From: Escherichia phage S143_2
Strand: one strand, 5' to 3'
Sequence record: MZ189261.1
Length of the DNA: 64,000 bases
The translations under genes were made by a program, and so were the position numbers. Under the pieces are notes generated by a model. That model searched no databases. It was given only the letters and a program-made list of their open reading frames with translations, and was not told the DNA's origin. Positions 1-64,000 of this stretch are shown here, piece after piece. Within the stretch, counting starts at the first letter, position 1, and the number at the start of each line of letters is the position of its first letter.

Positions 1-202
1 AAGTTCCTGCGTCCGAAAGAGCTTCTTCATAGTACCCATTAATTTCTTTAAGAGTCCTACGTTTACCACCAGGACCATCAACAGTAATTTTCCATTTACC
101 TGTAGAAGTGCGGCTCGGTGGCTCAACTTGTTCAATCCAAATATAACCACCTTCAACGCGTTGGTTGGCTGATTCTGCAATAAATTCTTTATACGTTTTC
201 AT
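1..202 (-). CDS. internal-protein-like capsid-targeted protein, 3' end outside window
   Basis: ATG at 202; translation MKTYKEFIAESANQRVEGG... matches the T4 IP N-terminal capsid-targeting sequence (MKTYQEFIAE); runs off window edge; absent from ORF track because incomplete. Confidence 0.5.
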   Translation of the reverse strand, partial: MKTYKEFIAESANQRVEGGYIWIEQVEPPSRTSTGKWKITVDGPGGKRRTLKEINGYYEEALSDAGT

Positions 203-266
203 TTTTTGTTTCCTTGTTTGTTTTGATAGAGTAATTATACCATATTAATACTTAAGCGTAAACTGT

Positions 267-527
267 TTAAGCTTTACCGCCAGAAATAATTCCGAAGTTG
301 TTAAAATCGTATCCAATATCGTCAACATCTACTTTAGGGCTTGCTACAACATAAGCAATTTCACTACGTTTTGCATAGGTGTTGATTTCTTTACCATCGC
401 CACCTAAGAAAAAATACCCATTACGTTTTAATGAGCCAAAGTCTTCCGCATCACCAATGAAAGCTTTAACTTTAAATTTGGGGCTTTTGGCATCTGCTTC
501 AGAGATAAATTCTTGGTACATTTTCAT
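267..527 (-). CDS. internal-protein-like capsid-targeted protein (86 aa)
   Basis: N-terminus MKMYQEFISEA resembles T4 IP capsid-targeting sequence with L/I-x-E cleavage motif for gp21 protease. Confidence 0.55.
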   Translation of the reverse strand: MKMYQEFISEADAKSPKFKVKAFIGDAEDFGSLKRNGYFFLGGDGKEINTYAKRSEIAYVVASPKVDVDDIGYDFNNFGIISGGKA

Positions 528-533
528 TTTTCC

Positions 534-947
534 TTAGTAAATTGATTTACCATAGTATTTGTACCAAGTAGGGCGCTGAGCAATTTTTTCATCTAAGCGT
601 GCTTGACTTATCGCAATGGACGCTTCGGACGGGACATAATTATTACGAAATTCGGCAGGGATGTCGGAAATATCCTGGACAGTCGTGTCCTTGATTTTGA
701 AACCACGTTTCAAGCATTCAGCGATTAGCTCGATTTGTCGTAAACGTAAAAATTCAAGTTTGTCGTAAAAGAATGTTACGTGACCTGTGCCTAAGATAAA
801 TGTTGGAGAGATTTTAAAATCCTTTACACGTTTACCGTTTTGAACATGTTTACGGACTGCACCAAATACGCGTGGTAATTCACGATACTCAGCCATAAGA
901 TGTTGGTCGGTCAGTTCAGAAACAAGTGTTAAATTGATACGAGTCAT
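534..947 (-). CDS. denV: endonuclease V, pyrimidine-dimer DNA glycosylase
   Basis: [31 protein letters not shown]... near-identical to T4 DenV as I recall it; start trimmed to ATG 947 preceded by GGAGGAA. Confidence 0.9.
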
Positions 948-1005
948 AAGTTCCTCCAAGTAGTTGATGAATGTATAGTATCAAAGTCCTTGGAGGAAGT
1001 AAACA

Positions 1006-1287
1006 CTATTTTTCTGAAGCGCCTGAAATATATTTTTCAAGACGTTGTTTCATCAGCGAGCCGTTCTTAGCGATTTCTTCCGGTTTATCGCACATACGCA
1101 ACAAGGCTTCAAGCTTAACGATATCGCTGGTACGTTCAAATTTGCGAGTATCTATCTTACTAGCAAGTTCAGAAATACGTGCTAATAGACTTTCAGCTTC
1201 AACCAAAGCTGCACCTAGCTTAGTTGCAAATGTGTCAGTAGCTTCGTTAAGAATAGATTCTGATAAAAATTCACTATATGTTTTCAT
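1006..1287 (-). CDS. internal-protein-like capsid-targeted protein (93 aa)
   Basis: Starts [11 protein letters not shown] at internal ATG 1287; ATGA stop/start overlap with e. Confidence 0.55.
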
Positions 1288-1772
1288 ATATACGCTTTCC
1301 AAGTTCCTGTTTTAAATGTTGAGATTACGCGTTTCGCGCGATTAGGTGTCTGACGATACCATTTAGATTGGGCTAGATTTACTGCCGCTTCGTCCCAACG
1401 TTTCTGTTGAAGCATACGAAGAGAATTAGTAAAACCAGCGACGCCTGCTACACCCATTTGGAAGACCATATTGACCAATGCACATCGACGAACTGCATCT
1501 AAAGAATCGTATACCGGTTTAAGTTTAGCATTACCCAAGATTCCGCGAACAGCTTTATCAACGTCTTCATTAAATAACTTTTCAGCCTCATCAAGGGTAA
1601 TTGTACCGTTGCATTTACGTCCGATCATTCTGTCAAGTTCAGCTTTAGCTACGGCTAAAGACGGGTTCTTTGTTACTAAATGACCTATGCCAATCGTCCA
1701 AAAGCCTTCAGTGTCTTTGTATAAAGTCAGTCTAAGACCTTCGTCATTACGAAGCATTTCAAATATATTCAT
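1284..1772 (-). CDS. e: endolysin, T4 lysozyme
   Basis: [23 protein letters not shown]...TIGIGHL about 80% identical to T4 lysozyme by eye, catalytic Glu11/Asp20 present; start trimmed to MNIF with GGAGGT SD. Confidence 0.93.
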
Positions 1773-1773
1773 A

Positions 1774-1799
1774 ATACCTCCCACGTTTATAGGAGGTAT
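1774..1799 (-). promoter_or_regulatory. inverted repeat pairing the e Shine-Dalgarno (ATACCTCC / GGAGGTAT), loop contains TATAAACG
   Basis: Perfect 8-bp inverted repeat directly upstream of e ATG; mirrors the known T4 e early-transcript translational block. Confidence 0.6.
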
Positions 1800-1806
1800 T
1801 TATTAC

Positions 1807-2265
1807 TTATAGGATGGTAGTGAGCACCTTATATAATGATTTGCCCATTACATATTCCCATTGAGAAGGTTTAATTAAAGCGAATGCATCAAATTCAGGA
1901 ATCTGTCGTCCGTCTGGGAATGTATGATAGGAATTACAAACACTGTTTCTGAATTGCTCGTGCTCTACAGGGATGGTATATAGGAACAGATGAATATTCT
2001 TATTGTCTGAGTAATGATGTTCACCTAGGTCTTTCAGGAAGGCAGGGTCATATTGTGTAAACCCAGTTTCTTCTTCGCATTCACGAATAGCGGCTTCGAT
2101 AGGAGATTCGCCGGGCTCGACACGACCTTTAGGAATATCCCACCGATGAGCTAAAGAACCTTTAGGACGAGAACCAGTTACACGCCCCATGAATAATTCT
2201 TTATCTTCGGTAAGGAAAATAATACCAGCTGATAGTTCTTTCACTTTATTTTTCTTACTCATCAT
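1807..2265 (-). CDS. nudE: Nudix hydrolase
   Basis: Nudix box GRVEPGESPIEAAIRECEEETGF; position immediately upstream of e as T4 e.1; start chosen at MSKKNK after AGGAA. Confidence 0.85.
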   Translation of the reverse strand: MMSKKNKVKELSAGIIFLTEDKELFMGRVTGSRPKGSLAHRWDIPKGRVEPGESPIEAAIRECEEETGFTQYDPAFLKDLGEHHYSDNKNIHLFLYTIPVEHEQFRNSVCNSYHTFPDGRQIPEFDAFALIKPSQWEYVMGKSLYKVLTTIL

Positions 2266-2753
2266 CTCAAATTCCTGCATTCGGTAATAAAACGTTCAAC
2301 TTCATTATTCTTGGCCTTTATCTTGTCTTTATGTTCTTGTAAACTACTTTTAATAAGATTAATAATGATGGCGGTGGTGCCGCCGCCAATGATGCCACCA
2401 ACAACACTTATGATAATAGATGCTAATAAGATAGCAATAATATCAACAAAACCTAAAGAACTCACCTTAGTACTGAAAAACCATATAGACGGTACAAATA
2501 TAATCCATCCTGTTATCCATTGGCACTTATTGAAAAACTTTTCAAGCTCAGCTTGAGTTGTTTGTATTACTTCATCGATAGGTTGATATCCATTAATGTA
2601 TCTGTTCACGATAATACCTGCTGGCTGGTCGATTTTAAATTCTTGGCAAATACGTTTCACTAAGTAGGATGGACAGGATGTCCAATCTACTGAATAGTAT
2701 GAAATACCTTCATTGCCATCGTCTATATTAGACCAATATGTTTTGTTAATCAT
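2262..2753 (-). CDS. small membrane protein (163 aa), two predicted TM helices, unknown function
   Basis: Hydrophobic stretches WITGWIIFVPSIWFF and FVDIIAILLASIIISVVGGIIGGG; C-terminal ERFITECR motif. Confidence 0.6.
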   Translation of the reverse strand: MINKTYWSNIDDGNEGISYYSVDWTSCPSYLVKRICQEFKIDQPAGIIVNRYINGYQPIDEVIQTTQAELEKFFNKCQWITGWIIFVPSIWFFSTKVSSLGFVDIIAILLASIIISVVGGIIGGGTTAIIINLIKSSLQEHKDKIKAKNNEVERFITECRNLR

Positions 2754-3439
2754 TACCAGCCTTCCATAGGGAATTCCAGATAAACTTGAGCATTGACACG
2801 AATTTCATTGGTAATCTTTTTAACTCGGTCTGTATTACGAGATACACGTCCGAACCAACGCCATCCATTACTAATTGCACGAGAACCAGTGTGCCATGTT
2901 TGCCAATCAAACTGAAGAAGAGTACGATCTGGAGCTTCCCATTTCTCTAGTTCACCTTTTTCAATTTTTTCGAGGACTTCTTTGTGCCACTGGCGATAGA
3001 TAAGTTCGCCATCAGGAATCTGACTGAACTCTGCAGTTCCTGTTGCAAAATGAGTAGGACACACATCAGCGTTAACAAGACCAAGAATATGTTCAGACAA
3101 ATAGCGAGGATTGTCATAATCAGGTTGTCCTGCAGTAATAAAGTGTTGACCGACTGGAATATCTGGGCGAGGAACATCATCATGGTGATATCCAGGAATA
3201 GCAGGATACCAACCGGGCATCAGCATGTGAACTCGTGAATCAAATACTACATCCGAGTCTTTCCAATCGTCAGGAAGATTTTGGATAAAGCTACGAGTAA
3301 TCGGGCCACCATTATCAAAAGCAAAATTCAAATCGCAGTTAAAGAACATAGGCTCGTTTTTAATCTGGTCGTTTTTAATCGCATGAGCAAAACCACCTAC
3401 TGCACGAGCTTGGCTATTAAACACTTTAGAACTATTCAT
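2753..3439 (-). CDS. hypothetical protein (228 aa), His/Asp-rich motif
   Basis: Long ORF with SD GAGGAAAA; motif GYHHDD...HF; no family recognised. Confidence 0.6.
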   Translation of the reverse strand: MNSSKVFNSQARAVGGFAHAIKNDQIKNEPMFFNCDLNFAFDNGGPITRSFIQNLPDDWKDSDVVFDSRVHMLMPGWYPAIPGYHHDDVPRPDIPVGQHFITAGQPDYDNPRYLSEHILGLVNADVCPTHFATGTAEFSQIPDGELIYRQWHKEVLEKIEKGELEKWEAPDRTLLQFDWQTWHTGSRAISNGWRWFGRVSRNTDRVKKITNEIRVNAQVYLEFPMEGW

Positions 3440-3440
3440 A

Positions 3441-3746
3441 TTATTTTCCTCGACATTCTTTAATGAAATTTTCTAGATTGGTAGATTCAATAGCTTTTTT
3501 ACGAGCTTCTGCGTGTTCTTCTTCAGACAATTTACATTTATAATTGACCCAGACATTATGGTCGAAACTAGTCGTGGCATATAATAACAATGCTCCAACG
3601 AATAGCAAAAACGGTGATAAGAATACGAAACCAGGAACACCATCCATATCGTAGGCCTTTTGTAATACTGCAACAGAAAGAGCTGCGTAAAAAGGTGATG
3701 CAAATATTGTTAAAAGACCGATTCGGTTGGTTTCTGTTAATTTCAT
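3441..3746 (-). CDS. small membrane protein (101 aa)
   Basis: Two hydrophobic helices; C-terminus ...LENFIKECRGK; SD GAGGAGAA; downstream of early-promoter cassette. Confidence 0.6.
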   Translation of the reverse strand: MKLTETNRIGLLTIFASPFYAALSVAVLQKAYDMDGVPGFVFLSPFLLFVGALLLYATTSFDHNVWVNYKCKLSEEEHAEARKKAIESTNLENFIKECRGK

Positions 3747-3764
3747 AATATTCTCCTCATGTTT

Positions 3765-3806
3765 TAATAGGACTACTATATCATAGTCCTATAATTGTGT
3801 AAACAG
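3765..3806 (-). promoter_or_regulatory. early-promoter-like cassette with embedded stem-loop (copy 1)
   Basis: Minus strand GTTTAC (-35) then inverted repeat ATAGGACTA/TAGTCCTAT over the -10 region; near-identical copies at 5059-5101 and 12714-12756. Confidence 0.6.
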
Positions 3807-3816
3807 TTTTGTGAAG

Positions 3817-4773
3817 TTATTTGAAAGGTTTTACCATATGGAAATTTTGTTTGAAACGTTTGACGTAATCATCATGTCCTAAGCTTTGGTACATACTTAC
3901 TACTTTGCTGTAGTTTTCCCAGGCATACTCACGGAACCAACCAGAGGTGATGCTTGTACAGACTTTTTCCAATGCCATCATAAAACTGGCTTCAGGGTTA
4001 ATTTTAAAGTCATTAGGAATTTGAGAACGTTCTAATGCTAGTACACATGATTCTTCGTATACACCGGCCAATTTGACCATTTCTGGTAACGATTCAAACT
4101 TCTCGCGTGAGGTCATGACTTCAGAACCGTCTTTCATATAAAATGTATACGCTGGACGGTCTGTTAGTGCAATGGCTTCATGAATAGTATCATGGTCATA
4201 CGTATAGATGTCATCTTTAAAGAACGCACTTTTAGAAGTGTCAAGAACTGGGTGAGCATAGTTCAAGGTTTCTTTCTGGCGTTTCAGCATAATTTCAGTA
4301 AGTTCATCGTTCAGTGTAACACCTTTACCACGAAGATACTGAATATGGTTCATAGTCTTTAAAAAGAATGGATTATTTTTCTTGAAACGATGAGACAACT
4401 TAATTGCAAGACATATCTCAGGAGTTGCCCAGTAAAACCCGTTCAAACGGTCTTTAGTCAAATTTTTCTTGGCGTATTTTAAAAGGTCATAAGAAGACGT
4501 GAAATCTTCAGGAGTGAGTTCACCTACTAATTCACGGACATTAGTGATTGCCGGAACAATATATGCTTCAAAATGAGTTTCGCGTCCATTATGGAAGCAT
4601 TTGAAAACTTGGACATCAGGGTTATCTTGATGAACATATACACCCATCATTTGATTTTTGAATGCATTCCAAGAACCTTGGTCTGCAATAAAGTCCCAGT
4701 CACTATTTTTGATAGCGTTAGAATCAATAAGACCATGATAGTGAAGTGCACGAGAACCAATAACTAACATCAT
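3817..4773 (-). CDS. hypothetical protein (318 aa), possible nucleotidyltransferase-fold N-terminus
   Basis: Strong SD GAGGAAAA; N-terminal LVIGSRA...SDWDFIA loosely fits the G[GS]...DxD NTase pattern; no family recognised. Confidence 0.6.
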   Translation of the reverse strand: MMLVIGSRALHYHGLIDSNAIKNSDWDFIADQGSWNAFKNQMMGVYVHQDNPDVQVFKCFHNGRETHFEAYIVPAITNVRELVGELTPEDFTSSYDLLKYAKKNLTKDRLNGFYWATPEICLAIKLSHRFKKNNPFFLKTMNHIQYLRGKGVTLNDELTEIMLKRQKETLNYAHPVLDTSKSAFFKDDIYTYDHDTIHEAIALTDRPAYTFYMKDGSEVMTSREKFESLPEMVKLAGVYEESCVLALERSQIPNDFKINPEASFMMALEKVCTSITSGWFREYAWENYSKVVSMYQSLGHDDYVKRFKQNFHMVKPFK

Positions 4774-4801
4774 AATATTTTCCTCGGATTAATTCATTAA
4801 C

Positions 4802-5053
4802 TTAAATTTCACGACATGCGATATCATATTCATCCCAGAGGTCATCGTGTGAAGCCTCTACCAATGGAACGATTGTACCATTTATGTCTTCATTATAAGG
4901 GCAAATTGTACAGTGCGCATCTTCGAATCGGATACCTTTGTGTTCAGATTTTTTATAACGCATATCGAATATCTTTGCAAATTTTTCACGAGTAATGGTT
5001 TTACCAACCACTTTGGTTCCGATACTTTCGTAATAAATCATTGTGGACTCCAT
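4802..5053 (-). CDS. hypothetical protein (79-83 aa)
   Basis: ORF downstream of early-promoter cassette; alternative start at 5041. Confidence 0.5.
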   Translation of the reverse strand: MESTMIYYESIGTKVVGKTITREKFAKIFDMRYKKSEHKGIRFEDAHCTICPYNEDINGTIVPLVEASHDDLWDEYDIACREI

Positions 5054-5058
5054 TTAAT

Positions 5059-5101
5059 TTGATAGGACTACTATAACATAGCCCTATCTTGTTGTAAACT
5101 G
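5059..5101 (-). promoter_or_regulatory. early-promoter-like cassette with stem-loop (copy 2)
   Basis: gataggactactataacatagccctat...gtaaac, about 85-90% identical to copies at 3765 and 12714. Confidence 0.6.
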
Positions 5102-5103
5102 TT

Positions 5104-5301
5104 TTAGCAAGAATAACTAGACGATACCCAGCCTTGAACAGTGATACTATTGTGGGATAATGAGATCGCGTCCTGGAGATTCAGACCTGCGTTATCTTCA
5201 ATCCATAACGTAACTTCTTCGCGTTCTTCTGTTGCAATTTGGAACAGGTTTTCCAGAGCAGCTACTGCCGTACGTACAGCACAATCTAATTCACGAGACA
5301 T
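5104..5301 (-). CDS. small protein, paralog family member (65 aa)
   Basis: C-terminus ...QGWVSSSYSC shared with the next two ORFs. Confidence 0.5.
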   Translation of the reverse strand: MSRELDCAVRTAVAALENLFQIATEEREEVTLWIEDNAGLNLQDAISLSHNSITVQGWVSSSYSC

Positions 5302-5310
5302 ATGGTTTCC

Positions 5311-5583
5311 TTAGCAAGTGTGAGAAGATGCGATCCAACCACCAGTTTCGAGGCTTAGGTTGTAGTCGTATTGGTAAACGTCGGCCCATTCAGCATAGCC
5401 GTTTTTTGTACAACGTTCAAGGTCGGCTTTAAGCTGTCCGGGTGAATGATATGTTCCACCCATACCATAAGCTGGATACAAGTCGAATGTTGTGTTTTGT
5501 TTATCAGCAATTTCTTTGGCAGCCTCAATAGCTGCATAGATTTTTGCTACAGCTTCAGCCAATTCGGTTTGTTCTTTAGACAT
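5311..5583 (-). CDS. small protein, paralog family member (90 aa)
   Basis: C-terminus ...GGWIASSHTC; stop overlaps TAAGGAA SD of next gene. Confidence 0.55.
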   Translation of the reverse strand: MSKEQTELAEAVAKIYAAIEAAKEIADKQNTTFDLYPAYGMGGTYHSPGQLKADLERCTKNGYAEWADVYQYDYNLSLETGGWIASSHTC

Positions 5584-5592
5584 AGTGATTCC

Positions 5593-5898
5593 TTAGCACA
5601 ACGCAGAAGACGAAACCCAAGCACCTTCAGTAATAACGTAACCGTTACCTTCACGCTTAACATCGCCACCATTATTTTCAATTTCATCTTTCATCCACTG
5701 GGATACGATTTCACCCTTAGGATAATAAGTACGACCGCTACCATAATCACCTACAGAAAATGATACGGCATATTGGTCTGCGATCTTTGTTGCTTCTTCT
5801 TCGATACGTTCAGCTTGATTCAGAAGTTTATAAATTGCGTCTGAAGCGGATTTGGCATCATTAAACTCTGGTACTTTAATTTCAATAATCTTACTCAT
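5593..5898 (-). CDS. small protein, paralog family member (101 aa)
   Basis: C-terminus ...GAWVSSSALC; ATGA overlap with upstream gene. Confidence 0.55.
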   Translation of the reverse strand: MSKIIEIKVPEFNDAKSASDAIYKLLNQAERIEEEATKIADQYAVSFSVGDYGSGRTYYPKGEIVSQWMKDEIENNGGDVKREGNGYVITEGAWVSSSALC

Positions 5899-6254
5899 TT
5901 TCTACATTCCTTAATAAAGTTTTCGATTGTTTCATTTTCACGTCTAGCTAGGAGTTCATTATAACTAATCATTTGAGAAGCGTAAACCTTTTTATTTTTC
6001 TTGTTATGGTTTATAAAGTCGTAGTAAAAATAGACTACAGTACAAAAGGATGCGATGGATGCAAAGGCTTGGGTATACCGTAAGTCCTGCCATTGGTCTG
6101 TGAATCCACCAGTGTTCCCTATAAATCCTAACACAACGCCGTCAATAAGAAATCCAACTAATCCAAAGGCAAATCCCATGCCAATACTCATAATAAAAAT
6201 TAGAATGTTCTCACCAAGAGAAGGCCATACGGTTAAGAGTTGAGGCTTTTGCAT
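5895..6254 (-). CDS. small polytopic membrane protein (119 aa)
   Basis: Multiple hydrophobic helices; C-terminus ...IENFIKECRK. Confidence 0.6.
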   Translation of the reverse strand: MQKPQLLTVWPSLGENILIFIMSIGMGFAFGLVGFLIDGVVLGFIGNTGGFTDQWQDLRYTQAFASIASFCTVVYFYYDFINHNKKNKKVYASQMISYNELLARRENETIENFIKECRK

Positions 6255-6628
6255 CTTATTTCCTTAACGAATTCCATAGCTTCTTCATATTCATACTTTT
6301 TAACAGCTTCATCATACTGAGCTTGGGCTTTTGCGCACTGAACTTTCCATTCTCTTAATCGGGCTCTGTGATGACGGCCTTGGTGCCAATATCCTGCCCA
6401 ATTAATAGGCATTAATAAAAACGGTACAATAAGTGGTGCGACGAACATTAATGAAAACGCTGCATCAGACGATATAACTTTATTGGAATCTAAAACAGCT
6501 CCTATAATCATAAAGATTAAAAACGCTAAAGCTAAAATAGGGCCAAATAGTACTTCATTTGGGATTAATTTACGCTTGTATTCATACGCCCAGGGCTTAC
6601 TTGGCATGTATAGGGTTGGCTTTGACAT
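6233..6628 (-). CDS. small membrane protein (about 131 aa)
   Basis: Start trimmed to ATG 6628 (track start was TTG); TM segments LFGPILALAFLIFMIIGAVL and AFSLMFVAPLIVPFLL; C-terminal EFVKEIRCK. Confidence 0.55.
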   Translation of the reverse strand: MSKPTLYMPSKPWAYEYKRKLIPNEVLFGPILALAFLIFMIIGAVLDSNKVISSDAAFSLMFVAPLIVPFLLMPINWAGYWHQGRHHRARLREWKVQCAKAQAQYDEAVKKYEYEEAMEFVKEIRCKSLNS

Positions 6629-7193
6629 ATTCTCTACATTCCATAATAAATTGCTCAAGGATTAAATTGTTAGTGAAATTAGGACTAACAACCATGGTTT
6701 CATAAAGCGCATCAATAGCACTTAAAGCATCAACTCTTTTAAGCAAAGGCTTGCCTTCATACATAGTTTCAGAATCGACGATTAAAGTGAAGTAGTATTT
6801 TTTATTATTGACCAGAACTTCTGTATCAATATAAAACATGTTAGACCTTAAAAGCTTGTCTCTAAAGCCTATGTAATCATCTGAACGTTCACTGATATAG
6901 TCCCATTCAGTGTTTAAACAACAAACAGACCACGTAGGAGCAACGAAATCAGTGAATCTAATATCATGGTCTGCAACTAGTTTAGCAATAGCTCCGATAT
7001 CATGAATCATAATACCTGGGGCTAATAAAGATTTTCGGTTATTTGCATATTCAGTTGTCTCATAAGAAGACGACCAGTACCATTTACGTCCAGTTGCAAC
7101 ATATCGTAATGAATCAACTAAAGACGTAGGTGGATTTACCTTATCTCGGAACTCTTCGAACATTGAGTCAATATCATTATTTTGGTTTCGCAT
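6597..7193 (-). CDS. hypothetical protein (about 198 aa)
   Basis: Start trimmed to ATG 7193 with AAGGAG SD; contains EQFIMECR near C-terminus. Confidence 0.55.
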   Translation of the reverse strand: MRNQNNDIDSMFEEFRDKVNPPTSLVDSLRYVATGRKWYWSSSYETTEYANNRKSLLAPGIMIHDIGAIAKLVADHDIRFTDFVAPTWSVCCLNTEWDYISERSDDYIGFRDKLLRSNMFYIDTEVLVNNKKYYFTLIVDSETMYEGKPLLKRVDALSAIDALYETMVVSPNFTNNLILEQFIMECREYVKANPIHAK

Positions 7194-7210
7194 GTTAACT
7201 CCTTTATTAT

Positions 7211-7238
7211 CCAAAAGGAGGACCGGAGTCCTCCGTAT
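7211..7238 (-). terminator. intrinsic terminator-like hairpin (GGAGGAC..GTCCTCC + T-run on minus strand)
   Basis: Perfect 7-bp stem followed by TTTTGG on the minus strand. Confidence 0.5.
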
Positions 7239-7242
7239 TATT

Positions 7243-7836
7243 TTATTTCAAAGAGTTAATATATTCTTGTACATCAGCAGAAGTGGTTTCGACACCAGCT
7301 GGAGTACCATTGAACGTTTCAACACGAGTCAGAGTGTCTTCGATATCAACCTTAGTCAGTGCAGCGATTTCAATTACATCATCAGCCGTAGAGATACCAA
7401 GGGCATTAGCTGCTCGAGTTTCACGAATGTATTCGAGTTTGATTGCCAGATTCTGACGAGCATCGTCAAGTTCAACAACCTTACGAGCAATTTCAATTCG
7501 CATAGCGGCATACCCGTCAGCTTTTGTATTAAGTTGTTCGGCAGTTCGACGATACAGAAGACCAAGCTTGGCATGCATGGTAACATCTTGTCCTTCAGCC
7601 AGGAGCTTACGAATTTCACGTTCCTTAGAAGCGGCTTGCTTATTCTTTTCAATAACAAGTTCGCGAATACGTTTTTCTTCATTAATAGATTTAACAGAAG
7701 CCGTTTTTAGTTCTTTGATTTGGGTAATCAACTTATCTGCAGCTGCGTTATACTGTTCTTCGACAGTCAGATTTTTAGCCATAGCAGTACCCAGTTTAGT
7801 GCGGATGAATTCAACAAGTTTCTTCAGTGTGTTCAT
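7243..7836 (-). CDS. coiled-coil protein (about 197 aa), unknown function
   Basis: Start trimmed to ATG 7836 with AAGGTAA SD; heptad-rich helical sequence; own early promoter upstream. Confidence 0.55.
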
Positions 7837-7865
7837 ATTATTACCTTTCAATTGGTGGTTTATTA

Positions 7866-7900
7866 TCCAACGAGAGCATTATACTCTGCTCTCAAGAGTT
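7866..7900 (-). promoter_or_regulatory. early-promoter-like element with inverted repeat GAGAGCA/TGCTCTC
   Basis: Minus strand ATTTAC -35-like box followed by a stem-loop over the -10 region. Confidence 0.4.
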
Positions 7901-7906
7901 TGTAAA

Positions 7907-8134
7907 TTATTTTTTAATCAAATTGACATAAAACTCGGCGTCTTCCGGGTGCATGCCTTCGCAGTATTCTTCAACCATGAACTTCTTAACAGCTTCATAA
8001 GGACCACTCAGATTAAGCTCAGTTGTCCAGAACTTGGAATCTTGGACTGAATCGATACGAACTTCAGGGTGTCGGTTGCGAATAACTTCTTCGGTGTATT
8101 CATAATCAACGACATCAATACTAACTTTAGCCAT
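7907..8134 (-). CDS. hypothetical protein (75 aa)
   Basis: ORF with upstream promoter-like element. Confidence 0.45.
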   Translation of the reverse strand: MAKVSIDVVDYEYTEEVIRNRHPEVRIDSVQDSKFWTTELNLSGPYEAVKKFMVEEYCEGMHPEDAEFYVNLIKK

Positions 8135-8180
8135 TTTATTTTCCTCTTGATTTGATGTGATTACTATAACATAAACTTAC

Positions 8181-8345
8181 TTAGATGTAAATTATTTCAA
8201 CGTCACCTTTAGCTGCTTTATAACCTTCAGCCCAAGATACAACAGAGTTTTTATCCGAGGATTCAAATTCAGGCATTGGACTTTCACCAATATTCACACA
8301 GTATGTTTCTTCATTTTCGTCAAACCAAATAATTAAAGTAGTCAT
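8181..8345 (-). CDS. hypothetical small protein (54 aa)
   Basis: Hand-translated MTTLIIWFDENEETYCVNIGESP...; preceded by GGAG SD inside a cassette duplicated at 45783. Confidence 0.4.
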   Translation of the reverse strand: MTTLIIWFDENEETYCVNIGESPMPEFESSDKNSVVSWAEGYKAAKGDVEIIYI

Positions 8346-8386
8346 TTTGTTTACTCCACTGTAGTTGATAAGTCTATAGTATCACC
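8341..8386 (-). promoter_or_regulatory. promoter/RBS/start-codon cassette (copy A)
   Basis: 44 of 46 nt identical to 45783-45830, including the ATG and first codons. Confidence 0.6.
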
Positions 8387-8412
8387 ATCCTTGGTGCTTG
8401 TACATCATTATT

Positions 8413-8718
8413 TTATTTTTTCCAACTTAACAACTTGTAGTGTCCTTCATTCATACGTGGTTTATCCCAAGAAATACTAATATACGATTCACTGTCAATA
8501 GAAGTCGCCGGGTTTTTCTCTACCGTAAGACCTTCACTTTCCAGCCATTCAATAGTATTTGCGCATAAATCTGAAGAACACCTCATCGGAAACCGGCAAG
8601 ATTTTTCACCTTTAGCTGCAGTGTTATACATCTTTTCTAAAATACGCTTTTGCACGTTTTTAAAAATAGTTTCAGCAGATTCTTCAGATTTTTTATTCAG
8701 TTCGGTATAAAGACTCAT
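8413..8718 (-). CDS. hypothetical protein (101 aa)
   Basis: ORF with SD GAGGAAAA. Confidence 0.5.
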   Translation of the reverse strand: MSLYTELNKKSEESAETIFKNVQKRILEKMYNTAAKGEKSCRFPMRCSSDLCANTIEWLESEGLTVEKNPATSIDSESYISISWDKPRMNEGHYKLLSWKK

Positions 8719-8827
8719 AACATTTTCCTCATGTTTTTATAGGTCTATAGTAACACATCTAGGGAAGAAGTAAACAACTTTTTCAGTAAGTTATAGACCC
8801 CCTAATGGGGACCGAAGTCCCCATTCT

Positions 8828-9454
8828 TTACTTACGAGTTTTTGCATACTGAGCAGCGTCAGCAGCCAAACGACCTGCCTGACGAAGTTTTTCTTTAATC
8901 GCATCGTGAAGTGGTTGAGTATACTTCAAACCTTCGATAGTCAAATAAAGACGATAAAGGTCTGGGGTGTCAAGGTTGTTGATATGTTGGCCATTACGAA
9001 GAATATTGAATTCACGAACGAGTGAAGATGTATCAGATTCAATATCACGAACAAGCGAAGATAGTTGTTTATATTTTTTTTCCAGGCTAGAAGTATCAAA
9101 CTTAAGAGCAGGAGCTTTAGGAGTTGCTTTTACTTCCGGCTTAGGCTCAGGTTTTGCTACTGCTTTAGGGGTCGCAGGTTTAGGAGTGGTAGGAGCAGGT
9201 TTCACTTTAGGCGAACCCGATTTAGCAGAAACACCACCACTAACAATATCTTTGAATGCTTTAGAAGCTCTGTAATATTCTTTTTGGCTGGAAGTGTCGA
9301 TACCGTACATGGCTTGAACGTTTTTGAAAAACTCTGTACTAGTTTTTGTACCAGAAATAGCATCGTAAGCAGCTTGCCATTTCTCTTTTGTCATACGTAC
9401 ACCGGCTTCGGTGATTACTTCCGTTTCGGCTAAAAATTCATTAAAAGTATACAT
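8828..9454 (-). CDS. internal-protein-like capsid-targeted protein (208 aa), Pro/Lys-rich central region
   Basis: N-terminus MYTFNEFLAETE resembles the IP targeting sequence; late promoter TATAAATA 36 nt upstream. Confidence 0.5.
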   Translation of the reverse strand: MYTFNEFLAETEVITEAGVRMTKEKWQAAYDAISGTKTSTEFFKNVQAMYGIDTSSQKEYYRASKAFKDIVSGGVSAKSGSPKVKPAPTTPKPATPKAVAKPEPKPEVKATPKAPALKFDTSSLEKKYKQLSSLVRDIESDTSSLVREFNILRNGQHINNLDTPDLYRLYLTIEGLKYTQPLHDAIKEKLRQAGRLAADAAQYAKTRK

Positions 9455-9489
9455 TGATGGTCCTTAGAAAGTAGGTTTATTGTTTACTA

Positions 9490-9497
9490 TATTTATA
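9490..9497 (-). promoter_or_regulatory. T4-type late promoter TATAAATA
   Basis: Exact TATAAATA on minus strand upstream of the 8828..9454 start. Confidence 0.6.
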
Positions 9498-9498
9498 C

Positions 9499-9529
9499 AA
9501 AAAAGCCCCAACCTTTCGGAAGGGGCTAT
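9499..9529 (-). terminator. rho-independent terminator
   Basis: Minus strand AGCCCCTTCCGAAAGGTTGGGGCT followed by TTTTTTG. Confidence 0.7.
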
Positions 9530-9829
9530 ATACCTTGTCGGGGTTCCACCTACTAAGGCAAGTGTTTGTACGAAACGCCGGGGTTCGAACCCGGTTATTA
9601 AGCAGTTGACGCTACTCAATATTTTTAAAAGGCCATATCTCGACCATATCCGAACGTTCCGTCAAAAACGCTACTCGGCTTACGGCAAAGATATTTCCTC
9701 GAATCGATAATTCGGTGCGCCGTTTCTGCTGTGGTGTAAGGGGATATTAACAAATCGTAAAGATTTATTAAGACCAGTCCTTACTCAGGGAACATCAGTC
9801 CGACGACTTACCGGTAGCGACCCGGCTTC

Positions 9830-10174
9830 TTATTTTGGCATATCATCAATTTGCTCTCGACGCCGACGCCATAGATTAATCGCTTCATTAACACATTCGG
9901 CGTTTGGTATATGACGGCAATAATATAATGATTCGCGTTTCTGGAACCGATGTTGCAATGGGATTTCGTTTAAAAGGTCTTTACGGTCAAAGTATTCAAA
10001 ACTAGTTAACCCGGAACGGTTTTTAATGAACTTCCAATGACCGAATTCATTTTGAACATAGATGTAATCTGCGTGTTGGTATAACAAATTAATCAATCGG
10101 TCTGAAATAACTGTATCATGTTCGTTAAAATAAAACGTTAAATCATGAACTACTAAGTAAACATTACCTTTCAT
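9830..10174 (-). CDS. hypothetical protein (114 aa)
   Basis: Start trimmed to ATG 10174 with GAGGAAAA SD; the longer track ORF would overlap tRNA-Arg. Confidence 0.55.
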   Translation of the reverse strand: MKGNVYLVVHDLTFYFNEHDTVISDRLINLLYQHADYIYVQNEFGHWKFIKNRSGLTSFEYFDRKDLLNEIPLQHRFQKRESLYYCRHIPNAECVNEAINLWRRRREQIDDMPK

Positions 10175-10192
10175 ATTTTCCTCACTTAAAGT

Positions 10193-10269
<77 letters not shown>

Positions 10270-10273
10270 TATT

Positions 10274-10348
10274 TGGCGGACGTGATAGGATTCGAACCTA
10301 TAACCAATCGCTTAACAGGCGATCGCTCTGCCATTGAGCTACACATCC
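10274..10348 (-). tRNA. tRNA-Asn (anticodon GUU), CCA encoded
   Basis: Acceptor GGATGTG/CACGTCC, anticodon stem ATCGC/GCGAT, loop CTGTTAA, T-arm ATAGG TTCGAAT CCTAT. Confidence 0.8.
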
Positions 10349-10352
10349 AAAT

Positions 10353-10439
10353 TGGTGGGGAGTGATGGAGTCGAACCACCCGAGTCGCAATGACAATGGA
10401 TTTACAGTCCACACCGCTACCTCTACGGGATAACTCCCC
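10353..10439 (-). tRNA. tRNA-Tyr (anticodon GUA), long variable arm, CCA encoded
   Basis: Acceptor GGGGAGT/ACTCCCC, anticodon loop CTGTAAA, T-loop TTCGACT. Confidence 0.75.
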
Positions 10440-10451
10440 TAATTCATAATT

Positions 10452-10526
10452 TGGTGGCCCTGGGTGGAATTGAACCACCATCTGGCGATTATGAGTCGCT
10501 TGCTTGAACCTTCCAGCTACAGGGCC
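10452..10526 (-). tRNA. tRNA with anticodon CAU (Ile lysidine-type by T4 synteny, or Met)
   Basis: Acceptor GGCCCTG/CAGGGCC, anticodon loop CTCATAA, T-arm GGTGG TTCAATT CCACC. Confidence 0.75.
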
Positions 10527-10527
10527 T

Positions 10528-10603
10528 TGGTGCTGATTGACGGAATCGAACCGCCGACCTTCTCATTACAAGTGAGTTGCTCTACCTACTGAGCTAAATC
10601 AGC
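10528..10603 (-). tRNA. tRNA-Thr (anticodon UGU), CCA encoded
   Basis: Acceptor GCTGATT/AATCAGC, D-arm GCTC AGTAGGTA GAGC, anticodon loop CTTGTAA. Confidence 0.8.
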
Positions 10604-10608
10604 AAAAC

Positions 10609-10698
10609 TGGCGGAGGCGATAGGATTTGAACCTATGAGTCGCCGGAGCGACTGCCGGTTTTCAAGACCGGTGCATTAAACCACTCTGCCACGCCTCC
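10609..10698 (-). tRNA. tRNA-Ser (anticodon UGA), long variable arm, CCA encoded
   Basis: Acceptor GGAGGCG/CGCCTCC, anticodon stem CCGGT/ACCGG, loop CTTGAAA. Confidence 0.8.
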
Positions 10699-10700
10699 AG

Positions 10701-10774
10701 TCTCCATACAAGGATTTGAACCTTGGGCCTCCTGATCCCAAATCAGGCGCTCTACCAAACTGAGCTACACGGAG
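10701..10774 (-). tRNA. tRNA-Pro (anticodon UGG), no encoded CCA
   Basis: Acceptor CTCCGTG/TATGGAG, anticodon stem CCTGA/TCAGG, loop TTTGGGA; 2-nt spacer to tRNA-Ser. Confidence 0.8.
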
Positions 10775-10784
10775 TAAATTAAAT

Positions 10785-10858
<74 letters not shown>

Positions 10859-10863
10859 AAATT

Positions 10864-10950
10864 TGGTGCGAGAAGTGGGACTCGAACCCACAAGGAAATC
10901 ATTCCGCAGCATTTTAAGTGCTGTGCCTTTACCAATTTGGCCATTCTCGC
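10864..10950 (-). tRNA. tRNA-Leu (anticodon UAA), long variable arm, CCA encoded
   Basis: Acceptor GCGAGAA/TTCTCGC, anticodon loop CTTAAAA, T-arm GTGGG TTCGAGT CCCAC. Confidence 0.8.
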
Positions 10951-10951
10951 G

Positions 10952-11024
10952 CTGGGAATAAAGGACTCGAACCTTTGCATCCTGGAATCAAAATCCAGTG
11001 CCTTACCAACTTGGCTAATTCCCA
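10952..11024 (-). tRNA. tRNA-Gln (anticodon UUG), no encoded CCA
   Basis: Acceptor TGGGAAT/ATTCCCA (U1:A72), anticodon stem CTGGA/TCCAG, loop TTTTGAT; 1-nt spacer to tRNA-Leu. Confidence 0.8.
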
Positions 11025-11121
11025 ATTATTAACAAAGGCTCTCTAACAAGAACCCTTGATGATAGAGGGTATTAATCAGTGCGATATGAGTTAATAATAA
11101 CAAATAATTCTTAAAGCATAT

Positions 11122-11415
11122 TTACCATTTATGATAATACATATTTACGATGCAGTCAAGACCCAAAGGATTCTTGAAAATATCATATTCAAGAGGACCT
11201 TTTTCCGTTTCAATAAAGAAATCAAAATTTACTGTATTAAATTTACGGTCTTCCTTCACTAATTTAACTTGAGAAGATGAACGGTCAATGTAAACCTTTT
11301 CAACTTCAAAACATGTTAAAATGCCATAATCATCAATCAAGGCTTTAGCCGCGTCTTGATCATATTTATATCCATTTTCAATAGACGATACTTTAGCATA
11401 AAGAATCATTATCAA
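11122..11415 (-). CDS. hypothetical protein (97 aa)
   Basis: ORF; stop overlaps next gene start. Confidence 0.45.
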   Translation of the reverse strand: MIMILYAKVSSIENGYKYDQDAAKALIDDYGILTCFEVEKVYIDRSSSQVKLVKEDRKFNTVNFDFFIETEKGPLEYDIFKNPLGLDCIVNMYYHKW

Positions 11416-11792
11416 CCTTCATCAACAATAGTATGAGTATGAGCATTTACAATTTGCCACCAATCAAAGCGATTAGAACCATACATCAGGTTGTTCTCAT
11501 TTTCTTTGATAATGTCACGGAGTTCATCTTCAGTAGCGGCTTTCGCTATTAAATCAGCATATCCACCGCGAGGATAATAATTATCACCTGCAAAAAGTAA
11601 AAAGTTCGGTTTAATATTATTGAACTCTTCAAGAGTAATAACTTTTCCTGTCGGTTGAACAATCTCTACATATTTATATCCTAATTTTTGAGCAGCATCT
11701 ACTGCTTCAAGCAAAGTATCATGAGCCCATCCAATTTGACAACCTGGCTTTTCAGATGGATTAGCCTGATAATCCGCGTACACTTTATACAT
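11412..11792 (-). CDS. hypothetical protein (about 126 aa)
   Basis: Start trimmed to ATG 11792 with AAGGTG SD. Confidence 0.5.
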   Translation of the reverse strand: MYKVYADYQANPSEKPGCQIGWAHDTLLEAVDAAQKLGYKYVEIVQPTGKVITLEEFNNIKPNFLLFAGDNYYPRGGYADLIAKAATEDELRDIIKENENNLMYGSNRFDWWQIVNAHTHTIVDEG

Positions 11793-11793
11793 T

Positions 11794-11979
11794 CTATTCA
11801 CCTTTTGCAATTTTATCCATAACGATAGCGATTAAGCCGATTAGAAATGCTACTACCAATGAGATAGAATTTTCGGTTGTTGTCAGTAGTCCACAAATGA
11901 ATCCTACAAACATCGAAAAACTAAAAGCCATTGAAGCAATTACTACAGCAACATTACGAATCAGTTCAGCGCGTTTCAT
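11794..11979 (-). CDS. small hydrophobic membrane protein (61 aa)
   Basis: Two hydrophobic segments; early-promoter-like element with inverted repeat GATAGGGTA/TACCCTATC upstream at 11998-12040. Confidence 0.45.
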   Translation of the reverse strand: MKRAELIRNVAVVIASMAFSFSMFVGFICGLLTTTENSISLVVAFLIGLIAIVMDKIAKGE

Positions 11980-12048
11980 TTTATTCTCCTCGGTAGTTGA
12001 TAGGGTAATAGTATCACTACCCTATCTAAAAGTAAACGGTTTTATAAA

Positions 12049-12357
12049 CTATTTTATTCCGCGTGATGCAATCGTATTCTGCCGTTTAACGCCAGTTTGT
12101 TTAAAGTTATGATTGTCAAGTTGATCGGTACGAGCAACTCCGAATGATGATTTAATCTTAGCTTTAGATCCTTTAGTTATAGAAATAAACATCTCGGGAG
12201 CCCCTTTCTTAAAGTCCGAAGCAATTACTTCAACACCGTTCTTAGCAAGTGACCTCAGAATTGCTTCCGCGTACTCATCATCAAGACCCGCTTGAGTATG
12301 AATAACGAATGTCTTTGGTGCAGCCGCTTCATTGATAAATTCTTTATAGGTTTTCAT
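12049..12357 (-). CDS. internal-protein-like capsid-targeted protein (102 aa)
   Basis: N-terminus MKTYKEFINEA. Confidence 0.6.
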   Translation of the reverse strand: MKTYKEFINEAAAPKTFVIHTQAGLDDEYAEAILRSLAKNGVEVIASDFKKGAPEMFISITKGSKAKIKSSFGVARTDQLDNHNFKQTGVKRQNTIASRGIK

Positions 12358-12417
12358 TTTATTTTCCTAATTAATTTTGATGAGATAATAATACCACAAC
12401 CCTATTTAAAAGTAAAC

Positions 12418-12690
12418 TCATTTTAAATAAATTGCGTATTTTTTATAACCCGCCGACTCATGACGAAGACCCTTATCATTAGCAAAACGCTCAATGTTGT
12501 TAATTTGATTCTGGTCAAGTTCAGAGATGTCAAACACGAAAAAGTTACGTTTGTTACCAACTGTTACATAGTCAGTTAAATCAATATCATATAGGTAATT
12601 GATGTCAGCAATCAAAGTCTTGACAGCTTTGCTAATTTTTACTTTTTCGTTAAAAGTAGCTTCATTGATAAATTCTTTATAGGTTTTCAT
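12418..12690 (-). CDS. internal-protein-like capsid-targeted protein (90 aa)
   Basis: N-terminus MKTYKEFINEA; in the position of T4 ipI next to 57B. Confidence 0.6.
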   Translation of the reverse strand: MKTYKEFINEATFNEKVKISKAVKTLIADINYLYDIDLTDYVTVGNKRNFFVFDISELDQNQINNIERFANDKGLRHESAGYKKYAIYLK

Positions 12691-12713
12691 TTTATTTACT
12701 TGAGGTCGTTTAT

Positions 12714-12756
12714 TTGATAGGACTACTATAACATAGTCCTACAGGTGTGTAAACTG
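12714..12756 (-). promoter_or_regulatory. early-promoter-like cassette with stem-loop (copy 3)
   Basis: gataggactactataacatagtcctac...gtaaac; minus strand GTTTAC -35 then TAGGACTA/TAGTCCTA stem-loop. Confidence 0.6.
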
Positions 12757-12767
12757 TTTTGTAAAAA

Positions 12768-13453
<686 letters not shown>

Positions 13454-13457
13454 TTTA

Positions 13458-14192
13458 TTACCTTAAGATTGTTTCAATTTTAGAATAAAGCTCTTCTAAA
13501 GAGCCGTCGTTTGTAATAACTAAATCGCCTTCTTCAATAGGCAACCCAGCTTCTGTAATATGTTTATCGGTGGATTCCGTACCAGAGCGAACCACATGAA
13601 TAACTGTAGCACCCATCGCTCTAGCGGTTTCCATTTCATGGACTTGGCGGGTATCGGTCACAACGTAGTAATCGAAATCGCTTCCAATATAATCCATATA
13701 GTTTAATGCAAAAAGTTTAACCCAATACATACGGTCAAATAAATTAACGACAACATCCGTACCGAGGGCTTGCATAAGACGGCGGATTGACCATGTGTCG
13801 TTGATATTATTTATAGCTTCGCGCAGGGCTTCATATGGTTTAATATCTAGATACGAATATCCACCTTCTAACGATGATAATACTTTAACATTATTAATTG
13901 GTAAATATTGACTTTGCAAATAAATTAGCGCTTCTTCCAATAATTCAATAACATCCAACTTATTGAGATTTAATGGTGTTTCACGGTCGTATCCAATGCC
14001 TTCAAAGTATTCGTATTTCAACTCTGTGAATACATCAGGATTTTCAGCATGCCTACGTTCCCAGGCTATTGCTAGAGCGTCTTTAATCGGATATGCCAAT
14101 TGATATTTTACTGATTTAAAGTTTGAATTGATGTAATCAGCAGTAGTATCTTTGCCACTACGTTTGATGCCACTTAAAAAGATTAGCTCCAT
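13458..14192 (-). CDS. 1: gp1 deoxynucleoside monophosphate kinase
   Basis: MELIFLSGIKRSGKDTTADY... P-loop; length matches T4 gp1. Confidence 0.9.
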   Translation of the reverse strand: MELIFLSGIKRSGKDTTADYINSNFKSVKYQLAYPIKDALAIAWERRHAENPDVFTELKYEYFEGIGYDRETPLNLNKLDVIELLEEALIYLQSQYLPINNVKVLSSLEGGYSYLDIKPYEALREAINNINDTWSIRRLMQALGTDVVVNLFDRMYWVKLFALNYMDYIGSDFDYYVVTDTRQVHEMETARAMGATVIHVVRSGTESTDKHITEAGLPIEEGDLVITNDGSLEELYSKIETILR

Positions 14193-14245
14193 AGGTTTTC
14201 CTCATATAATTTATGAGTGATTATAACATACGGAGCTAGAAGCGA

Positions 14246-14830
14246 TTAACGCAAGGAAGGGTGCCTAGAAATGGATTTAGATTCGACAGCTTGGAGTGGT
14301 TGTTGAGATACAATGACTTCGCCATCCTTTTCTATCGTCATATACGCGTAGTGAATAGTTGCTACGCACGTAACGGCAGGATCAGAATCTTCAGTGTAAC
14401 TAAATTCAATTTCGCTCAAATCAGAAATCCATGGTTTATAGAAATTTGCCGTCAAAACGACTTCAGTCTTATTGTTGTTTAAAATGTGCAAAGTAACAAA
14501 CTCAGGACCATCGGAGTGGGCCGTATTATGCCCGGTTATATAGTTATTAGTGCTGAGCATCCATTTATACATGTTCATCCAGGACGTCATGTCTTCATCA
14601 ACTATAAATCGTACAATAAAAGGGTCATATTCAAATGTAGTGCCTGCGCGCATTGCACGTCCTAACCCCATTGTGCCTGTCACAGTTTCAACAACAGGAA
14701 TTCTCACACCAGGTAGTGGAGCCGTTTGGGCATTGAGCACAAAACCTGAAGTTCGTGTACTATCCGGGATATCCACAACAAAGTTTGTTATATTTGTTTG
14801 GTTAAAAATCTGTCTCGCTGGACGAGTCAT
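14246..14830 (-). CDS. 3: gp3 tail completion / sheath stabiliser
   Basis: Synteny 1-3-2-4; start trimmed to ATG 14830 (track start was GTG). Confidence 0.7.
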   Translation of the reverse strand: MTRPARQIFNQTNITNFVVDIPDSTRTSGFVLNAQTAPLPGVRIPVVETVTGTMGLGRAMRAGTTFEYDPFIVRFIVDEDMTSWMNMYKWMLSTNNYITGHNTAHSDGPEFVTLHILNNNKTEVVLTANFYKPWISDLSEIEFSYTEDSDPAVTCVATIHYAYMTIEKDGEVIVSQQPLQAVESKSISRHPSLR

Positions 14831-14932
14831 AAGCACCTCAAAAACGCTTTAATAAAAATGCAGTATAATGGTTTTAGGTCTCTTCCATTAATCCGGTTCA
14901 ACAGAATACCAGAAGAACGGAAGAGAATAGAA

Positions 14933-15754
14933 TTAAGATTTCCAAACAGTATTCGCAGAGAAACGTTTTCCTTTTGACATAAACTGCTGAGTAGGTAACA
15001 TGATTATGTTAGCCCAGTCTTTAGGAGCGATTTCTGTTATTGTTCCTCTAATGTGGCCTGGCAGGTATGCTTTAATCATTTTGTCAGCACCTTGAAATCC
15101 TTTCACCTTGCTCCAGTCTATCTTCAACTTTGTGTTATTAGTAATAGTAGTTGTGCTAGCATATTGCTTCAGCAATTCTTCAAGAAACTGTTGTCGTGCT
15201 TTAGGTGGGATATAGTGCAAGTTTAACCCGTACATCAAATTATGTTTACCTAATCCTAAATAAATAATCAAAGGATATCGGTCCCAGTACGGCAGAGTAT
15301 CTTTATGTTTAGCATCATAAACGTAAGTATAAATTTTGCCTGGCGTAGGCTTGACTACTTTATGACCTTTTACACTTTTCTTAATTGTTTCAACGAACCA
15401 CTTAGATGATTTGTTGTTTACTGCTGCGCCTTCATTTCTAATCTTTTCTCGTATTGAACTGCGAAACGAGTTTATCATCAGAAGTTGACGTTCTTGCTTA
15501 TTGAGTTTATTTTTAGGTTTAGATTCAAGCGTTTCAATTTTCTGTGCAGTCTTAATAGATGATGCATATCTAGACATTGCAGATGTAAACGACGAGTATT
15601 TTATTCCTTTTGATTCTGCAAATGCTTTTGCAGTGATTCCTTTCTCTTTAGCTTTCTTGTATTCTAATCCTATCTCAATCCATTTTCTTTCATTCATAGA
15701 CTGAGCAATCTTAGGGGCTTGTACGCCTTCAGATATAATTTGGAATATGCTCAT
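14933..15754 (-). CDS. 2: gp2 DNA end protector
   Basis: 273 aa (T4 gp2 274 aa); synteny. Confidence 0.8.
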
Positions 15755-15756
15755 AA

Positions 15757-16206
15757 TTACCCCTTGTATCCGAGTTTCCTAAGTCCGTCTTCGGTTAGAA
15801 CTCGAAATTTTATATTTCTCTTTTCTGCGACAGCAGAAGCAGCTTTCCATTTGTCGCAGTTCACAGACCAGGTGTATATTTCATTCATATAACGTTTCTT
15901 TGCTGCGGTAGTAAGATTTGCAGGCTTAATAGGTGGCTGAGTTTCTTTCTTTGGTTTTATTTCTACAAAGAACTCTTGACCTGATGCATCTTTCATCCAT
16001 ATGTCCATATAGTATCGACGTTTCTTACCTTCAGCATTACAAAAATATGGAATTACTGCCGTTTCGCTGCCCCATGCAATAATTTCTGGATTTTTATCCA
16101 ACCATTCGAAAAAGAATTTTTCCCAGTTTGAACGATACGTTATTTTGGTATGGTCTCCACGGTATTTTTTTAAATTTTTCGGGACCCATTTACCAGAGTA
16201 GGCCAT
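15757..16206 (-). CDS. 4: gp4 head completion protein
   Basis: Start trimmed to MAYSGKW (149 aa; T4 gp4 150 aa) with AAGGAGG SD and minus-strand late promoter. Confidence 0.8.
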
Positions 16207-16217
16207 GTTGTCCTCCT

Positions 16218-16240
16218 TATAAATAGTATTATTATTTATA
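16218..16240. promoter_or_regulatory. divergent late promoters: TATAAATA (+, 16218-16225) for gene 53 and TATAAATA on minus strand (16233-16240) for gene 4
   Basis: Exact octamers in both orientations between divergent late genes. Confidence 0.65.
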
Positions 16241-16267
16241 CCAATTTCATATTGGAAGGAGACTATT

Positions 16268-16843
16268 TTGTTATTTACATTCTTCGACCCAATAGGATAT
16301 AGTGCTAAAACAGTTGATAAGAATGCACCTACTATTCCTATGACAGACATATTTCGTAACTATAAAGAGTACTTTAAACGTGTTGCTGCCAATTATAGAT
16401 TACGTTCTTATTATATTAAAGGCTCTCCACGTCCTGAAGAACTAGCAAACATAATTTATGGCAACCCTCAATTATACTGGGTCCTTTTGATGTGTAATGA
16501 TAACTATGATCCGTATTATGGTTGGATTACATCTCAGGAAGCAGCGTATCAAGCTTCTATTCAGAAATATGCTAATGCTGGCGGAGACCAAGTTCTTTAT
16601 CATATTAATGAAAATCGTGAGAAATTTTACAATTTGGTTTCATATCCGGATGAGCCATTAGTATGGTATGATAAAGGCGATAAAGCTCGTAAGTATCCAC
16701 AATATAAAGGACCTTTAGCTGCAGTAGATACTTATGAAGCGGCAGTATTAGATAATGAAAAACTTCGTAAAATAAAAATTGTTGCAAAAGAAGATATAAA
16801 CTCGTTTATCACAGATTTGATTCGTGAGATGGAGATTGCATAA
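16268..16843 (+). CDS. 53: gp53 baseplate wedge
   Basis: 191 aa (T4 gp53 196 aa); apparent TTG start 7 nt after AAGGAG; synteny. Confidence 0.75.
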   Translation: MLFTFFDPIGYSAKTVDKNAPTIPMTDIFRNYKEYFKRVAANYRLRSYYIKGSPRPEELANIIYGNPQLYWVLLMCNDNYDPYYGWITSQEAAYQASIQKYANAGGDQVLYHINENREKFYNLVSYPDEPLVWYDKGDKARKYPQYKGPLAAVDTYEAAVLDNEKLRKIKIVAKEDINSFITDLIREMEIA

Positions 16844-18576
16844 TGGAAATGATTAGCAGTAGCCTTAATTGGTTCGTTGGTGTTGTCGAGGACAGAATGG
16901 ACCCATTAAAACAAGGGCGAGTTCGAGTTCGAGTCGTTGGTCTTCATCCGGCGCAGAGAACACAAGGTGATGTACAAGGTATTCCTACAGAAAAACTTCC
17001 ATGGATGACTGTTATTCAACCTATTACGTCTGCATCAATGTCAGGTATTGGTGGTTCTGTTACAGGTCCTGTTGAAGGAACTCGAGTATATGGTCATTTC
17101 TTAGACAAATGGAAAACAAACGGGATTGTACTTGGTACATATGGCGGAATAGTACGTGAAAAGCCTAATAGACTTGAAGGTTTTTCAGACCCGACAGGTC
17201 AGTATCCGCGACGTTTAGGTAATGATACGAACGTATTAAACCAAGGTGGTGAAGCTGGTTATTATTCGAACTCTAACGTAATTCAAGATAACAACTTGGA
17301 TTACGGTATAAACCCAGATGATACAGATTTAGCAAATATTCCAGAAGATGACGACCCTAATTTTACAATAACAGAAATGTTACGTCGTGATGAAGGTCTT
17401 CGTGATAAAGTGTATTGGGACCATCTCGGGTATCCTACAGTAGGTATTGGACACCTTATCGTAATGGAAAAGACCCGAGATATGTCTCGAATTAATAAAT
17501 TGTTATCTGATCAAGTAGGGCGTGAAGTAACAGGAAATCCTGGAACTATTACATTAGAAGAAGCAACAGCGTTATTTGAGAAGGACCTTGCTAAGATGCA
17601 GAAAGACATTCGTTCTAATTCTAAAGTAGGTCCTGTTTATGCTAAAATGAACAGATCTCGTCAAATGGCATTAGAAAACATGTGCTTCCAGATGGGCGTT
17701 GGTGGTGTAGCAAAATTCAATACTATGCTTAAAGCAATGGCCACAGGTGATTGGAAAACCGCATACAAATCTGGACGCGATTCGTTATGGTTCCAACAGA
17801 CTAAAGGGCGTGCTTCACGTGTAACAACAATTATTTTAACTGGTAACATGGAATCATATGGCGTTCCTGTTAAAACACCACCTTCACCAGGAGTTGGTGC
17901 TGATTTAGTTACTAGAAATACCGATCCAGAAGACCCGGCTGGTCCTCCTGTTCCGTTAGATTCACGTATCCTTTTTAAAGAACCTGAATCAAGTTATCGT
18001 GGTGAATATCCATACGTTCATGCTATGGAAACAGAAAGCGGTCATATCCAAGAATTTGACGATACTCCAGGTAATGAACGTTATCGCTTAGTTCATCCAA
18101 CAGGGTCATATGAGGAAGTTTCTCCGTCTGGGCGTCGTACTCGTAAAACTGTAGAAGACCTTTTTGACATCACTAATGGCGATGGGAACTTCTTGATTTC
18201 TGGTGATAAACTTGTTAACGTTGGTGCTAATGAAATATATTATAACATGGCAGACCGCCTCCATCAAATAGACGGCAATGACACAATCTTTATTCGTGGT
18301 AACCAATCTAAAACTGTTGAAGGCGATGGAACTCTTTACGTTAAGGGTAATATCAAAATAGTTGTTGACGGAAATGCAGATATTCTTGTTAAAGGTGATG
18401 CTAAAACTCAGGTCGAAGGGAATCATGATTACACAGTCAACGGAAACGTTAAATGGACTGTTAATGGTAATGTTGATATGACTGTTGCCGGTGATTGGGC
18501 AGAAACAATGTCTACAATGAGCTCAGTAGCTTCAGGACAATACACTGTTGACGGATCTCGTATTGATATTGGGTAA
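16843..18576 (+). CDS. 5: gp5 baseplate hub with lysozyme domain and C-terminal beta-helix
   Basis: 577 aa; lysozyme-like DEGLRDKVYWDHLGYPTVGIGHL; C-terminal VxGxxxx repeats. Confidence 0.92.
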   Translation: MEMISSSLNWFVGVVEDRMDPLKQGRVRVRVVGLHPAQRTQGDVQGIPTEKLPWMTVIQPITSASMSGIGGSVTGPVEGTRVYGHFLDKWKTNGIVLGTYGGIVREKPNRLEGFSDPTGQYPRRLGNDTNVLNQGGEAGYYSNSNVIQDNNLDYGINPDDTDLANIPEDDDPNFTITEMLRRDEGLRDKVYWDHLGYPTVGIGHLIVMEKTRDMSRINKLLSDQVGREVTGNPGTITLEEATALFEKDLAKMQKDIRSNSKVGPVYAKMNRSRQMALENMCFQMGVGGVAKFNTMLKAMATGDWKTAYKSGRDSLWFQQTKGRASRVTTIILTGNMESYGVPVKTPPSPGVGADLVTRNTDPEDPAGPPVPLDSRILFKEPESSYRGEYPYVHAMETESGHIQEFDDTPGNERYRLVHPTGSYEEVSPSGRRTRKTVEDLFDITNGDGNFLISGDKLVNVGANEIYYNMADRLHQIDGNDTIFIRGNQSKTVEGDGTLYVKGNIKIVVDGNADILVKGDAKTQVEGNHDYTVNGNVKWTVNGNVDMTVAGDWAETMSTMSSVASGQYTVDGSRIDIG

Positions 18577-18579
18577 TAT

Positions 18580-19095
18580 ATGGCACAAATACTTCCTTTA
18601 AATACCGACTTAGGAGAAGACATGGAAGGGGCGTCTATTGACGTCCTTTTTACTCCACAGTTAGAAACAACCGAAACTTTAGTGTCAATAAATATAACAG
18701 ATTATGAACCGACACAAGGCATTACGGTGGATGGTAACCGTTTATATGGAACATATGAAAGTGTGTTTAGCTTTTCTTCAGATGCATTGAAATACCGATT
18801 AAATGATGATTTTGAAACCGCATCTTCATGGGATGATTTACCAAAAGATGAATCTACACAGTTATATTTGTGGAGAGCTCCTCAGAATCTTCGTAAAGTG
18901 TTTAGTTATACGGTTGAAATGATTTATAACTACCAAGAAGAAAGTTCATCAGGCGGTTCTAGAAGTGACTCTGGTACAGAACCTCCACCGGCTCCAGTAC
19001 AAAAAACTCTTACTAAGGTTTATACAAAAACTATAGTAGGAAATTGGAGCAAATGGGCTCATCAATTACGAAACTATGTTTATGTGAGGCCGTGA
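18580..19095 (+). CDS. 5.1: gp5.1
   Basis: 171-aa ORF in T4 5.1 position. Confidence 0.7.
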
Positions 19096-19097
19096 AA

Positions 19098-19391
19098 ATG
19101 TCAGGCTTAAGTTACGACAAGTGCGTTACAACAGGTCATGAAGCATGGCCTCCTACTGTAATAAATGCTTCCCAATCTAAAGTATTCACCGGCGGTATTC
19201 CTGTTCTTGTGGCAGGAGACCAAATAACACCCCATACAGAAATTAAAAAACCATACGAGACTCATGGAGGTGTTACTGAACCTCGTACATCTAAAGTATA
19301 CGTCACCGGTAAAAAGGCTGTTCAAATGGCTGACCCAATTTCATGCGGGGATACTGTTTCTCAGGCCTCGTCAAAAGTCTTTATAAAATAG
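19098..19391 (+). CDS. 5.4: gp5.4 PAAR-repeat spike tip
   Basis: Start trimmed to [21 protein letters not shown] (97 aa), near-identical to T4 gp5.4 as recalled. Confidence 0.85.
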
Positions 19392-19399
19392 GAATTAAA

Positions 19400-21373
19400 A
19401 TGGCAAACACTCCTGTAAATTATCAATTAACCCGAACAGCGAATGCTATTCCCGAGATTTTTATCGGGGGCACATTTGCCGAAATCAAACAGAACATTAT
19501 TGAATGGCTCAATGGGCAGAATGAATTTCTTGATTATGATTTTGAAGGTTCACGCTTAAACGTATTGTGCGACCTTTTAGCATATAACACTCTTTACATC
19601 CAACAGTTCAGTAATAGTGCAGTGTATGAAAGTTTTATGCGTACTGCAAACTTGCGTAGTTCTGTTGTACAAGCGGCTCAAGATAACGGATATCTGCCTT
19701 CATCTAAATCAGCAGCACAAACAGAAATTATGCTCACATGTACGGATGCATTAAATAGAAACTATATCACCATTCCGCGTGGCACTCGTTTCTTAGCATA
19801 CGCTAAAGATACTTCTGTTAACCCGTATAACTTTGTTTCTACTGAAGATGTCATTGTAGTTAAAGACAAAAATAACCAATATTTCCCACGTCTTCGATTA
19901 GCTCAGGGACGTATTGTTCGTACTGAATTAACATTTGATAAATTAAAACCTATCATTATTCGTGATAAGAACATTGACCGTAATTTAGTTAAGTTGTACG
20001 TTGATGGAGCAGAATGGATTAACTGGACACGTAAGTCGATGGTTCACGCTGGTTCTACGTCAACGATCTATTATATGCGTGAAACAGTTGATGGGAACAC
20101 CGAATTTTATTTTGGTGAAGGCGAAATCTCTATTAACACGTCAGAAGGTGCGTTAACGTCTAACTATATTGGTGGCCTTAAACCTGTTCAGGGTTCTAAA
20201 ATCGTAATTGAGTATATTTCTACTAATGGCGCAGATGCTAACGGTGCTGTAGGATTTTCTTATGCTGATACATTAGCTAATATCACGGTAATCGATATTA
20301 ACGAGAACCCTAGCAATAACCCAGACTTTGTTGGGGCCGACGGCGGTGGTGACCCTGAAGATATTGAACGTATCCGCGAATTAGGCACAATTAAACGCGA
20401 AACTCAACAACGTTGTGTAACCGCTTCCGACTATGACACATTCGTCTCTGAGCGGTTTGGTTCTATTATTCAAGCAGTTCAAACATTCACAGATTCGTCT
20501 AAACCTGGGTATGCATACATTGCTGCTAAGCCTAAATCTGGATTGTATTTGACTTCTGTCCAACGTGATGATATCAAAAACTATTTGAATGATTATAACT
20601 TAGGGACTATTACACCTGTTGTTATTTCGCCTGATTATTTGTTTATCAAAATGAATATCAAAGTTACATACGCGTTGAATAAACTCCAAGAATCAGAACA
20701 ATATCTTGAAGGGCAGATTATTAATAAAATTGACCGTTATTATATTGAAGATGTAGAAATTTTTAACTCATCGTTTGCAAAATCTAAAATGCTAACTTAT
20801 GTCGATGATGCAGATATTTCTATTATTGGTTCTTCAGCTACTATTCAAATGGTTCGCGAAGTACAAAACTTCTATAAAACGCCTGAGGCCGGTATTAAAT
20901 ACAATAATCAGATTAAAGATAGATCGATGGAATCTAATATATTCTCGTTTGATTCGCACAGACCTAATCCAGAAAATGCAAACGAAACTATTAAATACGG
21001 TGTTCGCATAGTATCTTCCGACCGTAATGACCGTGGCATAGGTCAAGTTATTATTGGTCCATTTGCAGACGGTGATGTTGTTGAAAACGAAAATATACAA
21101 CCTTATACAGGTAATGATTTTAATAAACTTACTGTTACTGACGGACGAAACAAATACTATTCAATTGGTGAAGTGAATTATCCTGCCGATTCGATTTATT
21201 GGAACATTGCTAAAATTGACCTCACTTCAGACCGTTTTGAAGTTCAAACAATTGAACTTTATTCCGACCCTGCAGATGATATTATTTTTACAAAGGATGG
21301 TTCTTTAATCGTATTCGAAAATGACTTACGTCCTCAGTACTTAACTATAGATTTGGAGCCTATTTCACAATGA
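19400..21373 (+). CDS. 6: gp6 baseplate wedge
   Basis: Start trimmed to MANTPVNYQL (657 aa; T4 gp6 660 aa). Confidence 0.88.
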   Translation: MANTPVNYQLTRTANAIPEIFIGGTFAEIKQNIIEWLNGQNEFLDYDFEGSRLNVLCDLLAYNTLYIQQFSNSAVYESFMRTANLRSSVVQAAQDNGYLPSSKSAAQTEIMLTCTDALNRNYITIPRGTRFLAYAKDTSVNPYNFVSTEDVIVVKDKNNQYFPRLRLAQGRIVRTELTFDKLKPIIIRDKNIDRNLVKLYVDGAEWINWTRKSMVHAGSTSTIYYMRETVDGNTEFYFGEGEISINTSEGALTSNYIGGLKPVQGSKIVIEYISTNGADANGAVGFSYADTLANITVIDINENPSNNPDFVGADGGGDPEDIERIRELGTIKRETQQRCVTASDYDTFVSERFGSIIQAVQTFTDSSKPGYAYIAAKPKSGLYLTSVQRDDIKNYLNDYNLGTITPVVISPDYLFIKMNIKVTYALNKLQESEQYLEGQIINKIDRYYIEDVEIFNSSFAKSKMLTYVDDADISIIGSSATIQMVREVQNFYKTPEAGIKYNNQIKDRSMESNIFSFDSHRPNPENANETIKYGVRIVSSDRNDRGIGQVIIGPFADGDVVENENIQPYTGNDFNKLTVTDGRNKYYSIGEVNYPADSIYWNIAKIDLTSDRFEVQTIELYSDPADDIIFTKDGSLIVFENDLRPQYLTIDLEPISQ

Positions 21374-24300
21374 CAGTAAAAGCGCCAGCAGTCACAAGTC
21401 TCAGAATATCCAAGTTGTCCGCTAACCAAGTTCAAATACGCTGGGATGACGTTGGTGCTAATTTCTACTATTTCGTAGAAATCGCTGAGACTAAAACGGC
21501 GGATGGGGAAATAATTCCACCTGCCAGCTACAGATGGATAAATTTAGGATATACTCCTAATAGCAACTGGTTCGAAAGTAGCTTAGACCCATTAACTTCT
21601 TATATTATTCGTGTATCAACTGCCGCCGAAGGCTTCGAGAGATCTGATTGGGTATATACCGAAATATTTGAATCATTTCAGACTAACGCGTATACATTTC
21701 AACATATGATTGAAATGCAATTGGCTAACACTTTTATTAGAGAAAAATTTACAAATAACAACACGGCTTATGTCGATTTTAATAAAGACACTATAATGGC
21801 AGCTCTAATGAATGAATCATTCCAATTTAGCCCTGCTTATGCGGATATTTCATCTATTAAAAATTTCATTATTGGCGAAAATGAGTATCATGAAATTCAA
21901 GGTTCTATTCAACAGGTGTGTCATGATATAAACCGTGTTTATTTGATGGAATCCGAAGGAATTCTTTATTTGTTTGAACGGTATCAGCCTGTGGTTAAAG
22001 TCTCTAATGATAAGGGACAAACCTGGAAATCGGTTAAATTGTTTAATGACCGTGTAGGGTACCCTGTATCAAGAACAGTGTATTACCAGACAGATTATAC
22101 CACGTATGTTCTTGGGTATGATAAATTATTTTACGGCCGTAAATCAACTGACGTTCGTTGGTCTGCTGATGATGTGAGATTTAGTTCTCAAGATATAACA
22201 TTTGCTAAAATTGGTGACCAGTTAAATTTAGGATTTGATGTAGAAATATTTGGTAACTACGCATCATTACCTGCTAACGTATCACGTATTGCAGAAGCTA
22301 TCGTTTGCAATGACGATTACGTATATGTTGCTGCTCGAGATAAAGTTCGGTTTATTAAAACTAGTAATGCCCCTATTGATTCAGACCCGTTATCTCCGAC
22401 ATATTCCGAACGTTTGTTTGAACAAGAAACATTTAACATCACAGGTAACCCTAAGGCAGTTTGCTATAAAATGGATTCTGTCGGTGGTAAAATATTTGCA
22501 CTGATTATCGGTGAAGTTGTTAATCTTAACGATGACCCGAGGACCACTCCTATTGTTGATTCTGCTGATAAAGGTGTTTACGTTCTAGACCATGATGCTG
22601 GCACATTTAAACGTGTGTTTGGTAATACTGAAGAAGAACGTCGCCGTATTGAACCAGGGTACACCAGTATGTCTACTGATGGTGTTGAGTTATCTATTTC
22701 ATCTAGTAATTTTAAATTTCTAGAATCGGATATTGTTGGTGACCCAAAAACACAAGTCAAGTATGGTTTAATCGGTGCTGTTAAATATGAGTATCCTCGT
22801 GAATGGCTGGCTGATAAACATTATCATATGATGGCATTTATTTCAACTGAAGACTCTCAATGGGAATCGTTCACTCCCCAACCAATGGAATACTATGCTG
22901 AGCCATTCTTTAGTTATTCTAGAAAGTCTGGTACTCGTTGTTGGATTAATAACTCAGACAAGGCCGTTGTAATTTATTCTGATTTACTTTACACTAAAGT
23001 TATTGAGAATCGTCCGCTTAGTTCTTCAGATCGAGAAGTTCATGAATATTGGAAGGATGGCGACTGTACAATAGTGATGCCTAACGTAGATTTCACCGGA
23101 TTTAAAAAATATGCATCCGGCATGATTTTCTATAAAGCATCAGGTGAGATTATTTCTTATTATGATTTTAGTTATCGTGTTAGAGATAACGTTTCTATAA
23201 TTTGGAAGCCTACTAATATATTCTTAACAGCATCGTTACAAAACCAAGAAAAAGATACCACATGGACTCCTGTAGAAGAGAACGGTATTGCAGACCCAGA
23301 TTTACGTCCATTGCTCACTACAATGATGCCAGAGTCTTATCTTTTAGATAATACAAACTTCGAAGCATTCTGCGAGGCTTATATTCAGTATCTTTCTGAC
23401 GGTTATGGGACCCATTATAACAACCTTTTGAATCTTATTAAAAATCAATATCCGCGAGAAGAACATGCGTGGGAATACTTATGGTCTGAGATTTATAAAC
23501 GAAACATTTACTTAAACGCCGAAAAACGCGATTTAGTGTCTCGTTTCTTTGAATCAAGAAGTTATGACTTCTATTCAACTAAAGGAACTGAAGCATCATA
23601 TAAATTCTTGTTTAAAGTGCTTTATAACGAAGATGTTGAAATTGAAATTGAATCTAGTTCCGGGACTGAATATGATATCATCATTGAATCTGATTCGTTG
23701 ACAGAAGATTTGGTCGGACAGACCATATACACCGCGACAGGACGTTGTAATGTGACGTATATCGAGAGAAGTTACTCTAAAGGTAAATTACAATGGACCG
23801 TAACAATTCACAACCTATTAGGTCGTTTAATCCAAGGACAGGAAGTTAAAGCTGAAAGACTCCCTGGTTTTGAAGGTGAAATTGTTCGTGGTATTAAAGG
23901 TAAGGAGCTTTCTCAGAACAACATCGATTACATAAATCGTGGTAGAGCATACTACGTAATGAAGATTAAATCTAAACTTCCATCATCTCGTTGGAAATCA
24001 GACGTATTACGTTTTGTTCATCCAGTTGGATTTGGATTTATCGCAATTACCCTTCTCACAATGTTTATTAACACCGGATTAACACTTAAACATGTTGAAA
24101 CCATTATTAATAAATACAAAAACTATAAGTGGGATTCTGGATTACCAACTAAATATGCAGACCGAGTGGCTAAATTAGACCCACAAGGAAATGTTGAGTT
24201 TAACCCTATTACAGGTGAAGCGATATATGAAATAGGCCCTATGGCTGGTCAAGATTATCCATTGCCTGAAGATTATAACGCTGAAAACAATAACTCCATA

Positions 24301-24468
24301 TTTCAAGGTCAACTTCCATCGGAACGACGTAAACTGATGAGCCCATTATTTGATGCGTCTGGAACAACATTCTCTAGATTTAGAGATTTGGTTGAACAGC
24401 GGTTAATCGATAATGTAGGAAATCCAAGAGACCCCGTGAATCCACCACAGGTTAAATTAGATGAATGA
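21370..24468 (+). CDS. 7: gp7 baseplate wedge
   Basis: 1032 aa, same as T4 gp7; synteny. Confidence 0.9.
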   Translation: MTVKAPAVTSLRISKLSANQVQIRWDDVGANFYYFVEIAETKTADGEIIPPASYRWINLGYTPNSNWFESSLDPLTSYIIRVSTAAEGFERSDWVYTEIFESFQTNAYTFQHMIEMQLANTFIREKFTNNNTAYVDFNKDTIMAALMNESFQFSPAYADISSIKNFIIGENEYHEIQGSIQQVCHDINRVYLMESEGILYLFERYQPVVKVSNDKGQTWKSVKLFNDRVGYPVSRTVYYQTDYTTYVLGYDKLFYGRKSTDVRWSADDVRFSSQDITFAKIGDQLNLGFDVEIFGNYASLPANVSRIAEAIVCNDDYVYVAARDKVRFIKTSNAPIDSDPLSPTYSERLFEQETFNITGNPKAVCYKMDSVGGKIFALIIGEVVNLNDDPRTTPIVDSADKGVYVLDHDAGTFKRVFGNTEEERRRIEPGYTSMSTDGVELSISSSNFKFLESDIVGDPKTQVKYGLIGAVKYEYPREWLADKHYHMMAFISTEDSQWESFTPQPMEYYAEPFFSYSRKSGTRCWINNSDKAVVIYSDLLYTKVIENRPLSSSDREVHEYWKDGDCTIVMPNVDFTGFKKYASGMIFYKASGEIISYYDFSYRVRDNVSIIWKPTNIFLTASLQNQEKDTTWTPVEENGIADPDLRPLLTTMMPESYLLDNTNFEAFCEAYIQYLSDGYGTHYNNLLNLIKNQYPREEHAWEYLWSEIYKRNIYLNAEKRDLVSRFFESRSYDFYSTKGTEASYKFLFKVLYNEDVEIEIESSSGTEYDIIIESDSLTEDLVGQTIYTATGRCNVTYIERSYSKGKLQWTVTIHNLLGRLIQGQEVKAERLPGFEGEIVRGIKGKELSQNNIDYINRGRAYYVMKIKSKLPSSRWKSDVLRFVHPVGFGFIAITLLTMFINTGLTLKHVETIINKYKNYKWDSGLPTKYADRVAKLDPQGNVEFNPITGEAIYEIGPMAGQDYPLPEDYNAENNNSIFQGQLPSERRKLMSPLFDASGTTFSRFRDLVEQRLIDNVGNPRDPVNPPQVKLDE

Positions 24469-25465
24469 TTCAAGTGTTATCTATCGTGCAATAGTTACAT
24501 CAAAATTTAGAACAGAGAAAATGCTGAATTTTTATAATTCAGTTGGGGATGGAGATGATAAGAACTCCATTTATATTACGTTTGGACGTTCAGAGCCTTG
24601 GGCGTCAAATGAAAATGAGGTGGGCTTCGCCCCACCTTATCCTACAGATTCTGTTCTTGGTGTTACTGATATGTGGACCCATATGATGGGCACCGTTAAA
24701 GTTTTACCTTCAATGTTAGATTCTGTTATTCCTAGACGTGATTGGGGAGATGTGCGATATCCAGACCCTTACACGTTTAGAATTAACGATATAGTCGCAT
24801 GTAATACTGCTCCGTACAACGCGACAGAAGTTGGAGCTGGTTGGTTAATTTACCGTTGTTTAGATGTCCCTGACGTAGGGCTCTGTTCAATAGAATCTTT
24901 AGATAATAAAGATGAATGTCTTAAATTGGGTGGTAAATGGACTCCGTCTGTTCGTTCTATGTCTCCTCCTGAAGGCAGAGGCGATGCTAATGGGGTTATC
25001 GAAACCGGTGATGGATATATTTGGGAATATCTTTATGAGATTCCTGCTGATGTGTCAATTAACCGTTGCACTAACGAATATCTTGTAGTTCCATGGCCGG
25101 AAGAAATTAAAGAAGACCCCACCCGTTGGGGATATGAAAATAACTTAACTTGGCAACAAGATGACTACGGTTTGATTTACCGTGTTAAAGCTAATACGAT
25201 GCGGTTTAAAGCATATTTTGATTCTGTTTATTTCCCTGAGGCAGCTTTGCCTGGTAACAAGGGTTTTAGACAGATATCAATTATCGCAAACCCGTTAGAA
25301 GCTAAGAAAAATCCAAATGACCCTAATGTTAAAGCAGAAAAGGATTATTACGACCCTAGAGACCTGCAACGTCATTCCGGTGAAATGATTTATATGGAAA
25401 ACCGACCACCTGTTATTATGGCAATGGACCAAACAGAAGAAATTAACATTTTGTTTATGTTTTAA
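24461..25465 (+). CDS. 8: gp8 baseplate wedge
   Basis: 334 aa as T4 gp8. Confidence 0.9.
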   Translation: MNDSSVIYRAIVTSKFRTEKMLNFYNSVGDGDDKNSIYITFGRSEPWASNENEVGFAPPYPTDSVLGVTDMWTHMMGTVKVLPSMLDSVIPRRDWGDVRYPDPYTFRINDIVACNTAPYNATEVGAGWLIYRCLDVPDVGLCSIESLDNKDECLKLGGKWTPSVRSMSPPEGRGDANGVIETGDGYIWEYLYEIPADVSINRCTNEYLVVPWPEEIKEDPTRWGYENNLTWQQDDYGLIYRVKANTMRFKAYFDSVYFPEAALPGNKGFRQISIIANPLEAKKNPNDPNVKAEKDYYDPRDLQRHSGEMIYMENRPPVIMAMDQTEEINILFMF

Positions 25466-25468
25466 TTA

Positions 25469-25493
25469 GGGAGCCTTCGGGCTCCCATTTTTG
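25469..25493 (+). terminator. rho-independent terminator after gene 8
   Basis: GGGAGCCTTCGGGCTCCC followed by ATTTTTG. Confidence 0.75.
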
Positions 25494-25497
25494 TATC

Positions 25498-25505
25498 TAT
25501 AAATA
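25498..25505 (+). promoter_or_regulatory. late promoter TATAAATA upstream of gene 9
   Basis: Exact octamer 33 nt before the ATG. Confidence 0.7.
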
Positions 25506-25537
25506 GAATATAATATCGGACAACAAAAGGCAGAATT

Positions 25538-26410
25538 ATGGCATTTTTTAAGCAAACTCCTAAACAATTAATCGATACCGGCGAAATTGGTAATGCCTCA
25601 ACAGGTGATATCTTATTCGACGGTGGTAATAAAATAAATGACGATATCAACGCTATTTACAATGCATTTGGCGATCAACGTAAAATGGCCGTAGCAGATG
25701 GAACCGGACCTACAGGTCAAACTATTCATGCCACAGGTTATTATCAAAAAGGAAAGGCGGTCGATTATCAAACTCCTATTAAACCAGGCACTATGCATGA
25801 TATTGATGCTTCTGACGGTGGTGTGATTGTTATTATTGACCGTCCTGAATTAGGTGACTCTGTAGAATTCATAAACTCTAATGGGTCTATTTCTGTTAAC
25901 AATCCTTTAAGTATCCAAGTAACCGATGGTTCGATTAAAGGTGTTCTTAATAATCTTGTTATTTCCACCCCTTATACTCATGTTGTTCTTCGTTGTGTTG
26001 AACTTAATGGGCAGACTTCAGTATGGAATTATTCTACTGATAGCATGTTTGGGCAGAAAGAATCTCCTGTCGATGGGACTTGGAGTCTTACAGGAAACAC
26101 AGTTTCTATTCCTCTGTTTTATCGCACAGATTATAACATGGCTAAATTGCTTGTTACATGTCAATCCGCTGACGGTAGAAAAATAAAAACATGTGAAATA
26201 AATATTCTAATAGATACAATTAACTCAGAAGTTCTTTCTACCGAATTTGCAGTAATGCGAGTTGGTAATGTAGATGAAACCGACGAGATTGCTAATATTA
26301 GCTTTAGTATTATTAACAACTTTGCTACTATGACGATTACATCCGATATTATTGGATTACGTTCGGCAGTTAAAATTATCTCAACTCAGAAAATTGGGGT
26401 CGCTCAATAA
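25538..26410 (+). CDS. 9: gp9 baseplate, long tail fibre socket
   Basis: 290 aa (T4 288 aa); synteny. Confidence 0.88.
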   Translation: MAFFKQTPKQLIDTGEIGNASTGDILFDGGNKINDDINAIYNAFGDQRKMAVADGTGPTGQTIHATGYYQKGKAVDYQTPIKPGTMHDIDASDGGVIVIIDRPELGDSVEFINSNGSISVNNPLSIQVTDGSIKGVLNNLVISTPYTHVVLRCVELNGQTSVWNYSTDSMFGQKESPVDGTWSLTGNTVSIPLFYRTDYNMAKLLVTCQSADGRKIKTCEINILIDTINSEVLSTEFAVMRVGNVDETDEIANISFSIINNFATMTITSDIIGLRSAVKIISTQKIGVAQ

Positions 26411-28215
26411 TGAAACAAAATATTAAAATTGGTAACGTCGTTGATGACGGACAAGGCGATTACCTTCGTCGAGGTGGCGAAAAAATAAATGAGAACTTTG
26501 ACGAAATCTATTATGAATTAGGTGATGGTGAAGTTCCTTATGCCGCTGGTGCATGGAAGACTTATGATGCGGCTGATGGTCTTAATCTTAAGGCTGCTTG
26601 GGGTAAATCTTATGCAATTAATACTACTTCTGGGCGAGTTTCGGTAAATCTTCCTAAAGGGACAATTGCAGACTATAATAAAGTTATTCGTGCCCGTGAC
26701 GTATTTGCAACTTGGAACATTAACCCTGTTACTTTAATTCCGGCAAACGGAGACACGATTAAAGGTTCTTCATCTCCGGTGGAAATTAACGTTCAGTTCT
26801 CTGATTTAGAATTAGTTTATTGTGCTCCTGGACGTTGGGAATACATCAAGAACAAACAAATTGACAAAATAGTTAGCTCTGACATTAGTAACGTTGCTCG
26901 TAGAGAATATCTGGTTGAAACCCAAGGTCAGACCGATTTCATGGATGTTTTTAACGGGACCTCTTATAACGTTAACAACATTCGCGTAAAACATCGTGGC
27001 AACGAATTGTACTATGGTGATGTATTCAGTGATAACAGTGATTTTGGTTCTCCAGGCGCTAATCCTGGTGAACTGGTTGCACTTGATGGATTTAATATTA
27101 GATTACGCCAACCATGTAATGTTGGCGACACTGTACAAATTGAGACATTCTTAGATGGTGTTTCTCAGTGGCGTAGTTCATATACTCGTCGCCAAGTTCG
27201 CATTTTAGATAGTAAATTGACTGCTAAAAAATCTATTGACGGAAGTATTTACGTCACTGATTTGAGTACGTTCCGGTCTATTCCATTTACAGCATTTGGT
27301 ATTAATCCTACGGAACCACCTAACCCTAATTCGTTAGAAGTTCGCTTCAATGGTATTCTCCAAGAATTAGCTGGTACTGTTGGAACTCCTATTTTCCGTT
27401 GTGAAGGTGTGGATGCTGATTCTGAAGAGTCATGCGCTAATCTCGGTGGGACATGGACTCAATCATATACAGATTATGCGATTGAATATACTGATAATAT
27501 CCCTAGCGCAATTCTGTTTGACCGTCAATTTGAAGACCAAGACATTATTACCATCACATGGTTTAATAACGATTTAGGAACTCTTCTTGAAATGGACGAA
27601 ATCCTTGATGTCGCTGATGAGAAATATGTTTCTCAAGGGTCTAACATTGAAATTACTGGTGACGTTGCATTAACCGATTTCGATAAAATTGGATGGCCTA
27701 ATGTAGAACCTGTTCCTAAGTATGAACGTGAATTCTCGACTATCTCAGCAATATTTGATACAATTTATCCTGTCGGGACTATTTACGAAAATGCGGTTAA
27801 CCCTAATAATCCGGCCACTTATTTAGGTTTTGGTTCGTGGAAAATTTGGGGACAAGGCAAAGTATTAGCAGGTTGGAATGACGACGAGTCGGATCCTAAT
27901 TTTGCATTAAATAATAATGACCTTGACGTCAATGGTAACCCTACTCATACCGCAGGTGGGACCGTTGGTGTAACAACCATCACATTAGAAAATGCTGATT
28001 TACCAGCTACACAAACCGATGAAAAGGTTCTTATTTCTGATGATAATGGTACAGTAATTATAGGCGGTTGTCAATATGACCCAGATGAAGAAGGTCCTAT
28101 TTACACTAAATATCGTGAAGACCATGCAAAGACTAATGGATCTCATGTTCCAGCGCGTTCTATAACTAATATTCAGCCATCTATAACTGTATACCGTTGG
28201 GTAAGGATTGCATAA
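26410..28215 (+). CDS. 10: gp10 baseplate wedge
   Basis: 601 aa (T4 602 aa). Confidence 0.9.
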
Positions 28216-28874
28216 TGACTGTACTTAATACAAAGGCGGGAGTTATTTCCCGTCATGCTGATTTTTTGAATTACAGAAAAAATCCAGCTCAAATTGATGT
28301 TTTAAACAACCAAGCTGTAGGTTCCGTGACTATTTCTCAGTTAGCTCGCGGTTTTTATGATGCTAACGTAGAATCTGCAATAAACGATGTCCATAATATG
28401 GCACGAGCTGATATTGGTACTGTTGTCACAAACACTTCAGGCGTATCGCCTGAAGGTACAGCACAAGTTGATTATTGGACTTTTTCTGGTGATGTTCTCG
28501 ACGATACTTTGGCCCCTGGAACGCCGGTCGTTATTAACGTATTTGGACTTGCTGTTAAAGCAACAATTGGTATGACTGATAACGAATTAACGGCACAAGT
28601 TCGTATAGCTTTACAAGAAGCCATTGCTAATCAAATCGCTATTTCTTCTTATAAAGACCATCCGACCGAAGGTAATAAACTTCAGGTGACATATTTAGAT
28701 AACCAACGTCATGTGTTGCCAACATATGCTTCGTTTGGTGTAACAATTTCGCAAGAAATTTTGTCTGAAGCAAAATCCGGATACGGAACATGGAATTTAT
28801 TGGGTGCCCAAACGGTTACTCTTGATAACCATAGCACTCCTACCGTTTTCTACCACTTTGTGAGAGCCTCATGA
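28215..28874 (+). CDS. 11: gp11 baseplate wedge, short tail fibre attachment
   Basis: Start trimmed to [10 protein letters not shown] (219 aa as T4 gp11). Confidence 0.88.
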
Positions 28875-30454
28875 GTAATAACAATACATACCAACACGTT
28901 TCAAACGAATCCATTTACGTTGAATTCGACCCTACGGGGTCGAATTTTCCAGATACAGTCACTAATGTCCAAGCCGCATTAGCTGCTATTTCTCCTTCAG
29001 GTGTTAATGGTGTACCGGAAGCAACAACTACTACACCAGGAATTATTCAAATAGCTACTCCACAAGAAGTTATTGATGGATTAGATAATAGTAAAGCTGT
29101 TACTCCGGCAACACTGAATGCTCGTCTACAATATCCTAATGCAACCGAAACTCAATATGGCTTAACTCGTTATGCGACTGAAGATGAAGCAGTAACCGGA
29201 GCTATTGACGATGCATCAATTACTCCGCTTAAATTAAATCAAAAAATAGACAATGTATTTCAGACAAAAGTGTCGACAGAAGCAACAAATGGTGTAATTA
29301 AAATTTCAACTTCTGCCGCGGCATTAGCTGGTTCTGACGATACAACGGCAATGACTCCGTTAAAAACGCAACAATTAGCAATTAAACTTATTTCGCAAAT
29401 TGCTCCAAATAATAGTGACGCCACCGAATCTATTACAGGTGTTGTTCGTTTGGCTACAGTTGCTCAAGCACAACAAGGCACCCTGCGTGAAGGCTATGCA
29501 ATTTCACCTTATACCTTTATGAATTCAGTAGCATCAGAAACTAATAAAGGTGTCGTTAAACTAGGGACACAGACTGAAGTAAATAGTAACAACTCTTCAG
29601 TTGTAGTGACCGGCGCAACATTAAACGGACGTGGGGCTACAACTTCTTTACGTGGAGTTGTTCGTTTAACTACACAAGCCGGTAGCCAATCAGGTGGTGA
29701 TGGTTCTTCTGCCCTTGCTTGGAATGCTGATGTTATCCACCAACGAGGTGGACAAACTATTAATGGCACGCTTCGCATTAATAATACGTTGACGGTTGGT
29801 TCTGGTGGAGCTAATATAACTGGTAATGTCAATATGACCGGTGGTTATATTCAAGGCAATCGTATTGTGACTCAAAATGAATTAGACCGAATTCTTCCAG
29901 TTGGCGCTATTACAATGTGGGCTGCAGATAGTTTACCGAGTTCTGACTGGCGCTTCTGTCATGGTGGGACCGTTTCTGCTTCAGAATGCCCGGTATATGC
30001 TTCCAGAATTGGGACACGATATGGTGGTAGTTCTTCTAACCCAGGCTTGCCTGATATGCGTGGATTATTTGTTCGCGGCTCAGGTCGTGGTAACCATTTA
30101 ACTAACCCTAATGTTAATGGTAATGACCAATTCGGTAAGCCTCGTCTGGCGGTAGGTTGTACCGGTGGATATGTTGGTGAAGTGCAAAAACAACAGATGT
30201 CATATCATAAGCATGCTGGTGGTTTTGGTGAATATGACGATTCCGGTGCATTTGGTAATACTCGTCGTTCAAACTTTGTTGGTACTCGTAAAGGACTTGA
30301 CTGGGATAACCGTTCGTATTTTACTAACGAGGGATATGAAATTGATCCGGCGTCTCAGCGTAACTCTAGATATACCATGAATCGTCCAGAATTAATTGGA
30401 AATGAAACTCGCCCATGGAATATTTCTTTAAACTATATCATTAAGGTAAAATAA
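28871..30454 (+). CDS. 12: gp12 short tail fibre
   Basis: 527 aa as T4 gp12. Confidence 0.9.
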
Positions 30455-31902
30455 TGACTGATATAACTCTGGTAGATTTACCATATGTTGACGGCCCGCC
30501 AGACGCGGGTCAGAGCCGTATTGAATGGATTAAAAACGATGAAGAAATAACAGGTGCTGACACAAAATACGGTTCTGAAGGTGTAATGAACCGTCCTATT
30601 GTTGAAGTTCAACGTAACGTAGAAGCGTTAGATGTTAATATTAAAACTATAGCATCTTCTTTGAATACGGCCAATGAAGATATCAAAGTTATTCAAGGTA
30701 TTTTAGATGTTTCCGGGGATGTTGATGCTCTTGCACAGATAGGCCAGAACACCCAAGATATCGATGTCATTAAAGTCACAGTTCAAACCCATGCTAGTGA
30801 ATTGAATGATTTGAATAAACATATTGATGCGAATACTGATGATATTGGCGTTTATAATCAGGAAACAGATTCAGTTTATAGAACTGTTCGTAACGACCTG
30901 CTTTGGATTAAAAATGAATTAGGACAATATACCGGTCAAGATATTAATGGGGTTCCTACTCCAGGAAATGATAGCACTGGTATGAAACGCCGTATTATGA
31001 CTAATAGCTCCGTGATTGTTGACCACGGTGTTCGATTAACTGATTTAGAAACTAAATTTGCTGATTCTGACGTCGGCTCTTTAACTAATGAAGTCGAACA
31101 CTTACGCGAAGAAATGGGGCCTCGCACTTCTTTCACTACTCCAGTATTTAGTCGTCTTTCCGGTATTGATTTAACTTTGTCGCGTCAAAATGCTGACTTA
31201 GATGGCATTAAACAGTCTATTGGGTATCCTAATACGACTTCTATTATTACTACAACTAATGCGAATAGTTCAGCAATAAACGACATTAATCTTGAGCTCA
31301 ATCAATCGGGTGGTATTAAACCTCGTTTGACCACAGTAGAAACTGCCATTGGCGCCGATGATTTGCCTACTACAATCCAAGGACGTATTAAACTCAATAC
31401 TGATGCTATCGGAGCATTGAACACTGTTGTCGGCTCTGATTCTTCGTCAGGATTGCGTTTTAATGTGTCATGGTTAAATAACGTAGTCGGTGTTGACGCT
31501 TCAGGTGGGAAACCGGAACCAGAAGGCTCTTTGCTTTATCGTACTAGAGCGCTTGAAGGATCTATCGGTGAGATGAGTAACGACATTCAGAACATTCAAA
31601 CTGATGTTGGGACTAATACCACAGGGGTTAAGGGTTCTGTAAACACATTAAATACTCTTATAAACGGCACCAACCCAAATGGTTCGACTGTTGAAGAACG
31701 TGGTATATTGCCTACAGTTAAAAGTCATGATACGACAATTAATGGTTTAACTTCTAGAATTGCTACTCTTGAAACTGATTTGGCCGCTGCAGAAGCTGAA
31801 ATCCAAACTCTTAAGGACGCTGGATATATTGAAGATGCTCCTTCAGACGGTAAATTCTATGTTCGCAAAGACGGTGCATGGGTTGAACTTCCTACAGCTT
31901 AA
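30454..31902 (+). CDS. wac: fibritin (whisker antigen control)
   Basis: 482 aa coiled-coil with C-terminal GYIEDAPSDGKFYVRKDGAWVELP foldon. Confidence 0.92.
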   Translation: MTDITLVDLPYVDGPPDAGQSRIEWIKNDEEITGADTKYGSEGVMNRPIVEVQRNVEALDVNIKTIASSLNTANEDIKVIQGILDVSGDVDALAQIGQNTQDIDVIKVTVQTHASELNDLNKHIDANTDDIGVYNQETDSVYRTVRNDLLWIKNELGQYTGQDINGVPTPGNDSTGMKRRIMTNSSVIVDHGVRLTDLETKFADSDVGSLTNEVEHLREEMGPRTSFTTPVFSRLSGIDLTLSRQNADLDGIKQSIGYPNTTSIITTTNANSSAINDINLELNQSGGIKPRLTTVETAIGADDLPTTIQGRIKLNTDAIGALNTVVGSDSSSGLRFNVSWLNNVVGVDASGGKPEPEGSLLYRTRALEGSIGEMSNDIQNIQTDVGTNTTGVKGSVNTLNTLINGTNPNGSTVEERGILPTVKSHDTTINGLTSRIATLETDLAAAEAEIQTLKDAGYIEDAPSDGKFYVRKDGAWVELPTA

Positions 31903-31934
31903 TGAAAAGGGCCTTCGGGCCCTAAAGGATTTAT

Positions 31935-32861
31935 ATGTCAGGTTATAATGCACAAAACCCTAAAGAATTAAAGGATGTAATATTACGTCGTTTAGGCGCT
32001 CCTATTGTAAATGTTGAATTAACTACAGACCAAATTTATGATTGTATTTCACGAGCGTTAGAACTTTATGGCGAATACCATTTTGACGGGTTGAATAAAG
32101 GTTTCCATGTATTTTTTGTTGATGACGAAGAAAAATACCGTCACGGCGTATTTGATATGCGTGGTTCTAACGTATTTGCTGTAACAAGAATTATAAGAAC
32201 AAATGTTGGCTCTATTACTTCAATGGATGGTAATGCAACTTATCCATGGTTCACTGATTTCCTTTTAGGAATGGCCGGTGTTTCAGGTGGTATGGGTAGT
32301 AATTGTGGTAAATTCTACGGCCCGAACGCTTTTGGCGCTGACCTCGGGTATTATTCTCAATTAGTATCTTATATGGGTATGCTTCAAGATATGATTGCTC
32401 CTCTTCCAGATTTTTGGTTTAACTCTGCAAACGAGCAATTAAAAGTAATGGGTAACTTTAGACAGAAAGATGTCATTATCGTTGAATCATATGTTCGCTC
32501 TTATATCGAGACCCATAAGATGGTAGGAAATACAGTAGGGTACGGTCAGGTCGGTCCTCGTGATTCATGGTCTATTTCTGAACGTTATGATAATCCAGAC
32601 CATAATTTGGTCGGACGTCGAGTTGGTGAAGATCCTGCAACTAAACAAGGCGCATATAACAACCGCTGGGTTAAAGATTATGCAACTGCATTAGCTAAAG
32701 AGCTTAATGGACAAATTCTTGCTAAACATCAAGGTATGATGTTACCGGGTGGCGTCACTGTTGATGGTGTTCGATTAATTGAAGAAGCTCGTTTAGAGAA
32801 AGAAGCTTTACGAGAAGAGTTATATTTACTGGACCCTCCTGCAGGTATTTTGGTAGGTTAA
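31935..32861 (+). CDS. 13: gp13 neck protein
   Basis: 308 aa (T4 309 aa); synteny. Confidence 0.9.
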
Positions 32862-32862
32862 T

Positions 32863-33498
32863 ATGGCAACATACTACAGATTGTATATTACAACATTTGA
32901 AACATCCACCGGTATAAAGATTTATGGTGGTAAACACAAATCAGTTTACGAAGACCCTTCAAAAGACCCTTATACTGGGTCTGGTACCTTTATACGAAGG
33001 GCCAAAAGAAAATACGGTCCGTCTTGTATAAAAGAAATTATATGGTCTAAGCCATTTGAATCTAAAGCTCTAATGGATGAAGCTGAAGAGTTACTGGTAG
33101 ATGAATTATCCATTTTAGAAAATTGCGCAAATCTTGTTAAAGGTGGTGCAGGCGGAAGGTCGTATATTAACCCAGAAGATAATCCATCTATAGGACAAAA
33201 ACGTTCAGCCCAATCTAAAAAGAAAATGTCTGACGCCGCAAAATCAAGAAAATGGACTGAAGAAGGGTTAAGAAAACGTAAAGAATCTACAGCAAGAATG
33301 TGGAAAGATTTCAAACATAGACATCCTGATTTTTCTGGTTCAAAAAATCCAGCAGCTCGAAAAGTTAGTGTAAATGGTAAAATATTTAACACCTGCAAAG
33401 AATGTGGTGAAGAATTTAATATCACATCAAGCGCGGTTATAGGCCGATGCAAAAACAACAAACCTAAATGGGCAGGATGGAATTATGTCGACGTATAA
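32863..33498 (+). mobile_element. extra 211-aa ORF between genes 13 and 14; putative homing-endonuclease-like protein with C-terminal Cys cluster
   Basis: Not present between 13 and 14 in T4 as I recall; N-terminus YRLYITTFETSTGIKIYGG loosely GIY-(10)-YIG-like; C-terminal CKEC...C; 3' end overlaps gene 14 start. Confidence 0.4.
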
Positions 33499-34249
33499 TT
33501 CAAATTTATTTGCAAAGTTAGAAAACCGAGAAGGCTATTCTAAAACTAATGAAACCGAGATTTTAAACAAATACGTGAACTTCAACAAATACGAAAATAG
33601 TCAGACATTAGCCGATGTTCTAGTGGCAGAAAGCATACAGATGCGCGGTATTGAATGTTTTTATGTTCCACGTGAATATGTTGCCGTGGACCTTATCTTT
33701 GGTGAGGACCTTAAAAATAAATTTACTAAAGCATGGAAATTTGCTGCATATCTGAACTCTTTTGAAGGTTATGAAGGAGCGAAATCGTTCTTCAGCAACT
33801 TCGGAATGCAAGTTCAAGACGAAGTTACATTATCTATTAACCCAGGTCTTTTCAAACACCAGGTCAACAATCAGGAGCCCAAGGAAGGTGATTTAATATA
33901 CTTCCCAATGGACAACAGTTTGTTTGAGATTAACTGGGTTGAACCATATGACCCATTCTATCAAGTAGGTAAAAATGCGATTCGTAAAATTACTGCAGGC
34001 AAGTTTATTTACTCTGGCGAAGAAATCAATCCGGTGCTTCAGAAAAATGAAGGTATCAATATACCTGAATTTAGTGACTTGGAACTTAACCCTGTTAGAA
34101 ATCTTGACGGTATCCATGACATTAATATCGATGAATATTCTGAAGTTGAGCAAATCAATTCAGAGGCAAGTGAATATGTTGAGCCGTATGTAGTAGTTAA
34201 CAACCGTGGTAGACAAAATTCACCATTTGACGATGGGTTTATGAATTAA
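33485..34249 (+). CDS. 14: gp14 neck protein
   Basis: 254 aa (T4 256 aa). Confidence 0.9.
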
Positions 34250-34301
34250 TAAATAGATAAGATAAAGCAAACACCGGTCGAAAGGCCGGTTAGGAGAAAT
34301 G

Positions 34302-35123
34302 ATGTTTGGTTATTTTTACAACTCGTCGTTCAGGCGATATATCACAATGATGGGCGATTTGTTTTCAAATATCCAAGTTAACCGTCAATTGTCTACAGGC
34401 AATAAATTAATTAGAGTTCCTATTACGTACGCATCTAAAGAGCACTTTATGATGAAACTTAATAAATGGACCTCTATAAACTCACAAGAAGATGTGGCTA
34501 AAGTCGAAACTATTCTACCACGTATAAATCTCCAAATGGTAGATTTCGTTTATAACCCAACGTTTAAAACGAATATATTGAATAACTCTCTTTTGAGTAA
34601 ATCGACTAAGGATATTGTAGACCAATACAACCCATCACCAATTAAAATGATTTTTGAACTGAGCATCTTTACTCGTTATGAAGATGATATGTTCCAAATC
34701 GTTGAGCAAATTATTCCATATTTTCAGCCGCATTTTAATACGACTATGATTGAGCAATATGGGCAGGATATTCCATTTGAAAGGGATATTAAAGTCGTAT
34801 GGATGGCAGCATCAATGGATGAACAAATAGACGGTGATAATTTATCTCGTCGACGTTTAGAGTGGTCATTAACATTTGAAGTAAATGGATGGATGTATCC
34901 TCCGGTAGGCGCAGCAGAAGGCCTTATTAAAACGACTTATCTTGATTTTCATGCTAATGAACGAGACCTTCAATCAGCCGCCAGCGTTTTTGAATCAGTT
35001 GATACAGAAATTAAACCGAGAGACGTTGAAGCACAAGATTGGAATGGCGAAGTTGAACAAACTTATACTCATGATATTCCAATCCCGACTCCACCAACCC
35101 CTCCTGGTCCTAGAAAACAATAA
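34302..35123 (+). CDS. 15: gp15 tail terminator / sheath stabiliser
   Basis: MFGYFYNSSFRRY... as T4 gp15. Confidence 0.9.
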   Translation: MFGYFYNSSFRRYITMMGDLFSNIQVNRQLSTGNKLIRVPITYASKEHFMMKLNKWTSINSQEDVAKVETILPRINLQMVDFVYNPTFKTNILNNSLLSKSTKDIVDQYNPSPIKMIFELSIFTRYEDDMFQIVEQIIPYFQPHFNTTMIEQYGQDIPFERDIKVVWMAASMDEQIDGDNLSRRRLEWSLTFEVNGWMYPPVGAAEGLIKTTYLDFHANERDLQSAASVFESVDTEIKPRDVEAQDWNGEVEQTYTHDIPIPTPPTPPGPRKQ

Positions 35124-37449
<2,326 letters not shown>

Positions 37450-37476
37450 AAATAAAGCAAATTAAGAGGAATTAAA

Positions 37477-39459
37477 ATGGCACTTCTCTCTCCGGGCGTT
37501 GAGCTCAAAGAAACTACCGTACAGAGTACTGTAGTTAATAACTCCACTGGTACTGCTGCCCTGGCTGGAAAATTCCAATGGGGACCGGCATTCCAGATTA
37601 AACAAATCACTGATGAAGTTGCATTAGTTGATATGTTTGGTACTCCTAATACGGATACAGCAGATTATTTCATGTCTGCTATGAACTTCCTTCAATATGG
37701 TAATGACCTTCGTGTTGTACGCGCAGTTGATCGTGATACTGCTAAGAACTCATCTCCTGTAGCAGGCAATATTGAATTCACAATCTCTGCTACCGGTAGT
37801 AACTATGCAGTCGGTGATAAAATTATCGTTAAGTATTTGACCGAAACTGTTGAAGCAGATGGTTATGTCACTTCAGTTGATGTTGACGGTAAAATTCTTA
37901 ACATTTATATCCCAACTGGTAAAATTATTGCTCGTGCAAAAGAAATTAATGAATATCCGGCATTGGGTTCTAATTGGACGGCCGAAGTTGCCAGTTCTTC
38001 TTCTGGACTTTCTGGCGTTATTACAATTGGTTCTATCGTAACCGATTCGGGTATTCTGTTAACTGAAGTTGAAACTTCTGAAGAAGCTATTACTTCTCTA
38101 ACTTTCCAAGAATCTATTAAAAAATATGGTGTCCCAGGCGTAGTTGCTCTTTATCCTGGTGAACTTGGCGACCAGCTTGAAATTGAAATCGTATCTAAAG
38201 CAGACTATGACAAAGGTGCTTCAGCCCAGTTAAAAATTTATCCTGATGGTGGTACTCGTGCATCTACTGCTAAAGCAGTGTTTGGATATGGCCCACAAAC
38301 TGATGACCAATATGCAATTATTGTTCGTCGTAACGATGCTGTAGTTCAGAGCGTAATTCTTTCTACTAAGCGTGGTGAACGCGATATTTATGGTAGTAAT
38401 ATCTTTATTGATGATTTCTTTGCTAAAGGCGCAAGCAATTATATTTTCGCTACTTCACAAGGTTGGCCAAAAGGTTTCTCTGGCGTAATCAAACTGGGTG
38501 GCGGCTTATCATCTAATGAAACGGTTGACGCTGGTGATTTAATGGAAGCTTGGGATTTGTTTGCTGACCGTGAATCTGTTAATGCGCAGTTGTTTATTGC
38601 TGGTTCTTGTGCAGGTGAATCTTTAGAAGTTGCTTCTACAGTTCAGAAACATGTTGTAGCAATTGGTGATTCTCGCCAAGATTGTTTGGTTCTTTGCTCA
38701 CCGCCACGTGCAACTATAGTCGGTATTCCTGTTAATCGTGCAGTTGATAATCTGGTTGATTGGCGTACTGCGTCAGGAACTTACACTGATAATAACTTTA
38801 ATGTAAGTTCTACTTATGCTGCTATTGACGGTAACTATAAATATCAATATGACAAATATAATGACGTGAATCGTTGGGTTCCATTAGCTGCTGATATTGC
38901 TGGTCTTTGTGCTCGCACAGACAATATTTCTCAGCCTTGGATGTCTCCTGCCGGTTATAACCGTGGACAAATTCTTAACGTTATTAAGCTTGCAATTGAA
39001 ACTCGCCAAGCGCAGCGTGATCGTTTGTATCAGGAAGCTATTAACCCTGTTACTGGTACAGGTGGTGATGGGTATGTTCTGTACGGTGATAAAACTGCCA
39101 CTTCTGTTCCTTCACCATTTGACCGTATTAACGTTCGTCGTTTGTTCAATATGGTTAAAACGAACATTGGTTCAGCATCTAAATATCGCCTGTTTGAATT
39201 GAACAACGCATTTACCCGTTCTTCTTTCCGTACAGAGACTTCTCAATATCTACAGGGTATTAAAGCTCTTGGTGGTGTATATAACTTTAAAGTTGTTTGT
39301 GATACTACCAATAACACCCCAGCAGTTATCGACCGTAATGAATTTGTAGCTACTTTCTACTTACAACCTGCCCGCTCGATAAATTATATTACGTTGAACT
39401 TTGTAGCAACAGCAACTGGTGCCGATTTCGACGAACTAATTGGTACTGTAAGTGGCTAA
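37477..39459 (+). CDS. 18: gp18 tail sheath
   Basis: 660 aa (T4 659 aa). Confidence 0.93.
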   Translation: MALLSPGVELKETTVQSTVVNNSTGTAALAGKFQWGPAFQIKQITDEVALVDMFGTPNTDTADYFMSAMNFLQYGNDLRVVRAVDRDTAKNSSPVAGNIEFTISATGSNYAVGDKIIVKYLTETVEADGYVTSVDVDGKILNIYIPTGKIIARAKEINEYPALGSNWTAEVASSSSGLSGVITIGSIVTDSGILLTEVETSEEAITSLTFQESIKKYGVPGVVALYPGELGDQLEIEIVSKADYDKGASAQLKIYPDGGTRASTAKAVFGYGPQTDDQYAIIVRRNDAVVQSVILSTKRGERDIYGSNIFIDDFFAKGASNYIFATSQGWPKGFSGVIKLGGGLSSNETVDAGDLMEAWDLFADRESVNAQLFIAGSCAGESLEVASTVQKHVVAIGDSRQDCLVLCSPPRATIVGIPVNRAVDNLVDWRTASGTYTDNNFNVSSTYAAIDGNYKYQYDKYNDVNRWVPLAADIAGLCARTDNISQPWMSPAGYNRGQILNVIKLAIETRQAQRDRLYQEAINPVTGTGGDGYVLYGDKTATSVPSPFDRINVRRLFNMVKTNIGSASKYRLFELNNAFTRSSFRTETSQYLQGIKALGGVYNFKVVCDTTNNTPAVIDRNEFVATFYLQPARSINYITLNFVATATGADFDELIGTVSG

Positions 39460-39491
39460 TAAGACGCCTGATGGGCTATTTCGGTAGCCCA

Positions 39492-39499
39492 TATAAATA
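39492..39499 (+). promoter_or_regulatory. late promoter TATAAATA upstream of gene 19, preceded by hairpin GGGCTA..TAGCCC
   Basis: Exact octamer. Confidence 0.7.
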
Positions 39500-39572
39500 T
39501 AACTATATCGTTTAAAAATTAATTCTATGGGCATCTGGTTAATCCTAAGCCCATATTACTACAGAGGCTAAT

Positions 39573-40064
39573 ATGTTTGTAGATGACGTAACTCGCGCCT
39601 TCGAATCAGGTGATTTCGCTCGCCCTAACCTGTTCGAAGTAGAAATCTCTTATCTTGGGCAAAACTTTAGCTTCCAGTGTCGTGCTACGGCTCTTCCTGC
39701 TGCGATCGTTGAAAAGGTTCCTGTTTCTTATATGAACCGTAAAATTAACGTGGCTGGTGATCGTACATTCGATGATTGGACTATTACAGTAATGAACGAT
39801 GATGCTCATAGCATTCGTCAGAAATTTGTTGATTGGCAAGGTATTGCAGCAGGACAAGGTAATGAAATTACCGGTGGTAAACCTGCCGAATATAAAAAGA
39901 CTGCTATCGTTCGTCAATTTGCTCGTGATGCTAAAACGGTCACTAAAGAAGTTGAAATTGTTGGCTTGTGGCCTACTAACGTTGGTGAAGTATCTCTTGA
40001 TTGGGACAGCAATAACGAGATTGAAACGTTCGAAGTAACTCTTGCTCTTGATTGGTGGGAATAA
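39573..40064 (+). CDS. 19: gp19 tail tube
   Basis: 163 aa as T4 gp19. Confidence 0.93.
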   Translation: MFVDDVTRAFESGDFARPNLFEVEISYLGQNFSFQCRATALPAAIVEKVPVSYMNRKINVAGDRTFDDWTITVMNDDAHSIRQKFVDWQGIAAGQGNEITGGKPAEYKKTAIVRQFARDAKTVTKEVEIVGLWPTNVGEVSLDWDSNNEIETFEVTLALDWWE

Positions 40065-40112
40065 TCTGGTTGGGGAGAAATCCCCAGCTTCCCGTGATGA
40101 CGGAGAAGTCCA

Positions 40113-40120
40113 TATAAATA
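40113..40120 (+). promoter_or_regulatory. late promoter TATAAATA upstream of gene 20, preceded by hairpin TGGGGA..TCCCCA
   Basis: Exact octamer. Confidence 0.7.
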
Positions 40121-40148
40121 TAACTATAATTCCCATTCGGAGAATACA

Positions 40149-41720
40149 ATGAAATTTAATATCTTAAGTTTGTTTGCTCCATGGGCAAAAATGGACGAAC
40201 GTGATTACAAAGACCAAGAAAAAGAAAATTTAGAATCTATCACCACACCAAAATTAGACGACGGCGCTAAAGAATACGAAGTATCTGAAAATGAAGCACA
40301 GCAAACATATAATGCTATGTTTCAGAGAATGTTCGGTAGTCAAGAACCAGGGCTCAAATCAACCCGTGAATTAATCGATACGTATCGAAATTTGATGACG
40401 AACTATGAAGTGGATAACGCGGTCTCTGAAATAGTTTCCGATGCTATCGTGTATGAAGATGATACAGAAGTCGTTTCTATAAATTTAGACAACACAAAAT
40501 TTAGTCCAAATATCAAATCAATGATGTTGGATGAATTTAATGAAGTGTTAAATCATTTATCTTTCCAACGTAAAGGTTCAGATCATTTTAGACGTTGGTA
40601 TGTGGATTCTCGAATTTTCTTCCATAAAATTATTGACCCTAAACGCCCTAAAGAAGGTATTAAAGAGCTTCGTCGTTTAGACCCACGTCAAGTTCAATAT
40701 GTCCGTGAAGTTATTACAACCACTGAAGCCGGTGTTAAAATAGTCAAGGGTTATAAAGAATATTTCATTTATGACACGTCACACGAATCTTATGCTTGTG
40801 ATGGTCGCATATATGAAGCTGGCACAAAAATAAAAATCCCTAAAGCCGCGATTGTTTACGCCCATTCTGGTTTAGTTGATTGTTGTGGTAAAAATATCAT
40901 CGGTTATTTGCATCGGGCTATTAAGCCAGCGAACCAATTAAAACTTCTTGAAGATGCTGTCGTAATTTATCGTATTACTCGTGCTCCTGATCGTCGTGTA
41001 TGGTACGTTGATACAGGTAATATGCCTTCAAGAAAAGCAGCAGAACATATGCAACATGTTATGAATACGATGAAAAACCGTATTGCATATGATGCTACTA
41101 CAGGCAAGATTAAAAACCAGCAGCATATTATGTCGATGACCGAAGATTATTGGTTACAACGACGTGATGGTAAAGCAGTAACAGAAGTTGACACATTACC
41201 GGGTGCAGATAATACCGGAAATATGGAAGATGTACGTTGGTTCCGTAATGCGCTTTATATGGCTTTACGTATTCCTATTACCCGTATTCCAAGTGACCAA
41301 GGTGGTATACAGTTTGATGCTGGTACTTCTATTACACGAGATGAATTGTCATTTGGTAAATTTATTCGTGAGCTGCAACATAAATTTGAAGAGATATTCC
41401 TAGACCCGCTTAAAACTAATTTAATTCTTAAAGGAATTATTACAGAAGATGAGTGGAATGATGAAATAAATAATATTAAGATAAAATTTCATCGGGATAG
41501 TTATTTCTCGGAATTAAAGGATGCTGAGATTCTGGAGCGTCGCATTAATATGCTTCAGATGGCCGAACCATTTATTGGTAAATATATTTCTCACAGAACA
41601 GCTATGAAAGATATTCTTCAGATGTCTGACGAGGAAATTGAACAAGAGGCTAAGCAAATTGAAGAAGAGTCGAAAGAGGCTCGTTTCCAAGACCCCGACC
41701 AAGAACAAGAGGATTTTTAA
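40149..41720 (+). CDS. 20: gp20 portal vertex protein
   Basis: 523 aa (T4 524 aa). Confidence 0.93.
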
Positions 41721-41956
41721 TGGACGATTTAATTCAAGCTATTAAATCAAACGACCTCGTTGCTACTCGAAAGTTTTTTGAAAGTGCAATGGCAGAAAAA
41801 ACGGTTCGTTTGATTGAAGCACGCAAAGCAGAAATCGCGTCTCAATTTTTGATTGAAGGCGAAGAACCTGAAGAAGAAAAGAAAGCTAAAGCTTCGGAAG
41901 ACGACGCTGATGAAGGCGATGACGACGAAGACGAAGATGATGAGGACGATGAATAA
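41720..41956 (+). CDS. 67: gp67 prohead core protein
   Basis: 78 aa with acidic C-terminus [11 protein letters not shown]. Confidence 0.85.
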
Positions 41957-42381
41957 TGTATCTTATCCCTGAATCTTATGAATTGGTACTCGAAAATGTC
42001 GAAGCACTTATTCCTGAAGCACAGGGCCGAATCGATGCATTGTCTTCTGCTCTCGATATTGACGATATAAATACTATTATCGAGAACATGCTTGAAACTG
42101 AAACGGATTTAGCTGTTGCAATGGCTTCCATTATTAATGAAGAACAGTTAAATGAGTTTATTGTTAAACATGTTTCTTCTCGTGGTGAAGTCACCCGCAC
42201 TAAAGACCGTAAAACTCGTGAACGTAACGCGTTCCAAACAACCGGTCTTTCTAAAGCAAAACGTAGACAAATCGCTCGTAAGGTCGTTAAAGCTAAAAAA
42301 GCTAACCCTTCAGGCCAAGTTAAAGGCTTGCGTAAGCGTAAAAAAGCTCTTAAACGTCGTAAAGCATTAGGATTAAGCTAA
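41956..42381 (+). CDS. 68: gp68 prohead core protein
   Basis: 141 aa as T4 gp68. Confidence 0.85.
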
Positions 42382-43028
42382 TGAATAAACCCGAGTTACT
42401 TATTGAAACTTGGGGTCAACCCGGTGAGATTATTGATGGCGTTCCAATGTTGGAATCTCATGATGGAAAAGATTCTGGCTTAAAACCAGGGCTTTATATA
42501 GAAGGTATTTTTCTTCAGGCAGAGGTTGTTAACCGAAATAAACGTTTATATCCTAAACGCGTTTTGGAAAAAGCAGTAAGTGACTATATTAAAGAACAAG
42601 TCGCAACCAAACAAGCCCTTGGAGAATTAAACCATCCACCTCGTGCAAATGTTGACCCCATGCAAGCCGCTATCATTATTGAAGATATGTGGTGGAAAGG
42701 AAACGATGTATATGGACGTGCTAGAATTATTGAAGGCGACCATGGTCCCGGCGATAAATTAGCTGCTAATATACGAGCTGGTTGGATTCCAGGTGTTTCC
42801 TCTCGTGGTCTTGGTTCTTTAACCGACACCAATAAAGGGTACCGTATCGTGAACGAAGGATTTAAATTAACCGTCGGCGTAGATGCCGTATGGGGACCTT
42901 CCGCTCCAGATGCTTGGGTTACTCCTAAACAAATATCAGAATCAGAATCAGAAAATTCGGTGGAAACCGCCAAAAACAGTGCTGATGAAGCATTTAAAGC
43001 TCTCGCAGAGAGTTTAAAAGCATTATAA
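42381..43028 (+). CDS. 21: gp21 prohead core protease
   Basis: 215 aa (T4 212 aa). Confidence 0.9.
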   Translation: MNKPELLIETWGQPGEIIDGVPMLESHDGKDSGLKPGLYIEGIFLQAEVVNRNKRLYPKRVLEKAVSDYIKEQVATKQALGELNHPPRANVDPMQAAIIIEDMWWKGNDVYGRARIIEGDHGPGDKLAANIRAGWIPGVSSRGLGSLTDTNKGYRIVNEGFKLTVGVDAVWGPSAPDAWVTPKQISESESENSVETAKNSADEAFKALAESLKAL

Positions 43029-43031
43029 ATA
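43024..43031 (+). promoter_or_regulatory. late promoter TATAAATA upstream of gene 22
   Basis: Exact octamer. Confidence 0.65.
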
Positions 43032-43061
43032 ATAATGTAATCTAAACCACAGGACACTAAA

Positions 43062-43874
43062 ATGATCAAAGAACAACTTTTGAAAGAAGCTCAGAACATC
43101 GAGACTTCAGTTGCTCTTAATAGTGTTTTCGAATCAGTAGAACTGTCTCCGGACGTTAAAGCTAATTTCAGCACTGTATTCGAAGCCACCGTTAAGCAGG
43201 AAGCAGTCAAACTGGCTGAATCTCATATCAAAGCCATCGCCGAAAAGGCCGAAGAAGAAGTTGAAAAGGCTAAAGAAGATGCTGAAGAGAAAGCTGATAA
43301 AAAATTGGCTGAACAAGCTTCTAAATTCCTAGACCATCTTGCAAAAGAATGGCTCGCAGAAAACCAAATCGCAGTTGATAAAGGCATTAAAGCTGATTTG
43401 TTCGAATCCATGCTTGGTGGTCTGAAAGAACTGTTTGTTGAACATAACGTTGTTGTTCCAGAAGAATCTGTAGATGTTGTAGCAGAAATGGAAGAAGAGC
43501 TGGCCGAACATAAAGAAGAAACCGCTCGTTTGTTCGAAGAAGTTACCAAACGTGATGCATATATCAATTACGTTCAGCGTGAAACCGCTATTAATGAAAG
43601 CGTAAAAGACCTGACTGAATCTCAGAAAGAAAAAGTTATTGGCCTGGTTGAAGGTATGGATTATTCTGACGCATTTGGTACTAAGTTAACTGCTATTGTA
43701 GAAATGGTTAAAGGTTCTACTAAAGAAGAAGCCGCTATCACCGAAAGTATAAATACAGTTGACAATGACGCTGCCGGTCTTAATTTTGTTGCCGAAGCAG
43801 TTGACACTACCACAACTCAGGTAGAACAGAATTCTAATGTAAGTTTATATGCGAAAGTCGCATCTCGTTTCTAA
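43062..43874 (+). CDS. 22: gp22 prohead core scaffold
   Basis: 270 aa acidic helical protein (T4 269 aa). Confidence 0.9.
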   Translation: MIKEQLLKEAQNIETSVALNSVFESVELSPDVKANFSTVFEATVKQEAVKLAESHIKAIAEKAEEEVEKAKEDAEEKADKKLAEQASKFLDHLAKEWLAENQIAVDKGIKADLFESMLGGLKELFVEHNVVVPEESVDVVAEMEEELAEHKEETARLFEEVTKRDAYINYVQRETAINESVKDLTESQKEKVIGLVEGMDYSDAFGTKLTAIVEMVKGSTKEEAAITESINTVDNDAAGLNFVAEAVDTTTTQVEQNSNVSLYAKVASRF

Positions 43875-43891
43875 TTTAAAGGTTAACACAA

Positions 43892-45460
43892 ATGACTACT
43901 ATCAAAACTAAAGCTCAGCTCGTAGACAAATGGAAAGAACTGCTGGAAGGCGAAGGCCTGCCGGAAATCGCTAATAGCAAGCAGGCTATTATCGCTAAAA
44001 TCTTCGAAAACCAGGAAAAAGATTTCGAAGTATCCCCTGAATATAAAGACGAGAAAATCGCTCAGGCATTTGGTTCTTTCTTGACCGAAGCTGAAATTGG
44101 TGGTGACCACGGTTATAATGCTCAGAACATCGCAGCAGGTCAAACCTCTGGTGCAGTAACCCAGATTGGGCCAGCAGTTATGGGTATGGTTCGTCGTGCT
44201 ATTCCTAATCTGATCGCTTTTGATATTTGTGGTGTTCAGCCTATGAACAGCCCGACCGGTCAGGTATTTGCTCTCCGTGCAGTATATGGTAAAGACCCTA
44301 TCGCTGCTGGCGCTAAAGAAGCTTTCCATCCGATGTATGCCCCGGACGCGATGTTCTCTGGTCAGGGTGCTGCTAAGAAATTCCCAGCTCTGGCTGCTGG
44401 CACACAAACCACAGCAGGTGATATCTATACTCACTTCTTCCAGGACACTGGTACTGTGTATTTGCAGGCTTCTGTTCAAGTAACAATTGATGCTGGCGCT
44501 ACCGATGCAACTAAATTAGATGCTGAAATTAAGAAACAAATGGAAGCCGGTGCACTGGTAGAAATCGCTGAAGGTATGGCCACTTCTATCGCTGAACTTC
44601 AGGAAGGCTTCAATGGTTCTACCGACAACCCGTGGAACGAAATGGGCTTCCGTATCGACAAACAAGTTATTGAAGCTAAATCTCGTCAGCTGAAAGCAGC
44701 TTACTCCATCGAATTGGCACAAGACCTCCGTGCAGTACACGGTATGGATGCTGATGCTGAACTGAGTGGTATTCTTGCTACTGAAATTATGCTGGAAATC
44801 AACCGTGAAGTTGTTGACTGGATTAACTACTCCGCTCAGGTTGGTAAATCTGGTATGACTAATATCGTTGGTTCTAAAGCTGGTGTATTTGACTTCCAGG
44901 ACCCGATTGATATCCGTGGTGCTCGTTGGGCCGGTGAAAGCTTTAAAGCTCTGTTGTTCCAGATTGATAAAGAAGCAGTTGAAATTGCTCGTCAAACCGG
45001 TCGTGGTGAAGGTAACTTCATTATCGCTTCCCGTAACGTAGTTAACGTACTGGCTTCAGTTGATACTGGTATTTCTTATGCTGCACAGGGTCTGGCTTCT
45101 GGTTTTAATACCGACACTACTAAGTCTGTATTTGCCGGTGTACTTGGTGGTAAATACCGCGTATACATCGACCAGTATGCTAAACAGGATTACTTCACCG
45201 TTGGTTACAAAGGCGCTAACGAAATGGATGCAGGTATTTACTATGCTCCTTACGTTGCACTTACCCCACTGCGTGGTTCCGATCCTAAGAACTTCCAGCC
45301 GGTAATGGGCTTTAAAACTCGTTACGGTATCGGTGTTAACCCGTTTGCTGAAAGTTCCCTGCAGGCTCCAGGTGCTCGCATCCAGTCCGGTATGCCGTCT
45401 ATCCTGAACAGCCTTGGTAAGAACGCTTACTTTAGACGCGTCTACGTTAAAGGAATTTAA
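43892..45460 (+). CDS. 23: gp23 major capsid protein
   Basis: 522 aa (T4 521 aa). Confidence 0.95.
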   Translation: MTTIKTKAQLVDKWKELLEGEGLPEIANSKQAIIAKIFENQEKDFEVSPEYKDEKIAQAFGSFLTEAEIGGDHGYNAQNIAAGQTSGAVTQIGPAVMGMVRRAIPNLIAFDICGVQPMNSPTGQVFALRAVYGKDPIAAGAKEAFHPMYAPDAMFSGQGAAKKFPALAAGTQTTAGDIYTHFFQDTGTVYLQASVQVTIDAGATDATKLDAEIKKQMEAGALVEIAEGMATSIAELQEGFNGSTDNPWNEMGFRIDKQVIEAKSRQLKAAYSIELAQDLRAVHGMDADAELSGILATEIMLEINREVVDWINYSAQVGKSGMTNIVGSKAGVFDFQDPIDIRGARWAGESFKALLFQIDKEAVEIARQTGRGEGNFIIASRNVVNVLASVDTGISYAAQGLASGFNTDTTKSVFAGVLGGKYRVYIDQYAKQDYFTVGYKGANEMDAGIYYAPYVALTPLRGSDPKNFQPVMGFKTRYGIGVNPFAESSLQAPGARIQSGMPSILNSLGKNAYFRRVYVKGI

Positions 45461-45489
45461 TGCTTTAACGTTAAAATACATAACCTTAT

Positions 45490-45515
45490 GGGAGACTTCG
45501 GTCTCCCATTTTTGG
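45490..45515 (+). terminator. rho-independent terminator after gene 23
   Basis: GGGAGACTTCGGTCTCCC followed by ATTTTTGG. Confidence 0.8.
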
Positions 45516-45517
45516 TT

Positions 45518-45787
45518 TTATTTCTGTGCAATTTCGATGTAAGTTTTCAAAATATTTTGCCAATTAGGCATACCTTCTTGGACATATGCCGGAGAACCGT
45601 CTTTGTTTTTGAATGATGCAAGTTTATCAGTGGCCCAATAACCTTTAGCTCGAGCTTCAGAATCAACTTTCATCCATACTTTGTTGAAGGCGTTACCATT
45701 AACTTTTGCACCATATTTTTCTACCAACTTAACTGCTTCAGCTTCTAGAACTTTTAAAGTATCTCGTAAGAAACGTGCTTTAGTCAT
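45518..45787 (-). CDS. hypothetical protein (89 aa), antisense to the head gene cluster
   Basis: ORF with GGAG SD; occupies the 23-24 interval where T4 has segD as I recall. Confidence 0.55.
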   Translation of the reverse strand: MTKARFLRDTLKVLEAEAVKLVEKYGAKVNGNAFNKVWMKVDSEARAKGYWATDKLASFKNKDGSPAYVQEGMPNWQNILKTYIEIAQK

Positions 45788-45850
45788 TTTGTTTACTCCT
45801 CTGTAGTTGATAAGTTTATAGTATCACATACCAAATACGTTGTAAACAAT
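45783..45850 (-). promoter_or_regulatory. promoter/RBS/start cassette (copy B) with GTTTAC -35 box
   Basis: 44 of 46 nt identical to 8341-8386; -35 GTTTAC on minus strand at 45843-45848. Confidence 0.6.
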
Positions 45851-45853
45851 CTT

Positions 45854-45861
45854 TATAAATA
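45854..45861 (+). promoter_or_regulatory. late promoter TATAAATA upstream of gene 24
   Basis: Exact octamer. Confidence 0.65.
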
Positions 45862-45888
45862 ATCTATATCACATAAGGAAAAAATGCA

Positions 45889-47172
45889 ATGAGTAAAATC
45901 CAAAAATTATTGCGTGAATCTACAACGTCTACTAGCAACTCAATTGGTCGCCCAAATCTCGTTGCTTTGACTCGCGCTACGACTAAATTAATATATTCTG
46001 ACATTGTAGCAACACAAAGAACTAATCAACCTGTTGCTGCTTTTTATGGTATCAAATATCTTAACCCAGATAACGAATTCACATTTAAAACTGGTGCTAC
46101 TTATGCTGGCGAAGTTGGATATGTAGACCGAGAAAAAATTACTGAGCTCACAGAAGAATCAAAAGTCACACTAAATAAAGGCGATTTTTTCAAATATAAT
46201 AATATCGTCTATAAAGTGTTAGAAGATACACCATTTGCAGATATTCAAGAAAGTGATCTAGAATTAGCTCTTCAGATTGCAGTCGTTCATTTAAAGGTAC
46301 GGTTATTTTCAGATGCAGCGGTAACAAGCAAATTTGAAAGTTCTGGTAGCGAAATTTCTGATGCAAGATTCCAGATTAATAAATGGCAAACTTCGGTCAA
46401 ATCTCGTAAACTTAAAACAGGTCTCACGGTTGAATTAGCGCAAGATTTGGAAGCGAATGGATTTGATGCCCCTAACTTCTTAGAAGATTTGCTTGCTACT
46501 GAAATGGCTGATGAAATTAATAAAGATATTCTTCAGTCTTTAATTACTGTATCGAAACGCTATAAAGTTACTGGAATTACTGACACCGGATTTATTGACT
46601 TGAGCTATGCGTCCGCTCCAGAAGCAGGTCGTTCGTTATATCGAATGGTGTGTGAAATGGTATCACACATTCAAAAAGAGACAACTTATACTGCAACGTT
46701 TTGTGTAGCCTCAGCTCGTGCAGCTGCTATTCTTGCTGCTTCCGGTTGGTTAAAACATAAGCCAGAAGATGACAAGTATCTTTCACAAAATGCTTATGGA
46801 TTCTTGGCAAATGGATTACCTCTTTACTGCGATACCAACAGTCCGTTAGATTATGTTATTGTGGGTGTTGTAGAAAATATCGGCGAAAAAGAAATTGTAG
46901 GGTCCATCTTTTATGCTCCATACACTGAAGGAGTAGATTTAGATGACCCGGAACATGTCGGTGCATTTAAAGTTGTAGTTGATCCAGAAAGCTTGCAACC
47001 GTCTATCGGATTATTGGTTAGATACGCTTTATCAGCAAATCCTTACACAGTAGCAAAAGATGAAAAAGAAGCGAGAATAATTGATGGCGGGGACATGGAT
47101 AAAATGGCAGGACGTTCAGACTTGTCTGTTTTACTCGGTGTTAAATTGCCTAAAATCATCGTTGATGAATAA
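45889..47172 (+). CDS. 24: gp24 capsid vertex protein
   Basis: 427 aa as T4 gp24. Confidence 0.93.
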   Translation: MSKIQKLLRESTTSTSNSIGRPNLVALTRATTKLIYSDIVATQRTNQPVAAFYGIKYLNPDNEFTFKTGATYAGEVGYVDREKITELTEESKVTLNKGDFFKYNNIVYKVLEDTPFADIQESDLELALQIAVVHLKVRLFSDAAVTSKFESSGSEISDARFQINKWQTSVKSRKLKTGLTVELAQDLEANGFDAPNFLEDLLATEMADEINKDILQSLITVSKRYKVTGITDTGFIDLSYASAPEAGRSLYRMVCEMVSHIQKETTYTATFCVASARAAAILAASGWLKHKPEDDKYLSQNAYGFLANGLPLYCDTNSPLDYVIVGVVENIGEKEIVGSIFYAPYTEGVDLDDPEHVGAFKVVVDPESLQPSIGLLVRYALSANPYTVAKDEKEARIIDGGDMDKMAGRSDLSVLLGVKLPKIIVDE

Positions 47173-47201
47173 AAAAAAAGGGACCTTACGGTCCCTTTTT
47201 C
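47173..47201. terminator. bidirectional terminator between gene 24 and rnlB
   Basis: AAAAAAAAAGGGACCTTACGGTCCCTTTTT. Confidence 0.8.
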
Positions 47202-47202
47202 G

Positions 47203-48201
47203 TTATGATACTAATTCAATCCATGCAGGACGCAGAACATCTTGCACCATTCGGACTAATTCTTTCTTAACAAGATTCGGATTATCAGATGATGTTAATA
47301 CAATACCTTCACGAGAAGTTTCTTCCAGAATATCTTGAACAGTCAATCCCATCACTTTGCCAAAATCTTTTGGCGTTACAGTCCCAATCTTAGAAATAAC
47401 ATTATTAACACGATTTAATGTAACATAACAAGCTAGAACACCAAGCAAGTTTTTGTCAATTTCGGTTAATGGAACCTGAGTTTTAATAGGCTTATCAGAC
47501 TTTTTCTTTTCACTGAATTTAGAGTTCTTGCACTTAATAGCTACACGAGTACCGTTTGGCAGCCATTTAGGGAAACAAGGCTTCAGAACATAACCTTCTG
47601 CTGTATTATTGCCAATAACATTAGCATCAAATACACAATTATTTGCTTCTACAAGGTCTTCTGACGCAGTAGCATTATAAGCGGCTAAGACTGAATCAAG
47701 GTCGTTTGGAATCATGATAAGAGCATCAAATGTTCCACGACCAAGCATTGGTGCCATTTTAAAACCGAATTCATTACAGAAATCTTGCATTTCGTAATCG
47801 GTCAAATACGTATTATCACCACTTTCTGTATTGATAATGATATCGAACACATAAAAATCTTTTTCACCGTAGTCAACACCTTTCTGGATTCCACCACCAG
47901 CGAATTCACCGAATACTTGATATGATACGGCTCGAGCTTCGTGCATTAATTCCTGAACGGCTTTAATAGCCTTATCATACTTCTTGAGTACGATTTCATA
48001 GCCGTAAAAATCTTCTGCTGGAAGAATAGGGCCTGTGCGCTTGGCGCATGTGACGTTGTCACGTTCAATTATTAACGAGAAGTTGGTCCCGTGGATTTTC
48101 TCACGTGCTACCCAAACACCAGTAGTCAAACCATTAGTGTAGAGTTTTTCAATAAACTTAGAGTTGTAGTGGTTTTCAAGACTGCTGTATTTCTTAAACA
48201 T
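47203..48201 (-). CDS. rnlB: RNA ligase 2
   Basis: [21 protein letters not shown]...KIHGTN motif I; near-identical to T4 Rnl2 as recalled. Confidence 0.93.
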
Positions 48202-48289
48202 AAATCACCATTATAAATAATAATATCAAAATAATTAGCAGAGACTCTATCTCCGACCCGATGTTTAATTTGAATGGATAGAACCTAGA

Positions 48290-48318
48290 TTCATTATACC
48301 ATCAAAAAATGTAAAGCA
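48290..48318 (-). promoter_or_regulatory. sigma70-type early promoter (CTTTAC, 17-bp spacer, extended TGgTATAAT)
   Basis: Read on minus strand upstream of rnlB. Confidence 0.55.
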
Positions 48319-48320
48319 TA

Positions 48321-48572
48321 CTAGAACTTGATTTCTATCCAGTGCCCATCACGTTGGTCGTGATTAATTTTGTACTGAAAGCCGTTATCACGGAACCACT
48401 GGCCGATTTGCTCGGTGATAGTTAAATCATTCTTTGACGGATAGTATGTAAATTGTGTCTGGCCTTTGTCAGCGGCTTTCTCTGCCATCACAGAGAAGTT
48501 AGTAATAAAATCTTTCAACAAATTGGCTTTAGTGGCCAGGGCCCTTTCTCTTAATTCCTGTGCAAAACTCAT
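48321..48572 (-). CDS. hypothetical protein (83 aa)
   Basis: ORF in T4 24.2/24.3 position. Confidence 0.5.
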   Translation of the reverse strand: MSFAQELRERALATKANLLKDFITNFSVMAEKAADKGQTQFTYYPSKNDLTITEQIGQWFRDNGFQYKINHDQRDGHWIEIKF

Positions 48573-48769
48573 TTCTTCACCTTTCTGTTAATCAAACGTT
48601 TACGGTATACAACTTTTTCTTTTGCTTTAAACTTTGACCGAGCTGTCTCGGCTTTAGTCCATAGTAATCCAACTTCTTTAGGTTGTAAACCGATTTTTTG
48701 AGCAATTTCTACGAATGAAAATCCCGCCTCATGTAATGTATAAACTTCAACTTCAGCTCTCATAATCAA
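48569..48769 (-). CDS. hypothetical protein (66 aa), possible helix-turn-helix
   Basis: EAGFSFVEIAQKIGLQPKEV resembles an HTH. Confidence 0.45.
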   Translation of the reverse strand: MIMRAEVEVYTLHEAGFSFVEIAQKIGLQPKEVGLLWTKAETARSKFKAKEKVVYRKRLINRKVKK

Positions 48770-48862
48770 TCCCGTATTATTTGGTTTGTGCCATTATACA
48801 TCAATCTCAAGATGTGTTTTGTATGCTTTAAAAACGAAGAAAGGGGCCGAAGCCCCTTACGA

Positions 48863-49993
48863 TTATGGATATGTATAGATGATACCAGTTTCTAAAGCAG
48901 TTTTATGGATGATGTATCCATTACGTGATTCTTGAACATCAACTTCTGGATAATCTTGTATCATCTTCTGAAGGGTGTAACGATGCAGGTAATATTTACT
49001 ATCTGGGTCGTCAGTTTTCCAATCTTTACCTTCTTCAGTCATTTTTTGGATTTCATCCATAACCCACCAACCACACCAGATATAAGCTGAAGTACGATGT
49101 GGAAGAGGATGAACATAAGGTAGTTCACCTTCTGGTTCTGGAGCAACTTTATCAGTTACCTGAACTTGACCTTCTGCTGTAATAGTTTTGCTATCGTAAT
49201 CAGTTGCAGTAATAGTTGCAGTAACTTCAATAGTTTGACTTCCAATAGATGATGTATCAACGGTGTATACGTTAGTTGACCCTTCCACAGGAGAAGAATC
49301 TTTCTTCCATGAATATTCGATTTGCGCTTCTTCAGGAGCATCGGTTACATTAGCAGTAAATGTAGCCGAAGCATCTTGATGAACGTTAATAGAAGGAGGA
49401 GTCAATGTAACCTGTGGATTCATTGTCTTCTTATTAACCGTTAATGATACTTCATTCGAAGTAACTTCCTTTGCATCATAATCTGTTGCGGTTACTTGGG
49501 CTACACATTTAATTCTTTTTACACCACTTGTAGTTGGAGTATAGCTAAATGTAGAGTTAGTTTCTCCACCAATTTGAGAATCATCAACATACCATTGATA
49601 CGTAGCAGATGCGCCTGATGGCTGTGAAGCTAAGGCGGCAGTAAATTGAACTGGGGTTCCAATTACTCCAGCTGAAGGACTATTAGGAGTTACTGCCAAT
49701 GTAGTTGACTGAGTTTTATTTTTAACCGTGATAGTCGTAGTAATTTCTGCTGTTTCAGCGTCAGTATCAGGAATAGTATTTGTTGCAACAACTTTAATTG
49801 TTTTTGTTCCAGCAGGTCCTTTTAACACATAATCAAAAGTTTCTGCCGATCCTACTTGAGGAGCATCGTCTACACTCCATGCATAGGTAATAGTTCCACC
49901 TCCAGTTTCACCACTGGGAGTAGCAGTAAACTGCTGAGTCTGATCTATAACTCCAGTAGGTGTTTTAGGAGTTATATCAACTGTAAAAGCCAT
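48863..49993 (-). CDS. hoc: highly immunogenic outer capsid protein
   Basis: 376 aa, MAFTVDITPKTPTGVIDQTQQFTATPSG... near-identical to T4 Hoc as recalled. Confidence 0.93.
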   Translation of the reverse strand: MAFTVDITPKTPTGVIDQTQQFTATPSGETGGGTITYAWSVDDAPQVGSAETFDYVLKGPAGTKTIKVVATNTIPDTDAETAEITTTITVKNKTQSTTLAVTPNSPSAGVIGTPVQFTAALASQPSGASATYQWYVDDSQIGGETNSTFSYTPTTSGVKRIKCVAQVTATDYDAKEVTSNEVSLTVNKKTMNPQVTLTPPSINVHQDASATFTANVTDAPEEAQIEYSWKKDSSPVEGSTNVYTVDTSSIGSQTIEVTATITATDYDSKTITAEGQVQVTDKVAPEPEGELPYVHPLPHRTSAYIWCGWWVMDEIQKMTEEGKDWKTDDPDSKYYLHRYTLQKMIQDYPEVDVQESRNGYIIHKTALETGIIYTYP

Positions 49994-50002
49994 AAGTTAT
50001 CC

Positions 50003-50671
50003 TTATTTTAATGTTACGAAAGAAGAATTACGAGATTCACGAATTAGAACTGATCCATCGCGATTAATATAATAAATTAAGCTAAATAATGTTTGGTGAG
50101 CAGAAGCATGCACAAAACTAGTTGGGCGAGATTTCCAATCAGGCGTTTCGGCTATCCATTGATAAATCCACCAAGGAACAGTAACATATCCTGGGCTTTT
50201 GCCTAATTTAATGAGTGTAGGACTAAAATTTTCAGGCAGAACAAATGTTACTTCTTTATTTACCTCTGCCTCAGGCTCTTTTTCAGATTCAACAACCTGA
50301 GTAATTGCTTCTTCGAATTTATCATGGTCGAATTCTTTTTCTTGTTCGACAACTTCTAATACTTCAACTTGTTCTGTTGGAGAATCAAACAACAGAATAG
50401 CTTCTTCTTTAACTTCTTCGTTGGTGAAATTAACACCGTCCACATCATCTGCGGCAGTAATTAAATCGGTGATAGATAATCCATCAGTTTCAGGTAATGG
50501 TTCATCAGCCAGTGCGTTAAGAGCTTCTTCGATATCAATAACAATATTATCAAATGATTTTGTTTTCTTAACACTAATGCCAAATTGTTCCGCATATTCA
50601 AACAGTTTAGCTTTAGCTTCCTTTTTATCAGAAAGAGCACGTAACTCTTCAATATAGTCTTTATCGATCAT
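50003..50671 (-). CDS. inh: inhibitor of prohead protease
   Basis: 222 aa (T4 226 aa); synteny after hoc. Confidence 0.8.
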   Translation of the reverse strand: MIDKDYIEELRALSDKKEAKAKLFEYAEQFGISVKKTKSFDNIVIDIEEALNALADEPLPETDGLSITDLITAADDVDGVNFTNEEVKEEAILLFDSPTEQVEVLEVVEQEKEFDHDKFEEAITQVVESEKEPEAEVNKEVTFVLPENFSPTLIKLGKSPGYVTVPWWIYQWIAETPDWKSRPTSFVHASAHQTLFSLIYYINRDGSVLIRESRNSSFVTLK

Positions 50672-50684
50672 GATATTTCCTCAT

Positions 50685-50692
50685 TATAAATA
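50685..50692 (+). promoter_or_regulatory. late promoter TATAAATA upstream of uvsW
   Basis: Exact octamer 30 nt before the ATG. Confidence 0.65.
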
Positions 50693-50721
50693 TAACTATA
50701 TTTATTACATGGTAATTTGAC

Positions 50722-52236
50722 ATGACTGACATTAAAGTACATTTTTATGATTTTAGTCACGTGCGCATTGAATGCGACGAAAGTACGTTTTACGAACTTC
50801 GTGACTTTTTTAGTTTTGAAGCTGACGGGTATAAATTTAACCCAAAATATCGCTATGGGCAATGGGATGGTAGAATTCGACTTTTAGATTACAATCGTTT
50901 GTTACCATATGGACTTGTAGGACAAATAAAAAAGTTCTGTAACAATATGAGTTATTCTGTATGGATTGACCCTAAAATCTTTGAGACTGAAGACCTTACC
51001 AGGGAAGATTTTGACGCATGGCTTTCTAAACAAGAAATTTATTCGGGCAACGCCAAAATCGAACCACATTGGTATCAAAAAGATGCAGTATACGAAGGAT
51101 TAGTTAATCGTCGTCGAATTTTAAACCTTCCGACATCAGCAGGTAAATCACTAATCCAAGCACTTTTAGCTCGATATTATCTAGAGAACTATGAAGGTAA
51201 AATTCTCATTATCGTCCCTACAACAGCATTGACAACCCAGATGGCTAATGATTTTGTTGATTATCGCTTGTTTAGTCATTCGATGATTAAGAAAATTGGC
51301 GGTGGTGCTGATAAAGCGGACAGAGCTAAAAACGACGCTCCAATTATTGTTGGCACATGGCAAACAGTAGTTAAGCAGCCTAAAGAATGGTTCTCTCAAT
51401 TCGGTATGATGATGAACGATGAATGCCACTTAGCGACAGGCAAAAGTATTTCTTCAATCATCTCAGGATTAAATAATTGCATGTTTAAATTCGGTTTATC
51501 TGGCTCATTAAGAGACGGAAAAGCCAATGTAATGCAGTATGTAGGTATGTTCGGTGAAATCTTCCGTCCTGTTAGCACGTCTAAATTAATGGAAGATGGA
51601 CAGGTAACTGAGCTTAAGATTAATAGTATTTTCCTTCGTTATCCAGATGAATTCGCCATTAAATTAAAAGGTAAAACATACCAAGAAGAAGTTAAAATTA
51701 TTACCGGACTAAAACGTCGTACAAAGTGGATTGCTCAACTTTCAGTCAAATTGGCTAAGAAAGACGAGAACGCCTTTGTAATGTTTAAACACGTTACACA
51801 CGGTAAAGAAATATTTGAAGCTATTAAAGAGCTTGGATACGAAAAAGTTTATTACGTATCAGGTGAAGTTGATACTGAAACACGTAACGCGCTTAAAGTC
51901 ATGGCAGAAAATGGTAAAGGCATTATTATTGTCGCATCATACGGAGTATTCTCTACTGGTATTTCAGTCAAGAATCTTCATCATGTTATTTTTGCTCATG
52001 GTGTTAAATCAAAAATTATCGTACTTCAAACCGTAGGTCGTGTGCTTCGTAAGCATGGTTCTAAAGCTGTTGCTACAGTTTGGGATCTCATCGATGACGC
52101 AGGTGTAAAACCTAAATCATTAAATACTAAAAAGAAGTATACTCATCTTAATTACTTGTTAAAACACGGTATTGATCGTATCCAACGTTACGCTGATGAG
52201 AAATTTAACTATGTAATGAAAACAATTAATTTATAA
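50722..52236 (+). CDS. uvsW: UvsW DNA/RNA helicase
   Basis: 504 aa; Walker A LPTSAGKS, DECH box. Confidence 0.9.
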   Translation: MTDIKVHFYDFSHVRIECDESTFYELRDFFSFEADGYKFNPKYRYGQWDGRIRLLDYNRLLPYGLVGQIKKFCNNMSYSVWIDPKIFETEDLTREDFDAWLSKQEIYSGNAKIEPHWYQKDAVYEGLVNRRRILNLPTSAGKSLIQALLARYYLENYEGKILIIVPTTALTTQMANDFVDYRLFSHSMIKKIGGGADKADRAKNDAPIIVGTWQTVVKQPKEWFSQFGMMMNDECHLATGKSISSIISGLNNCMFKFGLSGSLRDGKANVMQYVGMFGEIFRPVSTSKLMEDGQVTELKINSIFLRYPDEFAIKLKGKTYQEEVKIITGLKRRTKWIAQLSVKLAKKDENAFVMFKHVTHGKEIFEAIKELGYEKVYYVSGEVDTETRNALKVMAENGKGIIIVASYGVFSTGISVKNLHHVIFAHGVKSKIIVLQTVGRVLRKHGSKAVATVWDLIDDAGVKPKSLNTKKKYTHLNYLLKHGIDRIQRYADEKFNYVMKTINL

Positions 52237-52261
52237 GGGCTTCGGCCCTTAGGAGATAAAA

Positions 52262-52492
52262 ATGGTACTTGAATTTAAACAATTTTTATACGAAGCATCT
52301 ATTGACGAATTCATGGGTAAAATTGCTAGTTGTCATACCTTAGAAGGGCTTGAAGAATTGGAAGCTTATTATAAGAAACGTATAAAAGAAACGGAATTAA
52401 AAGATACAGATGATATTTCTGTCAGGGATGCCTTAGCAGGTAAGCGTGCCGAACTTGAAGGCGATGATGAGGATGCGGAAGAAGACTTCTAA
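52262..52492 (+). CDS. uvsW.1: UvsW.1
   Basis: 76 aa, separate frame, own AGGAG SD. Confidence 0.8.
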   Translation: MVLEFKQFLYEASIDEFMGKIASCHTLEGLEELEAYYKKRIKETELKDTDDISVRDALAGKRAELEGDDEDAEEDF

Positions 52493-52493
52493 T

Positions 52494-52524
52494 TAAAAAA
52501 AGGCCCGACCTTTTTGGAAGGGCC
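52494..52524 (-). terminator. rho-independent terminator (minus strand)
   Basis: Minus strand GGCCC...GGGCC hairpin followed by TTTTTTT. Confidence 0.6.
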
Positions 52525-52549
52525 AAAAACCATAGGCAAAAAGGTAACA

Positions 52550-52717
52550 CTATAGTAAAAGTTGGGTTTCGTTCAATTGCTCTTCTGAACTTTCTGAAAC
52601 CGGCAATTGTTGGACATAATTATAACAAGGACCAGGATGTGCTGGACCTTTGTCTGTTTCAACAACCAATGCAGAATCGATTGGAGTTTTACAGACAACA
52701 CAAATCTTATCTGACAT
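52550..52717 (-). CDS. hypothetical small Cys-containing protein (55 aa)
   Basis: Hand-translated MSDKICVVCKTPIDS...GPCYNYV; strong AGGAGG SD; below the ORF-track length cut-off. Confidence 0.5.
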   Translation of the reverse strand: MSDKICVVCKTPIDSALVVETDKGPAHPGPCYNYVQQLPVSESSEEQLNETQLLL

Positions 52718-52749
52718 GATTGCCTCCTAAGTTGAAATTACATATCTAT

Positions 52750-52974
52750 TTATACCACTCGCATGCACATATCGATACCCATATCTTTTGTATAAAAATA
52801 CTCGTCGATGTACCCGGCAAACTTCCCTTTAATATAAAGGACGTCTTCGCCACAAGGATGGTCTGCCAGGATACGAATATCCTGACGACGTAGACGATAC
52901 TTTTCCATTAAGAATTTAATTTCAGTTTCAAATTCTTCATCATTATTAAAGGCATCTTCAATTGAATAACGCAT
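52750..52974 (-). CDS. hypothetical protein (74 aa), uvsY-upstream ORF
   Basis: ORF in the T4 uvsY.-1/-2 position. Confidence 0.55.
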   Translation of the reverse strand: MRYSIEDAFNNDEEFETEIKFLMEKYRLRRQDIRILADHPCGEDVLYIKGKFAGYIDEYFYTKDMGIDMCMRVV

Positions 52975-53387
52975 TATTGCCCCGCTTCAAATTCTCGCAT
53001 ATCCTGGATATGTTTAAGTGCAAAACTACGAGATTTAACTGCGTCAAGTGCACCACTACAGAACTCAAGTAAAATTCCCCAGTATTGTAAAGTAGTCTCT
53101 ATTTTAAGCACATCTTTATCTGCGGCCAAGACAGTTTTCATTTCAGATTTCTCGTATCGGTCCATACTGAATTCATCACCGTCACCTCGTCCCGAGTAGT
53201 AGTCTAATCTTGCTTTTAGAGCAGTTTTCTTCTGAGTCTCTATACGCAACATTTCTTTACGAATAAATGAGTGCTTACGTAGCCATTTGCTGTATAACTT
53301 AACATTATTCGCTGTCTCATATTGCAACTTTGTCATATCAATAGCTAAGTCTGCGTCTAACTCTTCCTGTAAATCTTCCAGCTTCAT
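52974..53387 (-). CDS. uvsY: UvsY recombination mediator
   Basis: Start trimmed to MKLEDLQEEL (137 aa), near-identical to T4 UvsY as recalled. Confidence 0.92.
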   Translation of the reverse strand: MKLEDLQEELDADLAIDMTKLQYETANNVKLYSKWLRKHSFIRKEMLRIETQKKTALKARLDYYSGRGDGDEFSMDRYEKSEMKTVLAADKDVLKIETTLQYWGILLEFCSGALDAVKSRSFALKHIQDMREFEAGQ

Positions 53388-53467
53388 AATGTTCTCTCTT
53401 TTAACTAATAATCTCCCGGCTGTATCGGAAGGACCTAAAACCATTATACATAGGTTGCCTTGAAGCA

Positions 53468-53866
53468 TTACACTCTATTGCTTGACGCTAACTGAAGTTT
53501 AATTTGTTCAATATCGTCAGGGTTGTCTACGACCGAAAATCTAATCTCTACTATAACCGTATAGTCATCATATACTGGCGTTACACTTACAGAAAGTTTG
53601 TCGATGCGTGGTTCATAGTTACGAACAGCCGCCTGGATATTACGCTCAATCGTATCGGCTGTAAGTGGTGTCATGTTCTCGAAAAGTTCGTCGACCAAAT
53701 CGCATCCAAATTCAGGGTCGAAGGGGCGTGAGCCTTTTCTAGTTGTCACTATACCAAGAAGACTATTTTTAATAGAACGAAGTCCTACAGAACGAGCAAC
53801 GTCCTTGTTCCAATCCATACGCATTTCTGGGTCGATATCTGAATAAAGTTTATTGATATTAGACAT
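53468..53866 (-). CDS. 25: gp25 baseplate wedge
   Basis: 132 aa as T4 gp25. Confidence 0.92.
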   Translation of the reverse strand: MSNINKLYSDIDPEMRMDWNKDVARSVGLRSIKNSLLGIVTTRKGSRPFDPEFGCDLVDELFENMTPLTADTIERNIQAAVRNYEPRIDKLSVSVTPVYDDYTVIVEIRFSVVDNPDDIEQIKLQLASSNRV

Positions 53867-54492
53867 TATAGTAACTCAAAGAATTCTTTGAGGCCTCGTA
53901 TTGTGTGAACGTGTGACGCCCCACATTTGGGACATTTAATAGGGGTTGCCAGATAAATTGATGGCGATACTAAAAGATTTTTAATATTGATCATGTCATC
54001 TTCTGTTATAAGGCCGTAAAGGTCGTTTATTTCTGCTTCAGTTAAATCTTCAACAGGGATGGACTCTCCATTGACAAAAACGGCCTCAATACATGAAGCA
54101 ATCATTAATGCGATATTTTTATCGTCAAATAATTTAGGTTGACGGAACTTAATTTTAATACCACTAAACGAATACCAGGGATCGGCCTGTTCATCCAATT
54201 GAGTGTGCAATAAATTCATATAGACTTGAAATGAATGCCCACAGGAACAATTCCAGGTGTGTTCTTGATTCACTTCACCTAACGAATGTGCCCACAGATT
54301 TACCAACAATAGCTCGGCTTCTTGTTTAGTCAAGTTTTTAGCGTTAGAGCAATTAGTGATAATATTGTTCACTGCTGATTCAATAGTACCGGTAGCCCGC
54401 GCACCAATGAGTCCTAAATATTCTTTTAAAGTAAAGGCTCTACAATTCACTTCTTTATCGCCTAAACGTACGGTAAACGTATATTTGTACAT
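53866..54492 (-). CDS. 26: gp26 baseplate hub
   Basis: 208 aa as T4 gp26. Confidence 0.9.
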   Translation of the reverse strand: MYKYTFTVRLGDKEVNCRAFTLKEYLGLIGARATGTIESAVNNIITNCSNAKNLTKQEAELLLVNLWAHSLGEVNQEHTWNCSCGHSFQVYMNLLHTQLDEQADPWYSFSGIKIKFRQPKLFDDKNIALMIASCIEAVFVNGESIPVEDLTEAEINDLYGLITEDDMINIKNLLVSPSIYLATPIKCPKCGASHVHTIRGLKEFFELL

Positions 54493-54510
54493 GTTAACTC
54501 CTTTATTGTG

Positions 54511-54522
54511 TATTTATAAATA
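54511..54522. promoter_or_regulatory. overlapping divergent late promoters in TATTTATAAATA (minus for gene 26, plus for gene 51)
   Basis: TATAAATA readable on both strands, 4-nt offset. Confidence 0.65.
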
Positions 54523-54539
54523 ATAGAAAAGGAGTAATT

Positions 54540-55292
54540 ATGGCTAATATAATTCGTTGTAAATTACCGGATGGTGTTCATCGTTTTAAGCCGTTCACTG
54601 TGGCGGATTATAGAGACTTTTTACTAGTTAGAAATGATATCGAACATCGTTCGCCACAAGAACAAAAAGAAATAATTGCCGATCTGATTGATGATTATTT
54701 TGGCGAGTACCCTAAAACATGGCAACCATTTATATTCCTGCAAGTTTTTGCAGGCTCTATAGGCAAAACAAAAGTTCCCGTTATTTTCACTTGCCCTAAA
54801 TGCTCTAAAGAAAAAACTGCACCATTTGAGATATATCAAAAAGAACTAGTCGAACCTGAACTTGATGTTGCTGGTATAAAAATACGTTTTTCTTTCCCTG
54901 AAAAGTTTTATGACAATAAGGCATTAATGATAAGTGAAAACATAAAAGAAATATATTATAATGATGAATGGTACCCATGGAATGATTTGACTGAAGAGAA
55001 CCAAATCCAAGTAATAGAAGCAATAGACATTGACTCGCTCGAGAAGGTTATTGCTTCTATGAACCCTATTAATTTGACCCTTAGATTAGGTTGTTGTGAA
55101 CGTCATGTTAAAACATATACTGATATCTTAGAGGTTTTTAAATTGTTAGTTAACCCTGATGAGATTTTTACATTCTATCAGATAAACCATTCACTAGTAA
55201 AGAGTCAATACACATTGGATTCTATTATGCAAATGATTCCTGTTGAACGTGGTATTGCTTTAACATTAGTAGAAAAGGACCATAAAAAATGA
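54540..55292 (+). CDS. 51: gp51 baseplate hub assembly catalyst
   Basis: 250 aa (T4 249 aa). Confidence 0.88.
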
Positions 55293-56461
55293 CAGTATTC
55301 CAACGTCCAGGATATCCTAACTTAAGCGTTAAATTATATCAAGATTATTCGGCTTGGCAAGAAAATAGATATGTTGAACTCGCAGCAACAATAACAACTT
55401 TAACCATGCGAGATTCGCTATATGGAAGAAATGAAGGGATTCTTCAATTTTATGACACTAAAAACATCCACACTAAAATGGATGGTAGACAGATAGTCCA
55501 AATCTCTGTTTCAAATTCAAACACACCTCTCCAAGTTAGAACTCGAATTTATGGATGTAGACATTATTCTGTGTCTGTGGACTCAAAAGGTGACAATATT
55601 ATTGCAATTGAGCTTGGAACAATACATTCTATAGAGAACCTTAAATTTGGGCGACCATTCTTCTCAGACGCAGGAGAATCTATACGTGAAATGTTAGGTG
55701 TCATATATAAAGACCGTACGTTAATTACTCCGCCAATAAACACTATTAATGCTTATGTTCCTGATATTCCTTGGACAAGCACATTTGATGATTATTTGGC
55801 ATATGTCAGAGAATTAGGACTTGCTACAGCGAGTGATAAGTTCGTATTCGTATGGCAAGATATTTTAGGCGTAAACATGATTGACTATGATACTCTTATT
55901 GGTCAGGAAGGCATTAAGATGGTTGTAGGTGAGCCAAATACTGTAGGTCAGTATATTCAAGAGCTTGAGTATCCATTAGTATGGGATTTCACCTGGATGA
56001 CTAAAGCTAACCAATTTACAAGAGACCCTATTAAAAACGCCACGATATTCGCTCATTCATTTTTAGATACATCTATTCCGGTTATTGTTACAGGCGATGG
56101 TGATAATGCTATTCTTGTGTCAAGATCAGGTGGATATTCCGAAATGACCTATCGTAATGGATTTGAAGAAGCAAGTCGTCTTCAGACAATGGCCCAATAT
56201 GACGGATATGCTAAATGCACTACTACAGGTAATTTTAACATAACGCCTGCTACTAAAATTATATTTGTTGACCAAAAGAACCAATTCAAATCCGAATTTT
56301 ACGTGGATGAAGTTATTCATGAGTTATCAAATAACAACTCACAAACTCATCTGTACATGTTTACCAACTCAATGGTGTTAGAACCTGTTAACCCAGTTAA
56401 GGTTAAAAATGAACTTAAATCTGATTCTACCTCTAAAGAAAATAATTCTACCACAGTCTAA
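55289..56461 (+). CDS. 27: gp27 baseplate hub
   Basis: 390 aa (T4 391 aa). Confidence 0.92.
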
Positions 56462-56942
56462 TAAAAAGGTAATGATTCCCAAATTAGGGCTTAAACATTA
56501 TAATCTTTTAAAGGACGTTAAAGGCCCTGACGAAAACATGAAAATCTTAGCTGATTCTATTTGTAAAAATATGAGTCCAGCAGATTTTGATTTTGCATGT
56601 CTACACATATTGGAATTTAATAATAAACTTAATTCTGAAGTTGAAAAAGATGGATTCACTTATAAACTAGATGACGTCTATGTATGCCAACGAACAGAAT
56701 TCCAATTTCAAGGTAATACTTTTTATTTTAGACCCCCAGGCAAATTTGAACAATTCGCTACAATCAGTGAAATGCTATCAAATTGCTTAATAAAAGTTAA
56801 TGACGAAGAGAAAGAAATTTCTTTCCTTGAGATGCCTGCTTTTGTAATCAAATGGGCAGAAGACCTTTCGACAACTATTGCTATTCCAGGCCCTAATGGC
56901 CCTATTAAGGGTATAGCAGAAATTATTGGATTGCTTGAATGA
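56409..56942 (+). CDS. 28: gp28 baseplate hub distal subunit
   Basis: 177 aa as T4 gp28; overlaps gene 27 3' end. Confidence 0.85.
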
Positions 56943-58711
56943 AACCTGAAGAAATGAAATCCATGCGTAGAAATAAGGTCATTGCCGATAATAAACCACA
57001 AAAAGTAGCTGCAACAGCAGCTACTGATTCATTAGAAGCATTGAATAACATTTCATCAAAACTGGACGATGTCCAAGCCGCGTCTGAACTCACATCACAA
57101 AGTGTAGAAGATAAAGGCAATGGAATTATTGAATCAATTGGAGACTTAAAGAATTCGACAGATAATACTGCTGAAGGCACAGAGCTTATCGCAGAAGTTA
57201 TTGAAAAACAAACTGAAGTCACTAAAAGTATAAACGAAGTTTCTAGTGCAATAAGCTCCAAGTTAGACCGATTAGCTACATTATTAGAGCAAAAATTACA
57301 AACATCTACCGCTATTCAAAATACAGGAGGCACCTCTCTTGAAGTAATTGAGAACGCAATACCTGTTAAAGTGGTTGAGAATGAAACTTATGATGAGCTG
57401 TTTAAAGCATTACCTACACCTGAAAAGATTGATAATAAGCCAGACGAAGATTTCTTCCCAGCCCCGGTTCAAGAAAGTGCTAATTCTACTTCCGATTCTA
57501 AAGGCGGGATTAGCTTTAAATTGAGCGATAAAATTGCAATGCTCACCAAAACAGTTCAAGCCGGGTTTAATAAATCAATATCAATTTCTGACAGAATTGC
57601 TGGAATGCTTTTCAAATACACTATAACGGCTGCTATTGAAGCAGCAAAAATGGCCGCACTTATTCTTGGTATTGTTATCGGTATTGATTTATTGATAGTC
57701 CATTTCAAATATTGGACAGACAAGTTCACTTCTGCCTGGGATTTATTTGATGAAAACTTTACTAAATTCTCCGATGAAGCTAAAGAGTGGGGTAAATTCT
57801 TAAGTGATATATTCACTTCTATTGACTCTATAAAACAATTGTGGGAAGCTGGAGACTGGGGTGGTTTAACCGTTGCTATTGTCAAAGGTGTAGGAACAGC
57901 GTTAATGAACTTAGGTGAACTAATTCAATTAGGAATGGCTAAACTCTCTGCGTCTATATTGCGTGCTATAGGTTTTGGTGATACCGCAGACGAAATAGAA
58001 GGACGTGCTTTGGAAGGATTCCAAGAAACTACTGGGAACAAATTAAAGAAAGAAGACCAAGAGAAAGTCGCTAAATATCAAATGAAGCGTGACGATGGGG
58101 AATTAGGAACCGTTTCTAAAGGTCTTGATATGTTACAACGCGGCAAAACATTCGTTACTAACTGGGTTCGTGGTAATGACAATAAAGAAGAGTTTAGTAC
58201 AAGCGATGAGCGTGCTGCGGAATCGGCAAAATTAAAAGAGTTACCTGAAGAGGAGCGTAAAGAGGCGTATATAAAAGCTAATGAAACTCGTGCGGCACTG
58301 GTTAGATTTGAGGATTATATCGATAAAATCGATATGACTAATCCGGAAAATGCTAAAAACGTCGAGAAGTCTTATGCTGATTTAAGTAAACTTATTAAAG
58401 ACCCTGAACTTAATAAAACTCCTGTTGTTAAAAAGGAATTAGATGCTAGATTTGAAAAGCTAAATAATAAAATGGCTGAAGCCAAAAAGGCTCAGACAAC
58501 AGTTAAGCCTGAATCTTCGACTAAATCTCCGGAAGCAAAACAAGTTCAGTCAATAGAGAAAGGACGTGCTTCTGAATCTAAACAACAGCAACCGGTAGCG
58601 GCGATTAGTAACACAAATAATGTCGTCAAAAAGAATACCGTAGTCCAGAATATGACCCCTGTAACAAGTACAACGGCTCCTGGAATTTTCCATGCCACCG
58701 GTGTTAATTAA
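56939..58711 (+). CDS. 29: gp29 tail tape measure / baseplate hub
   Basis: 590 aa as T4 gp29. Confidence 0.9.
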   Translation: MKPEEMKSMRRNKVIADNKPQKVAATAATDSLEALNNISSKLDDVQAASELTSQSVEDKGNGIIESIGDLKNSTDNTAEGTELIAEVIEKQTEVTKSINEVSSAISSKLDRLATLLEQKLQTSTAIQNTGGTSLEVIENAIPVKVVENETYDELFKALPTPEKIDNKPDEDFFPAPVQESANSTSDSKGGISFKLSDKIAMLTKTVQAGFNKSISISDRIAGMLFKYTITAAIEAAKMAALILGIVIGIDLLIVHFKYWTDKFTSAWDLFDENFTKFSDEAKEWGKFLSDIFTSIDSIKQLWEAGDWGGLTVAIVKGVGTALMNLGELIQLGMAKLSASILRAIGFGDTADEIEGRALEGFQETTGNKLKKEDQEKVAKYQMKRDDGELGTVSKGLDMLQRGKTFVTNWVRGNDNKEEFSTSDERAAESAKLKELPEEERKEAYIKANETRAALVRFEDYIDKIDMTNPENAKNVEKSYADLSKLIKDPELNKTPVVKKELDARFEKLNNKMAEAKKAQTTVKPESSTKSPEAKQVQSIEKGRASESKQQQPVAAISNTNNVVKKNTVVQNMTPVTSTTAPGIFHATGVN

Positions 58712-58719
58712 GGATTATT

Positions 58720-59829
58720 ATGATTAGTGTAAAAGAAATAGTAGTAGATGCAAAGGATTTAAATAAAGCAATCCCAGTCTCAGAAAGTGCTGGGCAAAGC
58801 ACTAAAACCGAAACAACTACTAAAACTTATGTTGCTCAATTTCCTACAGGAAGAGCAGCCGGAAATGACTCCACAGGAGACTTCCAGGTAACAGACCTTT
58901 ATAAGAATGGATTATTATTTACCGCGTACAATATGTCTGCACGCGATTCAGGATCCCTCAGGAATTTACGTCCGGCATACGCCGGCACTTCATCTAACGG
59001 TATCATATCAGATTTAACTGATAATGTGAAAGATGCAGTGACTAAATTCTCTAATGGGTTGCTTCCTGCTGGAGCTAATAAACCTACTATAAATAAAACT
59101 CCTGTTGCTAATATACTTTTGCCACGTTCCAAATCTGACGTTGATACAACTTCACATCGTTTTAATGATGTTGGTGATAGCCTTATTACTAAAGGTGGAG
59201 GTACTGCTACGGGTGTTTTAAGTAACATTGCTTCTACTGCAGTTTTTGGTGCATTAGATTCTATTACTCAAGGGCTTATGGCTGATAATAACGAACAGAT
59301 TTATACGACTTCTCGTAGTATGTATGGCGGTGCAGAGAACCGTACTAAAGTCTTTACATGGGATTTAACTCCGCGTTCAACTGAAGACCTTATGGCTATT
59401 ATAAACATTTACCAGTATTTTAACTATTTCTCATATGGTGAGACCGGTAAATCACAATACGCCCAAGAGATTAAAAGTTATTTAGACGAATGGTACCGTT
59501 CAACGTTTATTGAGCCTATGACGCCTGATGATGCAGTAAAAAATAAGACATTGTTTGAAAAGATTACTGCGTCATTAACAAATGTATTAGTTGTAAGCAA
59601 CCCTACAATTTGGATGGTTAAAAACTTTGGTTATACGTCTAAATTTGATGGATTAACTGACGTATTTGGCCCATGTCAAATTCAAAGCGTACGTTTTGAT
59701 AAAACTCCAAATGGACAATTTAATGGTCTTGCTGTTGCTCCTAACTTACCGTCAACATTTACGTTAGAGATAACAATGCGAGAAATTATTACATTAAACC
59801 GTTCTTCACTTTATGCGGGGACTTTCTAA
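58720..59829 (+). CDS. 48: gp48 baseplate tail-tube cap
   Basis: 369 aa (T4 364 aa). Confidence 0.88.
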   Translation: MISVKEIVVDAKDLNKAIPVSESAGQSTKTETTTKTYVAQFPTGRAAGNDSTGDFQVTDLYKNGLLFTAYNMSARDSGSLRNLRPAYAGTSSNGIISDLTDNVKDAVTKFSNGLLPAGANKPTINKTPVANILLPRSKSDVDTTSHRFNDVGDSLITKGGGTATGVLSNIASTAVFGALDSITQGLMADNNEQIYTTSRSMYGGAENRTKVFTWDLTPRSTEDLMAIINIYQYFNYFSYGETGKSQYAQEIKSYLDEWYRSTFIEPMTPDDAVKNKTLFEKITASLTNVLVVSNPTIWMVKNFGYTSKFDGLTDVFGPCQIQSVRFDKTPNGQFNGLAVAPNLPSTFTLEITMREIITLNRSSLYAGTF

Positions 59830-60791
59830 TGTACTCTTTAGAAGAATTTAATAATCAAGCTATAAATGCAGATTTCCAACGAAACAATATGTTTAGTTGT
59901 GTATTTGCTACTACACCATCAACCAAATCGTCTTCACTAATTTCGTCAATTGGTAGTTTTGCTTATAATAACTTAGGGTTGGATTCTGATTGGTTAGGAT
60001 TGACTCAAGGTGATATCAATCAGGGCGTAACAACCCTGATTACAGCAGGAACACAGAAATTAATTCGAAAATCAGGTGTAAGTAAATATCTGATTGGAGC
60101 AATGAGTCAACGTACGGTACAAAGCTTGTTAGGCGAGTTCACAGTAGGATCTTATCTGATAGACTTCTTCAATATGGCATATAATAATACAGGTTTAATG
60201 ATTTATTCTGTAAAAATGCCTGAGAACCGATTATCTTATGAAACAGATTTCAACCATAACTCCCCGAACATCCGAATTACCGGCCGTGAAATGGACCCGT
60301 TAGTAATAAGCTTTAGAATGGATTCCGAAGCATCTAACTTTAGAGCAATGCAAGACTGGGTAAACTCAGTCCAAGACCCTGTAACAGGTCTTCGTGCTTT
60401 ACCACAAGACGTCGAAGCAGATATTCAGGTTAATTTACATGCACGAAATGGTTTACCGCATACCGCTGTCATGTTCACCGGATGTATTCCTGTTAGTGTC
60501 TCTTCTCCTGAGTTAACGTATGATGGTGATAATCAGATAACAGTTTTTGATGTAACATTTGCTTATCGCGTTATGCAATCAGGTGCTGTAAATAGACAGG
60601 CTGCTTTAGAATGGCTGGAATCAGGACTTATTAGTAGTGTTTCAGGAATGTTTGGAAATAATCAGAATGATTCTGGTCTAGGAAGTGCGGTATCAAGACT
60701 TTCTAGATTAGGTGGGACTGCCGGAGGTGTGTCTAATATAAACACATTGACAGGTGTGGTGAATTCTGCGTCAAGAGTTTTAGGACTATAA
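59829..60791 (+). CDS. 54: gp54 baseplate tail-tube initiator
   Basis: 320 aa as T4 gp54. Confidence 0.9.
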   Translation: MYSLEEFNNQAINADFQRNNMFSCVFATTPSTKSSSLISSIGSFAYNNLGLDSDWLGLTQGDINQGVTTLITAGTQKLIRKSGVSKYLIGAMSQRTVQSLLGEFTVGSYLIDFFNMAYNNTGLMIYSVKMPENRLSYETDFNHNSPNIRITGREMDPLVISFRMDSEASNFRAMQDWVNSVQDPVTGLRALPQDVEADIQVNLHARNGLPHTAVMFTGCIPVSVSSPELTYDGDNQITVFDVTFAYRVMQSGAVNRQAALEWLESGLISSVSGMFGNNQNDSGLGSAVSRLSRLGGTAGGVSNINTLTGVVNSASRVLGL

Positions 60792-60792
60792 A

Positions 60793-60829
60793 GAAAAAGG
60801 GAGACAACGTCTCCCTTTAGGGGTTTATT
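60793..60829. terminator. bidirectional terminator after gene 54
   Basis: AAAAAGGGAGACAACGTCTCCCTTT. Confidence 0.75.
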
Positions 60830-61118
60830 TACGGAATGAAAGGAATGCTGGTGCTCGGAATGGAGTATCATCTTTAGAGTATTTAACTAATACGACCATT
60901 GGTACCTCTGTTTCTAAATGACCCGTCACTACACCGACAAAAATTTGATCAGTGTGTTCAGGGTCACGAAAGTTTTTAAGAGGTTCCATAGCAATATGGA
61001 ATGCACCTGGGAATACTCGATTCAATTCGTCAATCACAGCTTCGTTAAAAGCATCATCCGCTGGGATAACATCTTCAACTACTAGTTCTTGACCATTAAA
61101 GCGAAGCATAGATTTCAT
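60825..61118 (-). CDS. hypothetical protein (about 97 aa), alt-downstream ORF
   Basis: Start trimmed to ATG 61118 with GAGGAAAA SD; early promoter at 61147-61177. Confidence 0.5.
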   Translation of the reverse strand: MKSMLRFNGQELVVEDVIPADDAFNEAVIDELNRVFPGAFHIAMEPLKNFRDPEHTDQIFVGVVTGHLETEVPMVVLVKYSKDDTPFRAPAFLSFRK

Positions 61119-61176
61119 AACGTTTTCCTCATGTTGTTGATGGGATGATAGTATCACACATCCATGTGTTTGTAAA

Positions 61177-63264
61177 CTATCCTTGGACAAATTTAAACGG
61201 AACTGATTCTAAATCCATTAAAGATGCTAACAATTTCAATCCTTTAGGAGCACTAGTTTTTTCTACAAATGAGGAGAACGATATCGGCTCATCTGATTCG
61301 ATTTCACCCGTCATAGCAACCACCTCACCTGTTTCCATGAGAACATCACCGTCGTAAATGACAGCTTCGTCCAACTGGTCTGAGGACATGACTTCAGCTT
61401 GAATAAATTTAAGGTTGGATTCTAAACCTGCACCAGTGTCAGATGACGCATCTGTAATTTTATTTATCTGCAAGAGAATGCCTCTAGGCAAAATAATTTC
61501 TTGCTCATTAGGGTGATTACTCAACTGTCCAGGATAAATCACGTTAACTTTATGGGCGCCATCAATAGCCCATCCAACGTTAACACGGATTTGGTCTGGT
61601 GCATGCATAGCTGTTCTTACTTGACTAGGAGAAATAGTAACACCTTCGTCATTATTGTCAATGTTAAGCTCTTTGCGAACTTCTTCAGGAGCAAGTCCAA
61701 GGGCAACGTTCTCTTTAAACCCACCAAAAATAATAGGAGCTAGTGAAGTAGAAACATAGTTTCTGAAGTAGAATACCTTATTTTTAACCATTGCTTCGTA
61801 AATAGGCATTCTGATAGACTGGGCTCTATATAACGTTAGTCCTTCAGGTAAACGGTCTCCATTTAAAAACGCTGAATCAAGACCATCAATAGCGCGTTTA
61901 ACTTCATCTTCATCTGCAACATCGTAAAAATCTGGTTTATAACGACCTAACAACATATTATTGATATCCGTATACGCAGAAGAGGCATATTCACGAATAG
62001 CTCGTTTTTCAGCAACAGAGTATTGATTAGGGACCCGATTCATTGTTATATTAAAGGTGCCTCTAGCCGATTCTCGTGCATAAGTATACATCACATTAGA
62101 CAAGAACGCTGATTTACGTTGTTTCCAAGTTCTTTCAGATACTTCAGCTAAAACGTCGTCGGGCAGTTGGAAATTATCACGTCTAAAATCTTCAAACCAT
62201 TCGTCTTTAATAGAGTCTGCAATTTCATTTGCAGCTTCGACAAAAGCAGCTAATGCTTTAACAGATGTTGTTTTTTCAGTTTTAATTTTCTTAGCAAACT
62301 TTTCTAAAGTTGGCTTAATAACACTACCATAAGAAACTTCATCAGCAAATCTAAAGGATTCATCAATACGATTATAAATCTTATTTTCGATATCAGCAAC
62401 TAAAGTGCCTTTTGCTGTGGACGATGCTTGGGCTAGTACGATTTCATATGCTTCAGGAAGTAATTCGGCTGTAGCTGGGCCACTAACTTCTTTAGCAGAA
62501 TTTTCGTATTTCTGGAATAACTCACCTTCTTGGCGGTCAGCTTCTAAAGATTGACTTGCTGCAATAGCACGACGAGAAATTTTAGTACGAGCAATAACAG
62601 GCTTATCTTTACGTTTTTCTTCTACCGCAGCAATAGAACCAGCGATAGCCGTTTCTTTGGTGACCATTTCGCCAGTCTTTTTACTCACATAAACTTCGCC
62701 AACATCAGAATCTACTTTCGTGTACAACTCTGTGTTAATGTTAGGGATGCCTTTAATATCTTCAATGTTGGCATTTTTACGAACCATCATCACATAGGTG
62801 TGTTTACCTGTGAATTGATACATTGCCGACAATACTTTAAAACGACCACCGGTTTTAGTAGAAACTAAACGAGCAAGAAGAGTTTGAAGCTGCTGTCCGC
62901 GTCCTTTCAATTTCTTGGTAGGGAATCGGAATAGAACTGCATCCATACGAAGAGCTTTAACCTGTTCATATACTGTATTGAAAATGGTGTTGATTGCATC
63001 AATAGGAGCAGGACCAAGGCCATTTTTCAATTCAGCGAGATTGCCCTTTTCAGATAGACTCATAATAACAACATGAGCGTATTTGTCGCCAAGTTTAACT
63101 TGTTTTACAGCATCACCTTCGGAAAGGTAAGAGAATAAGCGAACTACGATGTTTGTATCGATATCACCAATTTTCCAGACTTGTGGAACTTTAGCTTTAG
63201 GGTTCAAATTGACGACAGGAAGACTGCCTTCAGATTCAAACACTTCATTTAATTGTTCAGACAT
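61177..63264 (-). CDS. alt: Alt ADP-ribosyltransferase (packaged, injected)
   Basis: 695 aa (T4 Alt 682 aa); position between gene 54 and gene 30. Confidence 0.85.
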   Translation of the reverse strand: MSEQLNEVFESEGSLPVVNLNPKAKVPQVWKIGDIDTNIVVRLFSYLSEGDAVKQVKLGDKYAHVVIMSLSEKGNLAELKNGLGPAPIDAINTIFNTVYEQVKALRMDAVLFRFPTKKLKGRGQQLQTLLARLVSTKTGGRFKVLSAMYQFTGKHTYVMMVRKNANIEDIKGIPNINTELYTKVDSDVGEVYVSKKTGEMVTKETAIAGSIAAVEEKRKDKPVIARTKISRRAIAASQSLEADRQEGELFQKYENSAKEVSGPATAELLPEAYEIVLAQASSTAKGTLVADIENKIYNRIDESFRFADEVSYGSVIKPTLEKFAKKIKTEKTTSVKALAAFVEAANEIADSIKDEWFEDFRRDNFQLPDDVLAEVSERTWKQRKSAFLSNVMYTYARESARGTFNITMNRVPNQYSVAEKRAIREYASSAYTDINNMLLGRYKPDFYDVADEDEVKRAIDGLDSAFLNGDRLPEGLTLYRAQSIRMPIYEAMVKNKVFYFRNYVSTSLAPIIFGGFKENVALGLAPEEVRKELNIDNNDEGVTISPSQVRTAMHAPDQIRVNVGWAIDGAHKVNVIYPGQLSNHPNEQEIILPRGILLQINKITDASSDTGAGLESNLKFIQAEVMSSDQLDEAVIYDGDVLMETGEVVAMTGEIESDEPISFSSFVEKTSAPKGLKLLASLMDLESVPFKFVQG

Positions 63265-63297
63265 AGTGTTTTCCTTTTAGTAATAATTTATATTTAT

Positions 63298-63320
63298 GCC
63301 AAAAAGAGCCCGAAGGCTCT
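63298..63320 (-). terminator. rho-independent terminator (minus strand)
   Basis: Minus strand AAGAGCCTTCGGGCTCTT followed by TTTGG. Confidence 0.6.
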
Positions 63321-63508
63321 TAATCCACAATCGGGAGCAAAGTACGATAAACTTCAAAATTAGGGCCTTTTTCGTACCCATTAACGTTATCTACGAAAAC
63401 CCGATACGAATTTTCATTAGGAAAATCTAATATAATCTGAGAGCAAGAGGTGGAAACATCTCCACCATCCTTCTTAGCTACAATAACTGTTTCTAAATAA
63501 GCTTTCAT
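63320..63508 (-). CDS. hypothetical protein (about 62 aa)
   Basis: Start trimmed to ATG 63508, TAATG overlap with the gene 30 stop. Confidence 0.45.
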   Translation of the reverse strand: MKAYLETVIVAKKDGGDVSTSCSQIILDFPNENSYRVFVDNVNGYEKGPNFEVYRTLLPIVD

Positions 63509-64000
63509 TATAAACCTGTCTGGGACCACGGTCCAAATACGTCTTCAAACGAATCCGCTTCTGTTTTATCAAAACGGAACCCTTTAATAATTGGAAGGAA
63601 AATACCTACAGTACCTTCACGGCCTTTAGAATGAACCCAACCATTACATTCACAATCAGCGATACGTCCAATTAATTTACCTTCACGAGCTTCGGTCATT
63701 AATCGTTCACGGTCTAAATCATGACGCTCGTCTAAAGGAATAAGAACCTTTACACCGTCAACTGTTTTATGAGTTGTATCTTTAAACCCTGAACCACAAT
63801 CGGTTGTAATACGACGACAACGTGATACGAGTTCGACACCACCTAATTTGTTAGGGTCTTTAGAGTGTTCATAGTATCCTACAACTTCTAAAGCGATATC
63901 AATAACTTCTTTAAATTTAATTAGGTTCTTAGAGCGTTTGTTTTCCCAATATGAATCACGGTTTTTAAGGATAATACCTTCAAGACCTTGGTCAACATAT
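63508..64000 (-). CDS. 30: DNA ligase, C-terminal part (5' end outside window)
   Basis: Frame open to window edge; ...GKLIGRIADCECNGWVHSKGREGTVGIFLPIIKGFRFDKTEADSFEDVFG resembles T4 DNA ligase C-terminus as recalled. Confidence 0.85.
   Translation of the reverse strand, partial: YVDQGLEGIILKNRDSYWENKRSKNLIKFKEVIDIALEVVGYYEHSKDPNKLGGVELVSRCRRITTDCGSGFKDTTHKTVDGVKVLIPLDERHDLDRERLMTEAREGKLIGRIADCECNGWVHSKGREGTVGIFLPIIKGFRFDKTEADSFEDVFGPWSQTGL

Follow-up and report, generated by a model that had tools for sequence, protein, structure and literature searches.

Three genes around denV in Escherichia phage S143_2 very probably encode T-even internal proteins (IPs) that are packaged into the head and processed, and the surroundings of denV are a hypervariable cassette array in which unrelated cargo proteins carry a common leader. 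The window analyzed here, a 64,000-nucleotide stretch of sequence record MZ189261.1, belongs to an RB69-like Mosigvirus that matches phage AV117 at 98%.

Internal-protein genes surround denV in S143_2

A preliminary description of this DNA had pointed to open reading frames with an IP-type N terminus at positions 202, 527, and 1287. All three were confirmed on the minus strand, so these positions are the first bases of the start codons (Table 1). The three genes do flank denV as proposed, but their count falls short of the full set. In close relatives, which we used for the part of the locus outside the window, an IPII orthologue (body 92% identical to T4 IPII) lies just past the left window edge, and the locus therefore holds four IP genes, not three. 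Two more lie at 12049-12690, and their products are close to RB32 Ip7 (92% identical; phrog_2667, E 5.6e-41) and RB32 Ip9 (97.5% identical; phrog_7673, E 9.2e-55).

Table 1. Features of the S143_2 window (slashes within protein sequences mark predicted gp21 cleavage points).
Feature	Position	Strand	Description or basis
ORF1	<1-202	-	Ip10-family internal protein; leader MKTYKEFIAE/S; start MKTYKEFIAES
ORF1 candidate T4 early-type promoter and Shine-Dalgarno	intergenic 203-266	-	promoter scan, upstream alignment
ORF2	267-527	-	86 aa; leader MKMYQEFISE/A; start MKMYQEFISEA; VR25 gp125 / VR7 gp127-like
denV (endonuclease V)	534-947	-	translation, annotation of relatives, T4 comparison; landmark within IP array
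ORF3	1006-1287	-	93 aa; Ip5-family internal protein; two candidate gp21 sites, Glu10 and Glu15
lysozyme e	1284-1772	-	
Ip7-family internal protein	12049-12357	-	leader MKTYKEFINE/A; canonical ipI locus
Ip9-family internal protein	12418-12690	-	leader MKTYKEFINE/A; canonical ipI locus
gp21 prohead protease	42381-43019	+	tblastn with T4 gp21: 87% identity, full length
gp22 scaffold core protein	43062-43871	+	tblastn with T4 gp22: 77% identity

ORF1, ORF2, and ORF3 all fall inside the e-denV-vs.8 region. Internal-protein genes are known from two loci, this one and the ipI locus between 57B and trna.4. The order in S143_2 is e-Ip5-denV-ORF2-Ip10-(IPII orthologue)-vs.8, compared with e-ipIII-ipII-denV-vs.8 in T4, and denV itself stands outside the IP system. 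Plus-strand open reading frames antisense to the three genes (e.g., 971-1315) are without support and were taken as spurious. PHROGs and GenBank/RefSeq already label the ORF2 and ORF3 families "internal head protein," and PMC12373910 traces the Ip5 and Ip10 families to Repoila et al. 1994. The three genes belong to a class that is already annotated and sit where such genes are expected; no new kind of element is seen.

The leader, its cleavage motif, and the processing machinery

The first 10 residues of ORF1-3 match those of T4 IPII/IPIII (MKTYQEFIAE) at 7 to 9 of 10 positions. Mutagenesis of IPIII has shown that Tyr4 and Phe7 matter for targeting and Ile/Leu8 and Glu10 for processing, and in T4 the 10-residue leader alone suffices to package foreign proteins (PMC9026906). 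Tyr4 and Phe7 are present in all three S143_2 proteins, each of which starts MK[TM]YxEF (in ORF2, Met3 is an alternative start), as are Ile/Leu8 and Glu10, and the leader ends in an [L/I]-x-E gp21 motif: IAE/S in ORF1, ISE/A in ORF2, and both LSE/S and LNE/A in ORF3. A six-frame translation of the window contains five matches to MK[TM]YxEF[IL]xE, each at the start of a minus-strand open reading frame, while 100 triplet shuffles of the window yield none.

The machinery that would act on such leaders is encoded by the same phage. Along with gp21, which is expected to remove the IP leaders, the window contains the T4-type scaffolding core proteins gp22, gp67 (64% identity, partial match), and gp68 (81%), identified by tblastn with T4 proteins; the gp22 core is the structure thought to be bound by the leader (core role, PMC9026906). 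In addition, gp23 (95% identity) retains an intact FLTE/AEIGG cleavage site. The T4-type leader with a gp21 motif that had been described from the letters is thereby borne out.

These features are consistent with the following pathway. The three proteins would be made with the 10-residue N-terminal capsid-targeting sequence MKTYxEF[IL]xE that their genes encode, and the leader, as in T4 IPIII, would dock each of them on the gp22 scaffolding core during prohead assembly. With both motif and protease at hand, gp21 would then cut after the Glu of [IL]-x-E, at Glu10 in ORF1 and ORF2 and probably at Glu15, possibly also at Glu10, in ORF3. The mature protein of 8 to 11 kDa would remain beside the DNA inside the head until its injection at the next infection. 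The predicted products are about 94 aa and 10.8 kDa for ORF1 (pI 9.6, net charge +5), 76 aa and 8.2 kDa for ORF2 (pI 6.4), and 78 to 83 aa and 8.6 to 9.2 kDa for ORF3, a range of 8.2 to 10.8 kDa that matches IPI* (8.0 kDa) and IPII* (9.8 kDa).

The bodies are unrelated to one another and belong to separate families

Without their leaders, the ORF1-3 bodies show no blastp similarity to one another or to T4 IPI/II/III, and hhalign on family alignments gives the same result, with a maximum probability of 8.3%. The bodies thus differ from one another, as first described. Pfam and NCBIfam return nothing above threshold, and sequence matches in the PDB (filamin, CsgH) all have E values of at least 0.09 and were treated as noise. 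AlphaFold2 models of ORF1/Ip10 (mean pLDDT 43.5, 3-sequence alignment) and ORF2 (55.3, 4 sequences) are too poor to provide a structural tie to any inhibitor.

Comparison of the bodies with known internal proteins, as the preliminary description had proposed, places ORF1 in Ip10, ORF3 in Ip5, and ORF2 in an unnamed VR25 gp125-like family, and none of the three with T4 IPI/II/III. ORF1 is cut by the left window edge, leaving 67 of 104 codons visible, and the full 104 aa were taken from its AV117 counterpart, which is identical over the visible part. This full-length body is 72% identical to VR25 ip10 (E 6.5e-52), and ORF1 is likewise 72% identical to SP18 Ip10 (E 1.9e-44) and matches phrog_3966 (E 4.5e-34); relatives are annotated as Ip10 or putative internal head protein in GenBank/RefSeq. 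Ip10 of Shigella phage SP18, VR7, and VR25 shares the length, leader, and denV-adjacent position of ORF1, although VR25 has the order denV-ip10-gp125, swapped relative to denV-ORF2-Ip10 in S143_2. More distant homologues, 52 to 56% identical, occur in Karamvirus-like Enterobacter phages. An exhaustive Ip10 search of 1.84 billion representative proteins gave one true homologue (P0020, 54%). Five giant repeat proteins from the same search were rejected as compositional or beta-repeat artefacts because their scores add up several weak stretches; Pfam assigns them unrelated repeats (FG-GAP, RTX-linked, AIR9/Big Ig, filamin, and CBM60).

The ORF3 body is 90% identical to VR25 ip5 (E 1e-53) and 47% identical to RB32 Ip5 (E 2e-19), and ORF3 matches phrog_3499 "internal head protein" (E 1.2e-46). 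Ip5 proteins are known from T2, T6, RB32, and VR25, with the RB32/T2 body at 47% identity to ORF3, and the RB32 annotation itself ties Ip5 to RB69ORF127c. The Ip5 genes of Tequatroviruses lie at the ipI locus, and their products begin with an IPI-type leader (MKTFKEFATKTTITE/S). ORF3, in contrast, is placed between e and denV, with translation coupled to that of e (its ATG overlaps the e stop codon as ATGA), and carries an additional Leu-Ser-Glu site (residues 8 to 10). Its residues after Glu10 read SILNE/A; Glu10 is missing in some Ip5 homologues, and the family-wide cleavage site is probably Leu13-Asn14-Glu15/Ala rather than Glu10.

The closest T4 counterparts are IPII/IPIII (Ip2 and Ip3), which have a nearly identical leader, the common [IL]-x-E/[AS] gp21 site, the same e-to-vs.8 locus around denV, and, for IPII, a similar mature size (roughly 10 kDa). 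They differ from ORF1-3 in gene order relative to denV and in bodies without detectable similarity, and GmrSD targets have been demonstrated for both Ip2 and Ip3 (PMC12373910), whereas the role of ORF1-3 is suggested by analogy. T4 IPI*, the inhibitor of the CT596 GmrSD, follows the same concept of a small, packaged, gp21-cleaved, and injected protein (76 aa mature), but the IPI leader is 19 residues long (MKTFKEFTSTTTPVSTITE/A) and the body is unrelated to ORF1-3. No IPI homologue is found in the S143_2 window; RB69 does carry one (PMC6024577). A parallel in strategy is offered by the Dar proteins of phage P1, described in PMC12810830 as capsid-carried anti-restriction proteins that act before phage gene expression; the proteins, their sizes, and their mechanism of incorporation are unrelated to those of ORF1-3.

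A candidate role in counteracting host defense

No phage product arrives in the cell before the internal proteins, and these thus determine host range where restriction systems recognize modified DNA. In T4, Ip1, Ip2, and Ip3 inhibit three different GmrSD enzymes, one each (PMC12373910), and IPIII is required on ECOR17 (PMC9391042). By analogy with these, the injected S143_2 proteins would neutralize a first-line host defense. The earlier proposal that each is a candidate injected anti-defense effector agrees with everything that sequence can address, and its anti-defense part draws on the T4 analogy. On that analogy we consider an anti-defense role of some kind rather likely. A GmrSD-type (Type IV restriction) enzyme in particular is a plausible target, but we hold this only tentatively. 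By blastp and hhalign, ORF1-3 have no match to the IPI/II/III bodies; known GmrSD inhibitors are mutually dissimilar (PMC12373910), so this dissimilarity is no argument against the function.

The strongest alternative retains injection and anti-defense activity and assigns targets other than GmrSD-type enzymes: other modification-dependent nucleases, modified-cytosine DNA glycosylases, Type I restriction-modification, or other first-response systems. The bodies of ORF1-3 are unrelated to Ip1-3, and Mosigvirus DNA carries arabinosyl-5-hydroxycytosine, not glucosyl-hmC (PMC13326640, PMC13390438), which may bring other host enzymes into play. Modified T-even DNA is likewise a target of glycosylases such as Brig1; arabinosylation, however, already protects against Brig1 (PMC13216743). 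GmrSD-family (GmrSD/BrxU) enzymes do cut RB69 and Mosigvirus DNA (PMC6024577; PMC13390438), and the three characterized IPs all hit one enzyme family, which the authors of PMC12373910 expect to hold across both Ip loci. Weighing these points, we consider targets outside the GmrSD type unlikely, if still a credible reading. Similarly, there is a modest chance that one or more of ORF1-3 inhibits a host defense not yet linked to any internal protein, possibly a modification-dependent nuclease or other sensor specific for the arabinosyl-5-hydroxycytosine of Mosigvirus DNA, or a system wholly outside the GmrSD family. If so, the range of IP targets would widen, and the protein would offer a route to the matching system in wild E. 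coli/Shigella.

Targets are known only for T4 Ip1-3, one GmrSD subtype each (PMC12373910), while the Ip5, Ip10, and ORF2 families are represented in some 190 to 500 sequenced phages, many of them therapy or biocontrol candidates. Assigning their targets would aid host-range prediction and give probes for new Type IV restriction variants. A literature search on Mosigvirus virion proteomics, N-terminal sequencing, and the function of Ip5/7/9/10 or the ORF2 family returned nothing usable; HY01, considered as a source of Mosigvirus proteomics, is T4-like, and no more than five of its gel bands were identified.

ORF2 and its two candidate start codons

ORF2 matches phrog_2667 "internal head protein" (E 2.7e-20) and phrog_35655 (E 1.9e-24), is 74% identical to VR25 gp125, and has matches in 217 phage records. 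PHROGs also places Ip7 in phrog_2667, but a relation between the two has no support from blastp or hhalign once leaders are off. A second in-frame ATG at codon 3 (521-519) raises the question of whether ORF2 in the S143_2 lineage is a functional internal protein at all, since a Met3 start (MYQEF), which annotators mostly choose for this family, would make the leader two residues shorter and perhaps too short to target the capsid. The Shine-Dalgarno sequence AAGGA lies 3 nt from the first ATG and 9 nt from the second, the Thr3-to-Met change is confined to S143_2's Mosigvirus lineage (Met3 occurs in only 2 of 69 leaders), and the gene could alternatively be decaying: the AV117 copy has Asp10, a residue that blocks processing in T4 IPIII (PMC9026906), and the protein database contains copies that are truncated, frameshifted, or internally deleted, among them a denV::ORF2 fusion. 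These broken versions come mostly from short Logan/ENA assemblies, however, and may be assembly errors. At least 80% of ORF2 is kept in one place in 214 of 217 phage genomes, its body is well conserved (64 to 74% identity to Salmonella and Gaprivervirus phage homologues), and the Lys2 codon and reading frame are retained. In the Thr3-bearing relatives, moreover, the first ATG serves as the start because no other is available. We therefore regard loss of function of ORF2 as improbable and continue to treat it as a probable processed internal protein.

Expression signals and selection on the leader

Upstream of ORF1, a consensus match suggests a candidate early-type promoter at 262-234 (GTTTAC/TTTACG, a 17-nt spacer, and TGgTATAAT; 10 of 12 consensus positions, with an extended -10 TG), followed by the Shine-Dalgarno sequence AAGGAAA. 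Alignment shows a similar upstream layout before T4 ipI and the Ip7 and Ip9 genes of the window. Such a promoter would fit with T4, in which IPs are reportedly made early as well as late (PMC6071114). The exact late promoter TATAAATA is absent upstream of ORF1-3; sites with one mismatch are present and were given no weight because AT-rich DNA will contain such sites by chance. The lack of an exact late promoter, together with the ORF2 start, Asp10 in AV117, Ip5 homologues lacking Glu10, and the near-neutral pI of ORF2 and ORF3, was among the points counted against packaging and processing.

We surveyed 36 denV loci of related phages (denV identity of at least about 60%). Leader-bearing open reading frames were found in 29 of them, 69 in all, and their bodies fall into 15 unrelated families that change even between phages with 99% identical denV. 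This turnover bears on a further alternative, in which the proteins are packaged and serve a structural or physical role, neutralizing DNA charge or aiding condensation or ejection. T4 IPs are abundant and basic, with lysines that contact DNA phosphates (PMC3012670), a charge-balancing role has been mentioned for them (PMC6071114), and mature ORF1/Ip10 is itself basic. A generic charge role, however, leaves the many fast-changing body families unexplained; mature ORF2 and ORF3 have a net charge of about zero (pI about 6.3 to 6.4 if cut at Glu10), and all three T4 IPs have specific anti-restriction targets (PMC12373910). A purely physical function is accordingly a slim prospect.

At positions that the search had left free, the 69 leaders have Thr3 in 65, Ile/Leu8 in 68, Glu10 in 67, and Ala/Ser/Thr11 in 61. 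Their DNA is far less uniform: 57 distinct sequences occur among 74 leaders, Thr3 is encoded by all four of its codons, and the constrained leader codons show 2421 synonymous versus 936 nonsynonymous differences. On the sequence side this speaks against similarity at merely the nucleotide level, the outcome named at the outset as one that would undo the assignment, and codon-level comparison indicates that the leader is maintained by protein-level selection and not just as common DNA. It is accordingly most improbable that the common 5' ends are recombination or expression cassettes (promoter, leader, and first codons) whose products are unpackaged cytoplasmic early proteins: the promoter and 5' untranslated layout common to ORF1, Ip7, Ip9, and T4 ipI, the early-type promoter at ORF1, and the 43-bp direct repeats that flank Ip cassettes in the RB32 annotation would suit such an origin, but the amino acids of the leader persist through synonymous change, a T4 leader is by itself enough for packaging, and ORF2 and ORF3 keep theirs despite quite different upstream DNA, which differs because these genes are coupled to denV and e.

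A T4-type capsid-targeting leader on the three ORFs

Translation of the left end of the window, where all genes lie on the minus strand, gave the N-termini already read in the preliminary description: MKTYKEFIAES for ORF1, MKMYQEFISEA for ORF2 and the 11 residues reported for ORF3. The claim that these match the T4 capsid-targeting sequence was borne out, as 7 to 9 of the first ten residues agree with MKTYQEFIAE of IPII and IPIII (T4 sequences from NC_000866). The pattern MK[TM]YxEF[IL]xE occurs five times in a six-frame translation of the 64 kb, in each case opening a minus-strand ORF, and is absent from 100 triplet shuffles.

Mutagenesis of IPIII has shown that the first 10 residues suffice for capsid targeting, with residues 4 and 7 important for targeting and 8 and 10 for processing; gp21 cleaves after the Glu of L/I-x-E, and Asp10 in IPIII blocks processing without affecting targeting (reviewed in PMC9026906). 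Tyr4, Phe7, Ile/Leu8 and Glu10 are present in ORF1, ORF2 and ORF3, so the proposed gp21 cleavage motif is found in all three. Using tblastn with T4 proteins, we located gp21 and gp22 in the window, as well as gp68 (81% identity), part of gp67, and gp23 (95% identity), whose maturation site FLTE/AEIGG (the slash marks the cut) is unchanged from T4. What the leader requires, a targeting and processing system of the T4 type, is thus encoded by this phage.

The concern that the N-terminal similarity exists only at the nucleotide level is answered by the diversity of the underlying sequences. The 74 leaders comprise 57 distinct 33-nt sequences, use all four codons for Thr3 and seven for Ile/Leu8, and at constrained positions show 2421 synonymous versus 936 nonsynonymous differences. 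Judging from these patterns, the leader is under selection at the protein level.

Bodies of the three proteins

With the leader removed, the three bodies have no blastp similarity to one another, as had been claimed. The proposed comparison of mature sequences with known internal proteins succeeded in part: it yielded Ip10, Ip5 and VR25 gp125-like matches but, by blastp of the leaderless bodies, no similarity to T4 IPI, IPII or IPIII. The ORF1 body shares 72% identity with the VR25 and SP18 proteins annotated as "ip10," and ORF1 falls in phrog_3966 ("unknown function"). The ORF2 body shares 74% identity with VR25 gp125, which is annotated as "internal head protein" but has no name, and ORF2 matches phrog_2667 ("internal head protein") and phrog_35655. 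The ORF3 body is close to VR25 "ip5" (90% identity) and more distant from RB32/T2 "Ip5" (47%), which the RB32 annotation ties to RB69ORF127c; ORF3 belongs to phrog_3499 ("internal head protein"; E value, 1.2e-46). Exact (100%) matches to ORF1 and ORF3 are already deposited in GenBank; for ORF2, the top match reaches 97.7% identity.

Masses of 8.2 to 10.8 kDa are predicted for the mature proteins, of which that of ORF1 would be basic (pI 9.6) and those of ORF2 and ORF3 near neutral. Pfam, NCBIfam and PDB sequence searches with the bodies were empty and gave no link to any known inhibitor, and AF2 models of ORF1/Ip10 and ORF2 (pLDDT, 43.5 and 55.3) were unusable. The Ip10 search also returned giant proteins (P0021-P0025) with whole-protein E values to 2e-10. 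Their repeat types are unrelated (FG-GAP, filamin, AIR9/Big Ig, CBM60, RTX-linked) and the scores add up several weak stretches; we rejected this homology as an artefact of beta-rich repeats.

Organization and expression of the locus

Over bases 1 to 3000 the window matches 366 phage records and shares 98.1% identity with Escherichia phage AV117; it belongs to Mosigvirus, the RB69/JS09-like T-even group. According to AV117, which is identical over the visible codons, full-length ORF1 has 104 aa. Past the left edge, close relatives carry a fourth leader-bearing gene, its body 92% identical to T4 IPII, followed by vs.8.

Internal protein genes and associated features in the window
Feature	Position	Strand	Remarks
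ORF1	<1-202	-	Fifth in transcription order; 67 codons before window edge
ORF2	267-527	-	86 aa; fourth, after denV
denV	534-947	-	Third, after ORF3
ORF3	1006-1287	-	93 aa; second, after e
Lysozyme e	1284-1772	-	First in transcription order
Ip7	12049-12357	-	92% identical to RB32 Ip7
Ip9	12418-12690	-	97.5% identical to RB32 Ip9
gp21 protease	42381-43019		tblastn with T4 protein, 87% identity
gp22 scaffold	43062-43871		tblastn with T4 protein, 77% identity

The ORF3 ATG overlaps the e stop codon (ATGA), and 7 nt separate the denV stop from the ORF2 start. ORF1 has its own predicted T4 early-type promoter (TTTACG, 17-nt spacer, TGgTATAAT, at 262-234), an upstream layout common to T4 ipI and to Ip7 and Ip9 of the window. 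Because T4 internal proteins are made in quantity both early and late (PMC6071114), an early promoter at ORF1 is consistent with the internal-protein model. No exact late promoter TATAAATA was found near the three ORFs.

Upstream of e lies a strong hairpin (1764-1815, minus strand; AAUACCUCCUAU/GUGGGAGGUAUU, -16.3 kcal/mol, z -4.0), whose 3' arm contains the GGAGG ribosome-binding site of e, directly followed by the start codon. A late-promoter-like TATAAGTA, with one mismatch, lies just upstream (1811-1804). We take this to resemble the T4 gene e arrangement, in which early transcripts mask the ribosome-binding site. Since ORF3 is translationally coupled to e, the hairpin may also control ORF3.

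Many close relatives (ST0, GADS24, JN02 and others; 5254-5490 in relative L002) have a 237-bp ORF between nudE and a membrane-protein gene. It is missing from AV117 and from the window (about 2260, at the junction of nudE and an e.2-like gene), and is a small presence/absence polymorphism.

The second locus and a putative role

Ip7 and Ip9 (12049-12690, minus strand) sit between 57B and trna.4, the classical ipI locus, each with a separate early-type promoter (GTTTAC ... TGnTAT-like). No IPI homologue lies in the 64 kb, although one has been reported for RB69, a member of this genus (PMC6024577). Between the e region and this locus are ten tRNA genes (Arg, Asn, Tyr, Met, Thr, Ser, Pro, Gly, Leu, Gln; 10193-11024, minus strand) with no segB-like ORF inside the array, whereas T4 has eight, interrupted by segB.

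The original observation is correct and the internal-protein interpretation of ORF1-3 is supported; they are already known, an annotated gene class at an expected, well-known hypervariable locus. Mosigvirus DNA contains arabinosylated 5-hydroxycytosine (PMC13326640, PMC13390438) and is cut by GmrSD/BrxU enzymes (PMC6024577, PMC13390438), and T4 Ip1, Ip2 and Ip3 each inhibit a different GmrSD enzyme, an activity that the authors of that work expect of the remaining genes of both Ip loci (PMC12373910; see also PMC9391042). By analogy, the most likely role of the ORF1-3 products would be to be injected and then to inhibit GmrSD/BrxU enzymes subtype by subtype. Interest now centres on what Ip5, Ip10 and the ORF2 family may act on.

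Variation at the start codon and predicted cleavage sites

Translation of ORF2 could start at either codon 1 or codon 3, both of them ATG (519-545, minus strand); the Shine-Dalgarno AAGGA is 3 nt from Met1 and 9 nt from Met3. Database annotations mostly begin at Met3 (MYQEF...), a start that would cut two residues from the targeting leader. Met3 is restricted to this Mosigvirus lineage, relatives having Thr3. The AV117 copy (3266-3526 in L001, the AV117 record) reads MKMYQEFIIDADAK, with Asp10 in place of Glu10. The change is rare, as none of the 69 leaders at other loci shows it, and either a sequencing error or a naturally uncleaved variant could account for it.

Many ORF2 homologues in the large protein database (P0006, P0008-P0014) are truncated, are frameshifted or carry internal deletions; P0014 fuses residues 1-30 of denV to the C-terminus of ORF2. 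Short Logan or ENA assemblies are the source of most of them, so misassembly may explain these forms better than genuine gene decay. At least 80% of ORF2 is kept in one place in 214 of 217 phage genomes, and isolates are nearly all intact.

In the Ip5 family, P0018, P0019 and VR25 read MKTYNEFLTVTTLNE/A, without Glu10, and the RB32 leader is MKTFKEFATKTTITE/S. All of these and ORF3 share [IL]-x-E at residues 13 to 15, so Glu15 is probably the family-wide cleavage site. By the same conservation argument, the Leu-Ser-Glu at residues 8 to 10 in the window lineage would serve as an extra site or be redundant.

Leader-bearing genes at denV loci across phages

We scanned the denV strand of 80 viral contigs (IMG/VR) encoding a denV relative. 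Where denV identity is about 60% or higher (36 loci), 29 loci carry leader-bearing ORFs (one to five per locus, 69 total), a lower bound because further-diverged leaders would escape the pattern. The 44 loci with denV at ≤47% identity carry none. Five of the seven leaderless loci in the former group are on 345- to 378-kb contigs, and thus belong to jumbo phages, not T-evens. The pattern fixed positions 1, 2, 4, 6 and 7, so independent evidence comes from the remaining positions only: Thr3 (65/69), Ile/Leu8 (68/69), Glu10 (67/69) and Ala/Ser/Thr11 (61/69).

By blastp, the 69 bodies form 15 families, 16 with T4 IPI added, and hhalign detected no relation between any two (maximum probability, 8.3%). 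The family set shifts between phages with 99% identical denV: two loci (L007 and L008) read Ip5-denV-ORF2-IPIII, and the window lineage reads Ip5-denV-ORF2-Ip10-IPII. The array around denV is thus rich in uncharacterised, putatively injected proteins. Nine of the 15 families (L007-L042) match none of the reference families used (IPI-III, Ip5, Ip7, Ip9, Ip10 and the ORF2 family), though they may have names of their own elsewhere. These include one of 131 to 132 aa (L009, L010, L032, L033, L040, L042), one of 91 aa (L014, L015, L017, L021, L028) and several singletons, the longest of 167 aa.

Follow-up and report, generated by a model that had tools for sequence, protein, structure and literature searches.

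A short peptide tail recurs at the C-terminal end of proteins encoded between the genes e.6 and nudE of T4-like phages, and it is almost certainly the peptide, and not an RNA signal, on which selection acts. We consider it rather probable, taken as a whole, that this tail is maintained at the peptide level and serves in docking, with the product of e.6 as a possible partner.

The tail in the window and beyond

The window, which is the whole 64-kb stretch of DNA analysed, comes from a T4-type, RB69-like phage, and its five motif-bearing genes are e.5, e.4, e.3, the homologue of ORF133c, and e.2, all on the minus strand. The gene e.5 (6597..7193) encodes a soluble protein of 198 aa with the tail motif TTT ATT ATG GAA TGT AGA (F I M E C R) at 6633..6650, followed by 11 residues beyond the tail helix that overlap the start of e.4. 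The latter (6233..6628) encodes a two-TM protein, its start at ATG 6626-6628 (MSKPTLY...) being supported by the T4 ortholog, and its variant tail at 6251..6271 reads TTC GTT AAG GAA ATA AGA TGC (F V K E I R C), with the ATG of e.3 (6252-6254) spanning the Arg and Cys codons. In e.3 (5895..6254; two-TM protein, 119 aa), the motif at 5901..5918 is TTT ATT AAG GAA TGT AGA (F I K E C R), and its AAGGAA is the Shine-Dalgarno of the next gene (ATG 5896-5898). The ORF133c homologue (3441..3746; two-TM protein, 101 aa) carries TTC ATT AAA GAA TGT CGA (F I K E C R) at 3450..3467, the Shine-Dalgarno GAGGAAA of ORF132c (ATG 3437-3439) beginning within the Arg codon. Finally, e.2 (2262..2753; 163 aa) consists of a soluble N-terminal domain, two TM helices, and the tail TTT ATT ACC GAA TGC AGG (F I T E C R) at 2274..2291, where the Shine-Dalgarno AGGAA begins within the Arg codon and the nudE ATG (2263-2265) forms an ATGA overlap.

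The initial annotation had described these as five consecutive genes with almost the same C-terminal peptide. The ORFs and peptides are exactly as it quoted them, e.4 carrying the variant TTCGTTAAGGAAATAAGATGC (FVKEIRC), but the genes are not consecutive: only e.5, e.4, and e.3 adjoin each other, five genes without the tail lie between e.3 and ORF133c, and ORF132c stands between ORF133c and e.2. Its nucleotide consensus is found in four exact TTYATTNNNGAATGYMGR matches on the minus strand (2274-2291, 3450-3467, 5901-5918, and 6633-6650), but it does not fit e.4, and the Arg codon of ORF133c is CGA instead of AGR. The spacing of 5-25 nt before the next ATG has to be corrected to 2-10 nt from the end of the Arg codon, with the ATG of e.3 inside the Arg/Cys codons in the case of e.4, while the reported overlap with the Shine-Dalgarno was confirmed, in the motif or just 3' of it, at all five window junctions.

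The repeat is real and far from chance. The sole additional TTYATTNNNGAATGYMGR match in the window requires a mismatch and is not C-terminal, and a peptide regular expression run over the six frames of the 64-kb window matched exclusively in these five genes. F[IV]x[EDQ]CR has four matches across the entire genome of RB69, all in these tails, and a position matrix gives the tails 25-33 bits vs. 9.8 bits at the next best site. Over 36 loci from at least 10 genera, each retrieved via e.6 or a neighbouring gene and not phylogenetically independent, F[IV]xxCR gene ends number 92 of 369 between e.6 and nudE vs. 2 of 1079 elsewhere. Each T4-like phage has 2-8 tail proteins, whose genes all fall in the stretch from e.6 to nudE. 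Shuffled windows yield a mean of 0.16 TTYATTNNNGAATGYMGR matches against the four observed, and the peptide is present in at least 10 genera.

Anatomy of the tail and its carriers

The consensus runs from a hydrophobic residue (-3) and E/N/D (-2) through any residue to F (0), I/V (+1), two free positions, C (+4), R (+5), and K/R/E/G (+6), ending 0-15 residues before the C-terminus, or 27 in a single Aeromonas gene. The tail can do without the Cys, since e.4-type paralogues carry I, S, V, or M in its place. Because the spacing of the hydrophobic residues at -3, 0, +1, and +4 is that of an i, i+3, i+4, i+7 pattern, the tail probably forms one face of a short amphipathic helix, and in the AF2 model of e.5, of moderate confidence (pLDDT 62), it lies within a helix (177-192) preceded by a loop.

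One of the two readings in the initial annotation was a homologous C-terminal tail on a family of mostly membrane proteins. The homologous tail was right in substance, but soluble proteins make up about half of the carriers and proteins with two membrane helices the other half, and most carrier bodies have no detectable relationship: they fall into at least 20 groups unrelated by BLAST, linked by hhalign only between e.3 and an e.3-like group and between e.5 and one e.5-like group. With so many soluble carriers and mostly unrelated bodies, the tail is a shared module and not the mark of one protein family. In the membrane carriers, the K+R counts are consistent with an in-out-in topology, and the position of the tail, beyond the final TM helix and the long cytoplasmic stretch that comes after it, suggests that it faces the cytoplasm.

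A helix conserved in sequence on such diverse proteins of one cluster would be expected of a common docking or assembly tag, tying the soluble and membrane proteins of the cluster to one partner or to each other, and we give this docking role about an even chance. An alternative is a C-terminal amphipathic helix of the MinD/FtsA type that lies on the inner face of the membrane and recruits the soluble members to it, with no specific protein partner. An amphipathic helix with a basic end at the extreme C-terminus would suit such a role, as would a cluster whose carriers are membrane proteins in one half of the cases and soluble in the other. Nevertheless, membrane-targeting helices conserve their amphipathicity and not particular residues, whereas the F, C, and R of the tail hardly vary over at least 10 genera, acidic residues are frequent at -2 and +3, and the hydrophobic face comprises just four residues, all of which makes membrane targeting unlikely.

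Selection on the peptide and the link to the next gene's start

The initial annotation had also proposed a regulatory or translational-coupling RNA element as the cause of the conservation, that is, an extended Shine-Dalgarno or coupling signal reused at the junctions with the peptide as a by-product. In its favour, the motif lies in or beside the next initiation region at all five window junctions; the next start is overlapped in 24 of 29 tail-gene families vs. 4 of 18 families in this cluster that lack the tail; and AGG makes up 23% of the tail Arg codons vs. 5% genome-wide, with AGR preferred at the tail Arg when the ATG is 4-12 nt away. Against it, synonymous codons are freely exchanged at all four invariant residues: in a set of 98 distinct tails, Phe is encoded by TTT in 67 and TTC in 31, the I/V position by six codons, Cys by TGT and TGC in 49 each, and Arg by CGT in 32, AGA in 25, AGG in 23, CGA in 9, CGC in 8, and CGG in 1. 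Positions +2 and +3 vary freely, each being filled by over 20 different codons, and conservation is lowest at the two codons from which the Shine-Dalgarno is most often drawn. The raw counts suggest a dN/dS of the tail codons well below 1. Between the end of the Arg codon and the next ATG there are -7 to 84 nt. The Shine-Dalgarno floats likewise, standing after the motif in 30 cases, beginning in the Arg codon in 24, and lying within the motif in 24. The junction RNAs, whose folding had been recommended as a check, fold no better than their shuffles (z from -0.78 to +1.78, no excess stability), an Rfam search of them returned no match, and about 270 other RB69 genes have no motif.

The other recommended check, upstream protein against downstream start, shows that the motif tracks the upstream protein. 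Thus, e.2 retains it before nudE, before an ORF130c-like gene, and before another tail gene, while the nudE start has no motif upstream where a different gene precedes it (RB69, WG01, and VR25), and the e.5-like genes of the Aeromonas phages avDM2 and 65 keep the motif with 68-80 nt of non-coding DNA downstream. The RNA element is therefore largely refuted by the codon data, and we hold it to be very unlikely.

The coincidence with initiation regions is real, as the overlap excess and the Arg-codon skew testify, but it is a secondary effect. The genes are tightly packed, and the tail, with its purine-rich K, E, and R codons and its basic end, supplies the Shine-Dalgarno and the ATGA overlap by way of its free and synonymous positions. 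The association with overlapping starts still leaves room for a translational role of the tail. A nascent peptide might, from within the ribosome exit tunnel, slow release at or near termination and so promote re-initiation at the overlapping start. This would agree with peptide-level selection, with a motif close to the stop, and with the strong tie to overlapping stop/start junctions; however, the motif stands at varying distances from the stop, it is retained where nothing coupled lies downstream, and no arrest peptide is known to resemble the tail. We regard such a nascent-peptide function as very improbable. Ordinary translational coupling, with embedded Shine-Dalgarno sequences and ATGA overlaps, describes all five window junctions, but it neither requires nor explains F-I-x-x-C-R, and most coupled junctions in the genome lack the motif.

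Gene shuffling and capsid targeting

The tail might instead be a cassette boundary left by tandem duplication and gene shuffling in a hyperplastic region, travelling with the junction and having little function of its own. The e.3/e.4-type genes do share an N-terminal MxKPS(K/L)P whose coding sequence overlaps the preceding tail, the gene content of the cluster varies among genera, and the ORF130c indel between the window and RB69 is flanked by the junction repeat GAGATGA. Even so, we attach very little probability to a mere boundary, given that four residues are kept despite complete synonymous turnover in at least 10 genera, reaching into Aeromonas phages, and that homologous recombination would need longer and more similar shared DNA than is present.

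In the T4 internal proteins, the capsid targeting sequence MKTYQEFIAE directs the protein to the prohead and is cleaved after its Glu by the gp21 protease. It resembles the tail in being a short peptide with an F-I core on diverse, fast-evolving proteins of the same region, where the internal-protein genes also lie, and FIKE/FIAE recalls EFIAE. A related tail directing processing or prohead association can practically be dismissed, however, because the targeting sequence stands at the N-terminus and, with few exceptions, the internal-protein N-termini listed from these loci retain its Glu, whereas the tail is C-terminal with a conserved C-R end, just 30 of 79 non-redundant tails have E at the matching position (the others having Q, M, D, Y, G, or S), and half of the carriers are integral membrane proteins.

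Recurrent gene-boundary motifs are known from T4-like hyperplastic regions as the PeSL promoter/stem-loop cassettes (PMC4122927). These are intergenic DNA conserved at the nucleotide level, in contrast with the tail, which is coding and conserved at the peptide level only. PeSL-like sites are also present in the e.6-nudE cluster itself.

The proposed docking tag, e.6, and related systems

For the proposed docking tag, a parallel exists in T4 itself, where gp43, gp33, and gp55 dock on the gp45 sliding clamp by C-terminal clamp-binding tails. As in the e.6-nudE cluster, one short hydrophobic C-terminal peptide is found on unrelated proteins of one phage, but the sequence is another, the carriers are replication and transcription factors and not accessory and membrane proteins, and the partner is gp45, while the docking of the e.6-nudE tails is inferred.

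The best candidate partner is e.6 (7243..7836, minus strand), the conserved upstream neighbour of the tail genes, separated from e.5 by a terminator-like hairpin (7217..7234, minus strand). It is a divergent PspA/IM30 homologue: its model is a helical hairpin whose top Foldseek matches are Vipp1, PspA, and CdvB2 (probability 1.00), and hhalign places residues 1-59 in register with PspA (E 3e-4). The e.6 protein scores below the gathering threshold of Pfam PspA_IM30, and two distant members of its family score above it. Among the 36 loci, all retrieved via e.6 or a neighbouring gene, 35 have a gene with the strict tail directly after e.6. The same holds for 2 of 4 more distant phages, the other two (Nando and CC2) having variants; a further distant phage, from metagenomic data, has a PspA-like gene followed by a gene with no clear tail. 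This conserved adjacency points to e.6 as a possible docking partner, a suggestion to which we give well under an even chance.

A comparable arrangement is found beside other PspA/IM30 genes, where PspB/PspC (with PspA) (PMC11237479) and LiaI (with LiaH) are small inner-membrane partners. Viruses are not mentioned in that Psp review, and the tail proteins have no sequence similarity to PspB, PspC, or LiaI. The likeness is that e.6 adjoins several small inner-membrane proteins with C-termini that are probably helical and cytoplasmic; the difference is that, in the phage cluster, soluble proteins carry the tail too.

The Tail Motif and Its Distribution

The region is 96–98% identical to RB69-like phages (Mosigvirus, T4 type), and the gene names and order used here were taken from the RB69 and T4 annotations. 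On the minus strand, e.6 (7243–7836), annotated as "conserved hypothetical", is followed by a terminator-like hairpin (7217–7234), e.5 (6597–7193), e.4 (6233–6628), e.3 (5895–6254), three small paralogues (5593–5898, 5311–5583, and 5104–5301), ORF135c, ORF134c, ORF133c (3441–3746), ORF132c, e.2 (2262–2753), nudE, and the lysozyme gene e. The proteins of e.5, e.3, ORF133c, and e.2 end in a common tail, hydrophobic-x-x-F-[IV]-x-x-C-R (strict form F[IV]xxCR, numbered from F = 0), and that of e.4 ends in a variant of it. The five peptides and DNA stretches quoted in the initial annotation were confirmed as given, except that the genes are not consecutive, contrary to what was stated there. The nucleotide pattern proposed for them held in part, with four exact matches against 0.16 expected from shuffles, the departures being e.4, with the variant FVKEIRC, and ORF133c, with CGA as the Arg codon.

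At the peptide level, a regular expression applied to all six frames of the window matched the five tail genes only, and a scan of the complete RB69 genome for F[IV]x[EDQ]CR found four sites, each in one of these tails and at most 11 residues from the stop. A position matrix scored the tails at 25–33 bits and nothing else above 9.8 bits. In the comparison set of T4-like clusters, the strict tail is carried by 92 of the 369 called genes of the e.6–nudE interval versus 2 of the 1079 same-strand genes elsewhere in the same loci, and the relaxed tail by 47 versus 5 of these same genes; the strict-tail enrichment has a Fisher P = 5e-56, for counts across related phages that are not phylogenetically independent. 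Chance or compositional bias is excluded by the shuffle, RB69-genome, gene-count, and position-matrix results.

The cluster was collected from T4, WG01, VR25, PM2, and Enterobacter phage MY742, plus 34 IMG/VR loci fetched with the e.6 profile, all of them reached via e.6 or a neighbouring gene, and the collection holds 98 different proteins with the strict tail F[IV]xxCR. There are 2 to 8 tail genes per phage, distributed among Tequatrovirus, Mosigvirus, Dhakavirus, Gaprivervirus, Mosugukvirus, Karamvirus-type Enterobacter phages, Citrobacter phage Moon, Klebsiella phage Marfa, Escherichia phage EcS1, and Serratia CHI14-type phages. A word-indexed protein search recovered only close relatives of e.2 and e.5, and literature searches of incomplete coverage returned no account of the tail motif or of e.6 as PspA-like.

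A Predicted Helical Tail on Diverse Protein Bodies

In the profile of 79 non-redundant tails, position −3 is L, I, V, F, or M in 76 cases, −2 is E, N, or D, 0 is F, +1 is I or V, +4 is C, +5 is R, and +6 is mostly K, R, E, or G, with the invariance of F, C, and R holding by construction because the tails were chosen by the strict pattern. Relaxed members replace C by I, S, V, M, or A, R by K, and F by W. The hydrophobic positions −3, 0, +1, and +4 form a single face of an α-helix with a basic end, as in a C-terminal amphipathic helix, and in the AF2 model of e.5, which is of moderate quality (pLDDT 62 overall and about 80 in this part), residues 177–192 are predicted to be helical after a loop. 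The comparison of this model with PDB folds gave nothing meaningful (TM-scores of about 0.2).

Approximately half of the carriers have two transmembrane (TM) helices, and the other half have none. In the two-TM carriers, a segment of about 45 residues extends beyond TM2, and Lys and Arg together number 2.9 ahead of TM1, 0.5 within the loop, and 1.2 directly after TM2. Reading these counts as topology by the positive-inside rule, the tail of the two-TM proteins is predicted to be cytoplasmic.

Once the tails are cut off, the remaining bodies make up at least 20 BLAST-unrelated groups (21 BLAST clusters), and the only links made by hhalign were between e.3 and the e.3-like group (87%) and between e.5 and a single e.5-like group (70%), the value for e.3 versus e.4 being 2%. 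Similarity outside the tail, which would define a single paralogous family, was therefore not found among the carriers as a whole, and the weak PHROG match between ORF133c and the e.2 family (E 0.0017) covers the TM region together with the tail. One of the two readings initially offered, a homologous tail on a family of mostly membrane proteins, is thus right about the common tail and wrong about the family, given that the bodies are diverse and about half of them lack TM helices. With unrelated bodies, half of them soluble, the tail is, as judged by sequence comparison, a shared module on diverse bodies rather than the mark of one membrane-protein family. Searches of the tail proteins against Pfam, PHROG, NCBIfam, and PADLOC matched only families of unknown function, and e.2, e.3, e.4, and ORF133c gave no Pfam or NCBIfam match and no homology to PspB, PspC, or LiaI.

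e.6, Very Probably a PspA/IM30 Homologue

The AF2 model of e.6 (pLDDT 75.5) consists of a helix at residues 2–19 and a long hairpin at 25–80 and 86–145, that is, the N-terminal helix plus long α-helical hairpin of the ESCRT-III-type fold, and its top Foldseek matches are Vipp1, PspA, and CdvB2. The e.6 of the window does not itself match Pfam PF04012, and when the e.6 profile was searched exhaustively with HMMER, only 45 representatives were found among 1.84 billion proteins. Two remote members of the family, which match the e.6 profile at E 3e-17 and 1e-19, reach 39.0 and 35.1 bits for PF04012 versus its gathering score of 33.9, with a match that spans the whole hairpin, and one of them sits on a phage-like contig. 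With hhalign, a wide e.6 alignment placed residues 1–59 in register with E. coli PspA (E 3e-4, probability 39%), and a narrow e.6 alignment found nothing. Taken together, the hairpin model, the Foldseek matches, the Pfam-passing relatives, and the hhalign result make it very probable that e.6 is a divergent homologue of PspA/IM30, in the ESCRT-III superfamily.

Possible Docking of the Tails on e.6

The gene directly after e.6 has a strict tail in 35 of the 36 loci, and in the exception, L014, e.5 is disrupted and its fragment still ends in the tail. The gene after e.6 is likewise tailed in Aeromonas phages 65 and avDM2, and it has variant tails in Enterobacter phage Nando (FIHSCK) and Aeromonas phage CC2 (FVNYCI/FVDYCV); in one distant metagenomic phage, the gene beside the PspA-like gene has no clear tail. 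In bacteria, PspA-family proteins act together with small inner-membrane partners (PspB/PspC, LiaI) from neighbouring genes, as described in a review of the Psp system in which viruses are unmentioned (PMC11237479). This analogy suggests that the tails may dock on e.6, in which case the common cytoplasmic helix would recruit proteins to e.6, or e.6 to the membrane. A step further, T4-like phages might own a Psp-like membrane-maintenance module, made of e.6 and a variable set of small inner-membrane and soluble proteins joined by a docking helix, a tentative proposal that we consider rather unlikely as it stands. Although T4 is among the best-studied viruses, no function is known for e.2 to e.6; should a docking tail tie these genes to one another and to a PspA-like protein, a block of "hypothetical" genes would become one testable system at the host inner membrane, with consequences for the maintenance of an energised membrane by the phage and perhaps for the timing of lysis.

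The strongest rival to a docking role is that the tail is a membrane-targeting helix of the MinD/FtsA type, as would suit an amphipathic stretch at the extreme C-terminus with hydrophobic positions at −3, 0, +1, and +4, a basic end, and a predicted helix in e.5. Nevertheless, direct lipid binding with loose sequence conservation would be expected of such a helix, and the strong conservation of F, C, and R argues against it. Separately, the idea that the tail resembles the helix at the N-terminus of e.6 (KLVEFIRTK) was dropped, since the position matrix did not detect it.

Conservation of the Peptide and the Link to the Next Start

Second among the rivals is an RNA or translational-coupling element, the other reading of the initial annotation, which had placed the motif at the initiation region of the next gene. 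That link stands, as overlapping stop/start junctions predominate in 24 of 29 tail families versus 4 of 18 tail-less families (Fisher P = 6e-5), or, by junction, in 109 of 135 for tail genes versus 59 of 186 for the tail-less genes of the cluster, and this association with coupled junctions is what favours the RNA element. Against it, synonymous codons are scrambled. In the 98 distinct tails, Phe is TTT in 67 and TTC in 31, Cys is TGT in 49 and TGC in 49, Arg is CGT in 32, AGA in 25, AGG in 23, CGA in 9, CGC in 8, and CGG in 1, and the I/V position uses six codons, so that all synonymous codons are used for F, I/V, C, and R with no nucleotide conservation beyond the need of the peptide. Positions +2 and +3, with more than 20 codons each, are the least conserved, though in the window they often provide the Shine–Dalgarno (AAG GAA).

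Spacing is not fixed either, the distance from the end of the Arg codon to the next ATG ranging from −7 to 84 nt, and the Shine–Dalgarno follows the motif in 30 cases, begins within the Arg codon in 24, and falls inside the motif in 24. The nudE Shine–Dalgarno sits after the stop codon in PM2 gene 135, and in an e.5-like gene of MY742, the motif is 33 nt upstream of an ATG that has its own AAAGGAG. The five window junctions show no more structure than shuffled sequences (z from −0.78 to +1.78) and have no common fold, and an Rfam search of the junctions gave zero matches at E ≤ 1. Nor does the motif track the downstream start, as nudE starts without it upstream in RB69, WG01, and VR25; it tracks the upstream protein, with e.2 keeping its tail before nudE, before an ORF130c-like gene, or before another tail gene. 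The motif is also retained in the e.5-like genes of Aeromonas phages avDM2 and 65, where 68–80 nt of non-coding sequence and no coupled gene follow. Codons, spacing, folding, and tracking thus contradict an RNA or extended Shine–Dalgarno element, and together with the uncoupled Aeromonas genes they show that conservation acts on the protein. The tail is not a PeSL mobile regulatory cassette either, being within coding sequence, with promoter-like hairpin sites elsewhere (3775–3803 and 5070–5098).

The link to initiation regions is therefore real, but secondary. Where the next ATG is 4–12 nt off, Arg is AGR in 26 of 39 tails, versus CGN in 26 of the 37 tails with a distant ATG or none (P = 0.0015), and AGG provides 23% of the Arg codons in tails versus 5% genome-wide in RB69. 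Purine-rich tail codons and the Lys/Arg end would ease the embedding of a Shine–Dalgarno and of an A-ATG-A overlap, the downstream start would then pick among synonymous codons, and tight coupling would also favour the production of subunits at a fixed ratio. The tail is also a clean example of dual coding, with amino acids fixed by the protein and synonymous codons chosen by the downstream ribosome-binding site, and a caution against taking junction repeats for RNA signals.

Further down the ranking of alternatives to a conserved docking peptide are a nascent-peptide effect on termination and re-initiation and, behind it, a cassette boundary left by gene shuffling. Last, a relation to the T4 capsid targeting sequence and gp21 cleavage site is rejected, because that sequence needs an N-terminal position, the tail being C-terminal, and because the position of its conserved Glu, which precedes the cleavage point, is E in only 30 of 79 non-redundant tails, versus nearly all N-termini of internal proteins in the same loci.

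Start Codons and Other Genes of the Cluster

In the T4 reference (NC_000866, locus coordinates 2985–3461), the annotated e.2 has 102 aa and no tail, as the loss of 1 nt from an A-run truncates it, and a 1-nt insertion about 65 nt further on compensates for the shift; the distal part of the relic encodes NNFITECRKLK, and other Tequatroviruses have an intact e.2 of 162 aa. The annotated T4 nudE start (MQEIKM...) is an out-of-frame ATG within this relic tail, so that the second ATG is probably the real start. Similarly, the mechanically called nudE ORF of the window (1807–2280, minus strand) begins at an ATG inside the e.2 motif (GAATGC), and the true start is likely the ATGATG at 2265/2262, overlapping the e.2 stop, as in the RB69 annotation. 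The idea that the out-of-frame ATG of GAATGY is an alternative start was discarded, as it needs codons ending in A (about 60% of tails by codon counts), and in e.3 this ATG runs straight into a stop.

RB69 ORF130c is missing from the window (2260–2268 versus 1956–2192 in the RB69 locus), and the short repeat GAGATGA is found at both endpoints, the e.2 stop and the ORF130c stop, indicating that microhomology precisely at the gene junctions led to the loss or gain of the entire gene. The ORF132c homologue (2753–3439) is unusually conserved for the region, with about 75–78% nucleotide identity to Dhakavirus, Gaprivervirus, Pectobacterium phages, and even Aeromonas phage CC2; it matches no family of known function, and its C-terminus, NEIR[VR]NAQVYLEFPMEGW, is nearly invariant, with one substitution in CC2. 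The ORF134c homologue (3817–4773, 318 aa) has no tail, is kept in most clusters, and matches Pfam DUF7277 (E 1e-27) and DUF7275 (E 1e-78).

The small tandem acidic paralogues (5593–5898, 5311–5583, and 5104–5301) carry a second C-terminal motif, W-[VI]-[SA]-S-S-x-x-C-stop, and belong to a family of 74 genes across the loci, found inside the tail-gene cluster and absent from T4 itself; one member is PHROG 899. The intact 101-aa ORF at 5593–5898 corresponds to two short annotated ORFs in RB69 (ORF138c/139c), suggesting that the RB69 record contains a frameshift or a sequencing error. On the minus strand, 3775–3803 and 5070–5098 contain promoter-like sites of the early type (TTTACA, 17 nt, TATAGT), with the −10 region inside a hairpin, TAGGACTA...TAGTCCTA, and these resemble the PeSL promoter/stem-loop cassettes described for the hyperplastic regions of T4-like phages (PMC4122927).

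Follow-up and report, generated by a model that had tools for sequence, protein, structure and literature searches.

The 8,386-bp interval between nudE and tRNA-Arg in Escherichia phage S143_2 is best explained, with a probability of about 0.8, as the Mosigvirus form of the hyperplastic region found between e and the tRNA genes of T4, a reading that also takes in the gene module described below. The window analysed here (64,000 nucleotides of sequence record MZ189261.1) comes from a Mosigvirus, an RB69/HX01-like T-even phage, and the interval is an already known variable accessory-gene stretch of RB69-like phages, located between the lysozyme and tRNA genes. The region itself is ordinary. Unlike it, a two-part module in one of its gene blocks, which is shared by unrelated phages infecting Gram-negative bacteria, merits experiment.

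The nudE-to-tRNA-Arg interval and its T4 equivalent

The interval spans positions 1807 (nudE stop) to 10192 (the base preceding tRNA-Arg) and contains 18 ORFs, every one on the minus strand, together with the stable RNAs rnaD and rnaC (Table 1). These values agree with a first-pass annotation of the sequence, which had given about 8.4 kb and about 18 ORFs. The T4 equivalent (NC_000866 67035-71172) measures 4,138 bp, so that the interval is twice as big, with an excess of 4.25 kb rather than the roughly 5 kb previously estimated.

The first-pass annotation had also proposed a comparison with T4, and T4 does not hold the same ORF set. When all 18 ORFs were compared with the complete T4 genome by tblastn, 11 had no counterpart: ORF132c (228 aa), ORF133c, ORF134c (318 aa), ORF135c, ORF136c, ORF137c, ORF139c, ORF145c, ORF146c, the 208-aa ORF and ORF150c. 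T4 does carry e.2 to e.6, and frd.3 is present too, but elsewhere in its genome. At the DNA level, homology to T4 is confined to positions 1289-2255, 6244-7847, 9495-9835 and 10507-11200. The claim that several proteins lack a T4 counterpart therefore stands for the 318-aa and 228-aa proteins and for one of four small membrane proteins; it fails for the other three, which are T4 e.2, e.3 and e.4, and for the 202-aa coiled-coil protein, which is e.6.

The interval occupies the same position between conserved genes as in T4. It is a chain of non-core accessory genes, presumably early-transcribed, with a backbone shared with T4 (nudE, e.2 to e.6, rnaD and rnaC) and three additional blocks missing from T4. 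Block A (ORF132c to ORF139c; 2753-5898, 3.15 kb) lies between e.2 and e.3, block B (frd.3, ORF145c, ORF146c and the 208-aa ORF; 7907-9454) takes the place of T4 e.7 and e.8, and block C consists of ORF150c. Far from being empty, the 375-bp gap at 9455-9829 holds rnaD and rnaC, and the rnaC copy of one close relative is scored as a tRNA by ARAGORN.

The array is 97.5% identical to phage HX01, and of 820 phage records with a match, 132 cover at least 80% of the interval, indicating that the array is genus-wide and not private cargo. The description of these genes as lineage-specific accordingly holds relative to T4, where 11 of 18 ORFs are absent, but not within Mosigvirus, across which the array is conserved, and its largest components are widespread.

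Table 1. Features of the interval and its boundary. RB69-derived ORF names are taken from the JS09 annotation; percentages are identities to T4.
Feature	Position	Strand	Remarks
nudE (Nudix hydrolase)	1807..2265	-	PF00293 E 2e-16; T4 nudE 63%; likely start ATG at 2265, overlapping e.2 stop
e.2 homolog, 163 aa	2262..2753	-	phrog_2203; T4 e.2 26%, E 2e-7; two transmembrane segments predicted (hydropathy)
ORF132c-type 228-aa protein, predicted 2OG-Fe(II) oxygenase-like fold	2753..3439	-	no T4 counterpart
ORF133c-type, 101 aa, two predicted transmembrane segments	3441..3746	-	phrog_9798; no T4 counterpart
Promoter-plus-hairpin cassette, copy 1	3767..3804	-	GTTTACA-N5-ATAGGACTATGATATAGTAGTCCTAT; JS09/JK42 indel breakpoint
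ORF134c-type 318-aa predicted nucleotidyltransferase (DUF7277 + DUF7275)	3817..4773	-	MenT/AbiEii-like fold; no T4 counterpart
ORF135c-type 83-aa protein	4802..5053	-	phrog_3723; no T4 counterpart
Promoter-plus-hairpin cassette, copy 2	5062..5099	-	
ORF136c-type tail-bearing acidic protein, 65 aa	5104..5301	-	C-terminus GWVSSSYSC-stop
ORF137c-type tail-bearing acidic protein, 90 aa	5311..5583	-	AYGMGGTY; C-terminus GWIASSHTC-stop
ORF139c-type tail-bearing acidic protein, 101 aa	5593..5898	-	DYGSGRTYYP; C-terminus AWVSSSALC-stop
e.3 homolog, membrane protein	5895..6254	-	T4 e.3 35%
e.4 homolog, membrane protein	6233..6628	-	T4 e.4 56%; likely start ATG at 6628 (MSKPTL, same in T4)
e.5 homolog	6597..7214	-	T4 e.5 47%
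Terminator-like GC hairpin, then T run	7217..7234	-	downstream of e.6
e.6 homolog, coiled-coil-rich, 202 aa	7243..7851	-	T4 e.6 88%; phrog_1203
Promoter-like site TTTACA-17-TATAAT (11/12)	7878..7906	-	hairpin around -10 element
frd.3 homolog	7907..8134	-	PF05798 1e-38; T4 copy 60%, at 146.6 kb
ORF145c-type 54-aa protein	8181..8345	-	no T4 counterpart
ORF146c-type 101-aa protein	8413..8718	-	no T4 counterpart
Intergenic	8719..8827	-	terminator-like hairpin (8807-8822), then promoter-like GTTTAC...TACTATAG
208-aa candidate internal (injected) head protein	8828..9454	-	N-terminus MYTFNEFLAE; no T4 counterpart
Intrinsic-terminator-like hairpin, then T6	9499..9526	-	after rnaC
rnaC (species 1 stable RNA) homolog, tRNA-like	9569..9707	-	T4 rnaC 136/139 identical
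rnaD (species 2 stable RNA) homolog	9714..9833	-	T4 rnaD 105/119 identical
ORF150c-type 114-aa protein	9830..10174	-	between tRNA-Arg and rnaD; no T4 counterpart
tRNA-Arg(UCU)	10193..10269	-	upstream boundary of interval

Promoter cassettes and gene turnover

Close relatives are distinguished by whole-ORF indels, and gene content changes through recombination between dispersed promoter-plus-hairpin cassettes. The 38-nt cassette is present in three copies (the third at 12717-12754), where 0 are expected from 100 shuffles. JS09 and JK42 carry an additional 66-aa ORF with a cassette on each side, and the single cassette of the window at this point is a chimera of both, with a breakpoint overlap at 3798-3804. 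These cassette-bounded indels agree with the PeSL model (Arbiol et al. 2010, Comeau et al. 2014; PMC2839356, PMC4122927): in T4-type hyperplastic regions with PeSL, too, ORFans are gained and lost, and repeated early-promoter-plus-stem-loop cassettes stand at indel breakpoints. In contrast to the PeSL of RB49 and phi1, the cassette hairpin here extends over the -10 element and lacks a polyG/polyC (GGGG/CCCC) stem. Short direct repeats at gene junctions provide a second route. At the e.2/nudE junction, a whole-ORF indel of 78 aa is flanked by GAGATGA repeats; unlike indels in PeSL regions, it uses this 7-bp repeat, located at start codons, and no cassette.

Strong sites resembling sigma-70 and T4 early promoters were found in five intergenic gaps (3775-3803, 5070-5098, 7878-7906, 8163-8191 and within 8719-8827), along with three terminator-like hairpins. 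Generic scans found no overall enrichment of promoters (49 found versus 38.6 +/- 6.7 expected) or of terminators (11 versus 8.9 +/- 3.6). The picture of short operons, every one with a promoter cassette at its head and terminators in between, was overstated.

A nucleotidyltransferase and its tail-bearing neighbors

An unexpected result was an eight-residue tail shared by small acidic proteins preceding the transferase: three small ORFs upstream of it (ORF136c, ORF137c and ORF139c) all terminate in W-x-x-S-S-x-x-C-stop. The strict tail occurs three times across the window and zero times in T4. Of 1,097 reading-frame segments from the 2.2 kb upstream of the transferase, 153 carry it, compared to 7 of 12,564 elsewhere. 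Tail-bearing ORFs precede the transferase in 74 of 83 loci and, once these are dereplicated at 80% identity, in 41 of 45 lineages spanning unrelated phage families, with the runner-up neighbor reaching 13 of 45. The pairing was confirmed in Otagovirus phiPsa347, Myxococcus phage Mx1, Acinetobacter phage Octan and Xanthomonas jumbo phage XbC2. A reverse search from the tail DNA alone recovered contigs that carry the transferase in 14 of 15 cases, and two tail proteins from a profile search have PF23942/PF23940 directly downstream. The invariant tail serines are encoded by TCN as well as AGY codons, indicating that selection acts on the peptide. The tail family comprises at least 662 clusters at 50% identity, with a median pI of 4.4. 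Together these results define a module of one to five small acidic W-x-x-S-S-x-x-C proteins followed by a same-strand transferase with a MenT/AbiEii-like fold, a pairing that is widespread and apparently undescribed. In the window, a promoter cassette and ORF135c separate the transferase from the tail proteins, and no tail ORFs lie close to the shorter, more divergent transferase homologs in actinophages and Vibrio phage K412.

Based on its structural model, the 318-aa protein is a Pol-beta-type nucleotidyltransferase with a MenT/AbiEii-like fold, and its family is present in 733 of 50,697 phage records, which represent many genera. No solved protein was matched by sequence, hmmscan placed it outside the AbiEii/DUF1814 (PF08843) and RlaP (PF10127) Pfam models, and its 200-residue C-terminal domain gave no convincing structural match. 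The closest structures are the tRNA-acceptor-stem transferases MenT1, MenT3/TglT and MenT4 (PMC10435456), with poly(A) polymerase and CCA-adding enzymes ranking lower in the lists.

Judging by gene neighborhood only, we favor an enzyme-partner pair. Tentatively, the transferase may work on the tail proteins, and in the simplest scheme it would transfer a nucleotide or phosphate onto a tail serine hydroxyl. Nucleotidyltransferases that modify a partner protein include GlnE, GlnD and the MNT of HEPN-MNT type VII TA systems, where a Pol-beta-fold enzyme is likewise encoded beside a small protein with possible hydroxyl acceptors. In those systems a tyrosine of a single defined partner is modified, whereas the candidate acceptors here would be two invariant serines in a tail common to many divergent proteins.

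It is also possible, if doubtful, that the transferase acts on RNA or tRNA 3' ends, either repairing ends trimmed by host nucleases, as RlaP and CCA-adding enzymes do, or blocking host tRNAs in the manner of MenT. In that case the tail proteins would not be substrates and might instead regulate the enzyme. The structural neighbors point in this direction, and RlaP sets a precedent for phage-borne Pol-beta transferases in RNA repair (PMC7824862, PMC12776372). In 13 of 83 loci (7 of 45 lineages) a homolog of T4 Rnl1 or polynucleotide kinase is encoded no more than 6 kb away; the same distance takes in tRNA genes in about 10 of 45 lineages, and in the window they lie about 5.4 kb away. However, RNA-repair neighbors are far less constant than the tail proteins, the transferase matches neither PF10127 nor PF08843, and the invariant tail would be left unexplained.

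A toxin-antitoxin-like pair, in which the small upstream proteins restrain the transferase, appears unlikely. The precedent is MenT1, which is blocked and induced to auto-phosphorylate by the 68-aa MenA1 (PMC10435456, PMC11375011). With MenAT and AbiE (DUF1814; MenT1-MenA1, PDB 8an4/8an5) the transferase has in common the Pol-beta core with GS and DxD motifs and, on the same strand directly upstream, genes for small helical proteins. It differs from them in sequence and in having an additional helical domain of 200 residues (DUF7275) that is highly conserved. The small proteins lack sequence similarity to MenA or AbiEi, occur in one to five divergent copies per phage, which is unusual in antitoxins, and are conserved in their C-terminal tail, which is not a helix. 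Moreover, the module is carried by lytic phages, and in a strictly lytic phage such as this one addiction has no obvious role.

Inherited synteny of functionally unlinked genes is improbable: many loci do belong to T4-like phages with common ancestry, but the pairing persists in Otagovirus, Mx1, jumbo and about 150-kb phages that have no other neighbor in common, and it is recovered from tail to transferase as well. Least probable are precursors matured at the tail by the transferase and, in some phages, a 2OG oxygenase, with serine activation and elimination followed by cysteine addition to close an S-x-x-C ring of the lanthionine or aminovinyl-cysteine type. In favor are the peptide-level invariance of Ser(-4), Ser(-3) and the C-terminal Cys(0), the several divergent genes that adjoin an enzyme gene, and a Ser-x-x-Cys-COOH spacing similar to that in the C-terminal ring of epidermin-type peptides. 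Against it, the proteins have 50-150 aa, structured-looking bodies and a conserved tail in place of a leader. The 45 lineages show no conserved dehydratase, cyclase, decarboxylase, protease or exporter in the neighborhood: other neighbors reach at best 13 of 45, the oxygenase 6 of 45, and a downstream membrane protein 7 of 45, the last being background.

The defense question and other candidate cargo

For the suggestion that this cargo may be defense-related, two indirect hints emerged, given below. Across all interval ORFs, PADLOC defense models gave no convincing match, the sole hit being a weak one of e.2 to PDC-M09B (E 0.0067), and Pfam, PHROGs and NCBIfam annotated no function. We regard it as questionable that the interval is mainly a defense or anti-defense arsenal whose additional genes serve to overcome host immunity. 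In favor of this view, the genes are accessory and variable and are located behind early-type promoters, and the composition of the small acidic proteins (pI 4.4) is typical of nucleic-acid mimics. Indirect hints come from the fold predicted for the transferase, which is shared with abortive-infection and TA toxins, and from the capsid-targeting-like N-terminus of the 208-aa ORF; genes with this motif at Ip loci include proven anti-type-IV-restriction factors (10.1101/2025.11.20.689424). Yet the array is nearly invariant over more than 130 Mosigvirus genomes, unlike fast-turnover counter-defense loci.

Based on its sequence, the 208-aa protein may be packaged in the head and injected along with the DNA. 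Its N-terminus resembles the capsid-targeting sequence of T4 IpI, IpII and IpIII (MKTYQEFIAE) and includes an L-x-E site at which the prohead protease could act, and its gene lies in a variable area adjoining known Ip loci. Beyond the first 10 residues it has no similarity to any T4 Ip protein, and it differs from them in its 208-aa length and Pro/Lys-rich linker.

The 228-aa protein is probably an Fe(II)/2-oxoglutarate oxygenase, judging from its modeled fold, and probably not an obligate partner of the module. Neither Pfam nor PDB gave a match by sequence, and the model has low confidence (pLDDT 51-64) in the stretch that contains the HHDD motif. The protein is compact compared with PhyH/EctD-type Fe(II)/2-oxoglutarate oxygenases but shares with them an H-x-D...H...R-x-S pattern, which is invariant throughout a family of about 1,300 members in the protein database.

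Extent of the interval and comparison with T4

Every gene within the first 12.5 kb of the window lies on the minus strand; denV is followed by Ip-like ORFs, lysozyme e and nudE, then by a long run of small ORFs and ten tRNA genes. The interval between the nudE stop (1807) and the base preceding tRNA-Arg (10192) spans 8,386 bp and holds 18 ORFs. Its T4 equivalent (67035-71172, comprising nudE, e.2 to e.8, rnaC and rnaD) measures 4,138 bp, and the excess is therefore 4.25 kb rather than the roughly 5 kb put forward in the first-pass annotation.

We compared all 18 ORFs with the whole T4 genome by tblastn and found no counterpart for 11 of them (ORF132c, 133c, 134c, 135c, 136c, 137c, 139c, 145c, 146c, 150c and a 208-aa ORF). 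The 318-aa protein (ORF134c, hereafter the transferase) and the 228-aa protein (ORF132c, the oxygenase-like protein) are among these, as had been suspected, but the coiled-coil protein listed beside them as new to T4 is e.6, and of four membrane proteins so described only ORF133c is new, the others being e.2, e.3 and e.4. Identity to T4 was 63% for nudE, 26% for e.2 (E 2e-7), 35% for e.3, 56% for e.4 and 47% for e.5; frd.3 is 60% identical to T4 frd.3, which sits elsewhere in T4, at 146.6 kb. Homology to T4 at the DNA level is confined to 1289-2255, 6244-7847, 9495-9835 and 10507-11200, which delimits three extra blocks (A, B and C in the table).

The Escherichia phage HX01 is 97.5% identical to the 8,368-bp query, which matched 820 phage records; 132 of these covered at least 80% of it, nearly all from Mosigvirus, the genus of RB69 and of JS09, whose record supplies the RB69-derived ORF names. 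The observation of an enlarged interval is real but ordinary, a known kind of region conserved throughout a sequenced genus. What is gained here is annotation at the level of folds and the recognition that tail proteins and the transferase form a conserved pair: genes formerly 'hypothetical' yield two enzyme folds, a candidate injected protein and a strongly conserved two-gene module.

Two of the shared genes bear separate comment. The 163-aa e.2 (2262-2753) aligns by tblastn to T4 67960-67475 (67475-67960 of the T4 record, L001). T4 e.2 is annotated as a 102-aa protein (67652-67960), so the alignment continues past its end and reaches the 160-bp 'gap' preceding nudE; truncation may have cost T4 e.2 the membrane segment. 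At 88% identity to its T4 counterpart, against 26-56% for its neighbors, e.6 (7243-7851) is strongly constrained, and 33 of the 83 transferase loci surveyed below, Aeromonas phages included, have a homolog no more than 6 kb from the transferase. A PspA/IM30-like assignment for e.6 was dropped, as neither a Pfam match (E up to 5) nor a PDB sequence match was found.

Promoter-hairpin cassettes and ORF indels

The intergenic gaps contain a repeated composite of an early promoter, recognized by consensus scan, and a stem-loop. This cassette is a 38-nt motif, GTTTACA-N5-ATAGGRCTATGWTATAGTAGTCCTAT, with its -10 element inside a hairpin with a 9-bp stem; the three copies have 0-1 mismatch, with 0 expected by chance, and two further gaps, 7852-7906 and 8719-8827, contain related cassettes. 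Promoter function of the cassettes is predicted from the consensus, and a generic promoter scan gave no enrichment over shuffled sequence. The short operons of the first-pass annotation broadly hold, but they are not each headed by a cassette. Many genes of the interval are linked directly, the stop codon of one overlapping the start codon of the next.

Non-core ORFs lie between conserved genes here and vary among related phages. JS09 and JK42 are colinear with the window apart from two whole-ORF insertions. The first is a 66-aa ORF with a cassette on either side. The single cassette at this position in the window is chimeric, its left half matching the upstream copy of JS09 and its right half the downstream one, and the alignment blocks at the indel overlap over 3798-3804, placing the breakpoint inside the cassette. 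The second lies where e.2 meets nudE; this 78-aa ORF is delimited by a GAGATGA repeat located at the start codons. These indels are evidence of editing at the level of the region, and the first gives the T-even group a clean base-level example of an ORF indel bounded by cassettes. We read the region as an early accessory-gene array with content edited by recombination at cassettes and junction microhomologies (probability about 0.8).

The window cassettes behave as do the promoter/stem-loop (PeSL) cassettes published for T4-type hyperplastic regions (PMC2839356, PMC4122927). The PeSL stems of RB49 have polyG/polyC runs whereas the window stems do not; stems without G/C runs were likewise described in the Ip loci of T-even phages (PMC2839356). 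As such regions and their cassette-mediated shuffling are already published, and more than 130 sequenced genomes of Mosigvirus carry the array, the region itself adds little.

A separate motif is found in the coding sequence. The C-termini of e.2, ORF133c, e.3, e.4 and e.5 share the peptide (F/V)-(I/V)-(K/T)-E-C/I-R, also present in T4 e.3, e.4 and e.5. Its codons, GAATGYAGRRAA, stand immediately 5' of the following gene's start codon. The motif may therefore have a second role, either as a signal for ribosome binding or translational coupling embedded in the gene or as a recombination joint.

Features of the interval and its flanks (window coordinates)
Feature	Coordinates	Strand	Remark
Block A	2753-5898	minus	extra relative to T4
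Block B	7907-9454	minus	replaces T4 e.7 and e.8
Block C	9830-10174	minus	extra relative to T4
Cassette copies	3767-3804, 5062-5099, 12717-12754		third copy precedes one Ip-pattern ORF
Sigma-70-type sites	3775-3803, 5070-5098, 7878-7906, 8163-8191	minus	high-scoring, intergenic; TTTACA-17-TATAGT or TATAAT, extended TG in several
Further sigma-70-type site	in 8719-8827	minus	consensus scan
Putative terminators, hairpin plus T-run	7217-7234, 8807-8822, 9499-9526	minus	scan; 9499-9526 follows rnaC and has a T6 run
Shared C-terminal peptide	2262-2300, 3441-3475, 5895-5930, 6233-6270, 6597-6660	minus	e.2, ORF133c, e.3, e.4, e.5
rnaC	9569-9707	minus	136/139 identical to T4
rnaD	9714-9833	minus	105/119 identical to T4
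tRNA cluster, ten genes	10193-11024	minus	Arg, Asn, Tyr, Met(CAU), Thr, Ser, Pro, Gly, Leu, Gln
Five other Ip-pattern ORFs	1-202, 267-527, 1006-1287, 12049-12357, 12418-12690		start MK(T/M)Y.EF(I/L).E

A MenT-like transferase paired with small tail proteins

The transferase carries DUF7277 and DUF7275 and belongs to a family with about 2,100 members in the protein database that is present in 733 of 50,697 phage genomes. G6-S7, D25-x-D27 and E69, the signature of Pol-beta nucleotidyltransferases, are invariant in 32 diverse members, and the C-terminal domain likewise has many invariant His, Asp, Glu, Arg and Lys residues. The AlphaFold model (pLDDT 91.5) has a Pol-beta fold with motifs I and II (hG[GS], DxD) of DUF1814/AbiEii/MenT, and Foldseek returned 5uvd, a nucleotidyltransferase-like protein of Paracoccidioides, as the top match (E 9.8e-4) and MenT1 with probability 1.0 (E 2.5e-3). 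By sequence, hmmscan found DUF7277 and DUF7275 alone, leaving the AbiEii Pfam model (C-terminal motifs III/IV) unmatched, and a profile search of all PDB sequences gave nothing at E up to 10. We conclude that the protein probably works like a MenT-type transferase, with membership in DUF1814 not established. Membership in RlaP was rejected, there being no PF10127 match and no similarity to T4 nrdC.11; linkage to RNA ligase is also sparse, with Rnl1 or Pnk genes nearby in only 7 of 45 lineages.

Three ORFs of the interval, ORF139c, 137c and 136c, are weak paralogs, each ending W-x-x-S-S-x-x-C-stop. We surveyed 83 loci encoding relatives of the transferase, 80 from IMG/VR and three more. In 74 of them, between one and five same-strand ORFs of 50-150 aa bearing the exact tail were found within the upstream 2.2 kb, where 153 of 1,097 reading-frame segments carried the strict tail motif versus 7 of 12,564 elsewhere in the loci; the whole window has three instances and T4 none. 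Dereplicating the transferase at 80% identity left 45 lineages, of which 41 have an upstream same-strand tail ORF; in one of the remaining four, tail ORFs are encoded on the other strand at a distance of about 6 kb. Other neighbors of the transferase were the next most frequent family (13/45), e.6 (11/45) and the oxygenase-like protein (6/45 lineages, 25/83 loci), and the last was accordingly rejected as an obligate third component. A small downstream membrane protein was rejected as well, its 7/45 lineages being at the 18% background.

The module crosses unrelated phage families. Pairing was seen in phages that share little else, namely phiPsa347 of Pseudomonas (four tail copies), Mx1 of Myxococcus, Octan of Acinetobacter, the Xanthomonas jumbo phage XbC2 and a 149-kb Klebsiella phage (five copies); the 227-aa protein adjoining the transferase in this Klebsiella phage is not homologous to the oxygenase-like protein. 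No tail pairing was found for the shorter, divergent transferase homologs of Streptomyces and Gordonia phages and Vibrio phage K412. In the reverse direction, three tail-specific DNA patterns recovered 15 contigs, of which 14 carry the transferase and the fifteenth ends where it would be. A profile search of a 5.8-billion-protein database gave only nine hits above threshold. Two tail proteins identified by profile search have PF23942/PF23940 genes immediately downstream, and the contig of a third ends before that position.

An exhaustive representative search placed the tail family at a minimum of 662 clusters at 50% identity. The proteins have in common an N-terminal helix, a YGxGG-type motif and an acidic linker, with a median pI of 4.4 against 6.7 for other small ORFs; among the best 146 matches, 134 have the strict tail and 134 the YGxGG-type motif. 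Codons of both classes, TCN and AGY, encode the two invariant serines, Cys is specified by either of its codons and three stop codons are used, so the constraint is on the peptide and not on the DNA. Our literature search found no relevant paper on DUF7275/DUF7277, the tail family or phage MenT-like/AbiEii-like enzymes.

Enzymes of this fold transfer NMP to hydroxyls, for example RNA 3'-OH and antibiotic hydroxyls. In the module the transferase would modify the tail serine of the small proteins, a reading we adopt tentatively as the simplest account of an invariant Ser-Ser tail on divergent proteins beside such an enzyme. MenT1 and MenT3 phosphorylate their own active-site Thr or Ser upon small-partner induction (PMC11375011).

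The small proteins might instead be regulators of a transferase whose targets are tRNA or RNA ends, a reading to which we give only slightly less weight; it is supported by the similarity to MenT, by tRNA genes nearby in about 10 of 45 lineages and by Rnl1 or Pnk genes nearby in 7. As to a cognate antitoxin gene beside the transferase, the small ORFs upstream in 41/45 lineages are multi-copy and unrelated to MenA or AbiEi. Individual loci add to the picture: divergent homologs lie 1-2 kb from a tRNA cluster in Gordonia phage Engineer (L109) and from an RNA ligase gene in Streptomyces phage Beuffert (L108), and two enterobacterial-type IMG/VR loci (L031 and L030) have tRNA genes merely 0.4-1.4 kb upstream of the transferase. 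Such proximity hints at RNA-directed activity. Maturation of the S-x-x-C end into a RiPP-like ring is very improbable, as the accessory enzymes are absent.

Tail-serine modification can be framed more fully. The transferase would covalently modify the W-x-x-S-S-x-x-C-COOH tail of a large, otherwise hypervariable family of small acidic phage proteins, by nucleotidylylation or phosphorylation of the tail serine, possibly followed by chemistry at the terminal cysteine. We consider this whole scheme unlikely; if true, it would be a previously unrecognized post-translational tagging system in hundreds of phages of Gram-negative hosts, T4 not among them. The module offers a short, testable hypothesis for a large body of phage 'dark matter' and bears on whether the targets of toxin-type transferases in phages are proteins, tRNA or both.

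Other cargo, stable RNAs and tRNA genes

PHROG families cover all 18 ORFs, nearly all of them families that lack an assigned function; Pfam recognizes NUDIX, FRD3 and two DUFs only, and NCBIfam nothing meaningful. The first-pass annotation had proposed possibly defense-related cargo, a reading that is unproven: 17 ORFs scanned against PADLOC models gave no convincing match, the sole hit being at E 0.0067 and 13 bits. A link to RB69 DNA arabinosylation was rejected, since that cluster (gp48 to gp53) lies elsewhere in the genome (PMC13326640). Hydrophobic segments, one or two per protein, were found in e.2, ORF133c, e.3 and e.4, and we found no support for the 'sulfurtransferase' label that JK42 and F27 attach to their e.4 homologs.

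The oxygenase-like protein has the double-stranded beta-helix fold of Fe(II)/2OG-dependent oxygenases. In 25 sequences H85 H86 D87 D88, H183 and R198-V-S200 do not vary; they are candidates for the H-x-D/E...H iron triad and the R-x-S motif that binds 2OG, with residues 81-110 modeled at pLDDT 51-64. It belongs to no curated family, with no Pfam or NCBIfam match even at E up to 5; a PDB sequence search was empty and only fold comparison was informative. One UniRef homolog is named 'Phytanoyl-CoA dioxygenase family protein'.

The N-terminus of the 208-aa ORF, MYTFNEFLAE, resembles the capsid-targeting sequence MKTYQEFIAE of T4 IpII/IpIII and ends in the (L/I)-x-E protease site. This pattern fits only six ORFs in the 64-kb window, the other five (one extending past the window start) falling in two classical Ip loci that flank the interval. 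We consider the 208-aa protein a candidate injected protein by its sequence. An Ip-locus gene with a capsid-targeting motif has been reported as a real anti-type-IV-restriction factor (preprint 10.1101/2025.11.20.689424).

The 375-bp 'gap' at 9455-9829 encodes both T4 stable RNAs, rnaC and rnaD, which we identified by alignment to T4; Rfam returned tRNAs alone and no rnaC or rnaD family. In a close relative (L010:381-474), ARAGORN labels the rnaC homolog a 94-nt 'tRNA-Stop (tta)' because this RNA, species 1, has a tRNA-like fold, and leaves the window copy uncalled; a suppressor tRNA was rejected on this ground. With the RNAs so placed, ORF150c lies between tRNA-Arg and rnaD. It is a protein gene wedged into the tRNA/stable-RNA transcription unit, its stop codon overlapping the 5' end of rnaD, and has a homolog in only 3 of the 83 loci.

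The tRNA cluster of T4 has eight tRNAs and the homing endonuclease segB, in place of which the window has tRNA-Asn and tRNA-Tyr; the Met(CAU) tRNA is the counterpart of T4 tRNA-Ile. JK42 has only tRNA-Arg and one Met-type tRNA ahead of the next ORF, and the JS09 table has no tRNA rows. A 2026 paper on SegB and Septu, in which the DUF7275/DUF7277 genes go unmentioned, reports that the Septu defense system cleaves tRNA-Tyr in T6 infection (PMC13096335).

Follow-up and report, generated by a model that had tools for sequence, protein, structure and literature searches.

Three T4-Type Early Promoters with an Inverted Repeat

Three similar elements on the minus strand of Escherichia phage S143_2 (copies A, B, and C, with -35 hexamers at 3804, 5099, and 12754 of the 64,000-nucleotide stretch of record MZ189261.1 analyzed here, called the window throughout) are, judging from their sequence, T4-type early promoters for the host sigma-70 RNA polymerase, with predicted start sites. 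They are also very probably cassettes of the promoter-early stem-loop (PeSL) type, in which an inverted repeat would act as an RNA hairpin in read-through transcripts and the modules would serve as portable homology. The assignment to this type follows from the complementarity of two stretches that the promoter leaves free: -24 to -16 (spacer) and -7 to +2 (discriminator/start region).

All three copies read GTTTAC-N18-TATAGT, i.e., TTTACA-N17-TATAGT in the sigma-70 register, with TG at -15/-14, and an inverted repeat of 8–10 bp (ATAGGACTA/TAGTCCTAT) brackets this TGn-extended -10. A search for the pattern GTTTAC-N7-TAGGACTATGNTATAGTAGTCCTAT, allowing up to three mismatches, returned exactly three sites (3804-3767, 5099-5062, and 12754-12717) and none in 100 dinucleotide-preserving shuffles; an independent repeat search recovered the arms at the positions listed in Table 1 (copy A, 9 nt, 100%; copy B, 10 nt, 90%; copy C, 8 nt, 100%). 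The three elements thus exist where the original prediction had placed them, with the minus-strand GTTTAC and the repeat around the -10 that it had described; its figure of 85-90% identity was too high, as pairwise values are 81-86% over the 42-nt core and 72-74% over 65 nt.

The copies lie 4-13 nt past the stop codon of the upstream gene, in the correct orientation, and directly downstream (~20-35 nt) come the Shine-Dalgarno and ATG of an ORF on the early strand, which bears out their proposed location just upstream of accessory genes. An A-rich tract, CAAAAC(T/A) or TAAAACA, stands 5' of the -35, and the start A is preceded by CCT; a sigma-70 scan of the gene strand ranked the three copies among its best matches, with TG upstream of the -10. 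Their consensus agrees with the early promoters of T4 and RB69 (Liebig and Ruger 1989; Nolan et al. 2006, PMC1524935), which share the GTTTAC -35, the A-rich -40s (the UP-like tract at about -40 to -44 in the RB69 logo), a GT-rich stretch or TGn before the -10, the preference for C at -3 to -1, and a location upstream of early genes or novel ORFs. No genome-wide map of start sites in T4 or RB69 turned up in a search of the literature. Each copy would drive a small accessory or internal-head-protein gene from a predicted start at the A of (T)ATCAA/ATTAA; the three downstream ORFs each belong to a known phage protein family.

The window belongs to a Mosigvirus, i.e., an RB69-like, T4-type phage, and is ~97% identical to phage ST0, where the same sequence subfamily has at least seven near-identical copies in the 120 kb examined. 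The region of the three copies is hyperplastic and corresponds to T4 e-tRNA-ipI-57B-1, copies A and B lying in the e-segB region and copy C at the internal-protein locus; neighboring ORFs are mostly without known function. About 11 early promoters of the same general design are found in window positions 1-13000 versus 2 candidates in the 50-kb late-gene block, and those further to the three copies and the diverged relatives, which the original prediction had overlooked, have their -35 at 12417, 8775, 8405, 8192, 1004, 263, and 45847. Significant matches of Rfam 15 covariance models to window positions 1-14500 were tRNAs only.

Three more diverged relatives had been proposed, and they fared differently. 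The one at 12037-11996 is a genuine relative with a compensated hairpin; the one at 7907-7872 is an early promoter, but its hairpin is unrelated; the third, at 61177-61143, looks like an early promoter but has a 5-bp repeat only, and its predicted fold is no better than those of shuffled sequences. An anti-Shine-Dalgarno stretch occurs in the spacer of some promoters of these phages, with an example in the window at 1004, where the hairpin hides the Shine-Dalgarno, unlike in the three copies.

Table 1. Positions of promoter modules, repeat arms, and associated genes in the window.
Feature	Position	Strand	Remarks
Copy A, whole module	3744..3819	-	Upstream ORF stop 3817-3819, A-rich tract, promoter, hairpin, SD GAGGAG
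Copy A, downstream ORF	3441-3746	-	ATG 3746-3744; phrog_9798, function unknown
Copy A, -35 GTTTAC	3799..3804	-	
Copy A, left arm ATAGGACTA	3784..3792	-	Within promoter spacer
Copy A, extended -10 TGa TATAGT	3775..3783	-	Forms the hairpin loop
Copy A, right arm TAGTCCTAT	3767..3775	-	-7 to +2; predicted start A at 3768
Copy B, whole module	5039..5106	-	Upstream stop 5104-5106; -35 5099-5094; SD GGAG
Copy B, left arm GATAGGGCTA	5088-5079	-	One G.T wobble
Copy B, -10 TATAGT	5075-5070	-	Predicted start ~5063
Copy B, right arm TAGTCCTATC	5070-5061	-	
Copy B, downstream ORF	4802-5041	-	Likely ATG 5041, end 4802; 79 aa, phrog_3723
Copy C, whole module	12688..12770	-	57B/Acb1-like gene stop 12768-12770; -35 12754-12749
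Copy C, left arm TAGGACTA	12741-12734	-	
Copy C, -10 TATAGT	12730-12725	-	Predicted start ~12718
Copy C, right arm TAGTCCTA	12725-12718	-	
Copy C, downstream gene	12418-12690	-	ATG 12690; internal head protein
Diverged relative	11977..12037	-	-35 12037-12032; -10 TACTAT 12013-12008; HMM E=0.009
Diverged relative, arms GATAGGGTA/TACCCTATC	12026-12018 / 12007-11999	-	Compensated relative to copies A-C
Gene of the 12037 promoter	ATG 11979	-	trna.4-like ORF, phrog_1692
Early promoter, unrelated hairpin	7849..7907	-	-35 ATTTAC 7907-7902; -10 TATAAT 7883-7878; ATG 7851
7907 promoter, arms GAGAGCA/TGCTCTC	7893-7887 / 7878-7872	-	
Early promoter	12357..12429	-	-35 12417-12412; predicted to drive second internal head protein gene, 12049-12357
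12417 promoter, 9-bp inverted repeat TATTTAAAA/TTTTAAATA	12421-12429 / 12403-12411	-	Brackets -35, not -10
Early-promoter-like site GTTTAC-N18-TACTAT	61118..61177	-	Repeat GGATG/CATCC
Two early promoters	8134..8405	-	No -10-bracketing hairpin
Early promoter, -35 ATGTAC	8405-8400	-	In-spacer repeat CACCA/TGGTG
Early promoter, -35 ATTTAC	8192-8187	-	HMM E=4e-5 to the three copies

Cassette Junctions within Promoter Modules

Promoter modules coincide with the junctions of cassette indels and replacements, and one copy results from a short-patch swap of its core. When the window was compared with seven close relatives, junctions fell inside promoter modules at 3798-3804, 7898-7912, 8156, 8781, 11989, 12364, and 12418, in line with the gene shuffling originally proposed for these elements. 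At copy A, the 7-nt junction overlap (3798-3804) lies on the -35, and five of the seven relatives have an extra ORF cassette of ~262 bp; the junction at 7898-7912 is likewise at a -35, phage JN02 having an extra 291-bp ORF cassette between two promoters. Position 8156 is the predicted start of the 8192 promoter, 11989 is a replacement junction in the module of the 12037 promoter, and 12364 and 12418 lie in the 12417 module. Replacement junctions at the internal-protein locus fall partly in the promoter, partly in the MKTYKEFI leader.

Copy C is the positional orthologue of the promoter upstream of T4 ipI. Its core of ~27 bp (~12748-12721), both arms included, has been swapped into an otherwise orthologous promoter: the patch is seen only in this phage, with flanks orthologous to those of the seven relatives and T4, and no record in the phage collection matched window positions 12640-12830 full-length at 95% identity or more. 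Hairpin-less promoters (8192, 8775, and 12417) are junctions as often as hairpin promoters, and the junction data thus give no sign that the stem-loop itself promotes recombination; viable indels are in any case confined to the gaps between genes, and intergenic DNA here is mostly promoter.

Pairing Conserved Despite Arm Turnover

Pairing across these promoters is far above chance and persists through turnover of the arm sequences, with G.T mismatches tolerated on the sense strand and A.C mismatches not. The RNA folds of the three copies reach -12.7, -16.0, and -13.0 kcal/mol, with z-scores of -3.1 to -5.3. At least six Watson-Crick pairs bracket the -10 in 16 of the 45 candidate early promoters of ST0 (5.9 expected when promoter halves are swapped, p<5e-5). 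About one third of this group's early promoters have the hairpin repeat, with arms that differ and covary (ACTA/TAGT, GCTA/TAGC, GTA/TAC, AAG/CTT, TTCA/TGAA, GAGAGCA/TGCTCTC, and GGATGAT/ATCATCC, among others); in a wider sample of 327 promoter clusters from 146 T4-like loci, stems of at least 7 bp number 47 versus 8.3 expected, and those of at least 9 bp 21 versus 0.9, an excess of about 20-fold. The position of the stem varies: it may bracket the -10 or the -35, or lie inside the spacer or upstream of the promoter. Since two thirds of early promoters are without a clear hairpin, the latter appears dispensable for promoter function.

In an alignment of 55 TATAGT-type promoters selected blind to their arms, 56.4% of cells are paired versus 50.3% in shuffles, and the covariation score is 0.252 versus 0.188 (neither value reached in any of 500 shuffles), slid registers giving 0.13-0.17. 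At one orthologous site, the 57B-IP junction, T4, a set of seven Mosigviruses, and the window have three different hairpins, all of them paired. Copying of whole hairpin cores between promoters, and not stepwise compensatory change, may account for some of the apparent covariation.

Sense-strand stem mismatches are G.T in 16 cases versus A.C in 2 at a score threshold of 5.5, and 12 versus 2 at 6.5; with a compositional null fraction of 0.43-0.53, this gives p ~0.002-0.02, for a sample of 14-18 independent mismatches. Among relatives, copies A and B show A<->G polymorphism opposite T (A-U <-> G.U). The G.T excess could owe something to a strand-asymmetric mutation bias, e.g., C->T on the non-template strand. 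The mismatch asymmetry favors an RNA hairpin in read-through transcripts over a DNA operator or cruciform.

One could see in the repeat a feature with no function of its own, which T4-type replication would create by strand switching or quasi-palindrome-templated mutation and which gene conversion of whole cores would spread from promoter to promoter. T4 is the classic system for the quasi-palindrome-templated mutations associated with Ripley; the arms of copy C did move as a unit into the 57B-IP promoter, near-identical cores recur in ST0, and most promoters manage without a hairpin. Such neutral copying would not be expected to produce a sense-strand excess of G.T over A.C, and it has to accommodate at least 10 unrelated arm sequences with pairing kept in all, a left arm placed differently in the T4 trna.4 promoter and in the window's 12037 promoter with pairing retained, and the excess of long stems. 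We consider it unlikely.

Less probable still is a reading of the stem-loops as ordinary intrinsic terminators, which would serve the upstream genes and overlap the next promoter by chance. The hairpin does begin ~20-25 nt past the upstream stop codon, the PeSL papers give stem-loops a terminator or attenuator role, and one G/C-rich RB49 stem cut lacZ expression as strongly as rrnB T1 (PMC2839356). However, all three stems are followed not by a T-run but by CAAA/TAAAA (TAAAAC or CAAAT), so that they are not canonical terminators; being AT-rich, with only 3-4 G-C pairs, they may fall outside the role described for G/C-rich stems. None of the 15 terminator-like sites found by a scan (e.g., 7217-7234 and 8804-8825) is at the three elements.

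A role at the DNA level, whereby a cruciform or hairpin extruded at the -10 would make the promoter sensitive to supercoiling or attract structure-specific cleavage (endonuclease VII, gp46/47) that starts recombination, seems very improbable. The repeat is centered on the -10 in the three copies, where extrusion would wreck the -35/-10 geometry; genes for endonuclease VII and an SbcCD-like nuclease are present in the phage, and junctions map to the modules. Hairpin-less promoters, however, are junctions just as often, the arms measure a mere 8-10 bp, and the stem is not fixed in register or position relative to the promoter. Nor is a mismatch asymmetry expected of a cruciform, whose opposite strand has an A.C wherever the sense strand has a G.T. 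It is hardly credible that the palindrome is an operator at which a dimeric DNA-binding protein, from phage or host, would switch this promoter subfamily off: a perfect 9-bp palindrome over the -10 at three window promoters and at least seven in ST0 would suit it, but there is no conserved half-site, palindromes of wholly different sequence occupy the same place in other promoters, orthologous sites change arm sequence with pairing kept, asymmetric arms of the G.T type are tolerated, and T4 early promoters have no known candidate regulator (review PMC2988021).

Discussion

PeSLs, as defined by Arbiol et al. 2010 (PMC2839356) and Comeau et al. 2014 (PMC4122927), are composites: to an A/T-rich tract and a sigma-70-type early promoter they add a stem-loop, placed over the -10 or between it and the -35, as well as a Shine-Dalgarno with its start codon. 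They occur in many copies, concentrated in hyperplastic regions, at the points where close relatives differ by insertion, deletion, or replacement, and recombination of adjacent copies is expected to excise mini-circles. The resemblance originally suggested is upheld for every feature that can be examined in silico, i.e., promoter, stem-loop over the -10 (one of the commonest PeSL geometries, PMC2839356), Shine-Dalgarno/ATG, hyperplastic clustering, and junctions. The phages in which PeSLs were described are RB49/phi1, T4/PST, and nt-1/KVP40, not an RB69-like Mosigvirus; RB49/phi1 PeSLs have G-run/C-run stems and a TTGACA -35, and T4/PST stems are mostly just upstream of the promoter, whereas the stems of the window are AT-rich, mostly bracket the -10, and lack a T-run.

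According to the account of Repoila et al. 1994 given in PMC2839356, AT-rich stem-loops are also found on T4 early promoters at the internal-protein loci of T-even phages, as repeats flanking shuffled internal-protein genes with a common conserved leader; this is exactly the locus of copy C, as well as of the 12417 and 12037 promoters. As copies A and B are in the e-segB region, the module is not confined to internal-protein loci in this phage. Early promoters of T4 and RB69 (57 predicted in RB69, Nolan et al. 2006, PMC1524935) have been described through position-by-position consensus logos, with paired positions unmentioned; the pairing between spacer and discriminator adds a layer to the published consensus.

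A promoter between or inside hairpin arms is also known from the T4 e, soc, 49, and I-TevI leaders (Uzan and Miller 2010, PMC3014915), and in both settings only transcripts from further upstream can fold the hairpin. In those leaders, the promoter is late and the hairpin hides the ribosome-binding site, whereas the window copies have an early promoter and a hairpin that extends no further than +2 and leaves the Shine-Dalgarno free.

We, thus, favor an RNA hairpin that would mark the cistron boundary. As the local start sits at the 3' end of the stem, only transcripts reading through from upstream promoters would form this hairpin. Its effect may be to attenuate transcription or make it pause, or it may be a barrier protecting the 3' end of the upstream message or the 5' end of the downstream one, following cleavage by RegB or RNase E in the adjacent A-rich/GGAG leader. 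The hairpin would overlap the promoter because stop-to-ATG spacers are ~60-80 nt, leaving spacer and discriminator as presumably the only unconstrained positions. The repeated 40-60-bp modules would provide portable homology for T4-type recombination, whose outcome may be cassette gain, loss, or replacement, as well as core conversion. Such modules would be promoters that also mark the sites of gene-cassette swaps between related phages.

The Three Elements and Their Setting

Copies A, B, and C, the near-identical minus-strand elements with −35 hexamers at 3804, 5099, and 12754, are the sole matches in the 64 kb to a degenerate pattern joining the −35, both arms of the inverted repeat (its two halves, which bracket the −10), and the −10 itself; the same pattern has no match in 100 shuffles of the window, and a repeat search recovered the arms independently. 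The pattern search thus bears out the three copies of the original prediction, with an identity over the 42-nt core (81–86%) slightly lower than the 85–90% first given. Among the diverged relatives listed at the time, the one at 11998–12040 is retrieved by a three-copy profile (match at 12048–11996, E = 0.009), while that at 61147–61177 corresponds to a weaker match only (61180–61137); the profile also matches 8194–8143 (E = 4e-5) and, again more weakly, 268–218.

Window 3000–13500 shares 97% identity with Escherichia phage ST0 and 95–96% with many further genomes of Mosigvirus (RB69-like phages). Judged by how T4 and the relatives are annotated, window 1–14500 is a minus-strand early region; it is one hyperplastic region of T4-type genomes. 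Read in the sigma-70 register, copies A–C are TTTACA-N17-TATAGT with a TG at −15/−14, rank among the top sigma-70 matches on the gene strand, and carry the features of the T4/RB69 early-promoter logos (PMC1524935), namely GTTTAC, an A-rich tract before it, a GT/TGn stretch before the −10, and C-rich positions −3 to −1. They lie 4–13 nt past the stop codon of the preceding gene, and the Shine-Dalgarno and ATG of a small ORF follow about 20–35 nt downstream. By these features, copies A–C are T4-type early promoters, whose predicted transcription starts (3768, 5063, and 12718) are an A about 7 nt past the −10. Copy C is the positional ortholog of the T4 ipI promoter: the flanks align and the core alone differs. 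In RB69, 57 early promoters were predicted by Nolan et al. (PMC1524935); a genome-wide map of transcription starts was not found for either T4 or RB69 in our literature search, the annotation of the T4 RefSeq record holds no promoter features, and Rfam has no family at copies A–C.

Features of the early region and T4 counterparts (window positions unless stated; promoters are named by the position of their −35)
Feature	Position	Strand	Description
Early region, gene order	1–14500	minus	ipII/ipIII-like, denV, e, nudE, ~20 small ORFs, ten tRNAs, trna.2-4, internal protein genes, 57B (Acb1-like), 57A, gene 1
Copy A	−35 at 3804	minus	aaaactGTTTACacaattATAGGACTAtgaTATAGTAGTCCTATtaaaacatgaggag...ATG; downstream ORF phrog_9798
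Copy B	−35 at 5099	minus	aaaacaGTTTACaacaaGATAGGGCTAtgtTATAGTAGTCCTATCaaatt...ATG; downstream ORF phrog_3723
Copy C	−35 at 12754	minus	aaaacaGTTTACacacctgTAGGACTAtgtTATAGTAGTCCTAtcaaat...ATG; downstream ORF internal head protein phrog_7673
Internal head protein genes	12418–12690; 12049–12357		phrog_7673; phrog_2667
denV-type promoter	945–1004	minus	TTCCTCCAAG (998–989) pairs with CTTGGAGGAA (960–951); ATG at 947
Promoter 12417	12403–12429		9-bp repeat TATTTAAAA/TTTTAAATA around the −35
Promoter 8405	8382–8399		CACCA-agga-TGGTG within the spacer; recurs in ST0, JN02, and Mizar promoters
Stem at promoter 8775	8804–8825		G+C-rich AATGGGGAC-CGAA-GTCCCCATT, directly upstream of this early promoter
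T4 ipI promoter (orthologous)			arms TGATGAGGTA/TACCTCATCA
T4 ipII/ipIII region	T4 65799		13-bp repeat CCTAGAATTGTGA/TCACAATTCTAGG
T4 trna.4			ATAGGGT/ACCCTAT; left arm placed 6 nt upstream of its window position
T4 denV	record position ~65413		pairing TCTCCTGTAG/CTACAGGAGA, equivalent to the denV-type promoter
Junction	3798–3804		five relatives: extra ~262 bp cassette, 66-aa ORF between two early promoters
Junction	7898–7912		JN02: extra 291-bp ORF cassette between two promoters; overlap (A/G)T(G/T)TACAAAC
Replacement boundary	8156		predicted start of promoter 8192
Replacement boundary	8781		6 nt ahead of the 8775 −35
Replacement boundary	11989		leader of promoter 12037
Replacement boundaries	12364, 12418		promoter 12417
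Boundary	12659–12668		conserved internal-protein leader
Non-promoter junctions	2262–2268, 2619–2703, 5987–6238, tRNA array, 11409/11468–11738

Pairing and Covariation across the Promoter Family

A motif scan of three ST0 segments (120 kb), in which repeats were not considered, gave 45 candidate early promoters. At least 6 contiguous Watson–Crick pairs across the −10 center (upstream versus downstream half) are found in 16 of them, against 5.9 expected when halves are swapped among promoters and 3.2 after shuffling (p < 5e-5). Adding T4-like loci from IMG/VR brought the set to 483 unique promoters (327 clusters); stems of at least 7 bp occur in 47 of these clusters (8.3 expected) and stems of at least 9 bp in 21 (0.9 expected). 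The IMG/VR scan with GTTTAC-N15-TGN-TATAGT was too loose, as chance matches in unrelated viruses predominated among the matches listed; adding ATCAA to the pattern gave usable T4-like loci.

The outer pairs of the stem (ATAGG/CCTAT) are partly consensus; the inner pairs vary jointly (ACTA/TAGT, GCTA/TAGC, GTA/TAC, AAG/CTT, TTCA/TGAA), and entirely different stems are present as well, such as GAGAGCA/TGCTCTC, GGATGAT/ATCATCC, GGTACAGGT/ACCTGTACC, and GTGTAGGAG/CTCCTACAC. Orthologous promoters of T4 (ipI, the ipII/ipIII region, and trna.4) carry repeats of this kind too. In an ungapped alignment of 55 TATAGT-type promoters, selected regardless of their arms, 56.4% of cells are paired in the originally predicted register (50.3 ± 1.5% after shuffling) and the covariation score is 0.252 (0.188 after shuffling), values reached by 0 of 500 shuffles in either case; registers shifted by 1–3 columns give 32–47% paired cells and scores of 0.13–0.17. 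Stem position varies, and fixed-register covariation over all 252 clusters with an 18-nt spacer yields a weak signal, register 51 being the best. More informative were the per-promoter best stem with swapped halves and a test on those promoters that have a CCTAT discriminator, where column pairs 18-33 (p = 0.0002) and 20-31 (p = 0.0026) covary. The inverted repeat is a covarying feature across the promoter family; a clear stem is absent from two thirds of early promoters.

RNA or DNA Level

A hairpin in the sense-strand transcript predicts more G·T than A·C mismatches inside the stems; such an asymmetry is expected from neither a cruciform nor a protein operator. Penalizing all mismatches equally and keeping one promoter per cluster, we counted 16 internal G·T versus 2 A·C at a score of at least 5.5, 12 versus 2 at 6.5 or more, and 11 versus 2 at 7.5 or more; the G·T fraction in half-swapped chance stems is 0.43–0.53 (p about 0.002–0.02), and transversion mismatches are likewise depleted. 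In seven relatives, copies A and B show A and G alternating at one left-arm position opposite a T, that is, A-U exchanged for G·U. This suggests a strand-specific, RNA-like constraint on the stem; independent mismatches are few, and strand-biased mutation might contribute to the asymmetry. Cruciform and operator were set aside partly on the G·T asymmetry. As for a canonical terminator, the RNA stems predicted for copies A–C (−12.7, −16.0, and −13.0 kcal/mol; z −3.1 to −5.3) are followed by TAAAAC or CAAAT without a T-run, which led us to set it aside; our terminator scan does not place the copies among terminator-like sites, which it found elsewhere. Chance was also set aside.

Because the predicted start falls in the final two base pairs of the stem, only RNA begun at an upstream promoter could fold the hairpin. 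It may then mark a cistron boundary in read-through RNA, and could serve as an attenuator or pause, or as an exonuclease barrier following cleavage in the adjoining A-rich leader, where RegB-type GGAG(A) sites (consensus from PMC3014915) lie about 10 nt downstream. It would sit on the promoter because only about 60–80 nt separate stop codon and ATG, of which the spacer and discriminator alone are presumably left unfixed by RNA polymerase and ribosome.

Anti-Shine-Dalgarno Spacers and Other Stem Positions

In a separate subset of promoters, the spacer just past the −35 is an extended anti-Shine-Dalgarno, often (A)TTCTCC or TTCCTCC. In 13 of the 327 clusters it can pair with the ribosome-binding region downstream as a perfect stem of 10–13 bp, against 0.1 expected when spacers and leaders are permuted among promoters. 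For the denV-type promoter of the window, the read-through RNA is predicted to fold with the Shine-Dalgarno buried (−17.7 kcal/mol, z −4.2) and the RNA from the local promoter to be unstructured (−2.1 kcal/mol). Such a stem shares the logic of the T4 e, soc, 49, and I-TevI leaders; unlike in these, the promoter inside the hairpin is early. Mismatches in this class (3 G·T versus 4 A·C) are uninformative. As an independent case, the class shows, on predicted folds, that early-promoter spacers encode read-through RNA structure.

Stem positions in PeSLs, the promoter-early stem-loop cassettes known from T4-type phages, vary, “between −35 and −10” or “overlapping the −10” being commonest (PMC2839356), and the varied positions among the window promoters match this description by Arbiol et al.; the stem before promoter 8775 has the “stem-loop upstream of promoter” layout. 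Between two ORFs, at 7217–7234, we also observed a G+C-rich hairpin, GGAGGAC-CGGA-GTCCTCC, terminator-like on both strands; like the stem at 8804–8825, it is of another kind than those of copies A–C.

Recombination Junctions and Core Exchange

We aligned window 1–15000 to JK36, ST0, vB_EQ1, JQD51, LF82-1, JN02, and Mizar. Junctions with these genomes do occur at promoter modules (3798–3804, 7898–7912, 8156, 8781, 11989, 12364, and 12418). At the first, the window, vB_EQ1, and LF82-1 have a single promoter, and the 7-nt overlap of both alignments is the −35 hexamer plus an A. At half of these junctions, the promoter has no hairpin bracketing its −10, so the data support promoters as portable homology, not a special role of the stem. 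Since intergenic DNA here is mostly promoter, enrichment of junctions over a fair background is not quantifiable. Amplification junctions described by Srikant et al. (2022) have 2–10-bp microhomologies; PeSLs are not mentioned there.

The internal-protein cassette (11989–12668) varies between phages: ST0, JK36, JQD51, and JN02 have one internal head protein gene, of a different type, versus two in the window, and the cassette boundaries fall within two leaders, the conserved MKTYKEFI one and that of the next promoter. Other differences lie elsewhere. The window lacks, at 2262–2268, a small ORF of 219 bp that each of the seven relatives carries between nudE and the gene that follows it; this junction has a 7-nt overlap of the two alignments, and promoters play no part in it. 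Coding ORF 5895–6254 contains, on the minus strand at 5958–5987, a perfect match to the consensus GTTTAC-N18-TATAAT; in LF82-1, 11 bp replace window 5988–6237 (250 bp), and the aligned block stops at 5987. Ten tRNA genes (Arg, Asn, Tyr, Met, Thr, Ser, Pro, Gly, Leu, Gln) occupy 10193–11024, a region that differs in the relatives, with fewer annotated tRNAs (0–3 in four of them) and, in Mizar, a homing-endonuclease-like ORF among the tRNAs.

At the junction between 57B and the internal protein genes, 7/7 relatives read GTTTACataaGGATGATggtgtgtTACTATCATCCtatc and the window reads GTTTACacacctgTAGGACTAtgtTATAGTAGTCCTAtc (patch at 12721–12748), the sequence to either side being identical; a third core, likewise paired, is present in T4 at this position. 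Because this core is unique amid identical flanks, and window 12640–12830 (191 nt) has no full-length match of at least 95% among 50,697 phage genomes, we conclude that copy C arose by replacement of a core of about 27 bp by the TAGGACTA type, both arms and the −10 together; this type has at least 7 copies in the ST0 segments examined. Short-patch exchange of this kind accounts for the near-identity of three promoters fronting unrelated genes, and, as read from these alignments, part of the covariation is passed on with entire cores instead of arising one pair at a time.

Relation to Known Cassettes and Significance

By their sequence, copies A–C fit the PeSL concept (PMC2839356; PMC4122927), as well as the “analogous” AT-rich stem-loops on T4 early promoters at T-even internal-protein loci that PMC2839356 credits to Repoila et al. 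(1994), in so far as they are described there. The PeSL-type reading of the original prediction stands, with promoter plus stem-loop, junctions, and layout all consistent with it. Compared with the PeSL papers, Mosigvirus was not among the groups analyzed, its stems are AT-rich, most of them bracketing the −10, and copies also lie outside internal-protein loci; what is added here is a quantitative pairing test, the sense-strand G·T bias, and a core-swap example.

More speculatively, and with rather more doubt than confidence, the free positions of early promoters in T-even-type phages might be systematically recruited for RNA structure present only in read-through transcripts; −10 hairpins and, in other promoters, 10–13-nt anti-Shine-Dalgarno spacers paired with the ribosome-binding site would then form a general insulation layer, with each small early gene essentially driven by its own promoter and promoter-plus-structure cores exchanged by short-patch conversion.

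In T4-like phages, the modules set the manner and timing of expression of the many small accessory and anti-defense genes, including those for internal head proteins and those around Acb1, and they are seams for the gain, loss, and swapping of accessory genes. For annotation and phage engineering, they reliably mark early transcription units and safe insertion or deletion points, and the junction and core-swap cases are concrete substrates for studies of cassette exchange. The strand-specific, RNA-like constraint on the stem indicated here turns the rather loose PeSL concept into testable predictions on read-through transcripts.
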